Source of the DNA: Botryllus schlosseri
Lineage: Eukaryota
DNA: 64,000 nucleotides
NCBI GenBank assembly: GCA_051294905.1
Contig: CM119371.1
Span: 1,056,001-1,120,000 of the forward strand
Direction: 5' to 3'
Shown here: in pieces, positions 1 to 64,000 of the stretch
Layout of the letters: every line of letters begins with the position of its first letter
How positions within the stretch are numbered: the first letter of the stretch is position 1
Position numbers and translations under genes: made by a program
The notes under the pieces: generated by a model
What the model saw: the letters and a program-made list of their open reading frames with translations, nothing else
Told to the model about the DNA's origin: nothing
Database searches by the model: none

Positions 1-3000
1 AGAATATGCATCGGATATATTCGATCTGCAGTGAGAAATAATGATAATATTGTGTATTACAATGATGCTTACCACTATTGTTGACCATTTCACCACAGGC
101 CATCATGTGTTACAATATACTTTGGATCACCAGTTTGGACGGTTTAGTCTGACCCGCCAGGCGATTCTGAAAAAAGGGCCGTATTATCCGGCACATTTCT
201 AATACATGTTGAAGTTTTTAGTATGAAACACTTCCATTCTCTCAAGAAAGAAAATGTCGAGCATTTTCGGTTCAGGTCAAATTATAACCATCCGACACAA
301 ACAAGTCACTGCCGTTTACACTAGTGTTACCGTAAGTCCTCTTTTCTGACTTTTTTGAAAGTGTTCTAGGTGTACGCGGGGTGTTCAAAAAAAATTTTTT
401 TCAAAAAATTTCATCAGCTTACCGGTAGTTGTCAAATCATCAGGTTACCTAAAAAAGTTGCACCCAAATTTGACTCAATTCCAACCAGTAGAAGCCATAG
501 GTCACTCAAATTGAAATTTCGGTCATTTTTGAAATAATAGTATTCATTGTGACCAATTGACTAAAAATCGTGTTCCAGGCAGGGATGTCTTTTCACTTGT
601 TTTGATCTTGATACGGACCTACGGTGGGGTTTGGATGAAGACATCGCCAGTAAACGAAAAAAATAGATGACACGGATTACCTGGAAATTGGTCCACTTCA
701 TTGAAATAGACATGTTAAAACGATGGTGAGATAATTTTCAAATAGAGTAGGCCTACTTTACATACCGAAATTAATGACCACAAAAAGAAAATGAACTGAC
801 AAGCAGGTAAAATACATGTAAATATATCTCTCAAGTTATCTATATTCTTGGACGGTTCAATGTAAATTTCTTCACGATACAATTTGATATTATAAGATAT
901 TTTATCATTTGCTCTGTACCACTCATACAGTACTATCACAGGTGAATTATAAGACTTATGGGCACCGTGACAGATCTTCTTCCTATCAAAAGTTATCGTG
1001 CTCTATTTATGTCATCCTTCACCTCCATATTCGGATACTATAATATAATTGTATCCATATATCATGGTAAAACACCAATGACTTTTATGACTCCATGACA
1101 AGGGGGTCTTGGTGATATTGAAAGACCAGAAAATGACCAATGTGCTTTATAAGCTCACTGGGTCACCATTTGGTTTCCCGAATCTCGCATATGTGAAGTA
1201 TCAGAAATGTTTTAAAACTCATAAATACTATTCAGTGGCATAGCCCATTCTGAATTGCAAGCAGTACTATTTTTAACGCCCTGGATCTGTCAATGTGAAA
1301 CAGCAGAGAAATATTCGAACACTGAGCTGCTGAGGAATGCAACTGATGTCTCTGTGGATGAGGTTTTGGGAGTGGCGACTTTGCAATCAGTAGAAACTTT
1401 GAATCAAGGCAGAGAGTATGCCCTGCATAACTGGGATAGATTTCATCAAATCTAAATTTGCTCGACAAAAAATACTCTTAGATATGACTATTACTTGAGA
1501 AATATATTTACCTGTATTTTACATGCTTGTCAGTTCATTTTATTTTCGTGGTCGTTAATTTTAGTGTGTTAAGTACTCTATTTGAAAATTATCTCACCAT
1601 CGTTACATGTCTATTTCAATGAAGTGAACCAATTTCCAGGTAATCCGTGTCATATATTTTTTTCGTTCACTGGCGATGTCGTCATTCAAACCCTACCCTG
1701 AGACCATGTCAAGATCAAAACAAGTGGAAAAGACCTCCCTGCTACTTTGGGCATACCTGAATCACGATTTTTGGTCATGTCGGTATGACGACATCGGTCA
1801 CCGCAAATACTATTACTTCAAAAATGACCGAAATTTCAATTTGAGTGACCTCGGCTTCTACTGGTTGGAATTGAGTCAAATTTGGCGTACAACATTTTTT
1901 TAGGTAACCTGACAATTTGACAACCAAGCCGATAAAATTTGAAAAAAATAAGTTTTTTTCAACACCCCTAAGGAGCACGCTCAAATGACCTCTTTTTGAG
2001 AATTTGTCCTCTTTTTTGAAAATTATGGTAAAATGAATGCGAAAATTCAACTATAATAATAGGTACTGATGTGACGTTCCGGCAGGTCTTTCGAGAGTTG
2101 AGCCAGAAAGGTGACCTTTTTTATTTAACTAACTACAAACATGGATTAAATTGAACAATTTTTCCGGATTTTACTCCGGTATTGTAAGTATGAATTTTTT
2201 TAAAGGTGTCCTTTTCAGATTCCCAAAATGTGGTAACCCTAATTGACACTAAATTCCGAGATTACGATTTTAAAAAAAAAGCAATCATTGCAATATGCCA
2301 AGGTATATCGTCGATAAAGCCTCTGTTTAGCAATTTATTTTTTGTGTATAACGAGGGCATTGATTTTGAAGCAATCTTTGGAATCGTTTTACTGGTACAG
2401 CCCGCGAGTGCTCTGAAGGTTCGAATTTGACCCGCAACACCAGTTGAATTTGACACCCCTGCTGTAGATGAGCAAATTACCAGGAATCACGAACTCCGCA
2501 ACTGCGGTGGATATCTCGGGCATGGAATATAAGTTTATTCATGTGGAGGGGACACTGTGCGGCAGAATTCTATGATAAATGTGCGATGGTGGGAGAAGAA
2601 CGTTCAATATATCCAATGAAACTAATACCGGATGATAATTACTACCTTCTTTTGCTGACAAGCTTTTAACGTCTTCCAGAATTCATCTGCTTCTCCAACG
2701 TAAAACATGGCATGGATATTGCCAAAAACGGAAATTGCTGTCCTGCGCTCCAAAATTCGGCTGTAATCCTGGTCAGGTATCAGGCCATTCACGGCAATAT
2801 CCAGGAGATCCAACTAAAATGCAAAAAAACAGTTTATCCCGGACTTAAATATAGCCGCCAAAGAGATGATTGGGTTCGAAGTCATATAAAATGATAGGTA
2901 AATATAAAGGCATTTAAAAATACTTTGGGAATAGAATCAGGATCGTACTTGATACTTTTTCCAGCAAGTCTCAATCAACGACCAATCGATGTTTTCTTCT

Positions 3001-6000
3001 TCTTCCGTGCAATTGAGCAGGATCTTGCTTATCTGAACACAATATTGATTTCATTAGGTAATATGACGTAATTGTATTGATGTTTTCTCATTTGAATAAT
3101 TATTCATATTGGTAAAGTTCAATACTGATTCGTTAGAATTCTTCGGTTCTCCATAATGCATTTGCTACATCGGTTTCAGTCTCATTCCAGAGTTTGATAT
3201 CTTTTAAAAATATACTTCTATCCATTGTACAAGCGTATCATATAGAAGGTGGTGGTCAAACCAGTCACCGTCGTTACTCAAGTTGAAGTGAAAGTAGCGA
3301 TATACGATTAAGTAAAATATAATTATTGTAGGCCTAGTTTCGCGTAAAAATGATAACTGTCTAATAGAAGTAGTCTGAAATCTTAGCTACTTGAGTACGT
3401 AGGACAAGTAGATAAATCTACCTGAAGTGCTACGACAAGTAGAAGTAATTCGTTACTGACCACCTCTAGATAAATGCTGTAAGGAACGCTGGATAGCGTA
3501 TGTAGCGATTTCGCTTATGTTTACGCAAAGGTTGAATTTTACCCGAGCAGTAAAACATATACAGCATACCCTATTTTTAATATTATCTACCTGCTTTCGA
3601 AACCCCGATTTTGAGCAGGCATTGTTGCTTTTCACCTCAAACTACGCCAATGCTTGAGCGCACATTGCGAGATGATCAGTAGCAATCTGCTTCTACTTCT
3701 TAAAAGTATGTGGTTGATGTAACGATTTCACTTATGCATGTACTGCACTCTAAAAATGATGTGGTCTCAAATTGAAGGGCAAAACGAAAACAAATATTTG
3801 GCTCCAGCCGTTTTCTTCAGAACGCCGCCGTAGTAAAACTGCAATTTAATGAAATTTCCGCAGGACCTTCACGCTTCAGCAATCATTCAGAGATCGAACT
3901 TTATATAGTTGTCAGCCAATGTTATGAAGGAAATATGTCGTACACGTCAGGATTGGTTTAGATACCACGTTCAACGGAAGATGCTCAGTCAAGACATTTA
4001 TGTCAAAATCTGGCCTAGTGTATTCTGTTTCTTCAGGACCGAAATAGATGATGCTCAACAATTTTCTTATGAATAAACAATATTTTATGCATAAGAATAA
4101 GACATGATTCTAGACTACTTTTACGCAAAATTGCTTACTTTTCACGGAATGGATTTTGAGAGATAGAAAGTGGTTTTGTGTTACGTTTGTATCACTCTGA
4201 TGTGTGAAACCGTCTCAAAAAATCGCAATTGACATCATCGTAACTGAATCTAATTTCCAAGATTATACAAATTTGCAGTAATAATCATTTTTAGTCACTC
4301 GCAGAGACATCTTGTGATTTACAAAGTAACCGCTAGCGATAAATCACCAAACACTTACGAGCGATCGACCAAAACTACTTTTGAAATTCACGTAGACCTA
4401 CTTACCTTACCTTTTACAACTTGTCACTTTCAACCTCCACTTGAAGTAGTTTTAGCACATCGTGGACACGTCTATTTCAACATATAATTGCATATAAAAT
4501 AAAACATTACTTCTACTCCTTCACGATTATCAAGGCTGACTACTTTCACCACATCTACGTACAATCGAGACTCGACTCGCAATACTAGAGATGCAAGTAG
4601 AGTAGAAATTGAGAATGGAAGTTTTTGTCGAACAGTGATGAGCGGCATTGAAATTTCAAAATACGAATCCTCTTCAAATCCAGAATTAATTTTGTCTTAA
4701 CTCCAAGTCCAAATCCGATAACGGCTGAAATTTGTCCAAAGGTATCATGGAAATTGAACAATATCAGGAAATATTTTACAATAATATTATAGGAAATGTA
4801 TCTAACACCTTCTCTAATTTACAATCAGATATCTTCCGCAAATCATCCTGCTTGACCAACAGTTGTTTTTGCCCATCGAATTTGAAGAATTCTGCATCAA
4901 AAAGTATTACAAGATATGCAACTTCTGCTAAGCGAATAACCCGGTCGAAGGATAGATTGGAATCCTGTGAAAATAAAATGTTGTCAGTTACGTCACGATC
5001 TACACCAACAAGAAACTCTCAGAGGCACGGTCATGCATGAGAGATTAATGTTACTACTGAAAACTAGTGCTGGTGAAGCGATGGCTATGATGCTTGTCTT
5101 TTGGAATATGCGATGTGAGAGAACCGCTAACCTTCGCATTTTGAACGATGTAACCTAACATTTTGAACGGACTTGATAATCAAAGAGAAATGCCAACAAT
5201 AAGTTTTATAAATTCAGGTGGCAAAAAAACTCTGCTTATAAAATCAGCACATTTTGGTAGCTTACTATTCTCAATAGAAACATCTCGTCTTCATGGCGCT
5301 CAAAATAAAGTCATAAACTACATCCTGGCGATACTACAACGCAAAGTCATTGCTTTACGAGCCTAGTGTTGTTTACAGCTTCGTACATAGTGAAGTCAGT
5401 TAAATTAGAGAAACTTTGTTCCAATCATTATTATGGACTCGTTATCTTGATATCAAACCTTGAGGGTGAAGTGCCCATCAACCATTGAACCACTTATCTT
5501 GATGACATCTTCTTCGTTCTTCAATTCAACACCCCGTCCATCTACAATCAGCTGGACAACCTGAATATTATTCAGATGTGAAACTCGAGATTGTGCATTG
5601 TATCGATCATCCAACAAATATCGTGACGTCATATCTTACATACCGTAACGACCGCAGCATCACAGATCATCATGTGCTATACTTCTTTGACACGGGTCAC
5701 AGATTTCACTGACGTTTTTGCCGGTGGTGGCATTTTGCTACTTTAGTGGCTCGATATCTCCAAAAATACTTGTTTATATGAGGTAAGAAGTATCATGGCG
5801 GAATCCGTAGAAAAAGTATAAGTATTGAGACGAAAATATTTTGGGCAATATTGTTGACATTTGTTCAAATCGTAAGCACCCGGAACCGTATTCCTGCATT
5901 GACACGAATTCATGAGCTAATTTCGTCTTTTTAATCGTAGCGCGATAATTGACAGTTTCCTGTTGTGAGCATGTAAATCAGAATTACTCCATGGACATCA

Positions 6001-9000
6001 TAGTGAGTCCTATATTACAAGGGAGATAAACCCTGCAGTAAAAAACGCTGTTATCATTGGGCTGGGCACAATGAGTCGAGTGCTCAAATCTGAATCGAAT
6101 AATAATTTTAATGATTCAGGCTGAGTAGTAAAAGTCGATTTTCTCAAGTACTGAAATTGTCCGTTCGTCGACACTGAAAGTTACTTTATTGACAAAAATT
6201 GTAGTTTTGACAGTATTTGTCACTTTTGAAGCCTTGAAATCACGATTGGTTGCATAGCAGCATATCAAACATATCGCACAAAGCTACAAACGTTACTGGA
6301 ATAACATATTTTCAAAGTCATGATCATCGCCCAAAATAGCCACTAACTGCAATGAAATTGGTATGTTCGAAAATATACCAAAGTATCTTTATTGTGATGC
6401 ATAACAGGCATTATAATATTTAAGGCGACATAAAAGGTACATATTTGAACTTCAACATATTAAATTCTGTTATGACGTCATAACGAGTAATACTCGGATA
6501 GTCGACTCGACTCTAAGCTTTATATGTGATTTAGAATCGAATCACTCGGACACTCGATTTTTCCCTGCTCTAGTTATAATCAGTGCACAATTTCGCTTGC
6601 AATGTCAAAATCATTGTGTTGGCCTGAAAATCAGATGCGCACTTTGTTGATTAGGAGTAGTAATTTTCTGTTGCGCACTAATTCATGTCGACAGGCACAC
6701 TTTTGAATTTTGACGATGCTGACATTGTTACTTTTTATTTACGCAGTGCATTTTGTAGGGGGACACGCCGTTTGCTTACGCAAATGTGACATAATTTTTT
6801 AAAATATTGCTGAACAATTCGATCACAGCCAGACTGGCTGGTATCGATCACACCAATATCGAATTTCATTACATTGCATTCATTTCATTCATGGTCAATG
6901 TAGTAGAAAGTTGATTTTTGTTGATGAGGTCGTGACATTAGCTCAGCGCTCTTATTGCTGCCACTACTTTACATAATCCCCCATTTCACTAAATTCGATT
7001 ACATAGCTCGATATTGATGACACAGTGCGGATATTAAAACATCATATCAGTGGGTAAAAACCCTACGGCTTCGGGATGAAAGCAGAGTGGGACTGTTAAA
7101 AAATTATTTAGAATTCACTGGCTATGTGATAAAATTGTTAGGTTGGTTGAAACAACGCTGTACACCTAATTTGGCTTCAAGTCCAATCAGTAGAAGCAAG
7201 ATTATTGCTGTAAAAAGTTTTGAATTTATGATTTAAAAAAAATCAAAGTTTTTCTTTCAACCCCATAAAATTGTTAGGCAATCAGGAGTGATGATGCATA
7301 CCAAATTTGGCTCAATTCCAACCGCTAGGAGCGAAGTTATTGCCGTAGTAAAATTTCCAATTCCATTATTTTATAGGAAATAATTACAGCTTTCAATACA
7401 ACATCCATTGTAGTACAATATTGAAACTCGAATACCTTTCGGCACACATTAAAGGGATTTTAATGGATTTAGAAGCAAAACCAAATCTGTTCAACTCCCT
7501 TCAGTGAGCCGTTTACTCTTGAAAGAGGCAACAAAAGTCTTCGAGTTTATTAAATATTCTACTACAATGAATTTTGTATGGAAAGCTATATTCAAGTTCT
7601 GTACCACGAATCAGCTATTTGAATAAATAATTAAAGAGTTAGCTACCGTAAAATTATTTTTTTCGAGTCCAAATTTTTTCTACCGCAATAACTTCGCTTC
7701 TAATGGGTGGAATTGAGCCACATTTGGTGTGGATCGTCTCTATTGACAGCCCAACAATTTTAAGTTGTTGACAGAAAAATTTCAAAACTTAATTTTTTAA
7801 TGATAAATTCAAAATATTCTACTACAAGAAAATCGCTTCAACTGGTTGCAATTGATCCAAAGTTGGCATGCAGCGTTGTTTTCGCCAACCTAACAATTTT
7901 ATAACATAGCCGAAGAAATCTGAAGGTTTTTTGAACAGCCCTGATGCAGTGAATGTATGCATAATGCGTTCTATCACAACTATGGCGTCACCAATCACGT
8001 GCGATTGTCACGTCACAAGTCTCCGCATACCCACATAAAATTATAGTGGCTTGTTAGTACACAACTAAGTCATAGAATCGATCTCACTTTCCAATCCAAT
8101 TTTCCAGATAGCGATTCAATCCGACGATGTCCGAGAAGTGAACGTAGTGCTGTTGCTGAGAACTTATTGCGACGCAAATCCACTTCCTTCACCTGGAATG
8201 ATGAATGAAATATGAATACAATGCCTGCCAATATCATGTCAAACTAACAGCGCTTTGCACAGACTTATTCTGGGCACATTTTGGAAGTTTAGTATGTTCA
8301 ACATCATTGCGATCCCCATAATAAAGGCAAACGACCCTGGGTTTAGAGCAACGGTCTTTTACTAATCCATTCGAACAGCTTCAATCAATTCTAGGAATAC
8401 ACCGTGCTCTATAATTGAGATTGCGATTTGATTTCAGTGAATGATGGCTAATTTTATTCACTCTCGATTTCATTTTTGCGAGCGAGGCGGCCACAGTAGG
8501 ATCAACTGTAAGTTGTAATTGAGCTGCATGTAATTATTTATCTTTTCTCATGCTATTTAAATTGTCAGTGAAGCATTTCTATTCTGTGTAATTGTAATTT
8601 GTTAAAAATTTTATTAATTACAAATTCAATTGCATTGTTATTGAAACCTGACAATCACAACATAAAATAATTAGCCCATTAACATGGGTGTTCTATGCGT
8701 ACCTCTTAAACTAATTCAGCCATACTCAACTGTTTCCCATAGGCCAACTTCAGCTCCAACAGAAAACTTTGTGAATTACAATATAGGCTATCGAACAAAA
8801 TCTTAACATTTCATAAATTGACGAAAAGCAAATAATCTCTTCTGTAACCTGTGCTTCCTACACCACGGTCAGTGTTTTTTTAATCTCTTTTAATCTCTTT
8901 AAAGGGGCACTGCGCTCAAAAAATGATGTGGTCTCAAATTGAAGAGTAGAACGAAAAAAAAATTTTGGCCGCAGCCGTTTTCTTCAGAACGCCACCGTAA

Positions 9001-12000
9001 TGGAGCTGCAATTTATTGAAATTTCCAGAGTTGCAGCAGTCGCGGCTCCGGATAATCTCTTAACCCGTAACATGGCACGATGACTTCATCGTCGCACTTG
9101 CTCGACGCGATTACGCAGAGGACGAACTTTAGATAGTTGTCAGTCGATGTTATGAATGACTCATGTCTTGCACACCAAGGCGGCGCTCAACGTACGGTGT
9201 TAGGTCAGGAGGATTTGTGTCTGGAGCTTGTCACGACTCTATAGTATTTGCCAGTTGAATGATACTGAGATGCCGTTACAGTTGTATATTGATGCAGATA
9301 CAGCTGTCATTTTCAAGATGTATTATTGACTGCACAGTGCACAACCTTTGGAGTAGTGGTCTTGCGGAAGAGACAGACACATGATATTTTGCATCATTTA
9401 CCCATGGCATAGCAACTGTCTTGATACGGTCTAGTTTACTTGTTCAAGACACAGATGTATAGATAATCAACACGAAAATTTCATTCTCATCAAAGTTCCA
9501 ATATTGTTGTGGAATTTTTTGTCGTAACATTGTTGTTCTCAGTTTCACAAACGAATCTTCTGTCTCCATCAGTTCATTCATGCAATTCCTTTGACACGTA
9601 GATATCGTAAAATTTGTTAAAATTATTAATGGTAGTGAAGAAGATCTTGTTGATGAATTAACTTCTGATGAAGATACAGATGTAGAAGATTTCGATGATA
9701 TCACGATATTTGGTGAGAGCCTGCCGTATCAATTCGAGCCACAATATTCAGAGGAGGAATTCGCCCGTCTTGTTGCAACTCAAGAAGCACAAACTCATGT
9801 CTCTGTAAGTATTGTACCTGTGTTTCTTGAATGCAATTTATCAATCTCATTGTATTGGTCAAAGGAATCGTCAGAAAACCAGAGTCAACTTCGGACACTT
9901 GACAACAATGAATGGTGCAGTTGCTTGAACTGTGCATCCATGACAAACCAGAATGAACGCGTCTGCTGCAGGGAAATACAACAAATAATGGAGCTTCTGG
10001 GGAATGGAGGGTCGACTTGCATAACAGAACATGACGATTTTCTCGTACATATACAATTATACATCCCTCCATTCTTGAAACGTTTTTCAAAGTGAACAGG
10101 AAAAATTGGAATAATAACAATCAACCACATGGTCCTGGCAGAAGGCTTTCTAACAAGTGGGTCCTAGAACATTTTGTTTGTGTTGTTTAGTATTGGACTT
10201 ATATGTATGCGACAGGGTCTTGGGACTTATGACATGGTTCCTGGATATAAACGGCAATCTCCTGCATTCTTTACATTTTCTCGCATGCTTTTATATAAAT
10301 GCCTACACTTTATAAATTGGGAGCATTATACTGTCATATATATGCTGCTATTACTTTTCAGCATTATTTTTATTGCTGCAATATACTTTGATATTTTCCA
10401 ATTGCAGAAAATATCGCTTGGTGTCTTATGGACACATACTGGAATGAATTATTGAAGGCGACGTTTTGGGTAGCAAAAACAGGATGCCCTTGCCAGCCTG
10501 CATCGTGACTGCTATAAGGAAAAAGTACCCTAGTGATGATGGACTGTATGTCGGTTTCAAATGGCCGATAGAAAACGAACTGTGATTGATAACACTGCGG
10601 CTATGCTATATAAGTCGAAATCAGTTCTGTTGCTGTATTATTACACAGTGAACTGGAACTGTTTGCATTCTATATTCCACGAATGCCTGCAGGGCCTGAT
10701 ACATCAAGACTACTTTGCTTACTCGTTATTTATTAAAATTTATTAAAATAAATAATAAAAAAGAAACATCAAAGGACTTTATAGCCAGGGTATTACAACG
10801 GGGCTGTCAGGCAGTGTGGAAGAATGAAATTGAGCTATTTAGCTATGCAGCAATGCACCACATTCCATTCAACTTGAAGATAGGGATTAGTAAGTCACGT
10901 TCTAGAACGACGTTTTGAAAGTAATTCCTCTTTAGAGGGGGCTGGTTCTGGTGCAATGCTGACTGGATGCACACTTCTTGAAATGTTACTGGGAAAGTTG
11001 ATGCCAGTGCAATTCTCAGTAGTTCGCCTCAAAAGCTCTCTCGCATAGTGGTTCGTCTTCTTAGTTCGCCTCAAAAGCTCTCTCGCATAGTGGTTCGTCT
11101 TCTTTTCATACATGTTTTTCAAGATCCACTCTTTTGCTGACCGAGAGTAACATTTTTTGTATCGTGGAGCACCTGCTTAAACAAATAAAAAGTAAGTAAC
11201 TAAGTACCTTGACTTGCAAACATTTCATCTGTACAGCAAACCTGCTCGTGTCACCGCCTGAAATCTACCAACATTCTCATTGTGGTCCAGGACAGCCAAT
11301 TTGGTTCGTGCAAGCATCGTGTCATAAGTAAAATGAAGACGTTTAGGTGCAAATTTCAATATGACGTTGTGATAAACTTCCAATGATCCTAAAAAAGTAA
11401 GGTGTGAATTGTAATGATCTGACCATGCTCCGAAAACTGGTGTGCAGATGTGATGAGTCAAAAAATTACCAGTATGTTTGAACAGAGTCATCTGCTCCAA
11501 ATCCCGGATCAAACTTTTGTTTTCTATCAAAGATTTCAATGCTTTGAAACTAGGAGATCCACATTGCAACCATCTAGTTCTTAGGCACTGATCCCCAGTC
11601 AAAGTGCCATGGCTGCAGGAATATGTCTCCCCGTCAACTGTCCACTCATGTTCGCCGGTGATGTGATGCAGAAGAGATAACCATCTTCTTTTTAGCACCT
11701 GCAATTGCATATTGTTATATAAAAAGTTCCTAATTTGTGATGTCAGACATAGTTGATATGTAGACTTACACTGCAATCTTGACCACAATACTACTGACAG
11801 CACCACCACAAGTGATTAGTGATGCTTCTTGTCCATAGTAGCAAGTCTTCCATACCTTTCTTCTTACCCAGAGACACCAACTTTTTTTTCAGTCCTGAGA
11901 AACGGTTAGTAAGGCAAAAGAAGATTCAAATAATAACAGTATTCAGTTACCTTTGCAGACATGCCACACATCAAACTGGTGATTGATTGATGGATATTTA

Positions 12001-15000
12001 TCCTTCAACAATTTCCTGATGCTTGGTGCCCGGTCAGTCACAACGGTTTCAATCGGCAAACCTTGAGCAAGTAATGCATCCAAGCACGCTCCATACCAAC
12101 TTTTTCCATTGCAACACTGCTGGAGCACTCTGTTTTTTGAACCAATTCGACGTGGACAATCTTCTCAGTCTTCTCCTCCATAAATGAATAAACCATATAT
12201 TTTGCAGAAAACCCAGGTGAGTCCGATCGCCCATCACCCATCAGTGTAATTGGTTTACATTGACCCTTCATGTCCCGTAAAACATCCTCCATATGTTCCT
12301 CATAGTAGGTCGCAATAGTTGGCAAAATGTATTGCGATTGTATTTCATAAAAACGACGTTCCGAAATGTAGTTAGTGTCCAGTAATTTGAAAACATCTGC
12401 AATATCAGTGTACGTGGCTCCCGAATATATTGTCGCGCCAACAGTAGAAAGGTTCATTGCCGACATCTTTCTGATTTCTATCTTGGTCGACGAGATTCCT
12501 ATGGCACTAAACCACTGTCGTCTTAGTGCAATTTCAGAAGGAATTTTATGAAGAGTATGCGATTCGTCATTCCTTTTGACATCACACGATGTAACGGCAC
12601 AACTTATCCATGTCATTGCAGCTTGCTATTATGTCTATGTATATTCTATATACTATTACGAAGACTCTGAGTAGAGCAAGACAATAACGTAGACAAGTGC
12701 TTTTCAACCTTTTTGAGCTCCATTCGTACTTTTTTTAAAAACAATTTAATTCGCACCAGCCAGCTGGAATTTATTACACAAAAAGAAAATGAAAAGCTTA
12801 TCACTTTTTGTATTTGTAGACCTTCCTGTAGGTACAGAGCGTCATTATTTCACATTTAGTGTATCGTATTGCTGATTAATCAAATACTAAAATCACTGCA
12901 GTAGAAAAATCACCGATATCGCACTTCCGCTGTTCTCAAGGTCTTCGTTGCTTTTTCTGCGGGTATCGTGCAGTTATTTCTTTCGAAGCTTAAAGGGCGA
13001 ACCCATGAACAATATTCACTCGCAACAATATCACTTTCCACTAAATCGACGTATTATGTCAACGCTATATGAATGTGTGCCGAAATTCCAATACTTCGCA
13101 TTCAAATCAACACTGGCATCGCACACTATTTCCTATAATGTAGGGTTATCATATTTTGGATTCGGGAAAGGAGGACGTTCGCACAAGTACGAACCGTCAT
13201 ACAGGTTGAAAAGCACTTTATTCTGTAGCCGTTTTTCAGAGAAACAGTAATTTCTTATCCACAACACGAATACCACCAGTCAGGGTTCCCCATGAACATG
13301 ACAAAATTCATGACATTCAAAATTGGTGGTTCGGGTACTGTAGGAAAATTCATCATCCCTAACCAAAATCCAACGGCACGCAAACCTAACCTGAGCCCAC
13401 AACTCCGCAGCTGACCCTAAAACATATATAATATATTCATTATATTGTAATGTTACTAATCCCCAAGCCATAATTTTAAGATACTCTCAAACCCTCATCT
13501 TATGATTCTCCAACCTGAATGCGAAACCAATTATGACCGCTCTGAATTTTGAAATGTTCAGAGGGCACACTAATTGGTGATGGTAATGTTTTATACATAA
13601 CATAAGAATAGGACATGATCTATTCCTTCCCTCAAGAAATAGAATACACTAGGCCCGATTACTAGAAAAATCTAGTGACTGAATATCGTCCGTGGAACGC
13701 CGTATCTACACCACCTTGGCGTGTTAGACATATTTGCTTCAGAACATCGGCTGACTTCTATCTGAAGCTCGTCCTCTGCGTGACTGCGTAATCGCGTCGA
13801 GCAAGTGCGACGATGAAGTCATCGTGCCATGTTACGGGTTAAGATATTATCCGGAGCCGCGACTGCTGCAACTCTAGAAATTTCAATAAATTGCAGCTCC
13901 ATTACGGTGGCGTTCTGAAGAAAACGGCTGCGGCCAAAATTTTTTTTTCGTTATACTCTTCAATTTGAGACCACATCATTTTTTGAGCGCAGTGCCCCTT
14001 TAATCTCTCTGAGGCATACTGCAGCTATTGCAAAAAGAAATTCAAGTTTTCAACTAAGACTTCATCAGGCTAGATCACACATTTGTAGAGATGTTATCCC
14101 AGTCTTATCTCCTATCTTAGCTTAATATACTGGGGCCAGAACCTTTCCGCATCCTAATGTTCATCAAATGCAGTCGAACAGTTTTGAGCAAGTGAAAATG
14201 TAACTGCGAACAAAAATTTTGTAATTAGTAGTTATCGGGAGATTCTTTGCTTTTGCATTTATTTCAATTTTACACACCATATTGGTATCATCCTTATCGC
14301 CTTACCAATTACATTTTATTGACCTTACTCAGCTCCGAGTATTCGTTTGAGTACATTTCATTGACTTTCTTGTATCCTATTCGCTATTAGTCGTTGCCAG
14401 TCGCTCGAACTTTTGATTGTTAGTAGTCGCTTACAAAAATTTTCTTTTTTTTTTGTATTTTTCAGAGCCAATGACTAGGAATACTTTGAATACGTTCAAG
14501 TTTTTTTATTTCTAATTAAAGGGTATTCTGCATAGTACGAATCATGAATGAAACATGAATAGCTTGAGATTGTTGCTAAATACGTCGCTACAGTTCAGTG
14601 TTGGGATCAAGTCACTACCTTCGAGTCACGAGTCATCTCGAGTCATTGCACATTTTGACTCGTGTCAAGTCAAGTCAAATGATTTTCGAAGGTGACTCGA
14701 GTCAAGTCAAGTCACTCGTTTTTTGGATGTGACTCGATTCACGTCAAGTCAAGTCAAGTTAAGTCGAGTCACGAGTCAAGCCACAATTCAAGTCAAATTG
14801 AATTTTCGAAGTATCAGCGACGATTCAAAGTCATTACATTTTGCTAGATGTGAGAAAGACAGGTTAATTATCCATTTATCTTGCATCAAATAATGAATAT
14901 AAAGTTTTGTATGCATGCAAGAAGGCGTTGTGTCTATCACGCACACGTAGACCCGCAAAAAAATAGGCGACTAACTGTATAGCTATGCTACAGTCTGTTA

Positions 15001-18000
15001 ATATCAGCCAATAGGATCGAATACGAAGCCTCGTGAAGTTGTAACAAATTGATATGGTACAATACACTACCATCTACACATCCGTGAGAAAACAAACATA
15101 TCAACTATATTCACCAGATTTAAATCATACAAGAGGGGTTGGTAAAGGTAATCAATGGGCCATGCTAGCACACGCTGTTGTTGAATACTTCTTCTTCTAC
15201 TACTATTACTACTACTACTACTACTACGACAACGTAACCTATGATCATTTCGCTTGTGGTGAATGTATTTGTGATTCAATAATGGAGGATCATTCAAACG
15301 TACATTCCTCTGAATGCCTGGTTACTTTCACAAGTGACACAAGGTATCGCTAAAAATATGAACATACACAAAATAAAGGGATTTAATTGATAGCGTTTAC
15401 TTGATGACTTGAAATTGAGTCGTAAATTTTGCTCAGAGTCACGAGTCAATCCGCATTTTTGAAGCGCCAAGTCAAGGCAAGTCATTTCTGCAAATTGACT
15501 CGAGTCAAGTCAAGTCATACGAAAAATTTGACTCGAGTCATCCTAACACTGCTAAAGTTGTCAAAGATCACCTGAATAGCGAATCAATCAGACTTTCACC
15601 AGTAATTGTAATTATAATTGTACTTACATGTTCAGCAGTAGTTGTAATTGTAGTCAGGGTTCTAAAGACTCGAGTCACGATTTTCTGATGACTCGACTTA
15701 ACTCGAGTGATTTTCGCAAAATTCCGAAATGACTCGACTCAACTCGAGTTAATATGTGTATTGATCCGACTTGGACTCGAGTCAATACGCATGACTCGAA
15801 CCAAGTCATATGACTCGAGACTCGCCAACCCAAGACCGACATTTCATTGTATTTTCAAAGCATAGTTAAGTGACCACACTATTGGTATTTCGCCTATTGA
15901 TACTGGTAAGCTGCTTGAAAATGCGATCAAAAACTGCTACAAGTGAGGAAATTTAATATATTACGAATGCGAACCATTTGATATCAACAAACTGGGTTTT
16001 AAGAAGTGGGTTACCAAGAATTTACCCGGAAGCCGAGAATTCAACACAATCACTTGGACTTGAGTCATAATGCCATGACTCGGACTCCACCCTCTGATCG
16101 CTGACTTGGACTCGGTGGTGAATTGAAAATGATTCGACTTGACTCGAGTCAAAACTATGAAAATGAGATTAACTTGTTTCTCGAAGCCTTCGTGACTAGG
16201 TTACAACCCTGATGGTAGTTGTAATTTGATAATTTAGCATAGAGTAATTGTAATCTTGTGTAATTAAAACATGCAACAAAGTAATTGTAATTGAAATTGA
16301 ATTCAATTAATTTAATCGATTCAACACTGGAGATGGCCCTATATTTAAATTAATACAAAGTGTACTAAATTGCGCGTAGCGCCGAGAAAAAATTTCAGTA
16401 GCATAAATCTGCTATTATTTTTTATGTTTATTTGGAAAAGATTTTGAGCGTACTTCAAGCCTTCAAAACTATGGACTTTGAGGTATATATTAAAATTTTC
16501 TTCCAGACACACCAACGTGTACAGTGAAATCCCGAACATGTCCCGGAAAATCCAGACGTATACCAATCCTAGTAACTTGAGAATTTCGGACAATCATCCG
16601 TGTGCGTATTTTTCAACAAGAGCAATGTTATTGTGATGCAACGATGCGTTCGGATCATACCCACACCGCACTGCGATGATCTAAATCAATGGTGTCAAAG
16701 AAACCGAATGTTGAGTAATATTGATAGGCCAAATTATACCCAGTTACCCACTCTAGTGACAAAATGTGAGCACCGAGTTCACAGGTTTGTGTAAAATTGT
16801 ATTGCGAAGTATTTCTTCATTGAAGCGAAAACGCAATGCAAAATCGTTATATACAGGTCACACAGAGATTAAAAAGTGACAAATCATGGTGCTAATATCT
16901 GTTTTCGCAGCGCTAAGTCAGTTTTTGGTCAAACGGTCCCTGTCCTCCACACAAACCTGAAACGGGATTCAATATTGCTGAGCCAAATTCCAACGTCACC
17001 GTTTATAGTTAAATCTATCTTATTTCTCACAGCATATAGTCAGGGCTAACGCCAGATCAGAACTGAAACAATAAGAGAGCGTAAAAGCATACCACCTTAA
17101 ACCGTCGTTAGGGCCATTGCTTCAGCTGTTTATATATCTATTCAACACGCAAATTGTACTTTTGCCAAATTGATTGCTTGCGAATAAAAGTGTTACTAGA
17201 TTAGAACTCATATCATCCGTCACATAATGTAATATACTATCTTGTACACCGGCTTCATAATAAAGTAGTACAATGGCAAAATAGGGCATTGGATTTGAGA
17301 TAACATTTTGGAAGAATTCGACTGGTCCAGCCAACAAACTATCTGTAGGTTTGAATCCAGCCTGCGACGCAAGTTGAGTTTGAACACCCTGATTTCAATC
17401 CTACTCTTATATCAAGACTCCAGCATTAAATAGGTAATATGTCTGAAGATAGGAAAACTAGTATTCGATGCACGATGCGATTTTAGTTGACTGATATGCT
17501 ATTCTGATTTTTTTCTCCGGTGACCTGTAGTCCCCCGCTTGAAGTCACACTACTTATTGTGGACGGCCTTGAACTCGCATTTTGATTATAGGGTCCGTAC
17601 ACATGGCACTCGCTCGGGCCCGACATGCGACTTGAAATAGCCTATACCTACCGAGCCACATATCAATTCAAGTATTTTATGCTTGAACTCACTTGTATTC
17701 TTTTTTCAATACTCCCAGTAATGATCGCCAAAAGCTCTGCATTAATGCTGCAGTCATATAAATTCAAGCGATACAGACTTTCACTCCTTACTGCAAGCGA
17801 TCCGACAATATGAGCCTCATCGCGACTCAATGAGATGCCAGATGCATCAATATCGGAAATTTGTCTCATAAGATCGTCGTCTCCCGATTCATAGATTGCT
17901 GTATACAGTTCCATGCGAACGTGGTTGTCCTCTTTCTTCTTGAGTTGCGAACGAATTGATCCACCAAGAATTTGTCTTTTCAGTGACCGATTTGAGACTG

Positions 18001-21000
18001 TCAATCAAATAATGCACCTCACTATATCATATTACAATCGAGTAAAGAGAAACAACAGTTTTCCCTAAGGCACAGCCATGGAAGGCGTACTTGCTCACAA
18101 ATGTACGCCTGTTTTCACAACGATACAATGAATCCATGACATATGTCATTGTTGTAAAATATAGATCCTAAAGGCGAATCGTTAAAATTTCCAATTGCCT
18201 GTCGCAGATTTTCCGGCTGTCTACGTATATGCGACTTTATGTACGCAGACCGACAGAATATGATACAGTTCAGATTGGATTGATCTCTTATTGCATTGTC
18301 ACAATAGTGCGATAGAGCATGAATTCAATAAGCTCGCTGGATCCGTACCCACCATATTGTCAAGCGTGAGATATTGATTTTCTACATTTAAATTAATCGA
18401 AATTCTTTTGCAACTTTGCAAAATATATAATTTTTACCACTATTGAATGTAAACATGGAATGGCAACGAAAAAATGGCCAATTACGCTGAGTGATTGTTC
18501 GGAGCAATGAACGATCACAGCTAGTAACCTTGACTCAAAAAGCCTAAGACTCGGTTCACAATTGAGTTACTCAGATACTTAAAATATGACACGACCAAAC
18601 TCGCTTATAAAGACGGATAATTCACAGACTTGTGTTTAATGGGAGTTTTCTTATGGATTTATGTTTTATCATATATTTTGCAAATTGCTCGCAAGCGTCT
18701 TTCGTCGTTATGTACCTGGCAAATGAATGCCGGCAATCCAAGATGTGAACTAACCATTAGGCTTATCAGTGTCAATATCAGTTAGTTAAAAGAGTTATGT
18801 AGTATACTGCTTAAAAAATAGGAAAATCTGGCATGGACATGAAAAGTGTCGGTGAAAATATCACTGTAATATAATTTTGTTTTGCGGGTTTTGCAATGAC
18901 CAAGTGACAAATACGGTTTTACTGCATTCTATCCGCCTTGAAATTGAATCGATAATGTTATCGGTAAACGTATTCAGGGATAAATATGATCGTTCTGCAT
19001 TGAATGAAGTAAATGCATCGGGATAATTAAGGGCTACTACGGTAACATATGTCTCATAACTATCCGTTTTATGGCTTTCAACGTCTTGAAAGTAGCAGGA
19101 ACACGACCACGAAAAACGATATCCTCCATTGAGACCCACCTTCATGAACATCATCCGGTTTTTCATCGTAAATGAGGCCGCACACAAATCTGCGGACGAC
19201 CGCCCATCGCTCTTTGTGCAGGTGTTTAGAGTTGAAGCTCATGAACTTTTTACGCGTCATTTCCACTACAAAGCCCGCTGCAAGGAATTCCTGGAGACTT
19301 TGATGGCAGAAGAAGAAAATGAAACTGCCATCCAACAGATTGCAACTGAGGAGGTTATTTCCTGGAACCTTCATCATGAGATCTTGAACTTCATCTTTTG
19401 AAAGTCTAAACCTCTTCAAATCATTTTCAGAGAATGTCACTCTCCCTTCTTTCATGCCAAGATATGCCATTGCTTTCAATTTATTGATAATCCCCGCAAT
19501 AGCATCAGCCTTTCTAATGTTTTTCACGCTACTTAAAGTGGATATAATTTTTTTGTAGAGTCCTGTGACCGTCTTGGGAGGAGGCTCGTTCGGATTTTTG
19601 GCCATGATCACAGCGGTTAAGACCAGAAAAACGGGAATGGAAACTAAATTGATCAGCCTTGGTGACATCGTTTCTATCCTCGCCCATGCTTCATCCCCAT
19701 GATCATGTATAAGAAACACAAAAAGCTTCTTTGCGTCATCTAGATTCAGACCAGAAAGTGTGATGATGTCGGTGGGTCGAGCTTCCGCGGGCAGATCCGA
19801 GACTTGGAATTCGCGGGAAGAGATGACGATCTTTGTATCAGCGAGCAGATTACGTGAGAGGATGTTGTACATGATCGTTGCTGCTTTGGCTTTACTATAA
19901 GGATTTATGTTCTCATCGCCATCTCTGTTGATTTTCCAAGTAGCCTGATCCAAGCCGTCGAAATATAAAACTGCTTCTGATTGATGTTCAAGCAACCACT
20001 GATACGCATAATCCTCGTCGATCTTATTCTGAAAGAGGCCTCCGAAGAGAAATTTAGATGGTTTCATGGATCTTTTATCTCGCATGCCTTTTATTTCTAT
20101 ATAATGTATCAATTTATACTTGAGCTGAGAGGGGCTTGCAGTGGCTCCTGTATTCGTGAGTGAATGCCCTAAAGTTTTTCTAGCGATTCTGCGCATGAGA
20201 GTGGTTTTCCCAGATCCTGCAGACGCAACTATAGCGGTGATAGAACTTTCCCCGATGATAAGTTGCTGCAAAACTTCATCTAGCTCGATGAATTTGTTGT
20301 CGTCAACTTTTTGTCGGAGGAATCCGAACTCCTTTCTGAATTGATTTTTAACCACCTCTTCCTTTCGCCAGAAGAAGAATTTTTTTTTTACTGCCACTTC
20401 CATTTCGTGCACCTCTTCATAATTGCCTTTGAAATATCCCGACTTAGTGACTCTTCTCATCTGGGGATGTACTTGGAAATCAGGTTTGTTGAGGTCGTCG
20501 GCGCCGATGTCTTCGAGGATTCTGTCCGCCGTCTTTTGAGACGCATTATCGTTTATGCATTTTATCAGGGCTGAAGCTTTTTCTGGAAGATAACAATATT
20601 CTTTCTTCATTATATTTTATGTATAGAAATGATCGGACAAAATCTATTACCTCTGTTTGGTAATATTTTATATAACCTAGAACCCAGGTATTAAAGAAAG
20701 ATATAGAGATTTATATAGTGAATATTGCTGAATTCAGTTCGGTAAACCCGGTACCCTAAATTTACCAAGATATCAATTCATTATGGTTGAGTACAGCATC
20801 GTAAATGCCGATAATTCAAGTCTATTCGTTTGTACGAACTTACGCGTAAGTTCCTCTCTCGCACCCATTCTCGGTATTGGTATGGAACCCCGCGGCCCTA
20901 GTCTGCCGAGATTTCCCACTACTTGCTTACTACCTCAAATTTTAGTGACTGTTTGTTATTATCTTCGTGTGCGCACTGCGCAGCATGCGAGAGTGGAGCT

Positions 21001-24000
21001 TATACGCGTAAATAGAAGCGAAAAGACTTCCATTATCGGCATTTACGGTTCTATACCATTACCGGTACCGAGAACGGCCAATGCCAGGAATGTAACTTAC
21101 TGAGAAGACACCGAATTTGGCAAAGCCGTCATGCACATGCACATGACCTGTATATTAGGATCTTCAAAAATGACTTTTTTTCTCAAATCGTACTGGCTAC
21201 TTGATAAAATCGTTAGGTTGCCTAATTTAAGCATACACACAAAATTCGGTTCAATTCCAGCCCGTAGTCTCTTTGCTATAGGAGAAAAAAGTTTATATTT
21301 ATTCTAAAAAAATAAATGTTTAAAAAATTGAAAATTTTCTGTTCACCCCATGAAAGTGTTAGGCCGTCTAGAGAAACGATGTTCACCAAATTTGGTTCAA
21401 TTTCAACCAGTGGAAGCGAAGTAATTGTCGAAGAAAAATTTGGATTTGAATAAAATACCGTAGTATTTACGGTGGGCGCTACTATAATAAATAATTAAAT
21501 TGGGTAACCTAACAATTTTATCAAGTAGCCAGTAGTACGATTTGAGAAAAAAAGTCACTTTTGAAGACCCCTACTGTTTATATGCATAACATGCCTGCAT
21601 TGCATACTTTGCATTCTCGGTAACGGTTTCCTCGGTATTGACAGGACACCGGCCGGCGGGCCACATTATCAACCAAGACTGGAAACCCGCGGGCCGTATG
21701 CTGCCCGCCTCTGAGCTAGGCCATCATATAGCTCTTTATGCAAATCGAAGAGAGTAGAACCATACTAGAAATAGTTTACAGCATGTTGTTGAATCACTCC
21801 TTGACATTATTATGCAATATTTGATGAAAATTGCAGCAAAAATTGGCTACGAAAAAAAGAGGAAAGTTGCAAAAAGTTGCACTATAAAATACCGCCAAAC
21901 AGTTTAAAACACCATAGTACATAGATTATGAGTATCTAGAAAGCTTTTGGAAGCGGTAAAATAGTCGACATAGTATACTAAACCACAGCTACTCTACTAT
22001 ACTCGAAAAATTACGGTACTCATTTACTATACATGCACTGTGCCACAGTGGTTCTCAACCTTCTTGATCTCGTGGACCGCTTGAACTTCAAAACAAATGT
22101 TGAGGACATGTGATCCTTCAAAAATGTAGAACAACTTGTCCATATATCTCTGAGCTCTTATTGCTAGTTACCATTTGACAAAATTTGTCATATCTCAAAA
22201 TTTTATCCGGCCTTGTTTGCAACATGTATCCTCGTATGCAGTGATTTATGATAATTCATGTTGAAATACGACGATCACGCTACCTCTGGTTTATTTCCAC
22301 AAAGCGTTTCGAACTAGGTATTTTATCCCACAGCGAATAGTGTGTCGAAATCTAAGAAAGACGCACTGTACCACTTTTAAAAGTGAGAGTGAGAGTGAGA
22401 GCCAGAGCCAGAGCCATTTGTGTATTAAACATGATTAAATGATTAAATAAATATATTTGTATTTGATAGCTGAAAATCAAATCTTCATATTATTTCTCCA
22501 TCATATATAATAAAGGATGATACTGTTTAGTGTTGTGGCCTGCAACCTTGCATGAAGTTTTTATAATATGGGTTGCTTTGATTGAAATTTGGAATACGTT
22601 TATGTTAAATTTATTGGACCAGATAGTATGAGCATAGTGTCCTATATGGTGTGGACACAGCGGAAGTAAAGGGTTCGTTGCATTTTGGTTAGGTCATACT
22701 TTCCATTTGACCAAAGGCAACTTTACGGCCATTTTTTATCGTGTTGATGAGCGCCAAATTCAATAAAACGGGGATCAATGGAAAGCTATTGCTATACTGA
22801 TTCCGAAAATACAAATATCATTCTGTTCATGGTCCTAGAACCCCCATAATTAGTATAGAAAACTGCATTGTTCTCAAGTTTTGTCATTGTGATGCAACAA
22901 AACTGTCTCTTTCTTCTGAGCTTTACTCTCGTTTTGCCAGACGTAGCGTTAATTAGTCGAGTGCTATTCGGGCACGATTCAAAACTATTTCCAATAGTGA
23001 AGTCACTTAACCCAAAAATACCAACCAGCCTTTGAACTCTTACCACTTGTTTTTACTACTGTCCTAAAAATATGGGGATACCAGACCCAGGCAATTTTCG
23101 AAAGGGAGCGCTGCATTGGGAAAAAGGTTACAAGAACAACTGTACTATAGCATCCACCATAATACCATGTATCACTTTTGTTTAAAAGTATATGTAGCAT
23201 TCACATAAAATCTGTCCAAAACGAGTTGCGGGCTACTTATGAGTCGCCTCATATAACACTTACACGAAAACCTGATAAAGACAAGAAATTTGCTATCAGA
23301 ACCGAGTGCAAAAATACGTCCTAAACCCTGAACTATTTTCATCTTTAAATTAGGATAAATAGATTTAATACATTTGGTGGACCGGCACTGATCGGCAGCT
23401 GAGAACCACTGCTGTACAGTACATGTACACTACATGATGTAGGCTACTGCTCGTGCAGGATGTGTGCTATACATGGGTACTGGATTTTTCTCAGTAACTA
23501 CATGCCAATTTCAGGGTATGTATTATACATGGGGCGTAATATACATAAAAAATTACAGTATACCGTAAACCGGGGTTACTTTTGACTCAAGGGTAACTTT
23601 GGACACTAAGCAGTAAAAGATTTAAATGGTTATTAAATGGTTGCCGCTGAATGTCAAATTCTTTTTCATGAGGCAACAGTACCACAAGTAGTCTCAATAA
23701 AAGATGGATTCATTTCACTACAAGATAAACTTGAGCCAACATTGATAAATTAATGGCGGGGGTCAATTTCATCAAAATTGATGGCTATTAAACTTCTCAC
23801 CAATAAACATTAATAGCATGTGATTCATAGACACAAAACTTGGCAACAGATACCTCTAAGTCAGGGGTCACCAACACGCGGCCCGCGGGCCGCATGCGGC
23901 CCGCCAAGTCATATTCTGCGGCCCGCGACCTGATTTGAGATTTCGGATGAAAGCTAAGAAATCCAATTTCAAATGCTGAACTTGACTACAGTTTCAACAT

Positions 24001-27000
24001 GTTGTTGTTGCTGTTTCAAAACAAGCTATTCTCCTGTACCCAACATCACTATTCGTCACTAGCTGAAACGGCTGTGGTGATGGCAACAGCATTCCATCGC
24101 GGGGGAATCTGCTGATATGAATGGGCATATTGCCTTGACTTTCAATGGCCCAAAAACACTGCCAAGACCGAGACGCTTAGAAACGGCTTAGGGCAGTAGT
24201 TCCCAAACTGGGGAGTGCGAAAGCATCTGAGATGCGCTCAAATGCGGAGATGCGCTCAAATGAAAAAATATTCACGCTCCGCGCGATTTACCTCATATTC
24301 ATAGTTATTGCTCTGTGTATAGTCCGGAATTCATCTTATAGAATGCTCTCATCAACAGCCATAACCTTCTATGCCATCAAACTAGCCGTTGGGATTGCTA
24401 GCATTCTGGTTGCATTTTGTGATATGACAATTTTTCAGTATCATAAAGGGTGTATGTCTAAAAAAGGTTTGAGAACGACTGGATTAGGGCTTCCCCATAA
24501 GATCAAGCTTTACGTGGAGATGATCTTTCAGCTAGTAACGTATCTCGCTGGTCCCAATATCGATTCCTTAGTCGCTGAAAAGCGTTCCTATGTATCGTAC
24601 ACAGCTCACAGTTCAAAATAAAATAAAATTGATGATTATGGTTTTTTGTTGTATTTGTATTCATTTAATAAAATATTATTTCTTTTGTGGTCAATATTCC
24701 CATTGCCTATGTTAGGTAGCTCACCGTTGTACTGAAATAGAGTTTTAGAACGTGGTGCCTATTTTACATCGATATCGAATTAATGCGGCCCGCGGCCTCT
24801 ACGAAATTTGAAAAGTGGCCCGCGGTCCGTTTTGAGTTGGCGACCCCTGCTCTAAGTAGTCCTAATCCATGGCAATAATCTCAGTGGGCTCACCCTTACA
24901 TCAATACAAGAAAATGTGATGTCCAAAGTTACTTTGGACAGTGGAAAATGTGATATTTAGAGCTCTGGAAAGTGGATGCTTCATCTGTGGCAAAGTGTAT
25001 CGTCAACTATATTTCTTATGACCGGCCTGATGGCTTTTTAAAATGGAATGAGAAGATTAATAAATTAGAGTTTGCCAAAATATCAAAAATGGGTAGGCTA
25101 GGCAATGAGGTGAGATAGTGAGATATTGTAATCGGGTGTAAGCTACTTGAAAAACATATCACATATGGTACTCCTACAGATGCACCTGCAGAGTAAGGGA
25201 TATCGTAAATTACGATAAATATATCTATCAGAGGACATAGGAAAGGGAAAGTGTATCTTTTAAAGAACAGTAATATATCTGAAATCGGCAATAAATCACG
25301 GTAACATGCTTAATGTATGCTGTCGATTGCTGACACTGCCAGTGGGATACCCCTTATCTTTATATGTCATTTATAAGTCCTAATGGGTGAAGCCATTGGG
25401 GAAAATTGAGAGAAGAGATGAATAAGGGGGTATTAGCCTACCTAATTTGTGTTTTTTTTTTGGGGGGGGGGATTAGGTAAAAATCATGCCATAGGCCAGA
25501 CACATACTATTTTGTTTCAGTTTTAGCCGCTGCTCTCATCAACTCTTACCAAATAAACCTCATTTACGTGGTTTCATAAACAGTAGAATTAAATAGTATA
25601 TTCATATTGAAATGAACCCGAATATTTTCGGCTGACACTCGTCAGGGGTAATCGTCAGCAACTAGTAGAGAATTGGAAAGAACATTGTATATCAACAATC
25701 GTATCACAAAATATGACGTCACCAGCATGAAATTTCGAATGAGAGAACGTTCAATGTACTATTTTTAGGTGATACACGAACTCCTTTTGTTGACAGAGTT
25801 TTGGTTGGTGTATTTTGATAAAAGTGTCAGCCGAAAATATTCGGGTTCATTGCAATATGAATATACTATTTAATTGTATATTGAAGTTCTGTACCTCCAA
25901 GAAGCTCTTCAAATAAACAGTAGAGTGTAAAGGCATACAAAAACTACATTTTCCACAGTTACCCCACAGTTACCCCATCAAGCAATCTGAACTATCTTGC
26001 TTAATTCTGCATGGAGTTTTATTTTCCGTCATGGTTTGAAATAAAAAGGCACAATTCCATTGTTGATGGTGCTAAAAACTTCTGCAACATAGTTTTCCAT
26101 ATTACAAAGCTTTCTGATACACGAATTCGCAACCTTGCACTACCTTTGCTACAAGGAAAAGCATATTTTGCACATCCGGATAATGTCTTTTGGGAATGCT
26201 TGGTGATGATGATGAAGGCCTCGGAAGACTTGCAAGATTTCAACTGTGAGCAGATCAAACAGAATACCAGATTCCAATTAATGACTTTGAAGGAGGATAT
26301 GTTAATGAAACGAAACCTAAAAACAACGTTGACACTAGAATCAGATTGTTTAAAATCCCAATTATGAACATCAAGGCCAAATCATACCACTAAATTGTCA
26401 ACTTGAATCTAAAAGATATGGAACAGCCACCAGCAATCAAAAACTCACCATATCTCGAGATGGAAAATCTAAGGTCATCTCCTCAAAATCCTTGGCACAA
26501 CCAGGCAGTGGAAAGAGACGTTAAAGTGGTGACCAAAGCATCTGCCCATGTGTCGGGATTTAAACGTAGAGATGACTTAATCAGAGAAAAACTGAAGTCT
26601 CAAAAACAGATGAAATCTTTTAATACAAAACAAGATTTCAAAGTTTGTGCAGACTAATACTCTGGTGGTGAAATCATCTTCGAAATATATCTTTTTCAAT
26701 ATGGAATTGATGGTTTTGTGTTTTCAATATGAATTAACAATTTATGTGTTTCCAATATGGAGTTGTCAGTCATAAGATCGATGACTACACGCTTTTGGCC
26801 TCGTACCCTGCTTCAGTGCCTAATTTTACCGAAAAATGGTCTAAAAATCAATAATTTGCTCATAACTTTTTTTCTGTTCATTTTTATGACAAAGTTCTGT
26901 GGAAGTGAGATAGAAACTTGTTGCTTCTGCATCTTTTGAGCCCAAAATCAGCTTTCTAGAGGAAGCGGTCATCAATATATAGCGAAATTAGCTATTTTTG

Positions 27001-30000
27001 GCTCGTTCGATGCAATTGCACGACCACTAGAGGGTACACGAACCCAAAATTATTATAGAAATTATTTTTTTTTAATTTGGCACCACATATCAAGTGTCCG
27101 TTTTAAAATTCAAAATTTTCCATTTTTCACTCCACCCTATTGGACACGGATAATTTACAAAAATGAAGTACAGATTTATAACAATGAAAATTTTTGATTA
27201 GGTCATTCTAATCTTTGTTTCATGACCCCTGAAAAACACATAACTTGCCTCCCCTACACCCTAGCATTTCCAAGATACAAAGCGGAATTGTTGAAAATTG
27301 TCCAAAGTTACCCCGGTATACGGTACCACCCAATAACCTATCACATTTTATAAAGGGAATAAAACTTAGAACAGTGTTTAAAAGTGGGAGATTTTGAGAG
27401 ATATGAGTGAAAAAAGTGTTGAAGTTCCGGTGCCATACAAGCAAAACCAGTTGGCTAAATGTACACGTACACGGATACCATCTTCGTGAATACCACTGAA
27501 AAGTAGAAGCATAACGTTACTGATTACCTCTGGTCTAGTCTTTAAAAGAGCCAATAAAGATATTCTAAACTTTTTAATAGAGAGTTGAATCGAAAAAGTT
27601 TGGAAAACACTGACCTATAAGATATGAAGAGCATACTGTAGCAAAAATGTATACATCATTCATGATCAATATGTTGCCAGTAGCCTACTAAGCCCAGTAA
27701 AGATATGGTGATTAGGGGTAGGAAGTAATATTCATAGCCTGATTTCATTGAAGCTTTTTGTCATATTGATTGTTACTGAGTGATTCCATATCACTCATCA
27801 CAAATCACCCATTTAGTGATCACCCATTCGTGAAACTTAACTAATTTTATATTGAATCCTTGCAATGGTGACAGTCAGTCATAAAACATATTAGCCAGAT
27901 CACCTTGTCTAAACATAGTATAGAAGAATCTCTTGAACATAGCAATGAAATGAGCCCAAGAGTAGAACCTGCTTAGAACACAACAAGCCTCAAAACAAGT
28001 CAACGATATAAAATTGAAATATTTTTAGTGTAATTCTGTCTACACAAATATTACAAACGCTAGTTTTAAGGGGAACAAATCGCCTGCATCTGACTACAAT
28101 ACCCATTACTGTCACAACTTCAAAAGTAGGCCTAATTTATATTAACATCTCATTAGCTTAAAATTCAGCGTTACAATATATACAGCTTTCATATGGCAAA
28201 AATGAAAGGGATACTCCCGTGATTTCAATGAGCAATGACCTCAAACTTGAGTTATATGCTGGTTCCGTACACAAATAACACAAATAACTTAAAAGATATA
28301 GCTATGATAATATTTGTTGATTCACGGGCCTCAATTGAGTTCGGCCACTCAATTGGCCAATTGTGGGTTTAAGATGCGGCAGTTACGTATTGTGTTCCAC
28401 TACTAGAAGTGCTATATAGTGTCGCTTTTTTCTCTCTCCTGAGAGAGAGTGCCGCAAGGTCCAAAGGTTGAGAACTACTGATATAAAAGTCATGTTGTTA
28501 AAATATTCGAACCAGTCATGTCACTCTCCTAAATTAGGCTACTAGTCAGTGAATTCTTAGAAATTGCTGCTATTGGTATATTCTCGATTTAAGGCAGGGC
28601 ACCAAACTCAAACTCGGCCACATCGGTATGACGAGCCAGATATCGGCCTCACTCAATGCGATATTCTCTCCCAGTTCACAATCTAATCTATCCCAATCCA
28701 AATCTACGCGTCTAAACTTTGTTAGACATATTTCTCTATCGCCCTCATCGGACTCATATCACTATTCCACCCAAAGTTTTGTTATATTCTGGCAGTTACT
28801 GAAAAGGCTTCTGACCCCAGCGGCAGCTCAATCTCCTACACTGCAAAACCATTACTGCTGTATATTTTTCGAAGGAAACTGCTATACGCAGTTTGTTGCT
28901 GTTATTGTTGCCGGTACGGTACTCTCTTGTTATTGCATTATGACGTTTCTCACTTAACAGAAGGTTTAACCTTAGGTCACGGGAAAGTGATGCGGCCACC
29001 GTTCATTGCGTATGAATCATAAGCTGTATTAGTTTGTACTTTGAGCGGACATGAATTTCTATGTCCTAATTCAATCCAAATCCGACAAAATTTCACAAAT
29101 CCTGTTTTTTCAAATCCTAATCCATGCTCATGGCGTCCTTCTGGCGTTCCTTCTTCGCCAACGCCTCTACACCCTTGGAATATTTCAATAATGTTGTGTG
29201 CTGTTTTCTAGGTTATTTATAACCGAATATGTGCTCGTTAACGTTTGTTTTGTGTCGTTACTACCGTATCTTGCCTGTCTACTAGTTGTTTTTTATGTGA
29301 TTATTACGTCATAGACACAAAATAGTTATTACATTTCGAATCTGATCCACCCTATCACTGACGTTCGCTACTGAGGGTCAGTCGAAAAGCTTTTAGCGAA
29401 TAAATTACCAATATGATGTTATTGTTTCGCGAATGCGTAATTTAATGCCGCTACGCGGCACATACAGCGGATGCGACTGCCAATTAAACCACGTAATAGT
29501 TCGTCTGTCATAGATCATAAAAGAAAAGAATAAAATAAAGTGAAATTGATCGTCTTTGGGCGATTGATCATCCGAGACTGTAATAACCTTTTCAGCGTGC
29601 AAATAAGCAGGCTATGCGATGCCTGCCATGTTATCCCATTGTGTTTTCTGCAGATGTGGTCAGTAACGAAGTACTTCTACTATTTGAAGTACTTGAAGTA
29701 GATTTTGCCTACTCACACTACTTTTTAAGTAGTTATGATTTTAGACTACTTCTACTTCTACTTGACAGTTTTCAGTTTTGTATGCAAAAATATGCGTAGA
29801 ATACCTACTTACTTACTTACTTGTGAACCACCAATCCTACTTCTACTTGACTAGAAATGCCGGCGTTACTTCTAATTCTACTTGAGTAGCGACGGTGACT
29901 ACTTTCACCAACTCTGGTTTTCTGCTGAGTGAAGCATTAAACGAAAATCGTTCGGGATACGCGTGTCATCTGTTGAGCTCCATTTTTTGATAAAATGCAT

Positions 30001-33000
30001 CAGTTAAAAGGTTGATTGAATACTAAGGTGTGGAGGTTTTGTAAGAGAAGGCATATGTAAAATCCATCATTGTGAATTGGAAATTGTACTTTGTAATGAT
30101 GCGGAAAGTGCCGCCAGATAAAGATTGAAAGTTGTAACTAAGTCGCATGGTTTCGAGTCATAAGTCAACCTCTTTCTTATAGTTTTGCCTCGAGTCGAGT
30201 CGTCATTTTCAATTCACCACCGAGTCAAGTCCGAGTCCAAGTCATTGTGTTGGCTTCTAATTTTCTACTGAAAGACTAGTTGCGCCCACTTTTTATAACT
30301 CTGGTGCAGATATGCGGTAATCGTGATTAGTAATCGAAATCCATTACGACGATTACAGCATTTGAAAATAATCGTAATCGCAATCGATTACATTCGAAAA
30401 AAATCCGAAGTAATTGCAATCGACTACTTCACATATCTAATCGATCTGTTTGTGAAAGAACTATTACTTTTCATTTGTTCAATGCCCATGACATAAACTG
30501 AACATTCGTGAACAATGAAGAGTGCGATTTGAAACAGGTTTTGGATAGCAGAAATGTCATATGGTCAAACGCCCCTGCTCATTATTGCGTTACTAGTATT
30601 GGCTCTTCATTGCGTAACGAATTATCCGCACATAGTAAATAGATATTCGTTATACATGTAGTACTGTGATTGTAAGAAAACCCGCTATGATTATGTCAGA
30701 TTATCACTACGCTGCAGACGCCACTACCTTGCAGCAGGATAATAATCACCGCTCTGCCTAGTTTCGAATAGTATCGTATGTAGGCCCACTAAGAATTGAT
30801 GTTTTGTTATACTTAGGTGAACGCAGTTTAACAGTTGATTGGCTAGCGGTAGGCCTATCTACGTTTACACCGGGTAAAGATTTGATATTTTTTACTCGTC
30901 AAATCGTCATGACAATTTATACATCGAAGCATTAACAACCAACGGCTGCTGATAAAAAATCATAACTGAGCCGTTATTATCCATTACTCGTATACCGACT
31001 AATTATTTTTCTGTGTATGACATGCAGGAAATACGTTGACGAGCTAAGACAAAATATTGCACTACATTCTGCGTGCATTAATCTCTAATAATTACCTGGA
31101 AAGAGCTCGAATGTGAATCTAGTTTATTTCGTTAATCAACATGAAGTAGAGTGTTTGGGACACATTTTATTTTTCTTCAAAGTTTTCCCCGCAATTCCCG
31201 CGTATATAGTCCATCTTTGACCCGCGAAACGTAAAACGCCCAGGTCCGCGCAATGCTTATCGACAGACGTTCAGGGGACCCTTAATTTCCAATGAGTTAC
31301 AAAACAAAACTCTACCACATGTGTCCATACCATATATGTGTGGAAATCAGTAGGACAACCAGTAAAGATAGTTAAGCTGACTTGACAAACCACACATTTA
31401 TTTAGTTGATAGTCAACTAACTAATAGTTTTTTGAGTAGTTTTAGTTCTAGTTGATGATTTTGAAAGTTGAGTAGTTTAATTTCTCGTTGTAGCTGCGGA
31501 TTGTAAAAACTGACTAGTTGCAGTTCTAGTTGTTTTGAAGATTTTGAAAATCTGGTAAATCTAGTTATTTTTACATAGTTGCGAGTTTTAAAAAATGAGT
31601 GGTTCTATTTCTAGTTGACCTTTTTTACAACCCAAGAGTTTGTACAAGTTTGGTTTCTGGTTGGATTTTCAAGTACCAGTACCAATAGACGAAATTACAA
31701 TGGAATGTCGGTCTTGGCCGTCTGAGTCTCGACTCATATGACTTGGTTCTAGTCATGCGCAATAACTCGAGCCCAAGTTGACTCAGTACACAGATTGACT
31801 CGAGTGTAGTCGAGTCATTTCCATATTTTAGGAAAATGAATGGGGTCAGGTCTAGTCATCAGAAATTCGTGACTCGAGTCATTATAACATTGCCCCACAT
31901 ATATATACACGACCAATGTTAACGATGTGGTGCAGCTGCATCATGGGACATTTGGCGACAATGACCATTGATTTTATGAAACAGGATGTACTACATAGTA
32001 CCGGATAAAACACTTACGTTGGTCTTGTGCAATAGCGTCAATTCCAGAATTCATAATGTAGTTGATGGTGGTCTTGTTTCCGTGAATTTGATCTCCTGCC
32101 ACAACGTTGACCGAGCTGTTTATGATCCGTTGATTGATGTATTCGCCTTCTGCCAAACTTGCAGATCCTGAGACACGCGAGAATATTACGTCTGATATTC
32201 CGGTTCTCATTTCCATATACTCATTTGAAAGCATTTTTAAATCAAGTATCGATCATGGAAACTTCCCATAATTTCTCCTTAATATTAGGTTATGCAGCGC
32301 TCGAATATTAATATTATATTTCAATAATTTAATTATATGCTTTGTGGTACGGAAATTGAATATAGCTTTCAATGTATTCATAGTAGTAGAATATTTATTG
32401 AACTTGAAGAATTCTAGGGTGCCTCTTTTCGAGAGTTAACGGCACACCAAAAAGATTTTAACACATTTAAAAGTAAAACCAAAAAGGCTAAGTATGACAC
32501 AACAATCAAAATCACAGACCATGAGATTCGCATTGTAACTATGATACCTATATTAAACTTCGAAGTGAAGTAAGGTATGGTTGCCAAAAAAATCGGCCCT
32601 GGGGAATTTTGTATTAAAATGTATAACCAACCATTAATATGAGATAATTACATAATTATACTACTATGAAGTGATTCGCAGTTCAGGGTATGCGTAGCTC
32701 GCGAGAGATACCGCGGATATTTACGAGGCCGAATTAACATGGTAAATTCGGCCCTGGGAGAATTTTATATTAAATGTATTCCCAACTATTAACATGAATT
32801 GCACCATTATCTTATTATCAAGTGATTTGGAGGTCGCGGTATGCGTAGATCATGCAGTCACGGGCGATAACGCGAATATTTACGGCTCCGAATACATTTT
32901 AATAGAAAATTCATTTTTATGCAAAATTCATCGACGGCCAAATTTACCGAGGGCCGAATTTCCGAGGGCCACTAGTAACCCACGCCCCGAGGTCATATAG

Positions 33001-33516
33001 CGTAATTTATAAATATACAGTTGCAAACACGAAACAAAATAAACTAAGGATAAATTAGTGAGTTGTGGACAGAATATTTTTGTCAGCATAAATAGGTTTG
33101 TCAATTGAATAAGGGTATAGTTCAACACTGTTAAATGAAACAAAGATCTGCCTAGCGCAATGACAGTGAATACATTGTCATCAATTATAGTGTTGTGTGC
33201 AGGCTAGATTTTCACTTGAATGTTTAGCATTCGACGAAGCATATGCTTGGAGTAATCCTCATAAGAATATGTTTGGGCAGCTAATTTGCATTGGCGTGCG
33301 AGCTCTACGTGGTCTATTTGCGAATGTTTTATAGCGAATCGATTCTTGATTATGCTGCTTTATACGCTCGAACAATCCGTGCTAACTTTAATATGATTTC
33401 ATAGGATATAGATATGAACTCAAATGTTCTAGCAATTACTTACTGCTTCCTTCAGGTAATAATGGTGGAGGCACATCATCGACACCAGAAATTCGCTCTT
33501 CTCCCCCTTCCGCCAT
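1..33516 (-). CDS. Multi-exon NLR-like gene (short N-terminal motif + NACHT + divergent LRR-like region); 3' end uncertain, probably beyond the window start
   Basis: Hand-built exons: 33516-33444, 32167-32018, 20582-19140, 19084-18923, 17997-17693, 8192-8088, 5560-5459, 4964-4809, 3032-2949, 2813-2646, and probably 25-<1. All junctions are GT-AG, phases match (1,1,1,1,0,0,0,0,0,0), and there are no in-frame stops over ~916 codons. Confidence 0.75.
322..2241. mobile_element. hAT Blackjack-like MITE, interrupted by the foldback element at 378-1968
   Basis: Termini TAGTGTTACCG...TGGTAACCCTA with subterminal GTCCT motifs. A related reverse-strand copy lies at ~38026-38390. Confidence 0.5.
378..1968. 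mobile_element. Foldback non-autonomous DNA transposon with ~460-bp inverted arms
   Basis: 378-~838 is the reverse complement of ~1488-1968 (GGGGTGTT...AACACCCC). It shares the CCAAATTTGGCTCAATTCCAACCAGTAG motif with elements at 7088, 21156 and 57118. Confidence 0.8.
2646..2813 (-). CDS. 56-codon exon [10 protein letters not shown]...ACQQKK
   Basis: cattttag|TTG ... AAG|GTAGTA, 168 nt (2x28 codons), phase 0-0. Confidence 0.65.
2949..3032 (-). CDS. 28-codon exon [28 protein letters not shown]
   Basis: gtgttcag|ATA ... CAA|GTACGA, 84 nt (typical size of one RI-type LRR unit), phase 0-0. Confidence 0.65.
3741..4075 (-). mobile_element. Diverged end fragment of the Kolobok family element
   Basis: AAAAATGATGTGGTCTCAAATTGAAG...CAGCCGTTTTCTTCAGAACGCC matches the TIR, and the match continues into sequence specific to the right end (reverse complement of ~13600-13990, e.g. 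GGCCTAGTGTATTCT). Confidence 0.75.
4809..4964 (-). CDS. C-terminal exon [17 protein letters not shown]...KLEK
   Basis: attttcacag|GAT ... AAG|GTGTTA, 156 nt, phase 0-0. Confidence 0.6.
5459..5560 (-). CDS. Divergent LRR-like exon [15 protein letters not shown]
   Basis: attcag|GTT ... AAG|GTTTGA, 102 nt, phase 0-0, open frame. Confidence 0.6.
7088..7943. mobile_element. Palindromic hAT-type MITE
   Basis: Long inverted arms; termini GGGACTGTT/AACAGCCCTG; flanks aagcagag/atgcagtg (6/8 TSD match). Confidence 0.7.
8088..8192 (-). CDS. LRR-like exon [20 protein letters not shown]
   Basis: cag|GTG ... AAA|GTGAGA, 105 nt, phase 0-0, LRR consensus VxxVxLxxNxF. Confidence 0.7.
9602..10585 (+). pseudogene. 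KolX-like / P2X7 ballast-like zinc-cysteine protein pseudogene
   Basis: Exons ~9602-9804, 9865-10156, 10408-10585. Motifs PYQFEP, WCSCLNC..M....[46 protein letters not shown]. An 8-nt insertion near 10053 shifts the frame, and there is a TGA at 10445-10447 where W is expected. The start codon was not identified. Confidence 0.85.
10895..12616 (-). pseudogene. Kolobok THAP-DDE transposase pseudogene
   Basis: Exons 12616-11951, 11894-11770, 11698-11470, 11388-11242, 11172-10895. Partial THAP (CAVTSC...IP...RRQW); motifs [44 protein letters not shown]. 1-nt frameshift at ~12082 and TAG at 11791-11793. Confidence 0.9.
11020..11104. repeat. Exact in-frame 42-bp tandem duplication in the transposase 3' exon
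   Basis: [14 protein letters not shown] occurs twice. Confidence 0.95.
12694..13219. mobile_element. hAT-type MITE nested in the Kolobok element
   Basis: AAGTGCTTTTCAACCT...AGGTTGAAAAGCACTT inverted termini. Confidence 0.6.
13283..13568. mobile_element. Old MITE with CCTAAC-like interior, nested in the Kolobok element
   Basis: Imperfect TIR GTTCCCCATGAACATGACAAAATTCA / TGAATTTTGAAATGTTCAGAGGGCAC. Confidence 0.45.
14596..15551. mobile_element. hAT-type MITE with (GAGTC/AAGTC)n subterminal arrays
   Basis: CAGTGTTGGGAT...ATCCTAACACTG; TSD ctacagtt/ctaaagtt; homologous to 45510-46419. Confidence 0.85.
15655..16211. mobile_element. hAT-type MITE with GACTCGAGTC arrays
   Basis: CAGGGTT...AACCCTG termini. 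Related decayed copies at ~30130-31890, 48530-49002, 52870-53370 and 61880-62500. Confidence 0.65.
17693..17997 (-). CDS. NLR HD2/first LRR exon
   Basis: Encodes [11 protein letters not shown] (HD2-like) and [11 protein letters not shown] (LRR LxxLxLxxCxI). Acceptor ttgacag|TC, donor CAA|GTGAGT. Confidence 0.85.
18923..19084 (-). CDS. Probable symmetric (phase 1-1) 162-nt exon after NACHT
   Basis: Acceptor ctactttcaag|AC after a 55-nt intron, donor A|GTAAAA, open frame [11 protein letters not shown]...RRIEC. Confidence 0.55.
19140..20582 (-). CDS. NACHT domain exon (NBD, HD1, WHD)
   Basis: Walker [14 protein letters not shown], Walker [11 protein letters not shown], sensor IVISSRE, HD1 [23 protein letters not shown], and [11 protein letters not shown]. 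Acceptor tcttccag|AA, donor G|GTGGGT; 1443 nt. Confidence 0.95.
21156..21573. mobile_element. hAT-type MITE
   Basis: TAGGATCTTCAAAAATGAC...GTCACTTTTGAAGACCCCTA, ~75-bp TIR, TSD ctgtatat/ctgtttat. Confidence 0.85.
22046..23411. mobile_element. hAT (Charlie-like) non-autonomous element
   Basis: CAGTGGTTCTCA...TGAGAACCACTG termini with GTGGACC subterminal motifs; TSD degraded. Confidence 0.6.
23862..24849. mobile_element. hAT Charlie-like MITE
   Basis: CAGGGGTCACCAAC...GTTGGCGACCCCTG with GCGGCCCGC repeats; perfect TSD CTCTAAGT. Confidence 0.9.
24194..24481. mobile_element. hAT MITE nested in 23862-24849
   Basis: CAGTAGTTCCCAAAC...GTTTGAGAACGACTG; TSD gcttaggg/gattaggg; homologous to ~47289-47599. 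Confidence 0.8.
25587..25875. mobile_element. Small palindromic non-autonomous element (unclassified)
   Basis: ~53-bp near-perfect inverted repeat AATTAAATAGTATATTCATATTG..AACCCGAATATTTTCGGCTGACACT. Confidence 0.75.
26011..26657 (+). pseudogene. hATm-type transposase C-terminal remnant
   Basis: Motifs [54 protein letters not shown], spread over shifted frames. Downstream end CCACCCTA at 27132-27139 (reverse complement of TAGGGTGG). Confidence 0.8.
32018..32167 (-). CDS. NLR exon 2 carrying an amyloid/RHIM-like motif
   Basis: Acceptor gtgtctcag|GA, donor C|GTAAGT, 150 nt, phase 1-1. Encodes [49 protein letters not shown]. Confidence 0.7.
32579..32979. mobile_element. Decayed relative of the 50976-52048 element
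   Basis: GGTTGCCA...TAGTAACC ends, CGGCCCT/GAGGGCCG subterminal repeats, shared ATGCGTAGATCA.GCAGTCACGG core. Confidence 0.6.
33444..33516 (-). CDS. NLR exon 1 ([24 protein letters not shown])
   Basis: ATG at 33516, 24 codons +1 nt, strong donor A|GTAAGT; phase 1 matches the acceptor at 32167. Confidence 0.65.
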
Positions 33517-34502
33517 GATCACGATCACGTAATGGTAAATAAATGCTATATCACACAATACTAAGAATGCAAAGACAGGAAATATCCTACACTATTTGAG
33601 AAATTTAATTTTGGTACCGCGCTAAGACTAAAGTATTCGATTCGAGTCCATTCATTCCGAAGCTGTGAATAACATCCCCAACTTTGGAACTGTAGAACTT
33701 TGGAACTTTAGTTCAAATTTAGCTTAATTATCGTGCAATCGTCATCTGTCTCGTGCAAATGGCAACTGTAGGATTAGTGATAAACAGCAATGAAATGACT
33801 TTTCTTGAAAATAAGATCATACTATTCATTAGGGATGGCTTGATCGTGAGGTTCACGTTCTCGTTTTGTCTGTGAATCTCTTAAATTCAGAGGTTCACGT
33901 TCGCAAACGAACCTTGGTAGGTTTTGCACTCTGAGCCTTTTTCATGTAGGCCCTACTACATTTTTTTCACATCTTTATAACCTTGCCAATCTCTAAATCA
34001 CACAGCATCAAGCACGAAATACACTCACATGGAGGTAGTCAGCGAATTATGCTCATTACTAGGGCGATTTTTTTTTTACCTAAAAAACGAAAGATTTTGA
34101 CCTAAAAAATCTAAATTTTGACATTAAAAAACTAAATTTTGACCAAATTTTGACCTAACGTATGCAAATTAGGTGTTTTCCCAAAAAATGTTGGAATTTT
34201 AATACTTAACCTCATTTCTGGTTTGAATTGTCTGTCCTTACGAAGTAGTTTTCCCTCAAAAACTTGTTTGACTCAGAAACTGACGAATTTTTACATGACG
34301 AAATATTATTTTAACAAAATTTGGCCCTATGATGAATTCCAGTACATGATGTAGGCTACTATGGTGAAAATAATTAAAATGTGTTGCAGTACAACGAAAG
34401 ATACTTTTCTGCATTCTCGGCAGGGATAACTAGTTCTAGATATCCCTGGGTCTCGGGTAAAAAGTGTCCGTCTTTAGTAAGTAGCTTGCCAAGGATGAAG
34501 AT

Positions 34503-34783
34503 GTGGCGAGATAGCGTAGTGATATAATCCACAGCTACAACACCAATGGGGTTTAGGTTCTTGTCCGACCGAGGTCGACTCCAGAATTACTACCCAAGTG
34601 TTGAAGGTTTATCTAGGCTCCTTATCTCATCCGCGTTAAGCGGTGTCTTACAAAAAGCATAGAAGTGGGCCGTGCTACAAGTCGGCAGAGTCTTGGTGGA
34701 TATGGAATCGAAAATAAGGAATATCGGCCTGGTGTAAATGACCATTGTAGTCGACAAACACCATGAATATACAAACAACAACA
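34503..34783 (+). mobile_element. tRNA-derived SINE copy
   Basis: Homologous to 49159-49425; degenerate A/B boxes; shared 3' end AGTCGACAAACACCATGAA followed by a CAA tail. Confidence 0.8.
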
Positions 34784-37700
34784 GCAAGAAGAATGGAGAA
34801 AGAACGTTCAACTGTAGCAGCTATTGGCTGGCAACACTGAAGTTGTGCGTGCGTATGCGTACACTGCTGGTGACACACCGTGTTGCTTCATTCTGACAAT
34901 GTTGTACATCTCAATTTTTGTAAGAACTATGTAATGCCCACGCAGTCTTGCTTCACTTAGAATATTGCGGTACGTTGAGCATAGCACGGTGTCAACCTAT
35001 TTGTTTCATTTGAATGTTCATGATTCACAATGAGCAAACAATGCGCCGTCTGCCACAGTAGGCCTATAAAGTAGGCTACAAACTGTAAATATCAAACGAT
35101 AAGTTCACCGATTGCGCAAAATCTACGATAAAAATAAAATGCAGGTTGCGAAAAATTTTGTCAATTTTGACATTTTTTGACCTAACGCTAAAATTGTTTT
35201 TTTCTGCCGGGCATAATATTTTTAATTATTGAGTTATAGACGCCACGGGAGAGGATGCACCGTGACATCGTGAAACTGTCGGGTTATAATATTGCAGCTA
35301 GTGGACCTTTGACGTGCCACAATTTTATGTAGAATATTTTAAAATCTACTGAAGACTGATCTTGTATCAGAGCATTTTAGCGGTGTAGTTTAATCCTGCT
35401 TTTGATATAGTCGTGATAGGTATAGGCTTTTGTTACTGTTATTGCCAAAGTCAAATCAAATCAGCATTAGATTTTGTCTTCGATTATTATTGGAACATAT
35501 CAATAAAAAATTAAATATAATCATTATTGAGCCATATTAATAGCATTGCGTCTTAACCTTTTTTAGCGATAGTCCCCTTGTGCTCCCAATAAGATTTCTC
35601 GAAGCCCCTTTCCATTTCAACACAATTTCTGATGGTACTTGTATTAAAATCAGAAAGCCCATTCACATGAAATCGCGCGTAGCGCGAAGACTAATTTCCA
35701 GTTGAATAAATTGGCCAAGAAAATAGTCCACAGCATATAGCCTAATTCCTTAATGCATCTGGTACACCCTAACGTGGTGCTTCGTTCCGCGATGGGGCTA
35801 CGGACCTCAGTCAAGAACCCCTGGGATAGAAATGTCTAATCAGCGAGGAATTCATTGGTTTTACAGCTGTAGAGCGTACGACTACCTTCCTCGCCACCGA
35901 TAATAACATGGACAAAGAGAACAAACAACACTCAGCATGAAACCAACCATACGTCACGGGGGTCACAGAATACCAATGATTGCTATGCTGACTTTATTAG
36001 ATGGTATATACCCTATACGCAACGCAAGTTACGAACTTTTGATATATCACTATTCCCCGCATGCCAGTTTCTAGATCGTTGCGTCCGTATGATTACCAAG
36101 CCACCACTCCGAGTCCCAAGTCCTCATCTGATTTTCAGGGTTAACCCGACTCAACTTGAGTCATTTTATTTATTCACACAGTCAATCCCAAATCGAGTAA
36201 TTTTACGAGAAGGTCGCACCAAAACATCACAATTTTCAGTCACGAATCATATCATCATGTACTAGAAATGTGACGTAATAGCTTATTATCTTCTACCACC
36301 TGGTAGCATTTAAAAGTGACGTGACAGTAGTGAAGTTATCGAGATTTCAGTGGTTTTTATAGTAGTTTTAGCTTGAACTTTAAGTTCTTACAAAGCACTA
36401 GTCAATAATTGCGTAATTGAGTATTTGTAAGACGAGGACGTTTTTTGAATAGTTACTAAAGTGAGCTCCACGCATTTTATGCGCATCGCCTAGGATTCTG
36501 TCTATACAGCCGCACAACTCTCTTTATATAGTGGACTTGCACATGAAGAAAGCATACTTTAGGAAGTTTTTCATTGGGAATTTATCGCACTAATATCACC
36601 CATTAAAGTTTGATCCTGTAACGCTCACATCTCAGGCAAAATGACAATGAGCTATTCGACAGGAATTGTTTGCATCAGTCTCTGTTGTGATAGTTGACAC
36701 CTATGAGTATAAAGTCCTGTTGAACTATGACACGTCGAGCCTGACCCGAGAATCTACTACATTGCTTCGTTGCTTTCACTAACAAGGGGTTGCTAATCTG
36801 CAAGACTTTGGTGGACAACAACGCTTATATTCACTAAACTAAAATCTAATATATTACGCATCTAACTATAGATTTGATACATATCGGATAAAAGTATCGG
36901 TTCAAATCGTCACATAACGAAAACAAATCTACTGTAACGTCACATTGTACAATTAGTGACGTCATGAGATATTTCGGTGTACATCAATGATGTTGTTATA
37001 TCATATACTTACTGTATGTGACATTTTATAGATAAAAAATACTGTAGTGCAGGGGTTCTCAACTTCCCTCGCATAACGGGACGCATTTTAATAGCAAAAG
37101 ACGCTGCGGGCCGCAGAACATTATAACCATGTATATTTGTCGGCTACTATAAAATTTAGGGTATTGGAGCCTATTTACCAGTCTTATATGGGTATTTCGT
37201 ACATTTTAATGCATTCTAGAGCAGGGGTGGCCAACCTTTTCGGCCAAAGGGCCACATGACATTTAAGAACCATGGCGCGGGCCACTTGAATGTTGATGAC
37301 CTTTTGCTAGTCGTCCGATAGGAGCGAACTGAATTAGGTAACGTTGAAACAAGACTTAAATTAATACGCTTTAAAATGCACCTGGATAATTAGCTAGGCA
37401 ATGTGTTTGAAGTAGGTGGATTCGTCCAATGCTAGGCTGAAGTGGTCTAGGTGGCAACTTGCTTAGGAACATGCGATAGAAATTCGACTGACATTGAACT
37501 TTCTGGTGAGTGTTCAATCAGACAATTGTAGCTTCGAAATTTGTCAGGTGATTTTGGCCTTGCTGTTAAATTCCGGAAACAGCGAACATATGCACAGTAC
37601 CTTAAAGTTTTATTGGAGTCACATCTTCTTTAGTATATTCTTGGGTTTAGCGATATTCCAAGAAATTTTGAACAATGCGTCTGTAACGTCGTCGACAATT

Positions 37701-39925
37701 TTAACAGTTCCTAGAAATGTGGCTGCTGGGCATGACACCTAACTAGCAACGTTTTCTTCAACATTAGGCGATATGTATAACTCAAGAAGTATCATTTGAA
37801 ACTTATACGCTTCGTTATAACAAAATTTCTTCGACAAATATGACAAATCAGCCTTCCATAACAATAATGTGCCCGTAGAAATTGAATGAAAGATGTCGCG
37901 GGCCGCATACGGCCCGCGGGTTGACAAACCCTGCTGTAATGGAATGATAAATGAGCTATTCCAGTCAATATTTAACATCAATGCATAGGATTTTAAAAGG
38001 GGAGCCCTATGAAATATGAATATACGTAGGCTTACCATATTTTGGAAATCTAAAAACAGGACACTTTCCTCTCAGAGCTCAAAATACCGTTTTTCTCTCC
38101 GCATTGTTAGGTGGATGACTAAAAAAAGTCAGCTTTTCGCTCAGACCTAAAATCACCGTTTTTCGCTCCGAAATACCTGACGGAGCATCGTCATTTCTGT
38201 GCTGATTTACGGCATATCACTCGCAATTTGTTCTAAATCTGACCAAAATTTTCAAAAAAGAGGACAAAATCTCAAAAAAGAGGAAAAAAGAGCGTCCTCC
38301 GAGGACACTTTTAAAAAAGGGACAAATCCTCTTGAAAGAGACGCGTCGCGCCTGAAAATTCGCGCTTCCTCCTTGGGACGGGAACTCAGGTTAAGAATCG
38401 CTCTAAGTTTACCTATGAACTCTGTTGCTAATTCGATCACTTCCAGCATGAAGCAATAATGTCACTACACTAACTGCGGTGTACAGACTATACATACATG
38501 TAATTCAGCTCAATGATATCACACCCGAACAATGTTGAGAATTCGATCATCGTTCTAATCGAGAGAGCGTGTTTTGATTTAGATCTTTATGTCGACGCCT
38601 GAATAGAGATATCATTTACGTTACCTAGCTATGGTTGCAACAATACCGCGCGCGTGACGCAATTCAAATCGTACATCGCTTGGTATTGGTCATTGCTGCA
38701 AAATAGTCATCGGTGAATATCTTTAAATTTCCTTTGTCCTGGTGAAATAGTCGTAATATATACAATTGATAGGTTCATAATCAAATTCCGACGAATAGTT
38801 TACTGCAGTTACTACTAAATAAATACAGTCCACCTTCGAGATTACCGGACCACGACTGACCTATCGAATCGATCTCGCTTCCCATGAAAGGCCGCCCTAT
38901 TTATTGTCGCTTTCTTTCCTATGCTATCTTCTTTACTTTTATTCAGTGTGCATGTCTCCTCTTTACATCGCCTAGCTAGGCCAAGGTGGGTGTCCGTTTC
39001 CATAGTCTACAACAAGTCGCTTCGACATCTTCCTGTCTTTTCATTGTATCGAATTTTTGTGATTTATTGAACTGATAAAATTGCTAATAAACCAATGATG
39101 ATGCCTACTCCTTTAAAATGCGGAACAGTATGGTAATAACGCACTCATTCAACAAGGTGATGCCTGGCGTACTCAAGTACGAACGTACATGCTACATAGC
39201 AGGGAAGTCGCCCAATTCTGACTATTCGATCGCTTACATCCCGGTCCACACGATTATGCAGACATATTATCTCAAAATCAATAACTGCTTTTTGTTGTAT
39301 AAGTAGTATTCTCCAGTGGATGCATACCATATATTTTGTATACATCATTTGTTATTAGGGATCTATTTTAGCCACCTGCTTCCACGCAAAATGGAATTGG
39401 TAAAATTGCATTCATCAGCCGATTAAATATAGTAATGATCAATCCCATATCTCAATGCTTTATCTGTGCCATTAGTAATGCTGTGTTAGCCCGCACTTGT
39501 GCCCTAGCTCAATACAGAAACCTTGAATTGTTGCAATATCACCCAGCAGGATTGGATTATATATAGTTCCCCTTTGAAATATTGTGCTTTCTTATAGCTT
39601 GATCAGACAATAAGGATGTATGTGTAACCCTGATACACATGTGCCACTGCATTATGTTTACGTCGGACAGCAGACATTCAAAACAGTAAAAGATTTTACC
39701 AATTTCCCTGAAAACCTTGACATAGTCAGAGATGGGCAAAGAGAATATGCCACCCAGAATCTGACGATGATGCGGGTAAGAGACTAGAGTAGATTGGAGC
39801 TTTCGTATGTTGGCTGACTATTGCTCAAGTATCAAACTAGACAACCTACAGAAATATGGGTTATTAGCGTCAATTTGAACCTTGAAACTCGCAATTTAAT
39901 TTTCTTGTAGACCAGTGGTTCTCAA

Positions 39926-40919
39926 TAGGGATGGTGTGAACCTCTGAAAGGTTCAGGCTCGTGTGAACGCGAACCTTTTTGAAAGGCCCTGTGTGAACAC
40001 GAACGTGAACCTCGTGACGTCACGTGACGTCATATTGCTAATTCCAACCCTTTCGTTCAATGAAGTGATAGCTTAATATTCCCTATATTAATGTACACGA
40101 TACCTAGCGAAGATTCGGCCCGCACAATGCCACAATGCTGAAGTACATATCGGCATTTTAAACGTCGATAAATGTATCAACCGCGGTAATCAAAGGATAT
40201 AATAATTGCATAAAATCAGTACATTCCGTCGCTTTGTCAACAATTTCGACGAGGACTCACCAAGGAATGTAAGCTTACGCCTCAACGGTCTTAGCCAGAC
40301 CGGAAAATGTGTTTGGAGTTTGGGTTTTGAAGAATAGCTACATTGATAGTATATTGAGCAGAGTGTACAGCGGGTGTCTATACTCGCTACTGATCCCACA
40401 AACAACAAGTTATGTAGCAGTAGCACGCACTTTAATGGCACGGATTTGGTTTTAATGATACAGTGAAGACATGAATTCAATATTGACCCAATACGACTGT
40501 TCGATCTTTTACATCAGAAGACGATATCAATGTCATTGATTAGTTGACTAAGCATCATTCGCTTACTACGTACATCGATTGCGTGTCAGCAGAGAGTCAC
40601 TAAATATTCACAAACGGAAAGCTGGATATTCCGAGAAAATTTTCGCAACTAAGCAAGTAAAACTTTTAAGGTTGTCTAGGTGCATGGTGCATGCTCGTTT
40701 AGTCTTGATTTTTTATGCTGCCAGCACCATGCATGGAGTGGCCCGCAGTTGAAATGCAATAAATTTGAGCCAAAGATCGTATAATGGAGTGAAAATTACA
40801 ATTTACCGAAAGGTTCACAATGCAAAACCTACCAAGGTTCTGTTGTGAACGCGAACCTCTAAATTTCCGAGGTTCACACACAGAACGCGAACGTGAACCT
40901 CACGTTCACACCATCTCTA
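39926..40919. mobile_element. hAT element with GTGAAC subterminal repeats, inserted into the TIR of another hAT MITE
   Basis: TAGGGATGGTGTGAAC...GTTCACACCATCTCTA; perfect TSD GTTCTCAA that splits CAGTGGTTCTCAACCTTTT. Confidence 0.9.
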
Positions 40920-43900
40920 GTTCTCAACCTTTTCCACCTCGCGGTTCGGTGAAATTTCAAAAAAATGTCTGGCGGACCGGTGAACTTCCAGAATTGAAAT
41001 GAAGTCAAAATGTAAAGCATGCAACCGTTTTTTGAAATTATATGGTGCTAGAGCTAGAGAGTAACATTTAGAACGTTTTGATTGTAATGAATTATCTTCA
41101 TGATGCCATCCATGTGATTTTATGGTAGTTGGTCTTCTGAGTCGATGTAAGATTTCCTTGTCCAGATGAACGTGCTACCGTCAAGAGTAGTTTGCAGTCT
41201 TTCGCGCCGAAGGCTGTGGTTTTAACCGACCACGCCAACTCGAATTATATTCTTCTCTTTGAGAATATCGAGAAAAGATGCGTTTCGGAGTCGAGCTAAG
41301 CACCTTGCCGTGCTACCTTGCTCCTTGCCCACTCCCACCGGGCGCATATGCTACTCTGGCAACTACGAATACAATGCGTGGCGCAAGAAAACACTATACA
41401 GCAACTATACCGGCCATATCTGCAGAAAAAGCACTTCGTCAGCCCAGCCCCAAAAGCGCTGGTCTCGGGTTACACATGGCAATAAGCAAAACTTCTGGGG
41501 GATTCGCCCCCAGACCGTACAGTTGGGGGGATTTTTTCACCGGTATTTGTGAGCAAATTCATTGTACTCAGTGTATGCAAGAAGTTTGAGTAGCTTAATC
41601 GCGCCAATAGCGAAAATTTTCCATAATTCATGACTCAATCGGTTTCTTCGCTGCCGGATTTTTGGCACGCCCTTTGTAGTCCCATTTTAGCCTATAATGT
41701 TCATTATTATGTGTTGGTACGTCATTGCGCGGTAATGGCTGATGCCTTAATGCCTATTTCTATAAATCATGCGTATTTCTTCGGGAATGGCACCTAATAA
41801 GAAATACATTTAGTGACACTAAATCGCGCAAAGCACGAAAATAAATGGAAAATGCTTGAAAAAGTTTCAGAAAATTACGCTATGATTTATGTTCATCAGG
41901 GTTGTAATGACTCGAGTCATTTTGAAAAAAATGAAAAATGACTCTACTCGACGCATGCGGTCCGCGGGCCGCGTGTTTGAGACCGACGGCTTCAGGGCTC
42001 GGCCCCTGAAAAGTGACACATATACCCCATCATATTGCGACAACAATCCCGGTTTAAAATCAATAATCTCGAATCTGTAAAATCTATGAACTAAGAGATG
42101 ATTTCGATAACGTCCGACCTCTAGAAATATCTTCAAAGCATTAGCGTAGAACGCACTTCGTTAATAACTTTGCCTTTAATTCAGCCTAATGACATATAAC
42201 ACTCACTCTACTTTGAGAAATATGTCTTTCTTACGATAGATGTGCCTTGTCTTGATTTGGCATTCTATGTCTTCGCCTAAATAAAGATATTCATTACGCG
42301 TTTACGGTTGCAATTTGCAACTATGGCGCTGTTGCTGTGAATGATGTAATTCCAATTTGTCATCACTCATTGGTTTCTCGCTGAATTGTAATCGGTAATT
42401 ATCACTCAGTATACTTTCTGCTGACGAAATGAGTACATTTTATACAATGGATCGCTTGAGAAATTGAAGACACTAGAATGGCGATCACATTGTATGACTG
42501 TTATAGGCGATGCAGTAGGATTTATTGCGGCAATTTATCCGCAACTTTATAGAACCTGCGCCATACACAAAAACGATTCTGGCTTTGACTTTGACTAGTT
42601 ACAGATATACGATACAATCTATATTGGCCACATATAATAGTCCTAATAATACTCTTAAGTCAAATTCACGGTGACGGAGTCAACTACAATACGCCGCACC
42701 CGCATACAGTAGCCCCTATAGTTACAACTCTTGAGCCGGCCCGTGAACGTATTTTCTGCTTCTAATCTTGCCCGTGGGGAAAATCATTGCCCACCCCCGC
42801 AGTAGCGTGTTCCGCACTAGTGACTTTGTTGTGATACGTGATCAGGAGAGCTTACGAGGCATATTTCCAATGACGTGATTCCACATTATGGTGAATTAAA
42901 TTCCTCTGCGCGTTGCTGCGCATCGCATTTTCCCTACTGTCTACCAGATTGCAGGAACAGAACTATTATGTGCCGATAATTTTGACAACTGAGTATAGAT
43001 TTATATCGAAAGTTTCGGCCATCCAGCAACGGCAATTTTGGGCCAAGGTTTTGCGGCCGCTGATGCTTTTACATCGCCTTTATCCGCGGTATGTTGGCCA
43101 AAACTTTACGTCTTCCTGTGCCCGGGCGCAGAAGGGGTTGGCTCGAAATGAAAGAGTGTCATAGGCCCGAATCTGCTTGCTCTACGCCCTACACTAGATC
43201 AACCCATAGGTCATAGACTATGTTTTTCAGAAGAAAAAAAACACTCGGACAAATGTTACCATAAATTCAAGCCAAAGGTCGGCACATTCTCATGATCAAG
43301 CCATATTTACTAATCCATAGTACTCAACACAGTGACCTTGGATATATAAACCTATCGCAGGATTTTTTGCAATAAATTCAACAAATATTACATACATATT
43401 ACCAGATCGCTTTTGACACCGTGTCGACCCAAAAATATACCCTTTGCGATTGCGACCCATACTTTAATGATCCTTGAAGAAGTGAAACTTTTCGTTAGAG
43501 TAACTTGCGAATGTGATTTTGTAATGATGTTATTTACTATTATCCCCGTGCCTCGCGCTCGAACTGTTAATTACGAAAATGTGATAATTGATCAGCGAAA
43601 GAAATCAGAAAGTTAATTTGACGTCATTGTCCAGCCTGTCGCCGGCTCAGACGGGCTGATACACTATATTTCTGCCACTGTACCAGCTTTCGAACCAGAC
43701 ATTTTGTTACATAATACTTATAGTTCACAAATATTAATTCATTACGTTTGTGAGCGACAAATTTTTTGTCGAAGCCACGATTAGTGGTGCGGCGTAAGTC
43801 AAACAGGTTTCTACAATTGCGTGTACAACTGCAAAAGTTAGTGAGACACTGCATTTGAATTTCCTATTAGGTTCATTAGAATTATTCAACGTGAGTAAAA

Positions 43901-45509
43901 TTACCAATTATTTACGATTTTAATTGGCACTGCAAATGTTTGTCTTTCACAAATGGCTGGTTAATTTCGCGTATGGTGCGTCAGCTTTATACAACCACTG
44001 GCAGCTTCAAAAACATTATATTACGACACATTACGCCAATAACGCTGGGCTCATAAATAGGCTACCTTACCTCAAAACTACCGCAAATTGATGATGCATC
44101 AAAAATTCGAATTTCATATAATCGGAATATATGTGATAAATGGCTATCTCTCCTTATATTCTCCACTACTCGTCACAGCGCCCGAAAATAAATATCGCAA
44201 ATTATCACAAATTTCTCCTGGAGACCTGAAGAATAATTGCGAAATAAGTCATTCGTGACATTTATTATGTTCCCATTCGGGCTGACATTTAATTGCCGCG
44301 AATTGCGAAGTCCGTAAATTCAACCTATAACTACAAGCAACCTGCTTCAACGGCGTCTTCACCACTGTATTGTTCGTATTTACATTGCGCCGACCAAGTA
44401 ATAGCGTTCTTGGACAATAATTTTACGCCTCATGCGTTTGAATAGATATCGGTTACGTTGCTACGATCTCTGTAAAATATTGGAACGCGGTAGCTGTCAC
44501 AATCCAGAAAAGTAGTCTAGCGTGCAAACCATTCGCTTATATTGAGAATAACCACCGTTGTATTTACTTGGTATATCCCTGTAAGATATATTGCACGGGT
44601 TCTTCGAGAATCAAGCCGCTGGTAACTGGTAAGTCGTTACACCCATTGGTATTAGCGTTTCGACAAACTAGTTCAATTATAACCCGACGCGAAATTTTAG
44701 TCACACTGTTAAAATTTTCTATCTCTCTGAATTTATGAGAGCCATAGCATAACGCAATCTTGATCTCGTCTCAATCTGAATTGAGCGTGCGCTATAGTAT
44801 ACTATGAAATGGACAAGAATTAGAAGTTATTGATCCATTTACATCTTATTTCCCACTCACCAAAAAAGGAATTCGTGAATTCCTATCATTTTCAGCTTAT
44901 TCTGTCAAAGCCAGGGGTTCGTAGTCATGATGCGGGCTCTGCCGTGCATTCGCGTTGTTTCGTCGTTGCTTAGCAACGTAAGAAGGCAATGAACGACTGT
45001 CAAGAAATAATGGTCTATTTATTCGTTTTCCATTTCTGAACAAGGTTACTGTTTATAAGGCCCTTCAAAAATACTTTTTTCAAATGCCACTATAATAGAT
45101 TGCCTGAACAACGCAGCACACCATATGTGGTTTAATATCAATTCGAGCGAAATCGAAGTCGTTTTGAAAAAAAAGGTAGGCTATTTGTATTGGCAATTAC
45201 TTTACTTTTTAGGATTACGGAGTAGACTGTAGCATATAGTGTTATTGTTTCTGCGCAATTTCGATCTTGTTTACGATGTTCCATTCTCCGAATGATTATC
45301 AGATGACGTTAGCCAAGATCTGCTATAAGTTCACAGGCGTTGTGGAGGTGAGTCACTGTGAACGACTGATTTCCGTCCTCACGCCCTTAATCCCCAGTTT
45401 ACACATGATCATTCATTCTACCTTATACAAACACTCTCGATTTTTCGAAATATGTATCACGGTAACTGAATATACTTTGAAAATTTGCAGCCATCCGTAG
45501 TGTCATAAG

Positions 45510-46419
45510 CAGTGTTGGGATCAAGTCACTACCTTCGAGTCACGAGTCATTTCGAGTCATTGCCCATTTTGACTCGAGTCAAGTCAAGTCAATCGATTTT
45601 CAAAGGTGACTCGAGTCAAGTCAAGTCACTCGATTTTTGGAGGTGACTCGAGTCAAGTCGAGTCAAGTCAAGTCAAGTCACGAGTCAAGTCACAATTCAA
45701 GTCAAGTTGCCTTTTCGAAGTATAGGGCACGATAACGTCATTGCATTTTGGTAGCTGTCTGAAATACAGATTGAGTGGTGATTGATTTCGAGCCGATGAA
45801 CGAATATGGAGGTAAATATACAAGCAAGAAGGCGCTGTATCGCTCGCATATACGTAGAACAGCTAAACCATAGTTTATAGTTACCAGGCAAAATAGAGAA
45901 TAGATACGAATTGATAGGATGCAATACATGACCCATTTACAAATCGATGATATGATACAATTCGAGCCTGCACCAATGGTTCAGGACTATATAAACTATA
46001 TTAGAGTTCAATTTTAATAAAACAAGAGGTTTGGTTAAGGTAAAAACAGAGATTAATTACTTTACTATACTAGTTTAGGACAACGTAAGCAGTATGCTTC
46101 GATCACTTCGTTTGCGGTCAATTTATTTGTGAGGGAACAATGGAGGCTCCGTAAAACGCACGATCATTAAATGATTGGTAGCTCCCACGGTTACACCAGT
46201 GTTTCGCGAACAATCCGAACAAGATTTAGAGATTTTTGTCGACACCGATTACTTGATGACTTGAAATTGACTCGTGAATTTTGCTCTGAGTCACGAGTCA
46301 ATCCATATTTCTGATACGCCGAGTCAAGTCAAGTCAAGTCATTTTAGCAAAGTGACTCGAGTCAAGTCGAGTCATTCGAAAAAGGTGACTCGAGTCTGAC
46401 TCGAGTCATCCCAACACTG
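45510..46419. mobile_element. hAT-type MITE (same family as 14596-15551)
   Basis: CAGTGTTGGGAT...ATCCCAACACTG; perfect TSD GTCATAAG. Confidence 0.92.
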
Positions 46420-46895
46420 GTCATAAGCAATTTTATATTTTAATAATGGTTGTATGGTCACTGTCCAATGTCCATAGATGTTGCTGAAGAAGCAAATTTT
46501 TCGGGATTTTTTCTGCCTCCTCGACTAGAATCATTCTGCTCAGCCGTCCAACTACGCCTTGACTGTTCACCCGGAGCAGCGATATTCTATTGTGAAATAT
46601 TTCCAGTAGCCGGGGAGTTAGTTTATTCACTATACTTGCGATTCCAATTAGTACCAAACTAGCACAACACATTTGTGTCCACAAAGGCATACAACACCAT
46701 GCGTAATGCGTATACATGTGCATTCCTTTCTCTGCCCACTTTTCTTGTTTTGAAAGAGGTTATCTACCGAGGCTACTTTGATATCGATTGAAGCTGTTCT
46801 ACTTTCAGTTACCTTTCCTACAACACACTAAAATACATCGGTAAACTGCAAACTGTGTTTATTCAAACATATGAAGACAGGAGGCTGTGTAGCTA

Positions 46896-48444
46896 TAGGG
46901 TTGCCATCGACATGAACCTAAAGATAAGGACAGTCGAAAAGTTAGATGGCATGAAAAAGCGTTTGTATACATAATTTGTATTCATACGAGCCGGTGCATA
47001 TCACATTCCATACTTTTCGCCAGAAATAATCTACTTCAGGAACTCCTTGTCATTAGAAAGTGCTTCATGGTTCTCACTACAGCGCAGGTCTAGGTTTACA
47101 TTTACTTAGGGCCGAAACAGAACATCGTAACCCCCCCCCCAAAAAAAAACGTCGCTTATAGTCTTGGTCCTGGCCGAAAAAAAGTTATTTGCGATGTTGG
47201 AATCGGGAAATAATGCTTTGAGCAATTGCGAGGTGCAATCGTCGGCAAGGAATGGTTGCTGGGAATGCTGGTGTCAGACAGTATGGAATGGTGGTTCTCA
47301 ACCTGGGGGCGCGCCCCCTTGAGGGCGTGAAAGCATCTGAAGGAGGCGCGAAGAAGCGGTCAACAGAAAAAAATCACGGTCTGCGCGATTTACCTACAAT
47401 TCACGCATGTTTCTCTATATAATATTGACCTATTTTCACATTTTTTAATTCTCTCATAAACAGTCATAACCTTACATGCCATCCAACAATCTGTTGGGGT
47501 TGCTATCGTCCCGATTGGATTTTGTGATATGACGATAAGGGGGCGATAAATTTTTCACTATCAAAAAGGGGGCCTCTGAAAAAAGGTTGTGAACCACTGC
47601 TCTACAGCACCTGCCTTATAGTCTGTGGTTGTTCGTGCTGATCGACTTGTGGAAAAATTATTCATTGACTGGCTCAAATTAATCATTAAGACACACTATT
47701 TGTTATGAATGTGAGTTGAAATAGCGGTCTTTCCTATGGTCTCCGGGTTAATGTCACAATTGCAGATATTGCAATGAGCGAAACACTCACCCTTCAAGCT
47801 TCGTTAGATACCTTTGAATTATTTCTCATAATCGTCACGAAAAACTTTTTTACGCCTGCTCATTAACTAATCAGATTTAGCCTTATTAGTGGCTAAAACT
47901 ATATGCGCAAGTGCAACATATAATTTAGATAAATCTATCAATGTTTTATATAGCTTTACTACTGTCTAACCAATGTGTCGACTGCACAGCATGCGCCTTT
48001 TTTCACTACGCAATAAAAGCGGCCTTCTTCACAGCTTGAGCTTATTCTGCTGTAGACCGAACAGCAGAAACCTGGTAGCCTGCTGATGTTTACTGCTAAA
48101 ATGTCGTCCGCTGCGGTAGCTTGGTACAGACGAAACTGCTATACCACCACTCATTGCCCTAACTATCTCACCACTAAGAAGTTAAATCTTGTGGTGCGTA
48201 CGTCACGAGAGTTCCTTTCATTTATGATGTCATAAAATCTCGACGCAAAAGCATAACTTTAGAATTTTATGCAACACAGATACCACAGGAAAACCACCGT
48301 AGTTCTGTAGTGGTTGAAAATAATACAAAGGACGCGGGTCGAAAATAAGGACATTTCTTAGAGATAAGGACAGTTGAGTTTTCTAAGATGTGGCCCTTCA
48401 AAATAAGGACAAATCCTAGAAATAAGGACGGTATGGCAACCCTG
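46896..48444. mobile_element. hAT Blackjack-like element with a nested MITE
   Basis: TAGGGTTGCCAT...ATGGCAACCCTG with ATAAGGAC subterminal repeats. Confidence 0.65.
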
Positions 48445-49158
48445 TATATAACACAACTTAACTTAAGATAGATCCAAATCTCGTGACAGCACAACCAGTT
48501 TGATACGAAACCAAATGTGGCTAGCAAGATACGACAGCGTTGTAACGAAACGATTCGAGTCAAGATTTTTAGTGACTAGACGTGACTAATGTCATATTCT
48601 AAAATACCGGTATGCAAAATTACTAAAGTCGATATGAGACCATTTGTGTATTGACTCGAGTCACTGCGCACGAATCGACAAAGTCATAAAACCCAAGACT
48701 CGGACGGGCAAGACAACTTCGAATAATAGTAAGTTACCACATAATGCGAGGCATTAAAAATCAACCAAACAGAGTTGCAATTCGTGATTTGATTGAGCTC
48801 GAAAATGAACAGGTAACACAATGACTTGGACTCAGACCCGAGTCTCAACACTGTGACTATGAACTGAAACCTTTGAACCCTGACTATGTCTCGAACTAGA
48901 GTCGGTGCTGAATTGAGAATATTTCAACTTGACCAGAGTCAAAAGCTAATAAAGTAGAGTTGACTTATGACTCGCGACCTTCTGCTGTGGTTTTACAACC
49001 CTAGGATATGGTCAAAATGGTCATCTTTGAGCTTGAGACTCGAGTGACAAAATTATTAAATAGGCCTCTAACAAAAACTACCGCCTCGCTGATTTCGAAA
49101 ATTAAAATTATAATCTGGTCTGGGCACTGCAATTCCCTCAAAATAACCCTAACATTTG

Positions 49159-49425
49159 GTGGCGAGATAGCGCAGTGGTATAATCCGCGGCTGCAAAACC
49201 AATGGGTTGTGGGTTCGAGTCCGACTTCAGAATTCCCATACCTAAGTGTTGGAGGTTGATCTAGACTCCTCCTCGCCACCTCATTCGCGTAAGCCGTAAG
49301 CGGTGTCTTACAAAAATCCTAGAAGTGGGCCGTGGTATAAGTCGGCAGTTACCGAATAAAAATGTAATGTAAATGACCATAGTAGTCGACAAACACCATG
49401 AACACAACAAAACAAACAAACAAAC
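49159..49425 (+). mobile_element. tRNA-derived SINE (best-preserved head)
   Basis: A box TAGCGCAGTGG, B box GGTTCGAGTCC, (CAAA)n tail, approximate TSD accctaacatttg/accccaacatttg. Confidence 0.88.
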
Positions 49426-50975
49426 CCCAACATTTGTAAAAATCGACTTGGTTTAGCAGCAACAAAAGTACCAAACAATGTCCTATTGCGGCGTTCAAAC
49501 TGTTCGCACCAAGTCACGAGGTTCCAGGTCTCAAGTCGATCTTACAAGTCGAGTCATCTTCACTTATTCACCGTGTCAAGTCCAACTCCCAGTCGTGTTG
49601 CGGGGGGTAGTGTTCATTGTGTCCATAGTTCAGTTTCGAGTTCAGGTAGCCTACGTTGAATCCAATTTTTTACAATTATGCTTGGGTGATATCGAATGCC
49701 TGGTATTCATAATATGCTGATTTTCATCAGTTATAACAAGTTTTGGCACTAATTTTATGTATGAGTACTGATAGACGAAATACTTATAATATGGAACTTT
49801 ACTATTTTCCGAAGTTGGGATGAAATGCCGTCATGGCTGCTAGAGTTTTGACTCAAAAATACCAACTAGAAAACCAATCGCACTCGAAACCATTTTCCCC
49901 AGTTACATTTTTCAAAGTCCAACTTACTACTGGCAAGGAGCCGCCAAACACTCTGCCCTGCCAGTAGCGTCTTCCTTTGGTTTTCTGCCCTCTTGCCGAA
50001 GGTTGTCTATTCTTGCTTGCTTTTTGCTCTCAATAGTTTTGTGTGACTTTCCGTTGATCGGACTCGGGGTTGAGTTTTCGGGTACGTCGCACTCGTTCCT
50101 CAATCTTCACCTTGTCTCCCGATCGGATATTCGGTTTCACATAATTCGGCAACGGATGTATTTTTAACGCATGCTTTCGTACCAACGTTGCCTTGAAACG
50201 CAAGTCTAGTCGCATCTGAGCAATATGTAGATCCAATGTGTTTTCCCGTTCTGAAATCCAAAGTTTTGTACCGTTCTGTCTCTTTTCCTGTGAGCGACGG
50301 AATCTCCCGATGACTTTCTCTTGAAACTTTGTCGTTTTGGGTTCGATTTTGTAACGGCATCATTCAACGAGTCAGTTTTTTTTTTTTTGTAGCTTCTGCT
50401 TTGTGAGAAATTTCGCTTAACGCTCTTCTTTGAATTCGAAAGTTTCCTTGAAAGGTAGGAATCGGTTTAATTTCCCGGCAAAATAGCACGCCCCTTGTAT
50501 CACAGTAACTTGGTATATTTTCTGAAATAGCACTACTTATTGAGCTAGGCACAATGTACAGAGGACTCGCATCTGAAATCAGTATTAACTTTACCGATTT
50601 TAGTCAAGTAGAGAAATGATTCGTCTCCTTGCCAATAGGGCTGTGCAGAATCGACTACGTGAGTGATTTGATATTGAATCACACATTAGGTTTCGAGCCC
50701 GGTGGAGTATTTGAGTATCACCCATTATGGCAAAATAACAGTATTTGAGATGTAAAAGTTCATATATATATGTATAGCCTACTTTTTACGCTCCTACAAA
50801 GAATATTATATCTGTACTTTGATAGTTGATCCACAATGCCTATCTCATCGCACTTTGTGACAATACTGTGGGTGGATCATGGTTTTAGAATTATGTTGAT
50901 CCCTATACCATTCGTAGCTTTGTACTACATGTTCCGCAGGCTCCGATACGGCCAGTCGAGGTTTCAATGCTTCCA

Positions 50976-52048
50976 CGGTTGCCAGTGAACCCGGCCCTCG
51001 GTAAACCCGGCCCTCGGTGAACCCGGCCCTCGATGAACTCGGTCCCTCTGTGAATTCCGCCTTCGGGAAATTTTAAAATTAAGTGTATTAAGAAGTATTA
51101 ATATGAATTATTAAACAACTAGTAATGTTATAACAACTGATTTGTCGATCTTGTAAGGAGGTCAGGGCATGCGTAGATCACGCAGTCACGGCGTGATCAG
51201 ATCACGTGATCACGATTGCGTGGTCGGCTCAGTATTGAATTGACTGCGCGAGGGGCGGACGTGCGAAGTTCGAGATCCTCGTATCTGTTTATGACATCGC
51301 ATTGGGTCTTATCGCATTGTACATTGTGTGTGACTTATTCAGATGAAAAATATATATCGACGATTGTTATTGCTCACATATCAACCAAGCGCGGTCTGCT
51401 CGTTATTGCAACTGTAGGTTGAGGTGGGGTGTTAGGGTTGGGTAGGGTATAGGGGGAAGGGAGACATCAGGGTTCGGGGAGTGGGACATTAGGGTTGGGG
51501 GAGGGGGGATATTAGGGTTGGTGGAGGTGGGATATTAGGGTTGCCGGAGGTGGGATATTAGGGTTGCCGGAGGTGGGATATTATGGTTGGGGGAGGCGGG
51601 ATATTAGGGTTTGTGGAGGTGGGATATTAGGGTTGCCGGAGGTGGGATATTAGGGATGGGGAGGGGGAATATTAGGATTGCCGGAGGTGGGATATTAGGG
51701 TTGGGGGAGGTGGGATATTAGGGTTACCGGAGGTGGGATATTAGGGTTGGTGGAGGTGGGATATTAGGGTTGCCGGAGGTGGGATATTAGGGTTACCGGA
51801 GGTGGGATATTAGGGTTACCGGAGGTGGGATATTAGGGTTGCCGGAGGTGGGATATTAGGGTTGGGGGAGGTGGGATATTCGGGTTACCGGAGGTGGGAT
51901 ATTGATATGTGAGCGTCCCGTTATCTCCCCCGCTTACTCAATCCGTGAATACAAAATTTCCCGAGGGCCGGGTTCACCGAGGGCCGGGTTCACCAAGGGC
52001 CGGGTTCACTGGGCCGGGTTCACCGAGGGCCGGGTTCACTGGTAATCG
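50976..52048. mobile_element. Unclassified DNA transposon with 6-bp TSD and tandem 16-bp subterminal inverted arrays
   Basis: TSD CTTCCA on both sides; CGGTTGCCAGTGAAC...GTTCACTGGTAATCG; (GGTGAACCCGGCCCTC)n at left and its reverse complement at right. Confidence 0.85.
51431..51903 (+). repeat. G-rich 23-bp minisatellite containing TTAGGG
   Basis: About 18-20 units of GGAGGTGGGATATTAGGGTTGCC and variants. Confidence 0.95.
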
Positions 52049-54777
52049 CTTCCACACTAGAAAATATCGTCGAAACTATAATTCTCGTTATTTAAATACC
52101 GTACATTACATTGGCAAGAAGCGTATATTATCAGCACTCCAAAAATTTGACGACTCGACTCGAATCATTAGATATATTATTCGAAGGAGATTAGAGTATT
52201 CGTATCATTGTGCCTAGCCCTACTAACCACTATGTGTTGACCTAACATTATTGTTTCGATCATATTGCCACTGTGGAAGCCTTGGAACTGCATTGGTCAT
52301 TTAGCAGCATACGAAAGCTGTTATACAAAACTACGTTAGTTGAAAGGAAACATCAAAAACCCGCAGCATCTGCAATTAAATAGGCATGGTCGAAAAAAAA
52401 ACATATTATTTTTAATATGACGTAGAGCCGGCATCATATTATTTGTAGTTGCATGAAAGGTAGGCCTACATATTCGCACTTTCCACATTTTCGTGCCACT
52501 ATGATGTCATAAGTAGCGATACTTGACTCAACGCCTAATATTCGATTCATGTTCAAATCACTCAGAAACTCGATTTTCACAACCCTACCAATGAATACTG
52601 CAAGGAGATTGTCAGTGCTCATCAACTCCCAAAAAACATCATGTTTCAATAATAAATGGCAGTATCTCACTCGAAATCTATTCGGGTGGCCAACCATTAA
52701 GAGCGTATTCTTTCACATACCATTTCAGGCTATATTATTATTGGCTGGTATGCAGACTTGTACAATCTACCAATCTAATTCGTTGACAGTCCACTAACAA
52801 CTGATTTTTTGATTAGTTATTGTTGTGGATTTTGAAAAGTGAGTAGATTTAGTTACAGCAGGGCATTAAATTTGCTAGTTGCCAACAACTCGGAAACTCG
52901 CGTCATAGCTTGACGTGAATCATGATACGACCGTTTTATTGCATGATGTTCTGGCACGGAGTCATTGTGTTAACACTCGAGTCCGGGTTTAAGTCATAGT
53001 GTTTATTGTTCAGCGTCGAGTTCAAGTCAGGTTCAACTCACTTCTGTAGAACTGTTGGGTGATATTGAAGGCATATAAACAAGACGATACTCAATTTTAT
53101 CACTCTAAATACTGTATGCTTATTCAAACAGATAAAAGACAGTTCCCGGGCCAATTTTTCAGTTATCATTATGCTACTGACATAAGAGATTTGATTACGT
53201 CATATATAATGTGTAGAGTCATGTGAATTGGTCGAGTCATGAGCAATGACTCCAATGTAGGTCAAGTCGATACAAAAATTGACTCGAGCAGAATTAAGGC
53301 ATTCTTCATTTATAAGAAAATTACTCATGTCAAGTTCAGTCAACGAAAAATTGTGACATTACATTCCTGGTCAAACCTGAAAAGACATTTTTGCCGTACC
53401 CTTTCGAGACATCTGAGAGTATGATAGAGTCCAGTCCACACCAAGGCCGCAGTACTTAGAAGATAATAAATGAAATAATCATGTTATTGGTTTTTTCACT
53501 TCGCCTGGCGGTAACTTCAATACAACCACATAAAACACACTTAATATCAGAATGGCACAGGCAACTTTTTCATTAGATTGAACTTTCCGATATTAACTTT
53601 CAATTTGCACGTAATTGCCGTAAATACATGGTAGTCACACACATGGTTAGAAGCAGACTTGCATAAATCGCCAAGCCGGTTGACCGTCAATTAACTACGG
53701 GTTATCCTGTAGTTCTAGATGAGGATTTCAAACATTGAGTGGTGCTAATTTTGCATTTTAAAGATAATGCAGTTGTGAAAACAACCAGAAAAGAGGTGCT
53801 ATCGTTATGTGTTTTGTTGTGTAATGTTCTTGCAGCCCTCGTTAGGTCAGAATCATAGTTACTAACAGTGGCATGGGCAAGCGTTGGTTTTGTGGGTACA
53901 AATGCCTCTCTTTTTAAGCTCGAAGCCCCTTCTTTACGAAATGCCAATTCTATCCCAAATATTTCTCAGCTCATTTGCAATTAAGTAGCAGACATGGGGT
54001 GATTACTTCATGAATGTAATCGATTGCGATTACGATTACTACCGAATGACGCGATTATGATTACGATCACGATTACTGCAAAATCAGGAGGTAGTCGATT
54101 ACGATTACGATTACACTGGAAAAGTAATCACGATTACTCACGATTACATTTATTTTACATCTTAGAAGCTATGCTGGAAGACGATATATGGATTTTGCAG
54201 AAAAAGCCTAAGGAGATAACAAACACCCTTTAAAAAAGATGCGTTATTTGCTTGTTACGTCATAATGTACCTATTGCCCATTTTTATAGAGGTCAATTTA
54301 TCGCGCCCAACGATTTGGATTCTTGCTCGGGCCATAACTGCCACACCCAAAATTTTCCAATAGGGTGGAGAGCGAGCTCGAAGGGGACTCCAAAAGTATT
54401 TCGTGAATCAACATAGTTATAGAGTATTTTCGAGAGATCTAATAAACTTGAAAATCCTCTCTAGATCAGTGATTCCCAACCACGGCTCCCAGCTTGCCTA
54501 CTTGCAGCTCCCATTGACGTTGGAAAATCCAACAAAAATATTAAAATATCAATCTATAACAAACAAAGAAATTGATACTCAAAAATTACACTTTCTTGGC
54601 TTGGAAACTGGAGTTTATAATTAAGGGTGGAGACCAATTCCTTTGCTGTCGAGTTACGATTCTCTACTCAGCAACGATTTCGTTACTCAGATCACGTCAG
54701 AAAGTATGCTCATTGCTCACACTCAAGTTTAAGTTTGCTTATGATCAGAGTTAATTAAGAGCAAGTGGTGTTACAAC

Positions 54778-56789
54778 CAGGGCTGTGGAGTCGGTAAATT
54801 TTACCACCGACTCCGGCTCCGACTCCGACTCCACACATTTTCAATATACCGACTCCGACACCGACTCCGACTCCTAAGTCTTTAAACGTACCGACTCTGA
54901 CTCCGACTCCGACTCCCGACTCCGACTCCAGCATTATTACCAATTTACTTCGAAAATTATATGCCACATTGTCGGTTGAATGACTATCATACAACCATTA
55001 AACATATGCAAATTGCAAACATATGATTAACGGTGGCATGCTAAATTGTTTCATTGTGGTACAGCTCGACTTATCTACTATGCAATTAACATGAAAGAAA
55101 GATTTGCTAAATATCCTTCCTTTTGTAAGTTTTTTTAACATGGACCCTTTAATATCCTGAAATGTATGGAGCATTCAAATATGGCAGATATCCAATCCTG
55201 TATAATAAAAATCTAGATAAAAAATTCAAGTGTAGCTCTTGTGTATGAGTAACCAACTAATAGAGAGATTGAACCCACTAATTTTGTCATTGCACACTAT
55301 ACTGATTACCAGCATACACACTCTTACTACTAATGCAGATTGGTCATAAATGGAATTTAGTTAAGTATTCAAAGACCATAGCCTATGTGTAGTCTACATG
55401 CACTTGGGGGACATTGGGACTTGCAGTCTTTCTTAATCATTTGTTCGACTCAAACAGCTGAGCTACACTACAAATATTTTTAATTTTGTGAAATGGGAAG
55501 CATCGTTTGGTCAAATTTACATCATTTTTACAATTTTACAAAACCAGCCGATGCATTTGCTCTGTCACAGTATCATGGTATAATTTCAAAAATTGCATCA
55601 ATTTTGACTGCATCGCAAAAACGCATATTGCTATTTTCTTCCCCTGTGCAACTGAGTTGTAATTTGCAAGTAATGTGTAATTTTAACTATATCAGGGGTG
55701 GGCAACTTTTTCGGCCAAAGGGACACATGAGATTTACGAACCATTGCGCGGGCAACTGGAATGTTGATAGCCTTTTTTTAGGAACGAACCGAATTAGGTA
55801 ACATTGCAACAAGACTTATATTAATACGCTCTGAAATTGATAACAATATATCATGCAACTGTGCAGTGCGCAATTAGGCCCTCGTCGCGCGAAGTGCGAA
55901 ATTTTTTGCAAGATAATGACTGAATTATATCAATATGTTGCTAACATACATTGGGGGTCGCATCTGTATACCACTGGGCTCATTTGGCAAGGAGAGGATT
56001 ATTCGACGTTTGGACATAGCAAAATCGACGGTATCAGTGAACATGCCTTTATCATTTTGTGCAAATGTTTTGTCGACGATCTCGCTGCGAGTGCACAAGC
56101 GAAGCCGCATGTTGAATGACAGTATCTCATAATTGCGAATATAGTTGGACTCAATTCTGTGAATAATATGTATTTATAATTTTCAGAAGGGGGCTCAAAT
56201 AATGAATGCAAAAAATCTAGTGACAATGAATCATGCGAAGTACCGAGAAAAATTTCGAATCGAATAAATCTGCTATGAAATGTTCTACTTCATGATGATA
56301 AACGAAGATCTGGGATAAATGTGGCTGGCCCCTGGATACGTCAATGCGTCCGAACTGTTGTTTTAGTCATCATCAAATTTCGCGGTCATGGTAATAAAAT
56401 TTTGGTTGGCCTTGCAATTGTACCTGATGTCATAAATAATTTCGAGAATTACCTCGCAGGCCATACCTAACATTTTCGTGTGCCAAATTTGACCTGCGTG
56501 CCCCGGGCTGGACGCACTTAATCTTTAAGGTTATTAATAACAGTGGTTGGTGGTACATAAAAATTCTATTGAAAATTCTTTGAAAGCAAATGTTTTCATG
56601 ATAGAGAAGTTGGAGTCGGAGTCGAAGTCAGGGTCATTCTCACAAACTCCGACTCCGACTTCAGTCAGTATTTTCCCCACGACTCCGACTCGAGCTATTA
56701 TAGTTTTCACGACTCCGACTCCGACTCCATCAAGCAAAATCACCCCTGACTCCGACTCCACCGACTCCGACTTCGAATCCACAGCCCTG
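54778..56789. mobile_element. hAT element with (GACTCC)n subterminal arrays
   Basis: CAGGGCTGTGGA...TCCACAGCCCTG; perfect TSD GTTACAAC; contains a Charlie-like MITE starting at ~55692. Confidence 0.92.
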
Positions 56790-57044
56790 GTTACAACACG
56801 TTTTACATCGCTATCAGACCACCAAGCCAATGGATCTTTGACTTGATTGTAAAGTTCAACGGCCGCATTGACGGATTGAATGCTTTTTTGCCCATGATGA
56901 AATTGTTTTTAAGTCCTATTGTAGTTAAAGTGGCCACTGACCGTAGTAGTTTACAACTTGATTTGCTAGACATGCAGTCATGATATAAGACAATTTGTTT
57001 GTGCGTCTCACGATAGTTTTTCTTTTAGTCTGCTACGTTTAAGC

Positions 57045-58620
57045 CAGTGCTCTTCAACCTTTTTCGGAGTGGTACACCCTTTTAACGTTTGCTCAAATCT
57101 CGTACACCCCTGTTCATTAGGGGTCTTCAAAAATGACTTTTTTTCTCAAATCGTACTGGCTACTTGATAAAATTGTTAGGTTACCTAATTTAAGCCTACA
57201 CACCAAATTTGGTGCGATTCCAACCAGTAGCCGCATTGCTACGGGAAAAATAAATAAAGAAAAATTTGAAAATATGGTAAGCCTAGTGTACGTTATGTGA
57301 GACCGCTTTTCCCGCCTAGACGCGCGAATAATTTCAGTAATTCAAGAATGTAATCGGGCAATATGATCGGGAATTACATATATATTGCTATCAATTTCGA
57401 TCCTCTCTCTGCTCACGTAATCAGATTCACCGGTAGAGCTGAGCGAAGTCTGTTTTAAAATTGTAGGACATCTCAATAATAATTAGACATCTTCGGGCGT
57501 ATACCCGTTGGCAGGAACGAAACAGCACTTCGTCAGCCCCGCCCCCCCCCACAAAAACTTGGGTTTTTGGTTCTCATAGGGTGATAAACCCACCCCTCAT
57601 CACAGTGTTCGCTTTTGCCGAGAAATTTGCTGCACTGTTTAGTGTGCCAGCTCGAAGCGCGAAAATTTTCGATAATTCATGATACAATCGGCCAATAAGA
57701 TTGCATTGCATATATATTGCTATCAATATCTTGTCCTCTCTGCTCATGTTATCAGATTTACCGGAAACTGTAGGGCCCATAAATAATAATTAAACATTTT
57801 CGGGTGGGCGGACCCGTTGGTATGACTTCGTTACATTATTTTATTTCGTGACCTCCTGTCTGCTATATCAAAAATATAGAATTGCTCTAACGTACTAAAC
57901 TAAAAGACGCACACGATCTCAAATTGGTATTTCTTCACTGGGATATATATTTTTCTTGCTGGATGGTATTTGTCTTCTGAGGTTCAGATTGCCAAGACAG
58001 GAACATATGGCGCCAGTCATTTAGGCGCCTATGGACAATCAAACCTATTATTTGGTATATATAACGAAGTTTTCGGTCTGCGTAAGGGCAGTCCGTTTCG
58101 GCCAAGCTTTTCGCGCTGCCGATCGTTCTGGCACACTTCTTGGAGTCGCATGTAATAAGTACTAAATCATTATATATCTTGGTGCGTGGTGGCGTGTTAA
58201 TGGCCAACGCCGATATGTCCATTTCTATAAATGTTGCGTGTTTTTTCTTGGTGGAAGAGTACCAAATAATGAACATAATTGGCAACTTTAAATCGCGCGC
58301 AGCGCGAAAAATTTTGGAAAAAATTGCATAAATTTTCAAAAAATACGCCATAATTTATGTTAATTCACGAAATAATTTCGGGCCCCCTTCGAGCTCAGCC
58401 CCCCAATTGGGGGGTTTGGGGTGTGGCAGTTACGGTGCTGCATGCTCATTAACCTGTGCGTCAACCTGTCCTGACCCATAAACCTGCCTTTGTAATAGCT
58501 AGCCATCGGCTCATTGTAATTCGGATCTGGTACACCCCTGTACACCCCATCCGAGTGGTACACCCTTTGCAAATTCTGGTACACCCTAGGGTGTACGACC
58601 ACCCCGGTTGAAGAGCACTG
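57045..58620. mobile_element. hAT element with GTACACCC subterminal repeats
   Basis: CAGTGCTCTTCAACC...GGTTGAAGAGCACTG; perfect TSD GTTTAAGC. Confidence 0.92.
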
Positions 58621-58707
58621 GTTTAAGCCACTACAATACAATATCTGTTGATTATATAACAAATCGGAGGTCACGAATTAACAACATACACTAAAGTAGG
58701 TAATTGT

Positions 58708-58946
58708 GTGGTGAGATAGCGCAGTGGTATAATCCATGGCTTCAACAGCAATGGTTCCTACCGAAGTGTTGGAGGTTTATCTAGGCTCCTCCTCCTCCTC
58801 ACAGCCTCATCCGCGTAAGCGGTGTCTTAAAAAAAGCCTAGAAATGGACCGTGCTACAAGTTGGCAGATACGGAATCAGAAATGTAGAAAATCGGCCTGG
58901 TGTAAATGACCGCTGTGGTCGACAAACACCATGAATACCTCAAACA
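58708..58946 (+). mobile_element. tRNA-derived SINE copy with the B-box region deleted
   Basis: Homologous to the copies at 34503 and 49159. Confidence 0.8.
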
Positions 58947-61900
58947 AGCTCTACAGGTAGATCTGACCATCGGGGGCTGAGAGAGGATTAAAAACTTGCA
59001 GTAATATAATGCAATTACTAAAATTATTGACGAAATTAAGTCTTTAACTTGAGATTGCCATCCTACGGGGCCAAAGACCAAAGTTTGGAGTGGGGGACGA
59101 ATTGCTGCTTTGGTCCTGATTCCAGCTGCATCCCACGCTAACATTATGTTTAAGCATATGGCCATGGCAGTAGGTCCCAATGTTGAGTAAATGATTGTGA
59201 AATAACGATTTGCGCCCGTTTTAAGTAGAGTCATATGAGAATAAGAAGAAGCGAACATAAAATTCTGCCTTCAACTTTATCAATTTAATACTGCAAGCTG
59301 CAGTTACGAGAACCGGCAAAAAACGGCTCGGTTATGATATATATATCACCAGCTGTGATTTCCCTGCTTCGTTGTTGAAACCCCAATCTTTTATATGACG
59401 AGAACAAAATATCAAATCATCGCCCGGTGTCCATACGTACTAGATAGGCCTACTGCTCGCCCAGCAACAACGGTCGAACTGCGTTTAACTAAGCATAACC
59501 AAACATCAACACATAAGTTACTATTTTAAACTACGCAGAGCGGGGATAAATTATACTGCTGCAAGGTAGTGGCGTGTGGAACGGGTTGGATAACCTGGTA
59601 TAAAACACGGAAGGTGTTCTTACAATCACACTGATGCATGACGCACGTAGTACGTACATCTAACATCTATTTACTGTGGATACTTCTTTCGCAATGACGC
59701 GCAAAGCTAACTGCGGCTTCTGACGTAACAATGAGCAGTGGCGTTTGAAAATCAGACACTTGTGCTATCACGATCCTGGTATAATATCTCTTCCTTGTTC
59801 ACAAATGTTCAGTTTATGTCATAGTCCTCGTACAAATAAAAAGTAATCGTTCTTTCACAGAGAAATCGATTAAATACTGGAAGTAGTCGATTACGATTAC
59901 GATTACTTCGGATTTTTTTTCGAATGTAATCGATTGCGATTACGATTACTTGAAAATGCTGTAATCGTCGTAATCGATTACGATTACTAATCGCGATTAC
60001 CCCATGTCTGTTCAGTAGTTCATATTATTTACAGATACAAGTTTTTAGTAGGTTTGTCCAGACATTTAAACATCGTTGGTTGTAGATCTAGTTATAGCTG
60101 AGAGTTTTGTAAGATCAGTACAGATGTAGCAGATGTAGTTTGTGCAAGTCCGGTTGCAGCGCAGAATAGTGGAATGAATTAACTATAGACGCGGCAACAT
60201 ACATTATCCTCACCATTCAGCGCATTGAAATTTTTTTTCCATTTTAATAGGTCTTGAATTGGATGAAGCACATCTGTTGGACATTCCAATGGCGGAGTTG
60301 ATGAAGATCTGAATACAGGGTGTCAAAAACGTGACAGCAACGTATGCAAATTCACGAAGACGTGGACGAGTTGTACAATGTGCATGCACCTTATCACTAG
60401 GCCTACACCACTAATAGTCAGGTAATATAGAGACATTACAGTGAATATAGTGAACTGGGATATATCTATCCCTTGATGGCGTGATACTAGTTGAAGAGCC
60501 ATGAAAGGCCCATGTTTAAACAACAAAGATAAGACTACATTGTCCTTTATAACATCTGTACTTATCGTGGACCAGATTTTGTAAAACTATTTTAGACCCG
60601 ACCCCTTTATTTATAGTGAAAAATTTCGCGCCCTCTTATCGTGATATCACAAAATATCGAAGAGGGCAATGATAACGCAAGCAATCTCAACGAATAGTTT
60701 GATTTCATTGAAGGTTACGAGAGAATTCACAAATATGAAATACGGGACAGAGTAATAACCACAGATTGTACGTAAATCGCAAGGAACGCGAACCATTTTC
60801 AGTTAACAGTTTCGATTCGGGTCCAGTAATAGAGTGCCACTCAAAGTTAAAATATGTACTGTTTATGCTACTACAATGAATATAATGCCTGCTTTCCATC
60901 TCATAAAAGATACTTTGGTACTTTTTCGACCATACCGATTATATTCCACCTGTTAATTATGTTGTAGGATAATCATGATTTCCGAAATGGGCTACGTCCA
61001 GTCACCTTCGTAGCTGTGTAATAGCCTATATGTTTCGTATGCTAAGATACAGCCAATCAAGGATTCAACAGTACAAATTAGAATTTAAATTTTAATTCTT
61101 GTTGATAAATTAACTTTCAGTGTCAAGGAGCGTATAATTTCAGTACTGTTTCATTGTGCCCAGCCCTATTTATTAGTCATCACGTGTCGTAAATAGGAGT
61201 GTGCAGACGTGATCAAATTATATTTTTAGTCATCATGATACCAATATTTGTCGTTAGGGGTGGACGCAATGACCGAACAAGATTTAGGGGCCCACACACT
61301 AGATCAGTGGCTCCCAACCTTTTTCGACTCATCGCCCCCTTTTCAAACTCCACACCGTTCATCGCCCCCAAATATTGGGAACCGAAAAATGGGCATACAG
61401 ACTGAAATCACCGGCGAGATGACTAAGAATAAAGGTCAACTTTACGGCTCGACCTCGAAATTACACTTTCCCAGCTAGATTTTGGTGAGTTGACTAACAA
61501 AAAAGGTGATTTCTCCGACTTGATTCCGAAAGGACCGTTACAGCACTTCGTCAGAACCCCCCAATACGTTGGTCTTGCCCCCCATATCCATAGGGCAATA
61601 AAGAAAACTTCTGCACCCCTCAGACCACCCCCTCCCCGATACCTCTTTACCGCTACTTCTCAGTGCAAATTGTTAGACGGCTTATTTCGCGCAAATGTCC
61701 ATCATTCATGGTGAATATGAAAATGTGTAGTTTGTAAATACAAGAGTCATATATATATATATATATGAAGAAGTCTTGGGAATGTGTTATGAGCTAGAGA
61801 ATCATAGATTGTTTTCACGCAGCTATGCACTGCATCATAATTACTGATTCGAACAAGGAGAGAGGAAATCCTTCGAATAATTCGAGTTTTTCGTTGTCTT

Positions 61901-64000
61901 GACCCAAGTCGTTTACTTGGAAAAGGGAAATGGCAAATGACTCAACTCAACTGGAGATACTTCGTGTATTGACTCGACTTGTGCTCGAGTAGTCAAGGCG
62001 CATGATTCGACAAACTCCTATGACTCGAAAAATTCTATATGACTTGAATCAAGTGTCGCGTAACAGGTTGTGGAACTGTTTGAGACTCGTGTCTAGTCAT
62101 GAATCGAGTTATTACAAGTCTCAATTTGCTTCTGTTTAAATTTCATTATCAGCTAACAGAGAAGTTGATTCTTACAATTTTGAAAAATTACTGGCAAATT
62201 AGTACCAGAAGGCTAAGCAAAAGCCCGCGGCAGCACATTGTCTCAATATGCTTAATAATACTACTGACACCAGTACTGTTCAGAAATACTGAATTTAAAT
62301 ATTACTTCAAGTCGTTGATGACAAGTCTTGTAAATCGCTTGTAATTGCCTAAAATGAACAGCATTACTGCTACTTCAATCGCCAGACAGTGTAAGGCTAG
62401 AGCCAGGTTTGCAATGACTCCATCCGAGTCGGACTCGAGTCAATATCTTAATATTGGATATCGACTCGATTTGAGTCACTTTGTCTCTTGACTCGAAGCG
62501 AGCCATTTTTTTAATTTCAAGATAATGACTGTAAGACATTTAAAAATTTGCAAACCTACCGTTTAGTGAATTTATTGAAAAGTTTGCGAACCACTGGGTT
62601 ACAAGATCATAATTGTAATGCGACCTCAATGTCGATGCCAATCTCAATTGTGTCTTGAAAAGTATGTCACGGTATTAAACTAACCTTGTATTACAATGGA
62701 AAATGATGTTGCTTGAAAGTTGAAAAATTGCTTGGATCTGATCCATAGAAAGACCTCGTCTGTAATGGCAAAGAAAAGACACGTCGGTTAATATGCCATT
62801 CAAATTCAAACTTTACAGTCAGCCAATGTGTTGAGACTTTTTGTAACAGGCAAAAGCAGTTATATCAGTCGTGACGTCACATAATGAAAAAAGGCTCAAA
62901 TCCGGAATCATTGATATGGCGATGAAAGAAAATCAGAACTTACCCATACGGCACCTTTCAGCCTGTTAGACATTGATGTTCGTCAGATTGATCGGCTGAG
63001 ATTGCCGTACGAATGTCCTTTTTGATCCAACTGATGAAGCATCGGAGGAATAGGACTTAAAATGAATGTCATGTGATGATCTTCCATGAGCAAGATCTCT
63101 ATTAGAAGAATGAGGACATGAAAATTTGACAAGGTCATGCCATTTCCCACACACATGATGTAGGCTACTATGCAGAAAGTATGGCATAATTAGATATGAA
63201 GAGGTGAGAGGTGCGATATGACTTCTTACTGACAATGATAGCATACATTAGCACATTGTATTCGAAGACTCAACACACCATGAACAGCATACACACAACT
63301 CACAATCTAATAACAGTAGTTTCATATAGAGAATGTTACTTAAAAGTATCCACTGAGAGATCAAACTAACGTAGCATGTGACTGTTTCATTATGGAAGAT
63401 ACTGATTCTTCTATTTGTAAGACTACTTACACTCATTGGCAACCACGAGATGCACTTCATGCTTTTTTCAAGTTTCATTCCAAGCGGACGTCCTTCTTGA
63501 TAGTTGGAGAGAGACATCTGAGAATGTTAAGTGCATTAAAGATGAATGGCTCTTATATGAATGGGTGTTCTGATCAATAGATTCACTGATTGTTTCCAGA
63601 ACGCTATGCACTGCATTACTAATACTGATTTATAGTGGAGAAAAGAAATAATTCACATATTTCGATTTTTTGTCAACTTGACTCGCCTCGAGTCATTTCC
63701 TTGGACAATGGAAATGGCAAATGACTCCAGTTCACTTGTGACACTTTGTGTGTGGACTCAATTTATAGGCCTACTACAGTCAATACGCATGTCTCTATGA
63801 ATTTATATGACTCAGTCATTCCATATTACTTGATTCGAGTCTCTTTTATCAGGATCAATACTGGAAAAATAGGCAATAAATTGTCTGAGACTCGAGACAA
63901 GTCAATTCCTGACTCGAGTTACTACAAGCCTGAATATAGCCAATGTATGGTTATAAAAGGATAGTGTATCGAAAATCTTGACTATTTGCGTTGCTGTTGT

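Follow-up and report, generated by a model that had tools for sequence, protein, structure and literature searches.

A degraded copy of a probable Kol0-type Kolobok transposon carries a KolX pseudogene homologous to the P2X7 ballast

The window analyzed in this study is a stretch of 64,000 nucleotides. At 8903-13999 it contains what we consider, with a probability of about 90%, to be a young copy of a Kol0-type Kolobok cut-and-paste transposon, non-autonomous and internally deleted, with KolX as its second gene; this estimate covers the identity and anatomy of the KolX gene as well. The assignment is based on TTAA duplications, inverted repeats of 216 nt that terminate in AG...CT, and a minus-strand THAP/DDE transposase; placement of the transposase in the Kol0 clade was deduced from element architecture rather than from an alignment with reference Kolobok or Repbase KolX sequences. 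The KolX gene has three exons, occupies 9602-10585 of the plus strand, and encodes a protein related to the cytoplasmic ballast of P2X7. The link between KolX and this ballast is not new, having been published by Kojima and Bao in 2022 (PMC9587614). These authors already assign the ballast fold to the KolX of Kol0, a Kolobok lineage, derive the tail of P2X7 from it, and identify nanor as a KolX that was domesticated.

The element is bordered by TTAA target-site duplications at 8899-8902 on the left and 14000-14003 on the right, to neither of which a strand is assigned. Its left terminal inverted repeat (8903-9118, plus strand) begins with AG (5'-RR) and its right one (13784-13999, minus strand) finishes with CT (YY-3'). 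When the TTAA is counted, the arms (8899-9118 and 13784-14003) are 220 nt long and 99% complementary; a weaker repeat of 79 nt at 77% prolongs the left one to about 9183. Ten copies of the element yielded 16 termini, all of which have TTAA borders and AG..CT ends, and the outer flanks are unrelated among copies. The KolX gene is enclosed by the inverted repeats in the window copy, in agreement with the preliminary description, and also in the full copies L022-L024. The element thus combines a TTAA duplication, 5'-RR...YY-3' termini, and a second gene encoding KolX, as expected of Kolobok.

What is left of the THAP/DDE transposase gene, which has several exons, lies at 10895-12616 on the minus strand. 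It is damaged by a 1590-bp internal deletion near 12479, a 1-nt deletion near 12084 that shifts the frame, and a tandem duplication of 42 nt inside 11020-11103. The 1590-bp deletion also occurs in paralogue L014, which lies at another genomic site. In paralogue L022 the THAP domain of the transposase scored 49.6 bits in Pfam. Joining nine RNA joints (14 more transposase joints exist) gave an incomplete frame of only 199 aa, with two of the nine using alternative donors. It is very unlikely that the element is instead a piggyBac or Mutator (MuDR) transposon, with a gene comparable to the KolX-like accessory of a few piggyBac families. A Mutator affinity is suggested by the DDE core, where D-containing motifs are visible and the sole Pfam matches are weak ones to MULE/Mutator (20.7-24.3 bits, below the cut-offs), and by Atlas neighbours that carry PF20700. 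However, MuDR makes target duplications longer than 4 bp, which the 4-bp TTAA duplication does not fit. PiggyBac likewise makes TTAA duplications, and a few of its families encode a protein resembling the KolX tail (PMC9587614), but the AG..CT termini have the RR..YY form by which the same paper separates Kolobok from piggyBac. Moreover, the element's transposase gave no match to piggyBac transposase and possesses a THAP domain, and the KolX found here has all seven cysteines, whereas the piggyBac-borne proteins are without most of them (PMC9587614).

The Kolobok KolX gene of the window follows a spliced-leader acceptor AG at 9600-9601, and its coding sequence would begin at 9634. Exon 1 (9602-9804) encodes the acidic N-terminus and PYQFEP; exon 2 (9865-10156) encodes WCxCxxC, CC, and CIT, and includes an 8-nt insertion that shifts the frame; exon 3 (10408-10585) encodes YR...LPAC...IRKKYP...GFKWP and ends at a natural stop, 10583-10585. 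Intron 1 (9805-9864, 60 nt) and intron 2 (10157-10407, 251 nt), both on the plus strand like the exons, are of the GT..AG type. The motifs listed in the preliminary description (acidic N-terminus, PYQFEP, WCSCLNC, VCC, CIT, and LPAC) were all recovered in the plus-strand translation, and its statements that the gene is spliced and convergent with the transposase also proved correct: both introns are RNA-supported on paralogue L022, and KolX stops at 10585 whereas the last minus-strand transposase frame finishes near 10895. The reading frame is open throughout intron 1, but its 20 would-be residues form an insertion absent from all relatives; the intron 2 junction is spanned by relative P0002. 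Another protein of the same family, P0001, was rejected as a spliced model because it is an unspliced read-through call. When intact, KolX stands alone as a protein of roughly 210 aa encoded by three exons, with no P2X domain match in Pfam.

Expression was studied by aligning to L022 three contig runs and one raw RNA-seq run labelled as the same species; reads were placed at 95% identity and represent the whole family, not the window copy. The intron 1 joint (1124>1185 on L022) was supported by 41 raw reads with 25 starts, plus contigs, and the intron 2 joint (1468>1720) by 11 raw reads with 10 starts; a fully spliced KolX contig of 1560 nt was also found. A spliced leader was present on 16 RNA reads, joined at L022 920/922, which corresponds to 9602 in the window. 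Its sequence equals the "Chordata 1" spliced-leader consensus (PMC3795323), which points to a tunicate host and is consistent with the earlier attribution of the gene to an invertebrate. The leader motif was not found within the window, and Rfam gave no match at six loci carrying it. Per read orientation, RNA depth was 3-23 in KolX bins versus 0-8 in transposase bins.

A genome search, which the preliminary description had recommended for finding intact copies, revealed at least 40 paralogues with identities of 82-99%. An open spliced KolX frame of the 210-aa class was present in 7 of 17 translated copies, and KolX travels with the transposase in every full copy examined. Between L022 and the subfamily copy L031, differences were counted at 12 of 206 first, 5 of 206 second, and 26 of 206 third codon positions, and at 43 of 306 intron sites; second and third positions differ with Fisher p = 1e-4, although the copies are related and the counts therefore not independent. 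This codon-position divergence indicates that the KolX family is probably under purifying selection.

The window copy of KolX itself is a pseudogene. Alignment with 11 paralogues confirmed the two defects already described, an 8-nt insertion and a TGA, and disclosed a lost ATG that had been missed. The start codon is replaced by AGT at 9634-9636, where 10 of the 11 paralogues have ATG. The insertion at 10050-10057 is missing from nine paralogues, the other two carrying 5 nt there, and the TGG that all 11 have is changed to the stop TGA at 10445-10447. With these KolX defects and the 1590-bp deletion and frameshift of the transposase, the window copy of the element is dead.

These data also bear on whether the gene could be a host gene, namely a domesticated nanor-like ballast protein that merely lies near transposon debris. 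Some ballast genes that stand alone do serve the host, nanor being an example (PMC7016195; PMC9587614), and the present family is transcribed, spliced, and trans-spliced as host genes are, with signs of purifying selection. We nevertheless regard this explanation as highly improbable: the gene is enclosed by matched inverted repeats and TTAA duplications, moves with the transposase in all full copies examined, occurs in at least 40 dispersed copies, and is broken three times in the window.

The transposon-borne KolX was compared with the P2X7 ballast by profile and structure searches, both of which returned matches (the fold match on the model of a relative) and bore out the parallel drawn previously. 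Against Pfam PF20478 (P2RX7_C; gathering cut-off 23.5 bits), the exon 1-2 piece of the window copy scored 27.2 bits, above the cut-off, and exon 3 scored 22.4 bits, just below it. The corresponding pieces of intact L022 scored 26.3 and 26.8 bits, both above the cut-off, and are collinear on the profile at positions 64-102 and 145-192. There were 137 relatives at E<=1e-3, of which 132 were aligned, and P2RX7_C was matched by 100 of these 132. A 14-sequence profile that includes the KolX family, searched against the PDB, matched P2X7 only (four of four distinct sequences; best E 3e-9), and the match covers P2X7 residues 463-593. All seven zinc cysteines are kept in WCxCxxC, CC, CIT, and LPAC, and they align with P2X7 C477, C479, C482, C498, C499, C506, and C572, a numbering that is an alignment reading; the figure of "seven conserved C" is taken from PMC9587614. 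Equivalents of P2X7 R546, Y550, and R578 are also kept in the KolX family, the roles of these residues being those given in PMC7016195 and PMC9587614. In rat P2X7, the GDP-contacting residues are R546, H547, R574, R578, and K583 (PMC7016195); in the KolX family the positions of H547, R574, and K583 hold L, V, and S, so that R546 and R578 are the contacts kept.

The fold was assessed with relative P0016, which is 41% identical to the L022 piece and served as a proxy for spliced KolX. The AlphaFold model of full-length P0016 had a pLDDT of 86.3. In Foldseek its top 14 matches were all P2X7 (E 0.007-0.15; probability 0.97-1.00) and the next match had an E of 2.8; no match reached E<=1e-3. In a second structural comparison the same 14 P2X7 entries had Z scores of 9.4-10.8, the next score being 2.4, and the superpositions aligned 117-122 residues with an rmsd of 3.1-3.8. 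By proxy of the P0016 model, the KolX described here may be predicted to share the P2X7 ballast fold. That the likeness arose by chance between cysteine-rich sequences has a negligible probability in our estimation. Matches of single sequences to the PDB are indeed weak, with phmmer aligning exon 3 directly to rat P2X7 residues 567-597 at E 0.006 and giving chance matches only (E 0.12 and 0.52) for the exon 1-2 piece. Against chance stand the two collinear L022 exon pieces, each above the Pfam cut-off, the profile match at E 3e-9 across residues 463-593, and a fold match that is exclusive to P2X7.

Of the reading given in the preliminary description, a transposon accessory gene inside an immune-receptor intron, the first part stood, since the gene is a ballast-like Kolobok gene of the KolX type. 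The intron was not supported by an exon search. Pfam identified a NACHT exon at 19081-20616 on the minus strand, on one side of the element, and found none below 8899, where 0 of 29 minus-strand frames (>=45 aa) matched any Pfam family. A scan for the leucine-rich-repeat pattern gave its sole convincing match at 17776. As no NLR exon was found below 8899, the location within an immune-receptor intron is unproven, and the element could just be situated on the downstream side of the NACHT gene rather than in its intron.

A possible course of KolX function can be proposed. As the second gene of the element, KolX encodes a protein with an acidic N-terminus, PYxFEP, and a putative zinc-coordinating ballast domain homologous to the P2X7 tail. 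In intact sister copies, its transcription starts inside the left end; the mRNA receives the host spliced leader at the AG that precedes the ATG by 32 nt, and both introns are spliced out. The protein would fold around two zinc ions held by the seven conserved cysteines. KolX might act in trans on the THAP/DDE transposase, either as its cofactor or as its regulator, a role to which we give even odds. That the two conserved arginines bind a guanine nucleotide is a more tentative and rather doubtful proposal. Still less probable, in our opinion, is a broader scheme in which a currently active two-gene tunicate Kolobok uses host mRNA processing and regulates itself as the P element does, with a non-catalytic transposase isoform and with KolX as a zinc- and guanine-nucleotide-dependent switch that times transposition. 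Features drawn into this scheme include trans-spliced KolX mRNA in excess of transposase mRNA and an antisense overlap between the 3' ends of the two genes. Alternative splicing that drops, in frame, the 49 transposase residues containing the second catalytic aspartate is another such feature; a skip of 203 nt in the transcripts is what takes out this aspartate.

Because the KolX-P2X7 link has already been published, the window copy brings no new idea on the origin of the P2X7 tail. Its value is as material: the family is young and multi-copy, includes intact KolX genes, has a gene model backed directly by RNA, and probably comes from a tunicate, a close invertebrate relative of vertebrates. 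A transcribed KolX family that appears to be under purifying selection is a reasonable system for asking about zinc and guanine-nucleotide binding outside P2X7 and about the control of transposition.

Among known systems, the closest likeness is to KolX of the Kol0 lineage (type family Kolobok-1_XT), which the excerpts of PMC9587614 describe as the second gene of an element whose target duplications are TTAA and whose termini are RR..YY, and as a small stand-alone protein resembling P2X7 at about 476-595 with seven conserved cysteines. The hosts of Kol0 named in these excerpts are vertebrates, annelids, cnidarians, and sponges. Set beside Kol0 by description, the present family differs in its two introns, trans-spliced leader, and probable tunicate host, and the window copy, unlike Kol0 KolX, is a pseudogene. 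With the P2X7 ballast (PDB 6u9v/6u9w, 8tr5, 9e3m, and others), KolX shares homology over residues 463-593 and the seven cysteines, and the modelled structure of P0016 superposes on it at a Z of about 10; in contrast to that ballast, KolX lacks an attached P2X channel, begins with an additional acidic segment that includes PYxFEP, and does not conserve H547, R574, and K583. The nanor/ZCD proteins (PANTHER PTHR36981; Rump et al. 2020, PMC7016195) resemble KolX in consisting of a ballast that stands alone and in sharing its cysteine motif. In nanor/ZCD proteins from outside the deuterostomes, conservation is limited to R546 and R578 (PMC7016195), and the present KolX family, which keeps just these two GDP contacts, has the same pattern. 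However, nanor belongs to the host and is expressed in zebrafish at the midblastula transition, whereas KolX here is multi-copy and transposon-borne. The P element also encodes a THAP-bearing cut-and-paste transposase, which is dependent on a guanine nucleotide (GTP) and regulated by splicing, and its GTP-binding part sits inside the transposase itself. In the present element any guanine-nucleotide binding would fall to a protein distinct from the transposase. The P element is offered as an analogy only, with no claim of homology.

The element occupies 8903-13999, with termini AG...CT and TTAA on both sides (8899-8902 and 14000-14003). Its inverted-repeat arms (8899-9118 and 13784-14003) are 220 nt long and 99% complementary, with a weaker extension reaching 9183/13711; the KolX stretch lies between them, as the preliminary description had placed it. 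Elsewhere in the genome (495.5 Mb, 219 contigs) the KolX region recurs in at least 40 copies that are 82-99% identical to it, a lower bound that comes from 46 matches among 40 scored candidates. In the 10 copies whose ends were fetched, the window copy included, TTAA and unrelated outer sequence occurred at 16 of 16 termini found, indicating that the copies are independent insertions. The full-length element is about 6.6 kb, as seen in the intact reference copy L022 (223-6861) and at the paralogous loci L023 (225-6821) and L024 (368-6996). A deletion of 1590 bp near 12479 has cost the window copy the latter half of its THAP domain together with the N-terminal portion of the transposase. Another locus, L014, aligns without a break across this deletion point at a different genomic site; apparently the shortened element was itself mobilised. 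The window transposase has also lost 1 nt near 12084 and acquired a 3-nt insertion, and its last exon carries a 42-nt in-frame tandem duplication (11020-11103) of a segment that is single in the other copies compared.

Translation of the plus strand at 9595-10700, in three shifting frames, returned every motif first reported for the gene: the acidic N-terminus, PYQFEP, WCSCLNC, VCC, CIT and the terminal LPAC. Judged against 11 aligned paralogues, the window copy has lost its start codon (AGT at 9634-9636; ATG in 10 of 11) and has TGA at 10445-10447, where all 11 have TGG. It also has 8 extra bases at 10050-10057; nine paralogues lack them, and the remaining two, with 5 bases at that place, are frameshifted as well. 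The insertion and stop suspected from the sequence are both borne out by this alignment. Several private missense changes were also present, and the window KolX is a pseudogene within a dead element. Intact copies exist elsewhere. The coding sequence of L022 (954-1124, 1185-1468 and 1720-1897) is joined across two GT..AG introns into 633 nt, encoding 210 aa, and the spliced frame is uninterrupted in 7 of 17 other copies translated (L002, L004, L005, L007, L008, L039 and L009, the last with CT as its first donor); the remaining 10 carry nonsense or frameshift changes. L034, L035, L036 and L040, with 32-75 exon indel columns, lie outside the translated set.

The gene model was compared with RNA mapped onto L022:223-6861, taken from three contig runs and from one raw RNA-seq run under the same species label (X24, of which about 6% was read). 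The joint 1124>1185 (60 nt, GT..AG) was crossed by 41 raw reads with 25 starts and the joint 1468>1720 (251 nt, GT..AG) by 11 raw reads with 10 starts; a 1560-nt contig from run X1 (524-1124, 1185-1468, 1720-2359) represents the KolX mRNA with both introns removed. The two predicted introns are thereby confirmed on L022; since reads at 95% identity may stem from any family member, these data are uninformative on the window copy itself. By read orientation, X24 depth was about 3-23 in the KolX bins (889-1998) versus 0-8 in the transposase bins. At L022:1806, an X1 contig carries a 27-nt in-frame insertion in exon 3 of one expressed family member, resembling a duplicated LPAC...IRK segment.

In 16 raw reads, the letters before L022:920 are encoded nowhere on the element, and a 22-nt leader is joined there. 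The first part of these letters is presumably the cDNA template-switch adapter, with the leader following it. The leader has exactly the sequence that Table 1 of PMC3795323 gives as its 'Chordata 1' consensus for spliced leaders. Its motif occurs 614 times in the genome, versus 0 for the reversed control. The KolX mRNA is therefore trans-spliced, the acceptor being the AG at window 9600-9601 (junction L022:920-922), 32 nt upstream of the start codon: a transposon gene receives the host's spliced leader. Tunicates are the chordate group known to use spliced leaders, and the leader points to a tunicate host. Position 9602, originally given as the start of the gene, is the exact start of the mature exon. 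The leader-motif loci are dispersed genome-wide, with unrelated flanks on both sides (for example L025-L030, around position 1501). Among the six loci read, AG|GT directly follows the motif in three and a GGACC...GGTC hairpin-like motif lies about 45-65 nt downstream in all six; none of the six had an Rfam match. The 614 sites may be dispersed spliced-leader RNA genes or derivatives.

L022 was compared with the divergent subfamily copy L031 over 206 codons and 306 intron sites: 12 first, 5 second and 26 third codon positions differed, as did 43 of the intron sites (Fisher's test: second versus third positions, p = 1e-4; first plus second positions versus intron, p = 2e-6). L031 has one nonsense codon and keeps every cysteine. 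Summed over 12 copies, the rates were 2.9%, 2.2%, 4.7% and 5.6%, from counts that are non-independent because the copies are related. This pattern indicates that purifying selection acted on KolX as the family diversified, which implies that the element needs the KolX protein.

The relationship with the P2X7 ballast is visible in sequence and in predicted fold. Against Pfam P2RX7_C (PF20478, cut-off 23.5 bits), exons 1-2 scored 27.2 bits in the window and 26.3 bits in L022 (profile positions 64-102 in both), and exon 3 scored 22.4 bits, below the cut-off, in the window (168-192) and 26.8 bits in L022 (145-192). In an exhaustive HMMER search, 137 relatives passed E<=1e-3, and 10 of these also passed E<=1e-10. 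After P0001, P0086, P0089, P0104, P0121, P0129 and P0136 were left out, 130 relatives were aligned with the two L022 pieces (exons 1-2 and exon 3); P2RX7_C matched 100 of the 132 rows, and THAP one. The spliced, full-length relatives P0016, P0020, P0053, P0034 and P0059 can be aligned with these pieces from end to end; the 20 would-be residues of intron 1 form an insertion absent from every relative, and P0002 (59% identical) is continuous over the exon 2/3 junction. Searched against the PDB, a profile of this 14-row alignment of relatives and L022 pieces matched nothing but P2X7 (all 4 distinct sequences; best E 3e-9, residues 463-593). Exon 3 of L022 alone matched rat P2X7 567-597 (E 0.006); the exon 1-2 piece alone gave only chance matches in the PDB. 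All seven cysteines are kept, as are the equivalents of R546, Y550 and R578. Those of H547, R574 and K583 are not, the same pattern as that described beyond deuterostomes by Rump et al. (PMC7016195).

The fold was modelled from the 132-row alignment on P0016 (214 aa, 41% identical), standing in for the family's own spliced protein (pLDDT 86.3, pTM 0.72). In Foldseek against the PDB, the first 14 matches were P2X7 entries (E 0.007-0.15, probability 0.97-1.00, TM 0.34-0.45 normalised to the query), none of the matches reached E 1e-3, and the next stood at E 2.8. VIA-align superposed 117-122 residues of these 14 entries (Z 9.4-10.8, rmsd 3.1-3.8; model 56-210 versus chain 417/472-595), and its next entry had Z 2.4.

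On the minus strand, L022 encodes a complete THAP domain (49.6 bits) together with DDE-like exons that match MULE/Mutator weakly; PF20700 is carried by Atlas neighbours. At least nine CT..AC joints in RNA contigs correspond to GT..AG introns of the transposase, and joining the nine listed (14 more exist) yielded no single open transposase frame. Two of those listed use alternative donors (L022:3162-3364 and 2966-3056, minus strand; about window 11835-12100). The 203-nt skip, whose donor is used in three contig runs and 2 raw reads, removes 49 residues in frame, including the VVTDRAPS motif and presumably the second catalytic aspartate; the 88-nt skip shifts the frame, which a GTAAGT consensus donor 17 nt further on would keep. 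These transcripts may encode non-catalytic isoforms. The spliced KolX contig reaches L022:2359, antisense to the last transposase exon (L022:2197-2430; about window 10895-11100), and the overlapping 3' ends of the convergent genes could give double-stranded RNA.

An NLR-type gene lies 5 kb from the element, represented by a NACHT/NOD2-WH exon (19081-20616, minus strand; 512-aa open frame, NACHT 53.2 bits). No other NLR-type family match occurred among 67 minus-strand frames scanned, the only remaining match being a sub-threshold DUF5845 (18391-18534), and the 29 minus-strand frames below 8899 matched no Pfam family. The sole convincing leucine-rich-repeat pattern was at 17776 (frame 17666-18004, minus strand); the element is at least 5 kb past the last recognisable NLR sequence, and it may sit in an intron of the receptor gene, as first proposed, or simply downstream of that gene. 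Nested inverted repeats at 7090-7941, whose arms measure 111, 85 and 72 nt (74-80%), delimit about 850 bp; this is probably a foldback element or a small non-autonomous transposon. Just right of the element, short GACTCGAGTCA-like repeats, both direct and inverted, abound in 14580-15860 and yield long serine/valine/lysine-rich frames on both strands.

Kolobok elements are recognised by TTAA duplications and RR..YY termini and, in the Kol0 lineage, also by the second protein KolX (PMC9587614); all three were found here, and the two-gene Kolobok with convergent KolX and transposase stands as first described. The reading of KolX as a P2X7-ballast relative is right at its core and is not new: Kojima & Bao 2022 (PMC9587614) reported the ballast fold for the KolX of Kol0, derived the P2X7 tail from a fusion with KolX and recognised nanor, a stand-alone ballast-type protein, as a domesticated KolX. 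The Kol0 hosts named there include vertebrates, annelids, cnidarians and sponges; tunicates, Ciona and amphioxus are unmentioned in the main text of Rump et al. (PMC7016195). New here are the particular family, its RNA-supported intron structure, the spliced leader and the probable tunicate host. KolX is transcribed, trans-spliced and spliced, its zinc cysteines are conserved and its frame is under selection; it may fold as a two-zinc ballast, its two conserved arginines may hold a guanine nucleotide, and it may act in trans, as cofactor or regulator, on transposition by the THAP/DDE transposase. The P element, which combines a THAP domain, a GTP cofactor and splicing control, offers an analogy only.

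What the first reader, a model, noticed from the sequence alone, without database searches (positions are those of the whole stretch)
32058..32138. Animal NLR whose N-terminus carries an amyloid-signalling-like motif instead of a death-fold domain
Seen: two small upstream exons splice in phase onto the NACHT exon, giving only ~75 aa before the NACHT-proximal region, with no recognisable CARD/DD/PYD/TIR. The single notable feature is [27 protein letters not shown]. It is N/Q/G/V/I-rich, proline-free, beta-branched and patterned like a beta-arch, and it has its own symmetric 150-nt exon. Established: fungal (NWD2/HET-s type) and bacterial (BASS) NLRs signal through short N-terminal amyloid motifs that template a matching motif on a cell-death effector; RHIM is the animal analogue. 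Inference: this may be an amyloid-signalling NLR in an invertebrate, with a matching effector encoded elsewhere. The motif is not a canonical RHIM (no [IV]Q[IV]G).
Basis: partly seen in the sequence, partly recalled or inferred. Interest (0 to 1): 0.85.

Follow-up and report, generated by a model that had tools for sequence, protein, structure and literature searches.

The report
Conserved short motif exon upstream of NLR
A small, conserved exon encoding a beta-strand-prone 27-residue motif lies upstream of an immune-receptor (NACHT) gene of a probable sea squirt and may be a self-assembling signalling tag, but neither the splicing nor the assembly has been shown.

Summary
It lies in a 150-nt phase 1-1 exon (32167-32018) with canonical splice sites. 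An ATG exon (33516-33444), this exon, the 1443-nt NACHT exon (20582-19140) and a fourth exon (17997-17693) all join in frame.

The motif is more than chance. Three unrelated short ORFs from public assemblies carry it at 63-70% identity. Eighteen of 49 columns are invariant, including VNVVAGDQI[H/Y]GN, and the apparent exon length is the same.

The NACHT exon is a true NLR nucleotide-binding module: it matches Pfam NACHT, folds like NOD2, and its best named relatives are Styela clava NLR-like proteins.

Several things are not shown:
- The RNA reads were too sparse to confirm or refute either junction.
- No leucine-rich-repeat exon was found in the window.
- No partner carrying the motif was found.
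- The motif matches no RHIM, HET-s, PP or sigma profile, and it breaks the G-phi-Q-phi-G core (it reads GDQI[H/Y]G).

An animal NACHT protein with an N-terminal RHIM is already in print for amphioxus. My verdict: the exon is real and conserved. It is probably (about 0.7) the NLR's N-terminal tail. An amyloid-like signalling role is plausible but untested (about 0.3).

The parts
33444..33516 (-). Putative exon 1: ATG plus 24 codons ([24 protein letters not shown]) plus 1 base, followed by donor gtaagt
   Evidence: Sequence read. The frame is open for 25 codons upstream of the ATG, so the true 5' end is unknown. No RNA support.
32018..32167 (-). Motif exon: 150 nt, phase 1-1, acceptor cag|G, donor C|gtaagt. 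Encodes (R)[49 protein letters not shown]
   Evidence: It recurs in 3 independent ORFs whose similarity starts at the acceptor-encoded G and which run about 49 residues to a GT-like break (the boundaries in those copies are inferred from protein letters only).
32076..32156 (-). Conserved core of the motif, L4 to N30: LAEGxxxNQxx I[N/K][11 protein letters not shown][H/Y]GN
   Evidence: 18 invariant columns in the 4-sequence alignment A1. Chou-Fasman windows give strand, break at AGDQIHGN, then strand.
19140..20582 (-). NACHT exon: 1443 nt, phase 1-1. Contains a pre-NACHT helix, the conserved KPDFQVHPQ region, the nucleotide-binding domain with Walker A GSGKT, a winged helix and helical domain 2
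   Evidence: Pfam NACHT 4.1e-14 and NOD2_WH 3.7e-5. AlphaFold2 pLDDT 76.9. Foldseek top hit NOD2 5irm_C, E 7.9e-17, TMq 0.64. Splice sites.
20608..20610 (-). In-frame ATG inside the polypyrimidine/acceptor region of the NACHT exon: an alternative start that would skip the motif
   Evidence: Among the 14 unnamed paralogous ORFs the first ATG is not at a conserved position, which argues against this being the family's start codon.
17693..17997 (-). Exon 4: 305 nt, acceptor cag|T, donor CAA|gtgagt. Post-NACHT region that ends in a leucine-rich-repeat-like stretch
   Evidence: tblastn with 11 Styela clava NLR-like proteins hits 18004-17705 at E 2e-6 to 3e-11.

Best explanation
The 150-nt exon is a real, conserved coding module. 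It most likely forms the N-terminal tail of a tunicate NLR-type NACHT protein, together with a short acidic, proline-rich first exon.

The tail has no globular effector domain. Instead it carries a roughly 27-residue, G/N/Q/V/I-rich motif, LAEGxxxNQxxI[N/K][11 protein letters not shown][H/Y]GN, followed by a short hydrophobic stretch.

Proposed mechanism: when the NACHT module oligomerises, several copies of the motif are brought together and fold cooperatively into a stacked beta-arch (strand, AGDQ-x-GN turn, strand). This is a RHIM-like or amyloid-like homotypic assembly. It would then recruit or template another protein that carries a paralogous copy of the motif.

Shown: the exon, its conservation, its phase-compatible position upstream of a true NACHT exon, and the absence of any known domain.

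Inferred: the splice link, the beta-arch, the self-assembly and the existence of a partner.
For: 1. Conservation. 3 of 6 phmmer hits in 1.84 billion representatives are short ORFs with the same motif (63-70% identity, E 3e-7 to 3e-5). 18 of 49 columns are invariant, with a nearly invariant 12-residue block, VNVVAGDQI[H/Y]GN. The flanks after GN diverge and gain prolines.
2. Exon boundaries. Similarity begins at the G encoded by the acceptor. All copies run about 49 residues to a GT-like break (read by eye). One 91%-identical contig (X20 record 16) matches up to 32166 and then diverges.
3. Gene model. All four exons are on one strand, in phase, with canonical sites.
4. An upstream start is expected. 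14 unnamed paralogous NACHT-exon ORFs have no conserved start ATG. Styela clava full-length models carry 40-600 extra N-terminal residues before the homologous KFINYFNKRT...EPDFEVNPQ region.
5. No alternative domain. Pfam finds nothing for 4 of 4 copies. The pre-NACHT part of exon 3 is one helix plus low-confidence segments, not a six-helix bundle.
6. Composition and predicted strand-break-strand pattern.
7. Precedent. Amphioxus has a RHIM-NACHT-repeat protein (PMC4262963, passages). A review reports that ascidian NLRs lack a recognised N-terminal domain (PMC11508797, passages).
8. Weak support. A module in the N-terminal regions of Styela NLR-like proteins also starts G-SAS-L (SASLLQTEEPTNVEINESNIHIMGGEG...). 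It aligns with the motif at an empirical p of 0.006 in an anchored profile test, but hhalign probability is only 3%.
Against: - No RNA evidence for either junction. In the RNA raw-read run X24, depth on the NACHT exon was about 0.4-1.5, and 4965 of 5006 laid reads fitted only partly. No 33444>32167 or 32018>20582 joint appears among the 15 joints shown; 145 more joints were not shown.
- An in-frame ATG at 20610 could start a motif-less protein.
- The putative intron is 11.4 kb and could hide further exons.
- No RHIM, HET-s, Ses_B/PP or NACHT_sigma match at E<=10 in 0 of 4 copies. No solved-structure sequence match at E<=10.
- The core reads G-D-Q-I-[H/Y]-G rather than G-phi-Q-phi-G. The one-residue insertion would change strand register.
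- No second copy lies in the window. The best non-self HMM score is 6.1 bits, inside the shuffled range of 4.3-12.8.
- The gene context of the three paralogous exons is unknown, so no effector partner is known.
- AlphaFold2 of the 49-mer gives a low-confidence helix (pLDDT 55.6), which is uninformative.
- No significant amphipathic periodicity.
- Only four copies are known.
Confidence: 0.3

Rival explanations
1. The exon is the NLR's N-terminal tail, but it acts as an ordinary short linear or regulatory motif with no amyloid-like templating. It could be a docking peptide for a folded partner: for example, the invariant V-N-V-V fits the psi-x-psi-psi pattern of SUMO-interacting motifs (pattern recalled, not tested). 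Or it could be an autoinhibitory strand that packs on the NACHT module.
For: The conservation and position are the same as for the main reading. No amyloid-motif profile matches. Charged residues lie inside the motif (7 of 49). The first helix of exon 3 is modelled with high confidence (pLDDT 86-92), so the N-terminal region may contact the NACHT module.
Against: A nearly invariant 12-residue block rich in G, N and Q is longer than typical linear motifs. No partner domain is known. Nothing here tests binding.
Confidence: 0.3
2. The motif exon is not part of the NACHT mRNA. It belongs to another, unannotated gene or to an alternative or untranslated 5' exon, or the NACHT protein starts at the ATG at 20610. 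The phase match would then be chance (about 1 in 3 per junction).
For: No junction reads. The gap is 11.4 kb and full of repeats, with depth up to 49,615 in X20. An in-frame ATG lies 26 nt upstream of the acceptor. No full-length protein with both motif and NACHT appeared in any search.
Against: No other gene was found within 30 kb on either side: 75 ORFs of 85 or more residues gave only THAP and P2RX7_C-like hits, which lie elsewhere. Relatives need upstream exons. Both upstream donors are consensus GTAAGT. There is a suggestive likeness to a module inside Styela NLR N-termini.
Confidence: 0.25
3. The peptide is a degenerate ankyrin-type helical repeat or another small helical element, not a beta motif.
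For: The top phmmer hit P0002 is an ankyrin-repeat protein. In its best stretch, HGHQKTVEYLLKSGADVNARD aligns with [21 protein letters not shown]. AlphaFold2 draws a helix.
Against: The best single stretch scores only 15 bits; the E-value comes from summing 9 weak repeat matches. The ankyrin-like half is exactly the part that is not conserved in the three paralogues. No Pfam Ank match at E<=10. The AlphaFold2 model has low confidence. A lone ankyrin repeat is not expected to fold (general knowledge).
Confidence: 0.05

Closest known systems
RHIM (RIPK1/RIPK3/ZBP1/TRIF; Pfam PF12721), including the amphioxus RHIM-NACHT-repeat protein BF82280 (Kajava et al. 2014, PMC4262963)
   Same: A short, non-globular motif of about 20-30 residues, rich in N, Q, G, I and V. 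In amphioxus it lies where an NLR would normally carry a death-fold domain. Three blocks resemble the RHIM rows printed in that paper's supplement (seen; compared by eye only): I-x-N-S-x, then G-x-Q-I-x-G, then an aromatic followed by a hydrophobic residue.
   Different: The core is G-D-Q-I-[H/Y]-G, not G-[I/V]-Q-[I/V]-G. Extra residues separate the blocks. No Pfam RHIM hit. The same paper says tunicates appear to lack RHIMs. No kinase or adaptor partner is known here.
Fungal NLR amyloid signalling motifs (HET-s/NWD2, sigma, PP) and bacterial BASS motifs
   Same: The architecture is a short motif at the N-terminus of a STAND/NLR protein, with variable flanks. It follows the same predicted logic: oligomerisation nucleates a fold that is passed to an effector.
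   Different: In those systems the matching motif lies on an adjacent effector gene. Here no second copy exists within 64 kb. No HET-s, Ses_B or NACHT_sigma profile hit. The host is an animal and the motif has its own exon.
Styela clava NLR-like proteins (e.g. P0017, P0021, P0044)
   Same: Best named relatives of the NACHT exon: 30-37% identity among those matching at E<=1e-60; weaker hits fall to 27-28%. They share the pre-NACHT KPDFxVxPQ region. Their long N-terminal regions contain I/V/N/Q/H-rich motifs and a module that also begins G-SAS-L.
   Different: Homology of the N-terminal modules is not established: hhalign probabilities are 0.3% and 3%, Smith-Waterman shuffle p is 0.015-0.5, and the anchored test gives p 0.006. 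One Styela protein (P0046) has many tandem 33-residue repeats that look helical.
Vertebrate NOD2/NLRC/NLRP NACHT modules
   Same: The fold of exon 3 matches NOD2 (E 7.9e-17, TMq 0.64), then NLRP3 and NLRC4. Pfam NACHT and NOD2_WH match.
   Different: No CARD or PYD. About 15% identity. Leucine-rich-repeat exons were not found in the window.

Membership tests
RHIM / PP / BASS3 motif family | Central G-phi-Q-phi-G signature (Dyrka et al. preprint 10.1101/2020.01.06.895854, passage read) | tested here: not met
   All 4 copies read G-D-Q-I-[H/Y]-G: D replaces the first hydrophobic residue, and there is one extra residue before the second G.
RHIM / PP / BASS3 motif family | Match to the curated profiles (Pfam RHIM, Ses_B/PP) | tested here: not met
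   0 of 4 copies match any such family at E<=10. HMMER filters may drop very weak hits.
RHIM / PP / BASS3 motif family | Forms amyloid fibrils and mediates homotypic interaction | not testable with these tools
The AlphaFold2 monomer is uninformative.
NLR-associated amyloid signalling motifs (functional class: HET-s, sigma, PP, BASS) | Motif lies at the N-terminus of an NLR/STAND protein | tested here: inconclusive
   The gene model is in phase with canonical sites, but there are no junction reads.
NLR-associated amyloid signalling motifs (functional class: HET-s, sigma, PP, BASS) | A matching motif on a separate effector protein, usually encoded next door | tested here: not met
   No second copy in the 64-kb window: the tblastn best hit has E 1.1, and the HMM next-best score of 6.1 bits is within the null. 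Three paralogous exons exist elsewhere, but their genes are unknown.
NLR-associated amyloid signalling motifs (functional class: HET-s, sigma, PP, BASS) | Short (about 20-40 residues) conserved core with variable, disordered flanks; match to HET-s or NACHT_sigma profiles | tested here: inconclusive
   Core length and flank pattern are met. Profile matches are not met.
Animal NLR (NACHT-LRR) | NACHT nucleotide-binding domain with Walker A, followed by winged-helix and helical domains | tested here: met
   Pfam NACHT 53.2 bits (cutoff 26.7) and NOD2_WH 24.2 bits (cutoff 23.1). NOD2-like fold.
Animal NLR (NACHT-LRR) | C-terminal leucine-rich repeats | tested here: inconclusive
   Exon 4 ends in a leucine-rich-repeat-like stretch and is homologous to the Styela post-NACHT region. 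However, 0 of 98 downstream minus-strand ORF fragments hit a leucine-rich-repeat family, and tblastn found none. Short repeat exons could escape both tests.
Death-fold (CARD/PYD/DD/DED) or TIR N-terminal effector domain | Profile match or six-helix bundle upstream of the NACHT domain | tested here: not met
   No Pfam hit in exon 2 or in residues 1-129 of the NACHT-exon ORF. The model shows one helix plus low-confidence segments. Exon 1 (24 residues) was not scanned.
Ankyrin repeat | Profile match and conserved helix-loop-helix pattern | tested here: not met
   No Pfam Ank hit. The ankyrin-like half is not conserved in the paralogues.

The most novel reading that the evidence does not exclude
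Tunicates, a lineage reported to lack RHIM, have evolved (or kept in altered form) their own NLR-linked cross-beta signalling motif, VNVVAGDQI[H/Y]GN. It is carried on a mobile phase 1-1 exon that can be shuffled between receptors and effectors. The paralogous exons seen elsewhere would then include the cell-death or signalling partners. This would be a new metazoan family of functional signalling amyloids.
Probability: 0.2. Interest if true: 0.8.

Novelty: new variant of a known kind. Interest (0 to 1): 0.45.

Why it matters
Functional amyloid signalling downstream of NLRs is well documented in fungi and filamentous bacteria. In animals it is known mainly through RHIM.

Ascidian NLRs are described as having no N-terminal effector domain (PMC11508797, passages), so how they signal is open. 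A conserved, exon-sized, beta-prone motif at that position gives a concrete, testable candidate for the missing output module.

If it does assemble, it would add a second, RHIM-independent amyloid signalling motif to animals. It would also show exon shuffling as the way receptor and effector come to share a motif.

If it does not assemble, the finding remains a useful correction to gene models of tunicate NLRs.

Tried and rejected
- RNA support. No RNA holder was listed for the stretch. Laying 2 RNA raw-read runs and 2 contig runs on 17000-33700 gave almost only repeat-derived partial matches and no decisive joint. The two contig runs hold intron pieces, so they behave like DNA.
- Whole genome. 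None is held.
- The search for homologous proteins with the 49-mer, 'longer' setting: 14 candidates, none at E<=0.1. This is weak evidence, because P0003 and P0004 should have qualified by length and were not found.
- Protein atlas: best feature score 0.81, below the useful range.
- Solved-structure sequence search with the 4-sequence profile: 0 hits at E<=10.
- Metagenome scan: 1 locus (L001), in which a prokaryote- or phage-like ORF contains VNVVAGDQ by chance.
- Complex prediction with 4 copies: tool not available, nothing folded.
- AlphaFold2 of the 49-mer: pLDDT 55.6, a single helix, uninformative.
- Likeness to the extreme N-termini of Styela NLRs (MADQGQQQEGANIVNIQ...) and to the N-terminus of P0025: not above shuffled controls.
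- Ankyrin reading: rejected.
- Second motif copy at 2754-2798(+), [15 protein letters not shown]: chance level.
- Earlier findings of this scan: four look-ups, nothing.
- Comparison with RHIM, HET-s or BASS alignments beyond Pfam was left out, because it would need sequences that are not from the window or a stored record. The RHIM rows in the supplement of PMC4262963 were compared by eye only.
- Literature searches that found no description of this motif or of an N-terminal motif in tunicate NLRs. These were search listings plus passages of PMC4262963, PMC11508797, PMC12261475, PMC8662601, PMC12881547 and the preprint 10.1101/2020.01.06.895854. bioRxiv supplements are closed.
Full report
**1. 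What is in the sequence**

On the minus strand, window:32019-32165 translates to [49 protein letters not shown].
- The exon runs 32167-32018 (150 nt). It is preceded by ...gtgtctcag and followed by gtaagt. It starts and ends in phase 1.
- Upstream, an ATG at 33516 opens 24 codons plus one base, ending at 33444 before gtaagt.
- Downstream, a 512-codon open frame (19078-20616) has an acceptor ...tcttccag| at 20583/20582 and a donor GAAG|gtgggt at 19140/19139. This gives a 1443-nt exon, also phase 1-1.
- A fourth exon, 17997-17693, follows in frame.
- The four pieces therefore join without a frame break.
- The 49-mer has 10 N/Q, 4 G, 11 V/I and no proline.

**2. Is it more than chance?**

Yes.
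- phmmer of the 49-mer against 1.84 billion cluster representatives gave 6 proteins at E<=0.001. Three are short ORFs of 83-99 residues from public run assemblies, each a singleton cluster on a 1.2-1.6 kb contig. They carry the same motif at 63-70% identity.
- In the four-way alignment, 18 of 49 positions are invariant: A5 E6 G7 N11 Q12 I15 S17 V19 N20 V21 V22 A23 G24 D25 Q26 I27 G29 N30. After N30 the copies diverge and acquire prolines.
- In two of the ORFs the reading continues upstream of the motif with unrelated residues. Likeness starts at the G that, in the window, is encoded by the acceptor's g plus GA.
- All three run about 49 residues to a point where the letters are compatible with a GT donor. 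I read this from the protein letters, so it is an inference.
- The other three phmmer hits are long repeat proteins. For the ankyrin protein P0002, the best single stretch scores only 15 bits.
- One 359-nt contig in run X20 matches 31859-32166 at about 91% and then diverges at the acceptor, so closer copies exist as well.
- No second copy lies in the window. The best tblastn hit has E 1.1. An HMM of the four cores scores 88 bits on itself and 6.1 bits on the next-best site, inside the range of 4.3-12.8 bits for the best hit in 30 shuffled windows.

**3. The gene it probably belongs to**

- Exon 3 matches Pfam NACHT (4.1e-14) and NOD2_WH (3.7e-5, above its cutoff).
- With an alignment of 26 relatives, it folds at pLDDT 76.9. 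Foldseek ranks rabbit NOD2 first (E 7.9e-17, TMq 0.64), followed by NLRP and NLRC4 chains.
- In the 'longer' search, 18 of 20 relatives are NLR-like proteins of the ascidian Styela clava, most at 30-36% identity and one at 28%. In the 'near' search, 6 of 20 are Styela proteins (27-37%) and 14 of 20 are unnamed single-exon ORFs (33-52% identity). The window therefore most likely comes from a tunicate. I did not try to go further than that.
- The 14 unnamed ORFs begin at different, non-homologous methionines. The Styela full-length models carry roughly 40 to 600 residues upstream of the region that aligns with the start of exon 3 (KFINYFNKRT...EPDFEVNPQ against ALIKCINDN...KPDFQVHPQ). Both points say that this family starts in upstream exons, not at the in-frame ATG at 20610.
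- Exon 4 is homologous to the Styela post-NACHT region (11 proteins, E 2e-6 to 3e-11).
- I could not find leucine-rich-repeat exons further downstream: tblastn found none, and 0 of 98 ORF fragments hit such a family. The sensor part of the gene is therefore not documented.
- Elsewhere in the window there are only transposon-type ORFs.

**4. The splice link is not shown**

- No RNA run holds the stretch as contigs.
4965 of 5006 laid reads fitted only partly, mostly on repeats inside the 11.4-kb gap.
- Run X21 gave 25 reads.
- Neither expected joint is among the 15 joints listed, and 145 joints were not shown.
- A 311-nt contig of X19 (92% identical) matches exon 3 only from its position 144, and the match stops at 20583. 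This fits an exon boundary there but does not reveal what lies upstream.
- I rate the link at about 0.7. The grounds are strand, phase, consensus donors, the family's need for upstream exons, and the absence of any other gene nearby.

**5. What the motif is not**

- Pfam finds no family for any of the four copies at E<=10. That rules out RHIM, HET-s, Ses_B/PP, NACHT_sigma, death-fold, TIR and ankyrin.
- The sequences of solved structures give nothing at E<=10.
- The RHIM/PP/BASS3 families share a G-phi-Q-phi-G centre (preprint 10.1101/2020.01.06.895854, passage). Here all copies read G-D-Q-I-[H/Y]-G.
- By eye, against the RHIM rows in the supplement of PMC4262963, three blocks recur in order but with insertions between them: I-x-N-S-x, G-x-Q-I-x-G, and an aromatic followed by a hydrophobic residue. 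That is a lead, not a test.
- The pre-NACHT part of exon 3 models as one confident helix followed by low-confidence segments. It is not a six-helix bundle.

**6. Relation to Styela N-termini**

- Many Styela NLR-like proteins begin with I/V/N/Q/H-rich stretches. Several contain one to three copies of a module that starts G-SAS-L, like the window's exon.
- Tests of homology were weak:
  - hhalign probability 0.3% for the extreme N-termini and 3% for the module (score 14.8 against 9.1 ± 2.3 for column shuffles, maximum 20.3).
  - Smith-Waterman shuffle p between 0.015 and 0.5 for eight segments.
  - An anchored profile test that excluded the anchor residues and took the best of six offsets gave an empirical p of 0.006.
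- I picked the module by eye, so this counts as suggestive only.

**7. Most likely working**

The position (where NLRs carry their output domain), the size, the conserved G/N/Q/V/I core with free flanks, the lack of any fold, and the amphioxus precedent all point one way. The most specific reading is a homotypic, cross-beta (RHIM-like) assembly motif that is nucleated when the NACHT module oligomerises.

I give this 0.3. Three rivals remain:
- An ordinary linear or regulatory motif on the same tail: 0.3.
- A gene-model error, with the exon belonging elsewhere: 0.25.
- A helical or ankyrin-like element: 0.05.

The first rival is equally likely. I lead with the cross-beta reading because it is the more specific mechanism.

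Nothing here tests assembly. The complex predictor was unavailable, and the monomer model is uninformative.

**8. Novelty**

- RHIM at the N-terminus of NACHT-repeat proteins is in print for amphioxus. The same paper states that tunicates appear to lack RHIMs (PMC4262963, passages).
- A 2024 survey describes ascidian NLRs as lacking an N-terminal domain (PMC11508797, passages).
- My six literature searches turned up no description of this motif.
- If it is functional, it is a new variant of a known kind. As it stands, it is a well-supported conserved exon with an untested function.

Noticed in passing
window 11228-12625 (-): Three adjacent open frames form a broken transposase-like gene: a THAP domain (E 3.8e-4) at 12041-12625 and a MULE transposase domain (E 4.2e-5) at 11946-12164. 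It lies downstream of NLR exon 4 and is probably a transposon remnant inside or beside the gene.
   Followed up: partly
window 9595-10092 (+): A 166-codon open frame matches the P2RX7 C-terminal intracellular domain family (PF20478, E 4.3e-6). The context is unknown.
   Followed up: no
window 25355-25911 and 29254-30367, 31482-32038: Very high contig depth in the laid runs (up to 49,615 in X20), with many loose ends at 25587-25597, 25910-25914 and 30202. These are dispersed repeats that fill the putative 11.4-kb intron.
   Followed up: no
window 14656-14752, 15470-15540; similar ORF texts at 15419-16200 and 31625-31855: Short tandem arrays (periods 37 and 33) with a GACTCGAGTCAAGTC-type unit. 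The same element seems to recur just downstream of the motif exon, and it translates as ...TRVKSSH... in several frames.
   Followed up: partly
P0046 (Styela clava protein), residues about 170-560: More than ten tandem copies of a 33-residue unit (ITDSQIQEVRAEQIHEVHAEKVVQNVTNIDETN-like) lie upstream of the NACHT domain. The N-terminal regions of tunicate NLRs appear to be built from repeatable short modules.
   Followed up: partly
window 33516-33444 versus 32156-32139: Exon 1 begins MAEGGEE and the conserved motif begins LAEGE (MAEGE in the paralogue P0003). Exon 1 may be a degenerate duplicate of the start of a motif exon, or in some paralogues the motif exon may itself carry the start codon.
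   Followed up: no
L001 2097-2204: A metagenome contig ORF contains VNVVAGDQ in an otherwise unrelated prokaryote- or phage-like protein. This is a chance match to the search pattern.
   Followed up: yes

Follow-up and report, generated by a model that had tools for sequence, protein, structure and literature searches.

What could couple an animal NLR to its effectors when the receptor carries no death-fold domain? The question is raised by a gene on the minus strand of the window, the 64,000-nucleotide stretch of Botryllus schlosseri DNA analysed here, whose N-terminus had been proposed, from the sequence alone, to carry an amyloid-signalling-like motif. Amyloid-type signalling by NLRs is established in fungi and bacteria; in animals it is known via RHIM only. 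We favour a reading in which exon 2 of this gene encodes a non-globular, strand-prone homotypic motif of ~35 residues that would link NLR sensors to kinase effectors and is possibly amyloid-like, and we give this reading a probability of about 0.5.

The predicted gene structure agrees with the original prediction, in that exon 1 joins exon 2 and exon 2 joins the NACHT exon, both in frame. The coding part of exon 1 (33444..33516, minus strand) starts with an ATG at 33516 and comprises 24 codons plus one nucleotide, ending in phase 1 at the donor A|GTAAGT. Exon 2 (32018..32167, minus strand) has the acceptor ...tctcag|GA and the donor CAAC|GTAAGT, and it is, as had been described, a symmetric exon of 150 nt (32167-32018, phase 1-1) devoted to the motif; it encodes 49 residues after an R at the junction, and the 27-residue peptide on which attention had been drawn is encoded at 32138-32058. 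A repeat-rich intron of 11.4 kb follows (intron 2, 20583..32017, minus strand), whose counterparts in paralogues can be as short as 0.47-0.84 kb (C9:4683221 to 4683800; C2:31566524 to 31567467). Exon 3 (19140..20582, minus strand) begins in phase 1 after the acceptor ttccag| and ends, also in phase 1, at the donor G|GTGGGT. Its start at 20582 keeps the reading frame as had been proposed; we place the donor after 19140, one base away from the end implied before. In the modelled protein the motif lies at residues ~29-60, and ~75 residues precede the NACHT exon.

Exon 3 comprises a NACHT-proximal region, the NACHT NTPase with a Walker A sequence (GSGKTT), a winged helix and an HD2 region. In Pfam searches it matches NACHT with an E-value of 3.4e-14 (score 53.4 against a cut-off of 26.7 bits) and NOD2_WH at 4.9e-5 (23.8 bits against a cut-off of 23.1), while the match to NLRC4_HD2 (0.004) stays under its cut-off. 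The combination of a NACHT domain with Walker A, a winged helix and helical domains identifies the gene product as a NACHT-type NLR (STAND NTPase). Its nearest NLR relatives are found in Styela clava, whose NLR-like proteins are ~35% identical to exon 3 across 97-99% of the exon length. For the C-terminal part, tblastn with two of these proteins (P0005 and P0012; E 1.9e-8 and 9.7e-9) located a single downstream exon (17705..18004, minus strand) that matches their post-NACHT helical region and has no Pfam match of its own; no LRR or other repeat exons were found 3' of it.

The absence of a recognisable CARD, DD, PYD or TIR domain, on which the proposal was built, is borne out by our searches. 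No Pfam family matches the exon 2 peptide at E<=1, and profiles of CARD, PYD, DD, DED and TIR find nothing in exon 2, nor in exon 3 up to residue 117. Over the whole NACHT exon, Pfam returns NACHT/STAND plus weak chance matches only, none of them a death-fold or TIR domain. A domain-coding exon within the long second intron was also sought among its minus-strand open reading frames of at least 40 aa, and none of the 62 matches Pfam at E<=0.01. A death-fold exon, whose discovery would have spoken against the proposal, is thus found neither in exon 2, nor in exon 3, nor among these 62 reading frames. In the predicted protein, the motif sits where vertebrate NLRs carry a CARD or PYD.

The motif exon belongs to a family with at least 140 copies in the same genome, far above what chance would produce. 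Since all 140 candidates scored, this number is a floor, and three of the weakest matches (E 0.016-0.4) are also intact family exons. Of 48 loci, 46 have an AG where the acceptor is expected, and 44 have a GT donor in phase 1. Sequence homologous to exon 1 can be found 5' of the motif exon in three of seven other loci with 1.5-kb flanks (L002, L004 and L008), with ATG, open reading frame and GTAAGT donor all intact in L002 and L008. An alignment of 40 copies shows near-invariant residues at A2, L4, A5, G7, S17, V19, V21, D25, Q26 and I27, and yields a family consensus of 24 residues. From this alignment, and from the 34 columns in common with the kinase-type exons described below, we define a conserved core spanning residues L4-N35 of the exon peptide (32061..32156, minus strand), with a consensus of 32 residues. 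The 27-residue span first singled out (32058-32138) falls almost wholly within this core, except for its last 3 nt (Y36) on the 3' side; conservation covers more than these 27 residues, beginning ~6 residues earlier with LAEGE.

Substitutions in these copies show that the motif exon is under coding constraint. Over the first 28 codons of the 40 copies, mean pS is 0.56 and mean pN 0.18; median dN/dS is 0.196 for 665 of 780 pairs, of which 99.1% have a dN smaller than dS, though the pairs are not independent. Splice sites, alignment and a dN/dS of 0.20 all show strong conservation of the motif among paralogous NACHT genes, in line with what the proposal expected.

The position of the motif exons is equally regular. 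A NACHT exon lies on the same strand no more than 60 kb downstream of 87 of the 140 copies. When only NACHT exons within 25 kb and on the same strand are considered, 80 of the 140 motif exons are upstream of one and 3 are downstream; the median distance is 9.1 kb and the minimum 0.47 kb. The motif exon thus holds a constant place 5' of NACHT. At some NLR loci (L053, L054, L055, L058 and L069) two motif exons stand in tandem. Judging from this placement, the exon appears to head at least 87 NLR genes and, as shown below, at least six kinase or pseudokinase genes resembling IRE1/RNase L, leaving 47 of the 140 copies with no assigned partner. Pfam searches of the 9.5 kb downstream of 20 loci with no NACHT exon listed nearby revealed NACHT in four, a kinase in two and retroelement reading frames in three; the other 11, as well as one of the retroelement loci (L053), showed no other Pfam domain within that distance. 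In three further loci the 3 kb downstream contained nothing except retroelement-like reading frames in one of them (L076).

The second class of partner bears on the suggestion that proteins other than NLRs might carry the motif, which both placement and profile comparison uphold for protein kinases. Six motif exons each have a kinase exon 1.0-4.9 kb downstream of them in the same orientation (Pfam Pkinase 3.4e-43 and 2.5e-38). The loci are on C3 and C5, among them C3:21.7037 Mb to 21.7089 Mb, and in each the kinase is closer to the motif exon than any listed NACHT exon. In the two loci examined for splicing (L061 and L062), the donor of the motif exon and the acceptor of the kinase exon are both in phase 1, and in the modelled kinase genes the motif ends up ~15-20 residues ahead of the kinase N-lobe. 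A tblastx comparison between these two paralogues, with kinases 49% identical, revealed conservation of the motif exon and the kinase exon alone. Aligned profile to profile with hhalign, the NLR-type and kinase-type motifs match with a probability of 99.4% (E 1.7e-21) over 34 columns, and a search with a kinase-type query retrieves exons of the NLR type (70-71% identity, 30-31 residues) and also, at E 0.0067, the exon of the window itself. The NLR-type copy at C1:3.75 Mb and the kinase-type copy at C3:20.09 Mb, for instance, are 70% identical. By these alignments the two types are homologous.

Few of the 140 copies are linked to kinases: 6, or 8 if we include L059 and L060, two loci with kinase-type copies and no kinase exon within 9.5 kb. 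The genome holds ~98 or more kinase exons of the partner family, so that most such kinases probably lack the motif. The nearest solved structure to the partner kinase domain is IRE1 (1.2e-26). The domain ends in a PFF-type motif, which would be a further resemblance to IRE1. At one locus (C3:55.8 kb), two exons covering the KEN/Ribonuc_2-5A model follow downstream on the same strand, another 8-9 kb away; no KEN domain is found within 3.5-4 kb downstream at L061 and L062. The kinase of L062 is probably a pseudokinase, judging from HRN in place of HRD. We regard the motif-bearing kinases as putative effectors.

As to the nature of the motif, its composition is rich in N (14%), V (13.5%), I (9%) and G (7%) and poor in P (0.6%), a proline occurring within the first 30 residues in 7 of 48 copies. 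Its pattern is one of short alternating strands with conserved G/N/D turns between them. The hydrophobicity spectrum shows weak peaks at periods 2.5 and 6 with no clear autocorrelation, that is, the periodicity is not clean. A hexapeptide or pentapeptide beta-helix repeat was considered and dropped, given the lack of clear periodicity and of any Pfam Hexapep or Pentapeptide match. AlphaFold2, supplied with the alignment of 40 sequences, assigned the motif a mean pLDDT of 58 and no secondary structure, so the motif is one without a predicted globular fold. A complex prediction with three copies of the window motif and one kinase-type motif, run without family alignments, gave a score of 0.02 (mark 0.34), which is evidence neither for nor against assembly.

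The motif had been said not to be a canonical RHIM, and this holds, both the tetrad and the Pfam model being absent. The RHIM signature, G-phi-Q-phi-G as given in bioRxiv 10.1101/2020.01.06.895854, and the tetrad [IV]Q[IV]G occur in none of the 48 copies compared, 40 of the NLR type and 8 of the kinase type, the equivalent stretch being A-G-D-Q-I-x. The Pfam RHIM model (PF12721) matches none of the 40 alignment members at E<=10, in a search whose HMMER filters drop many weak matches. A six-frame search of the whole genome returned three RHIM matches, all of them under the cut-off and away from motif exons. In more general terms the two do resemble each other: both are short, non-globular and strand-prone, both are present on sensors or adaptors and on protein kinases, and both hold the position usual for a death-fold domain. 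They differ in that the motif here is N-terminal to the kinase, whereas RHIM follows the kinase in RIPKs, and in that the partner kinase is nearest to IRE1 and not RIPK-like. The tandem motif exons recall HET-s with its double repeats and ZBP1 with its multiple RHIMs (PMC4262963).

The idea of an invertebrate NLR signalling through an amyloid motif gains from the conservation and from a class of kinase partners; it does not stand as a case without precedent, since a RHIM-NACHT-repeat protein of amphioxus, BF82280, is reported by Kajava et al. 2014 (PMC4262963). That protein has a motif-NACHT-repeat layout, of which the order of motif and NACHT is the same here. For tunicates, published surveys report no RHIM (PMC4262963) and no RIPK1 homologue (PMC12119088).

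Outside this genome, homology searches with the 49-aa exon peptide found no relatives among longer proteins. A profile search of 1.84 billion representatives returned 18 matches, of which 13 are short fragments of reading frames (40-124 aa) in which the motif runs on into intron; they were probably called without splicing, on contigs from this species or a related one. The remaining five are long repetitive proteins, and the three that were examined (P0030, P0036 and P0040) are chance matches to SSVTVTAG-like repeats. A profile search of the PDB gave two engineered scaffolds only (E ~0.5), and a protein atlas search with the exon peptide was uninformative, with a best score of 0.81 to unnamed clusters. 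When compared with the N-termini of Styela clava NLRs, the motif obtains HMM scores near zero and hhalign probabilities of 2% and 0.6%; given that no homology to these N-termini is demonstrable, the motif family may be confined to one genus. Inspected by eye, the Styela N-termini contain modules of the form GSASL...N.EI..S.I.I..G..., leaders of the form MA.Q.QQEG.NIVNIQ... and an IVQVGD stretch, which we take as no more than a lead. A literature search of limited coverage found no description of such a motif in tunicates.

How could such a motif work? In the mechanism we propose, oligomerisation of NACHT driven by a ligand would gather several N-terminal motifs, which could then form intermolecular beta structure and recruit the kinases that carry the motif. 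Because the motif is only ~15-20 residues away from the kinase N-lobe, the recruited kinase domains would be forced close together, and trans-activation may follow. Members of the IRE1/RNase L family are activated by oligomerisation. The proposed logic would be like that of RHIM, from ZBP1 or TRIF to RIPK3, and like that from NWD2 to HET-S. We infer from the sequences that motifs would bind one another and that NLRs would signal in this way to kinases, and we consider a homotypic NLR-kinase docking function slightly more probable than its opposite. That the assembly would be cross-beta, and a true self-templating amyloid, is a more doubtful proposition.

Several features of this arrangement have parallels in known systems. 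As with the HET-s/HRAM, sigma and PP motifs and with BASS1-10, a NACHT/NB-ARC receptor has at its very N-terminus a motif of 20-40 residues, homologous to one carried by another protein, the putative effector. Between receptor and effector the copies are ~40-70% identical here, against 43-56% for bacterial pairs that cross-seed (Dyrka et al., bioRxiv 10.1101/2020.01.06.895854). By sequence the motif does not resemble the Pfam models of HET-s, sigma or PP. Unlike the fungal and bacterial systems, the effector would be a kinase and not a HeLo/Bell pore-former or a hydrolase, the effector carries its motif at the N-terminus, and the genes of sensor and effector are not adjacent, an adjacency which is likewise absent for animal RHIM proteins. 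With the CARD, PYD or DD of vertebrate NLRs the motif shares its N-terminal position and, presumably, a role in coupling oligomerisation to the recruitment of effectors by homotypic polymerisation; it differs from them in having 35 residues, no six-helix bundle, no predicted helices and no Pfam match. Kinship with IRE1/RNase L is suggested by the kinase domain, nearest to IRE1, and by the KEN exons downstream of the C3 copy, whereas the partner genes lack a luminal or ankyrin sensor part, and KEN is missing from the 3.5-4 kb examined at L061 and L062.

Other explanations have to be weighed against this one, starting with the gene model. An in-frame ATG (20608..20610, minus strand) lies 26 nt 5' of the exon 3 acceptor and would give a motif-less isoform; some Styela clava isoforms (P0003 and P0004) begin at the equivalent point, and the junctions of our model are predicted from sequence. 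Four sets of sequencing contigs compared with this DNA (X1, X2, X3 and X5) are short and DNA-like, extend over introns and repeats as well and show no splice joint, so that they do not bear on expression or junctions. If the NLR started at this ATG, at 20610, exon 2 would be unused, a pseudo-exon or part of another transcript. We judge this very unlikely, as reading frame and splice sites have been conserved throughout the genome (dN/dS 0.20), motif exons are consistently placed 5' across introns as short as 0.47 kb, and exon 1 is conserved together with its ATG and donor; moreover, a motif-less isoform could coexist with a motif-bearing one. Exon 2 is, with high probability, a real N-terminal coding module of the NLR. 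It could still be a mobile leader, shuffled and spread as the gene families expanded, with a generic role in stability, localisation or translation control, its presence in kinase genes being an accident. Such an origin would suit a symmetric phase 1-1 exon, which shuffles easily, two families that are massively and recently expanded in regions full of retroelements, and the 47 of 140 copies without an assigned partner. We nonetheless find it improbable in view of the strong purifying selection across copies only 43-50% identical, of a motif-kinase arrangement that persists in paralogues with no more than 49% identity in the kinase, and of a position and orientation relative to NACHT that are near-invariant (80 against 3).

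The motif might alternatively be a short linear docking peptide through which NLRs and kinases bind a common third protein (an adaptor, chaperone, E3 ligase or scaffold), or else an autoinhibitory lid on its own catalytic domain. It is indeed short and without a predicted fold, it is N-terminal to two unrelated catalytic domains, it shows no similarity to RHIM, HET-s or PP, and only a minority of the kinase family has it. Nevertheless, 30-35 conserved residues, in which V/I alternate with N/Q/S and the G/D turns are fixed, are long for such a peptide, the tandem duplication of the exon in some genes suits stacking units better than a single docking site, and no candidate common partner has been identified. 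This explanation thus appears unlikely, though it deserves more weight than a shuffled leader, and we retain the homotypic motif joining NLR sensors to kinase effectors as our main reading.

A bolder version of that reading can be put forward only tentatively. A chordate lineage reported to be without RHIM and RIPK1 might use an unrelated prion-like motif of its own, by which scores of NLR sensors would act as templates on which IRE1/RNase L-like kinases polymerise and trans-activate, one or more of them possibly with a KEN RNase, and NLR-kinase pairs of matched variants would provide pathway specificity. If true, the prion-like reading would mean either an independent invention of animal amyloid signalling or its survival in unrecognisably diverged form, with a new class of effector. 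A new motif family in the CARD or PYD position of more than 80 NLRs, and again on kinases, would show how a RHIM-less chordate couples NLRs to effectors, and would suggest that kinases of the IRE1/RNase L type can be NLR effectors; it would also provide a pair of short peptides directly testable for cross-seeding. The motif profile itself can be used to annotate the domain-less N-termini of the expanded NLR repertoires of invertebrates.

Reading of the minus strand bore out the anatomy proposed in the original prediction, with two small exons predicted to splice in phase onto a NACHT exon. As read from the sequence, exon 1 (33516-33444, minus strand) starts with an ATG at 33516 and supplies 24 codons before a phase-1 donor after 33444 (A/GTAAGT, the slash marking the splice site). 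Exon 2, the motif exon (32167-32018, minus strand; tctcag/GATCTG...GACCAAC/GTAAGT), is exactly 150 nt long, has phase 1-1 and encodes a 49-residue peptide after (R). Exon 3 (20582-19140, minus strand) continues the frame from a ttccag/ acceptor to a donor after 19140 (G/GTGGGT) and carries NACHT (Pfam, 3.4e-14), NOD2_WH and a sub-threshold NLRC4_HD2. A further exon downstream (17705-18004, minus strand) matches the post-NACHT region of relatives; repeat exons were not found downstream of the NACHT exon. The modelled gene encodes about 75 residues ahead of exon 3, although translation might instead begin at an in-frame ATG at 20610, just 5' of the exon-3 acceptor. A Pfam scan of exon 2 and the first part of exon 3 gave no match to death-fold or TIR profiles, and the 62 minus-strand ORFs that intron 2 (11.4 kb) holds at a length of at least 40 aa gave none either. 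Parts of this intron, among them 25355-25911, reach a summed contig depth of up to ~45,000 in four of four sequencing runs, versus 5-20 on the NACHT exon; this extreme depth reflects high-copy repeats. Downstream of the gene, ORFs at 11225-12625 (minus strand) and 9595-10095 (plus strand) with matches below threshold to THAP (3.8e-4) and to a Mutator-like transposase (0.0064), and with a P2RX7_C-like match above the cut-off (4.3e-6) are probably transposon-derived.

The 495.5-Mb assembly, searched in six frames with the exon-2 peptide of 49 aa, holds at least 140 matches to the motif exon. Scoring took in every one of the 140 candidates, which makes this number a lower bound on the family size, and three of the weakest matches (E 0.016 to 0.4) proved, once read, to be intact family exons. 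Of the 48 copies read, 46 have AG where the acceptor is expected, and a phase-1 GT donor could be called by rule in 44 (all except loci L022, L026, L043 and L046), the called donors of L025, L047, L036, L040 and L042 being doubtful. From these 44 we aligned 40 NLR-type copies (A1), leaving out L025 and L047, which are short and have uncertain donors, and also L028 and L034, which duplicate L029. The alignment has a consensus of 37 residues, after which comes a tail that varies and is rich in Ser/Glu/Pro. Every aligned copy has L4 and A5, and A2, G7, S17, V19, V21, D25, Q26 and I27 are nearly invariant. The 27-residue motif initially singled out is thus conserved, but the conserved unit begins about six residues before it. 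Over the first 28 codons of the 40 copies mean pS was 0.56 and mean pN 0.18. Of the 780 pairs, which are not independent of one another, 665 had a usable dS; in these the median dN/dS was 0.196, and dN was the smaller value in 99.1%. The motif exon is coding in the stated frame and under purifying selection, and the conservation foreseen among paralogous NACHT genes is found.

Five loci on C1 of the same genome (L053, L054, L055, L058 and L069) carry two motif exons in tandem, on one strand and 1.1-6.4 kb apart, and at L055 both lie 5' of a single NACHT exon. The 1-1 phase of both exons in a tandem would let a transcript include the two, as a double motif, or use them alternatively. Retroelement ORFs lie immediately 3' of the motif exons at L060 (C3:21.79 Mb; gag zinc knuckle, protease/RT/RNase H, integrase), L068 (C5:24.95 Mb; protease/RT/RNase H/integrase), L053 (C1:8.5 Mb; an RT fragment below the cut-off) and L076 (C8:3.92 Mb; retroelement-like ORFs, not Pfam-scored), and insertions of this kind into the long introns may have disrupted a number of copies. 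Exon 1 of the window gene (33444-33516, minus strand) begins MAEGGEE, resembling the LAEGENV start of the motif. In some paralogues the start codon may lie within the motif exon itself, because the database ORF fragments P0027 and P0037 start MAEGE right at the motif and P0033 starts four residues upstream of LAEGD.

The NACHT exon, like the motif exon, is a member of a large family: the exon-3 translation (P0002) found 215 candidates, 89 of them scored, and the Pfam NACHT model 224, 94 of them scored. Pairing motif exons with both scored lists, plus three NACHT exons found in loci that we read, showed that at least 87 of the 140 are followed by a NACHT exon on their own strand within 60 kb. 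Among the NACHT exons listed, 80 motif exons have one within 25 kb downstream and three within 25 kb upstream; the distance in listed pairs is 0.47-55 kb (median 9.1 kb). In some copies the intervening intron is 0.47-0.84 kb, leaving little space for an additional domain exon. These positions identify the motif exon, at the level of sequence, as a 5' module of NACHT genes.

For 20 motif exons without a listed NACHT partner we read 9.5 kb downstream, and found NACHT exons after all in four, retroelement ORFs in three and a protein-kinase exon in two. At the two kinase loci, L061 (C3:21703802-21709741) and L062 (C3:21663592-21669106), where the Pfam Pkinase model matches at 3.4e-43 and 2.5e-38, the phase-1 donor of the motif (...G/GTAAGT and ...G/GTGAGT) meets a phase-1 kinase acceptor (tcag/GTTGG and ctag/GTTGG), and the modelled join reads ...G-W-K/E-..., about 15-20 residues ahead of the kinase N-lobe. 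In tblastx between the two loci only the motif and kinase exons are conserved, in like order and spacing, the kinases being only 49% identical. The kinase exons, too, form an expanded family: of 273 candidates 132 were scored, and at least 98 of these pass E<=1e-10, most of them clustered on C3 at 16-21.7 Mb. Coordinate pairing gave six motif exons 1.0-4.9 kb 5' of a kinase exon (C3:21703802, C3:21663592, C3:20090095, C3:20181629, C3:57845 and C5:3175232), where rough arithmetic from 273 kinase candidates in 495 Mb, ignoring clustering, expects about 0.2 among 140 exons; the other four, once read, are clear family members with splice sites. Profile-profile comparison of A1 with the alignment of eight kinase-type copies (A2) gave a probability of 99.4% (E 1.7e-21, 34 columns, 47% identity), and a kinase-type query finds NLR-type exons that are 70-71% identical to it across 30-31 residues, as well as the window's own motif exon (E 0.0067). 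The two motif types are, by these comparisons, homologous, and together with the six pairs they provide the non-NLR protein class with a matching motif that had been predicted.

Among solved structures the kinase domain is closest to IRE1 kinase (1.2e-26), then to OSR1 and CaMKK2, and is not close to RIPKs. The L061 kinase retains VAIK, HRD, DFG and APE; L062, with HRN in place of HRD and a changed catalytic lysine position, is probably a pseudokinase. Two exons at C3:46480-47822 (minus strand) match the KEN/Ribonuc_2-5A model at positions 5-78 (E 1e-5) and 72-127 (E 5e-6), jointly covering it, and lie 8-9 kb 3' of the motif-linked kinase exon at C3:55863-56693 (minus strand); linked by coordinates only, they may form a motif-kinase-RNase gene. 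No KEN domain was found in the 3.5-4 kb read downstream of L061 or L062. Three single-ORF genes of 1140-1198 aa combine kinase and KEN (C16:2820050-2821099, minus strand; C7:13614409-13615521, plus strand; C14:12375423-12376538, plus strand). They are presumably bona fide IRE1/RNase L-type genes, and the expanded family may derive from genes of this type.

The window motif matches no Pfam family at E<=1, and none of the 40 A1 members matches RHIM, HET-s, Ses_B or NACHT_sigma at E<=10. Neither [IV]Q[IV]G nor G-phi-Q-phi-G, a signature that one preprint describes as common to RHIM, PP and BASS3 (bioRxiv 10.1101/2020.01.06.895854), occurs in any of 48 copies, in agreement with the initial statement that this is no canonical RHIM. 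A RHIM search of the whole genome gave no match above cut-off, and a sequence search of solved structures nothing resembling the motif. AlphaFold2 with the 40-sequence alignment returned a mean pLDDT of 58, a pTM of 0.25 and no secondary structure; the motif is thus no autonomous globular domain. Its composition (N 14%, V 13.5%, I 9%, A 9%, S 8.5%, G 7%, Q 5%, P 0.6%) and its short conserved V/I-x-N/V stretches, with conserved G, G-D and N-K turns in between, would fit a strand-turn-strand or beta-arch element.

The best 20 matches of the NACHT exon include 17 named proteins, all Styela clava NLR-like; 16 align over 97-99% of the query with 30-36% identity, and one (P0021) over 88% with 28%. 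These matches make the source of the window probably a tunicate, though one other than S. clava. The N-termini of these proteins have I/V/N/Q-rich segments that resemble the window motif by eye only, the similarity being not significant. Four of them (P0009, P0012, P0016 and P0019) have long N-terminal extensions with such segments, in which a GSASLLQTEEPTNVEI...-type module occurs one to three times, and P0009 has an IVQVGD stretch containing a RHIM-like VQVG tetrad. Beyond its own genome, the motif profile retrieved from 1.84 billion representatives only short, probably unspliced ORF fragments, and the family may not extend beyond a single genus. Kajava et al. 2014 (PMC4262963) describe numerous amphioxus proteins with a RHIM, one of them of RHIM-NACHT-repeat layout, and tunicates as apparently lacking RHIMs; a RIPK1 homologue was not found in tunicates according to an eLife 2025 study (PMC12119088). 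The limited literature collection that we searched held no published description of the motif family.

Several readings of the motif can be weighed. It might be a docking peptide for a shared third partner or an autoinhibitory lid, or the exon might be a shuffled leader with a generic role. Only six to eight motif copies are kinase-linked and 47 motif exons have no assigned NACHT or kinase partner, which, along with the possible confinement of the family to a single genus, we count as weaknesses of a homotypic docking role between NLRs and kinases. The gene model could also be wrong at the window locus; elsewhere, an exon-1 homologue lies 5' of the motif exon in three of seven other loci read with 1.5-kb flanks, and at L002 and L008 it has an intact ATG, ORF and GTAAGT donor.

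What sequence comparison establishes is a conserved N-terminal module at a fixed position on an expanded NLR family and shared with some members of an IRE1-like kinase family that is likewise expanded. Homotypic signalling motifs are defined by such sharing: RHIM, on ZBP1/TRIF and RIPKs, is likewise one motif common to sensors or adaptors and kinases, and HET-s-type motifs, on NWD2 and HET-S, are likewise found on an NLR and on a separate partner. Because the architecture matches, we favour homotypic docking, in which NLR oligomerisation would concentrate the N-terminal motifs, the concentrated motifs would recruit motif-bearing kinases, and these would be activated by induced proximity. That the assembly would be a self-templating cross-beta amyloid we regard as rather unlikely. 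Since the sequence family and the effector pairing appear to be new and the concept of homotypic signalling motifs is known, the motif would represent a new family within a known concept.
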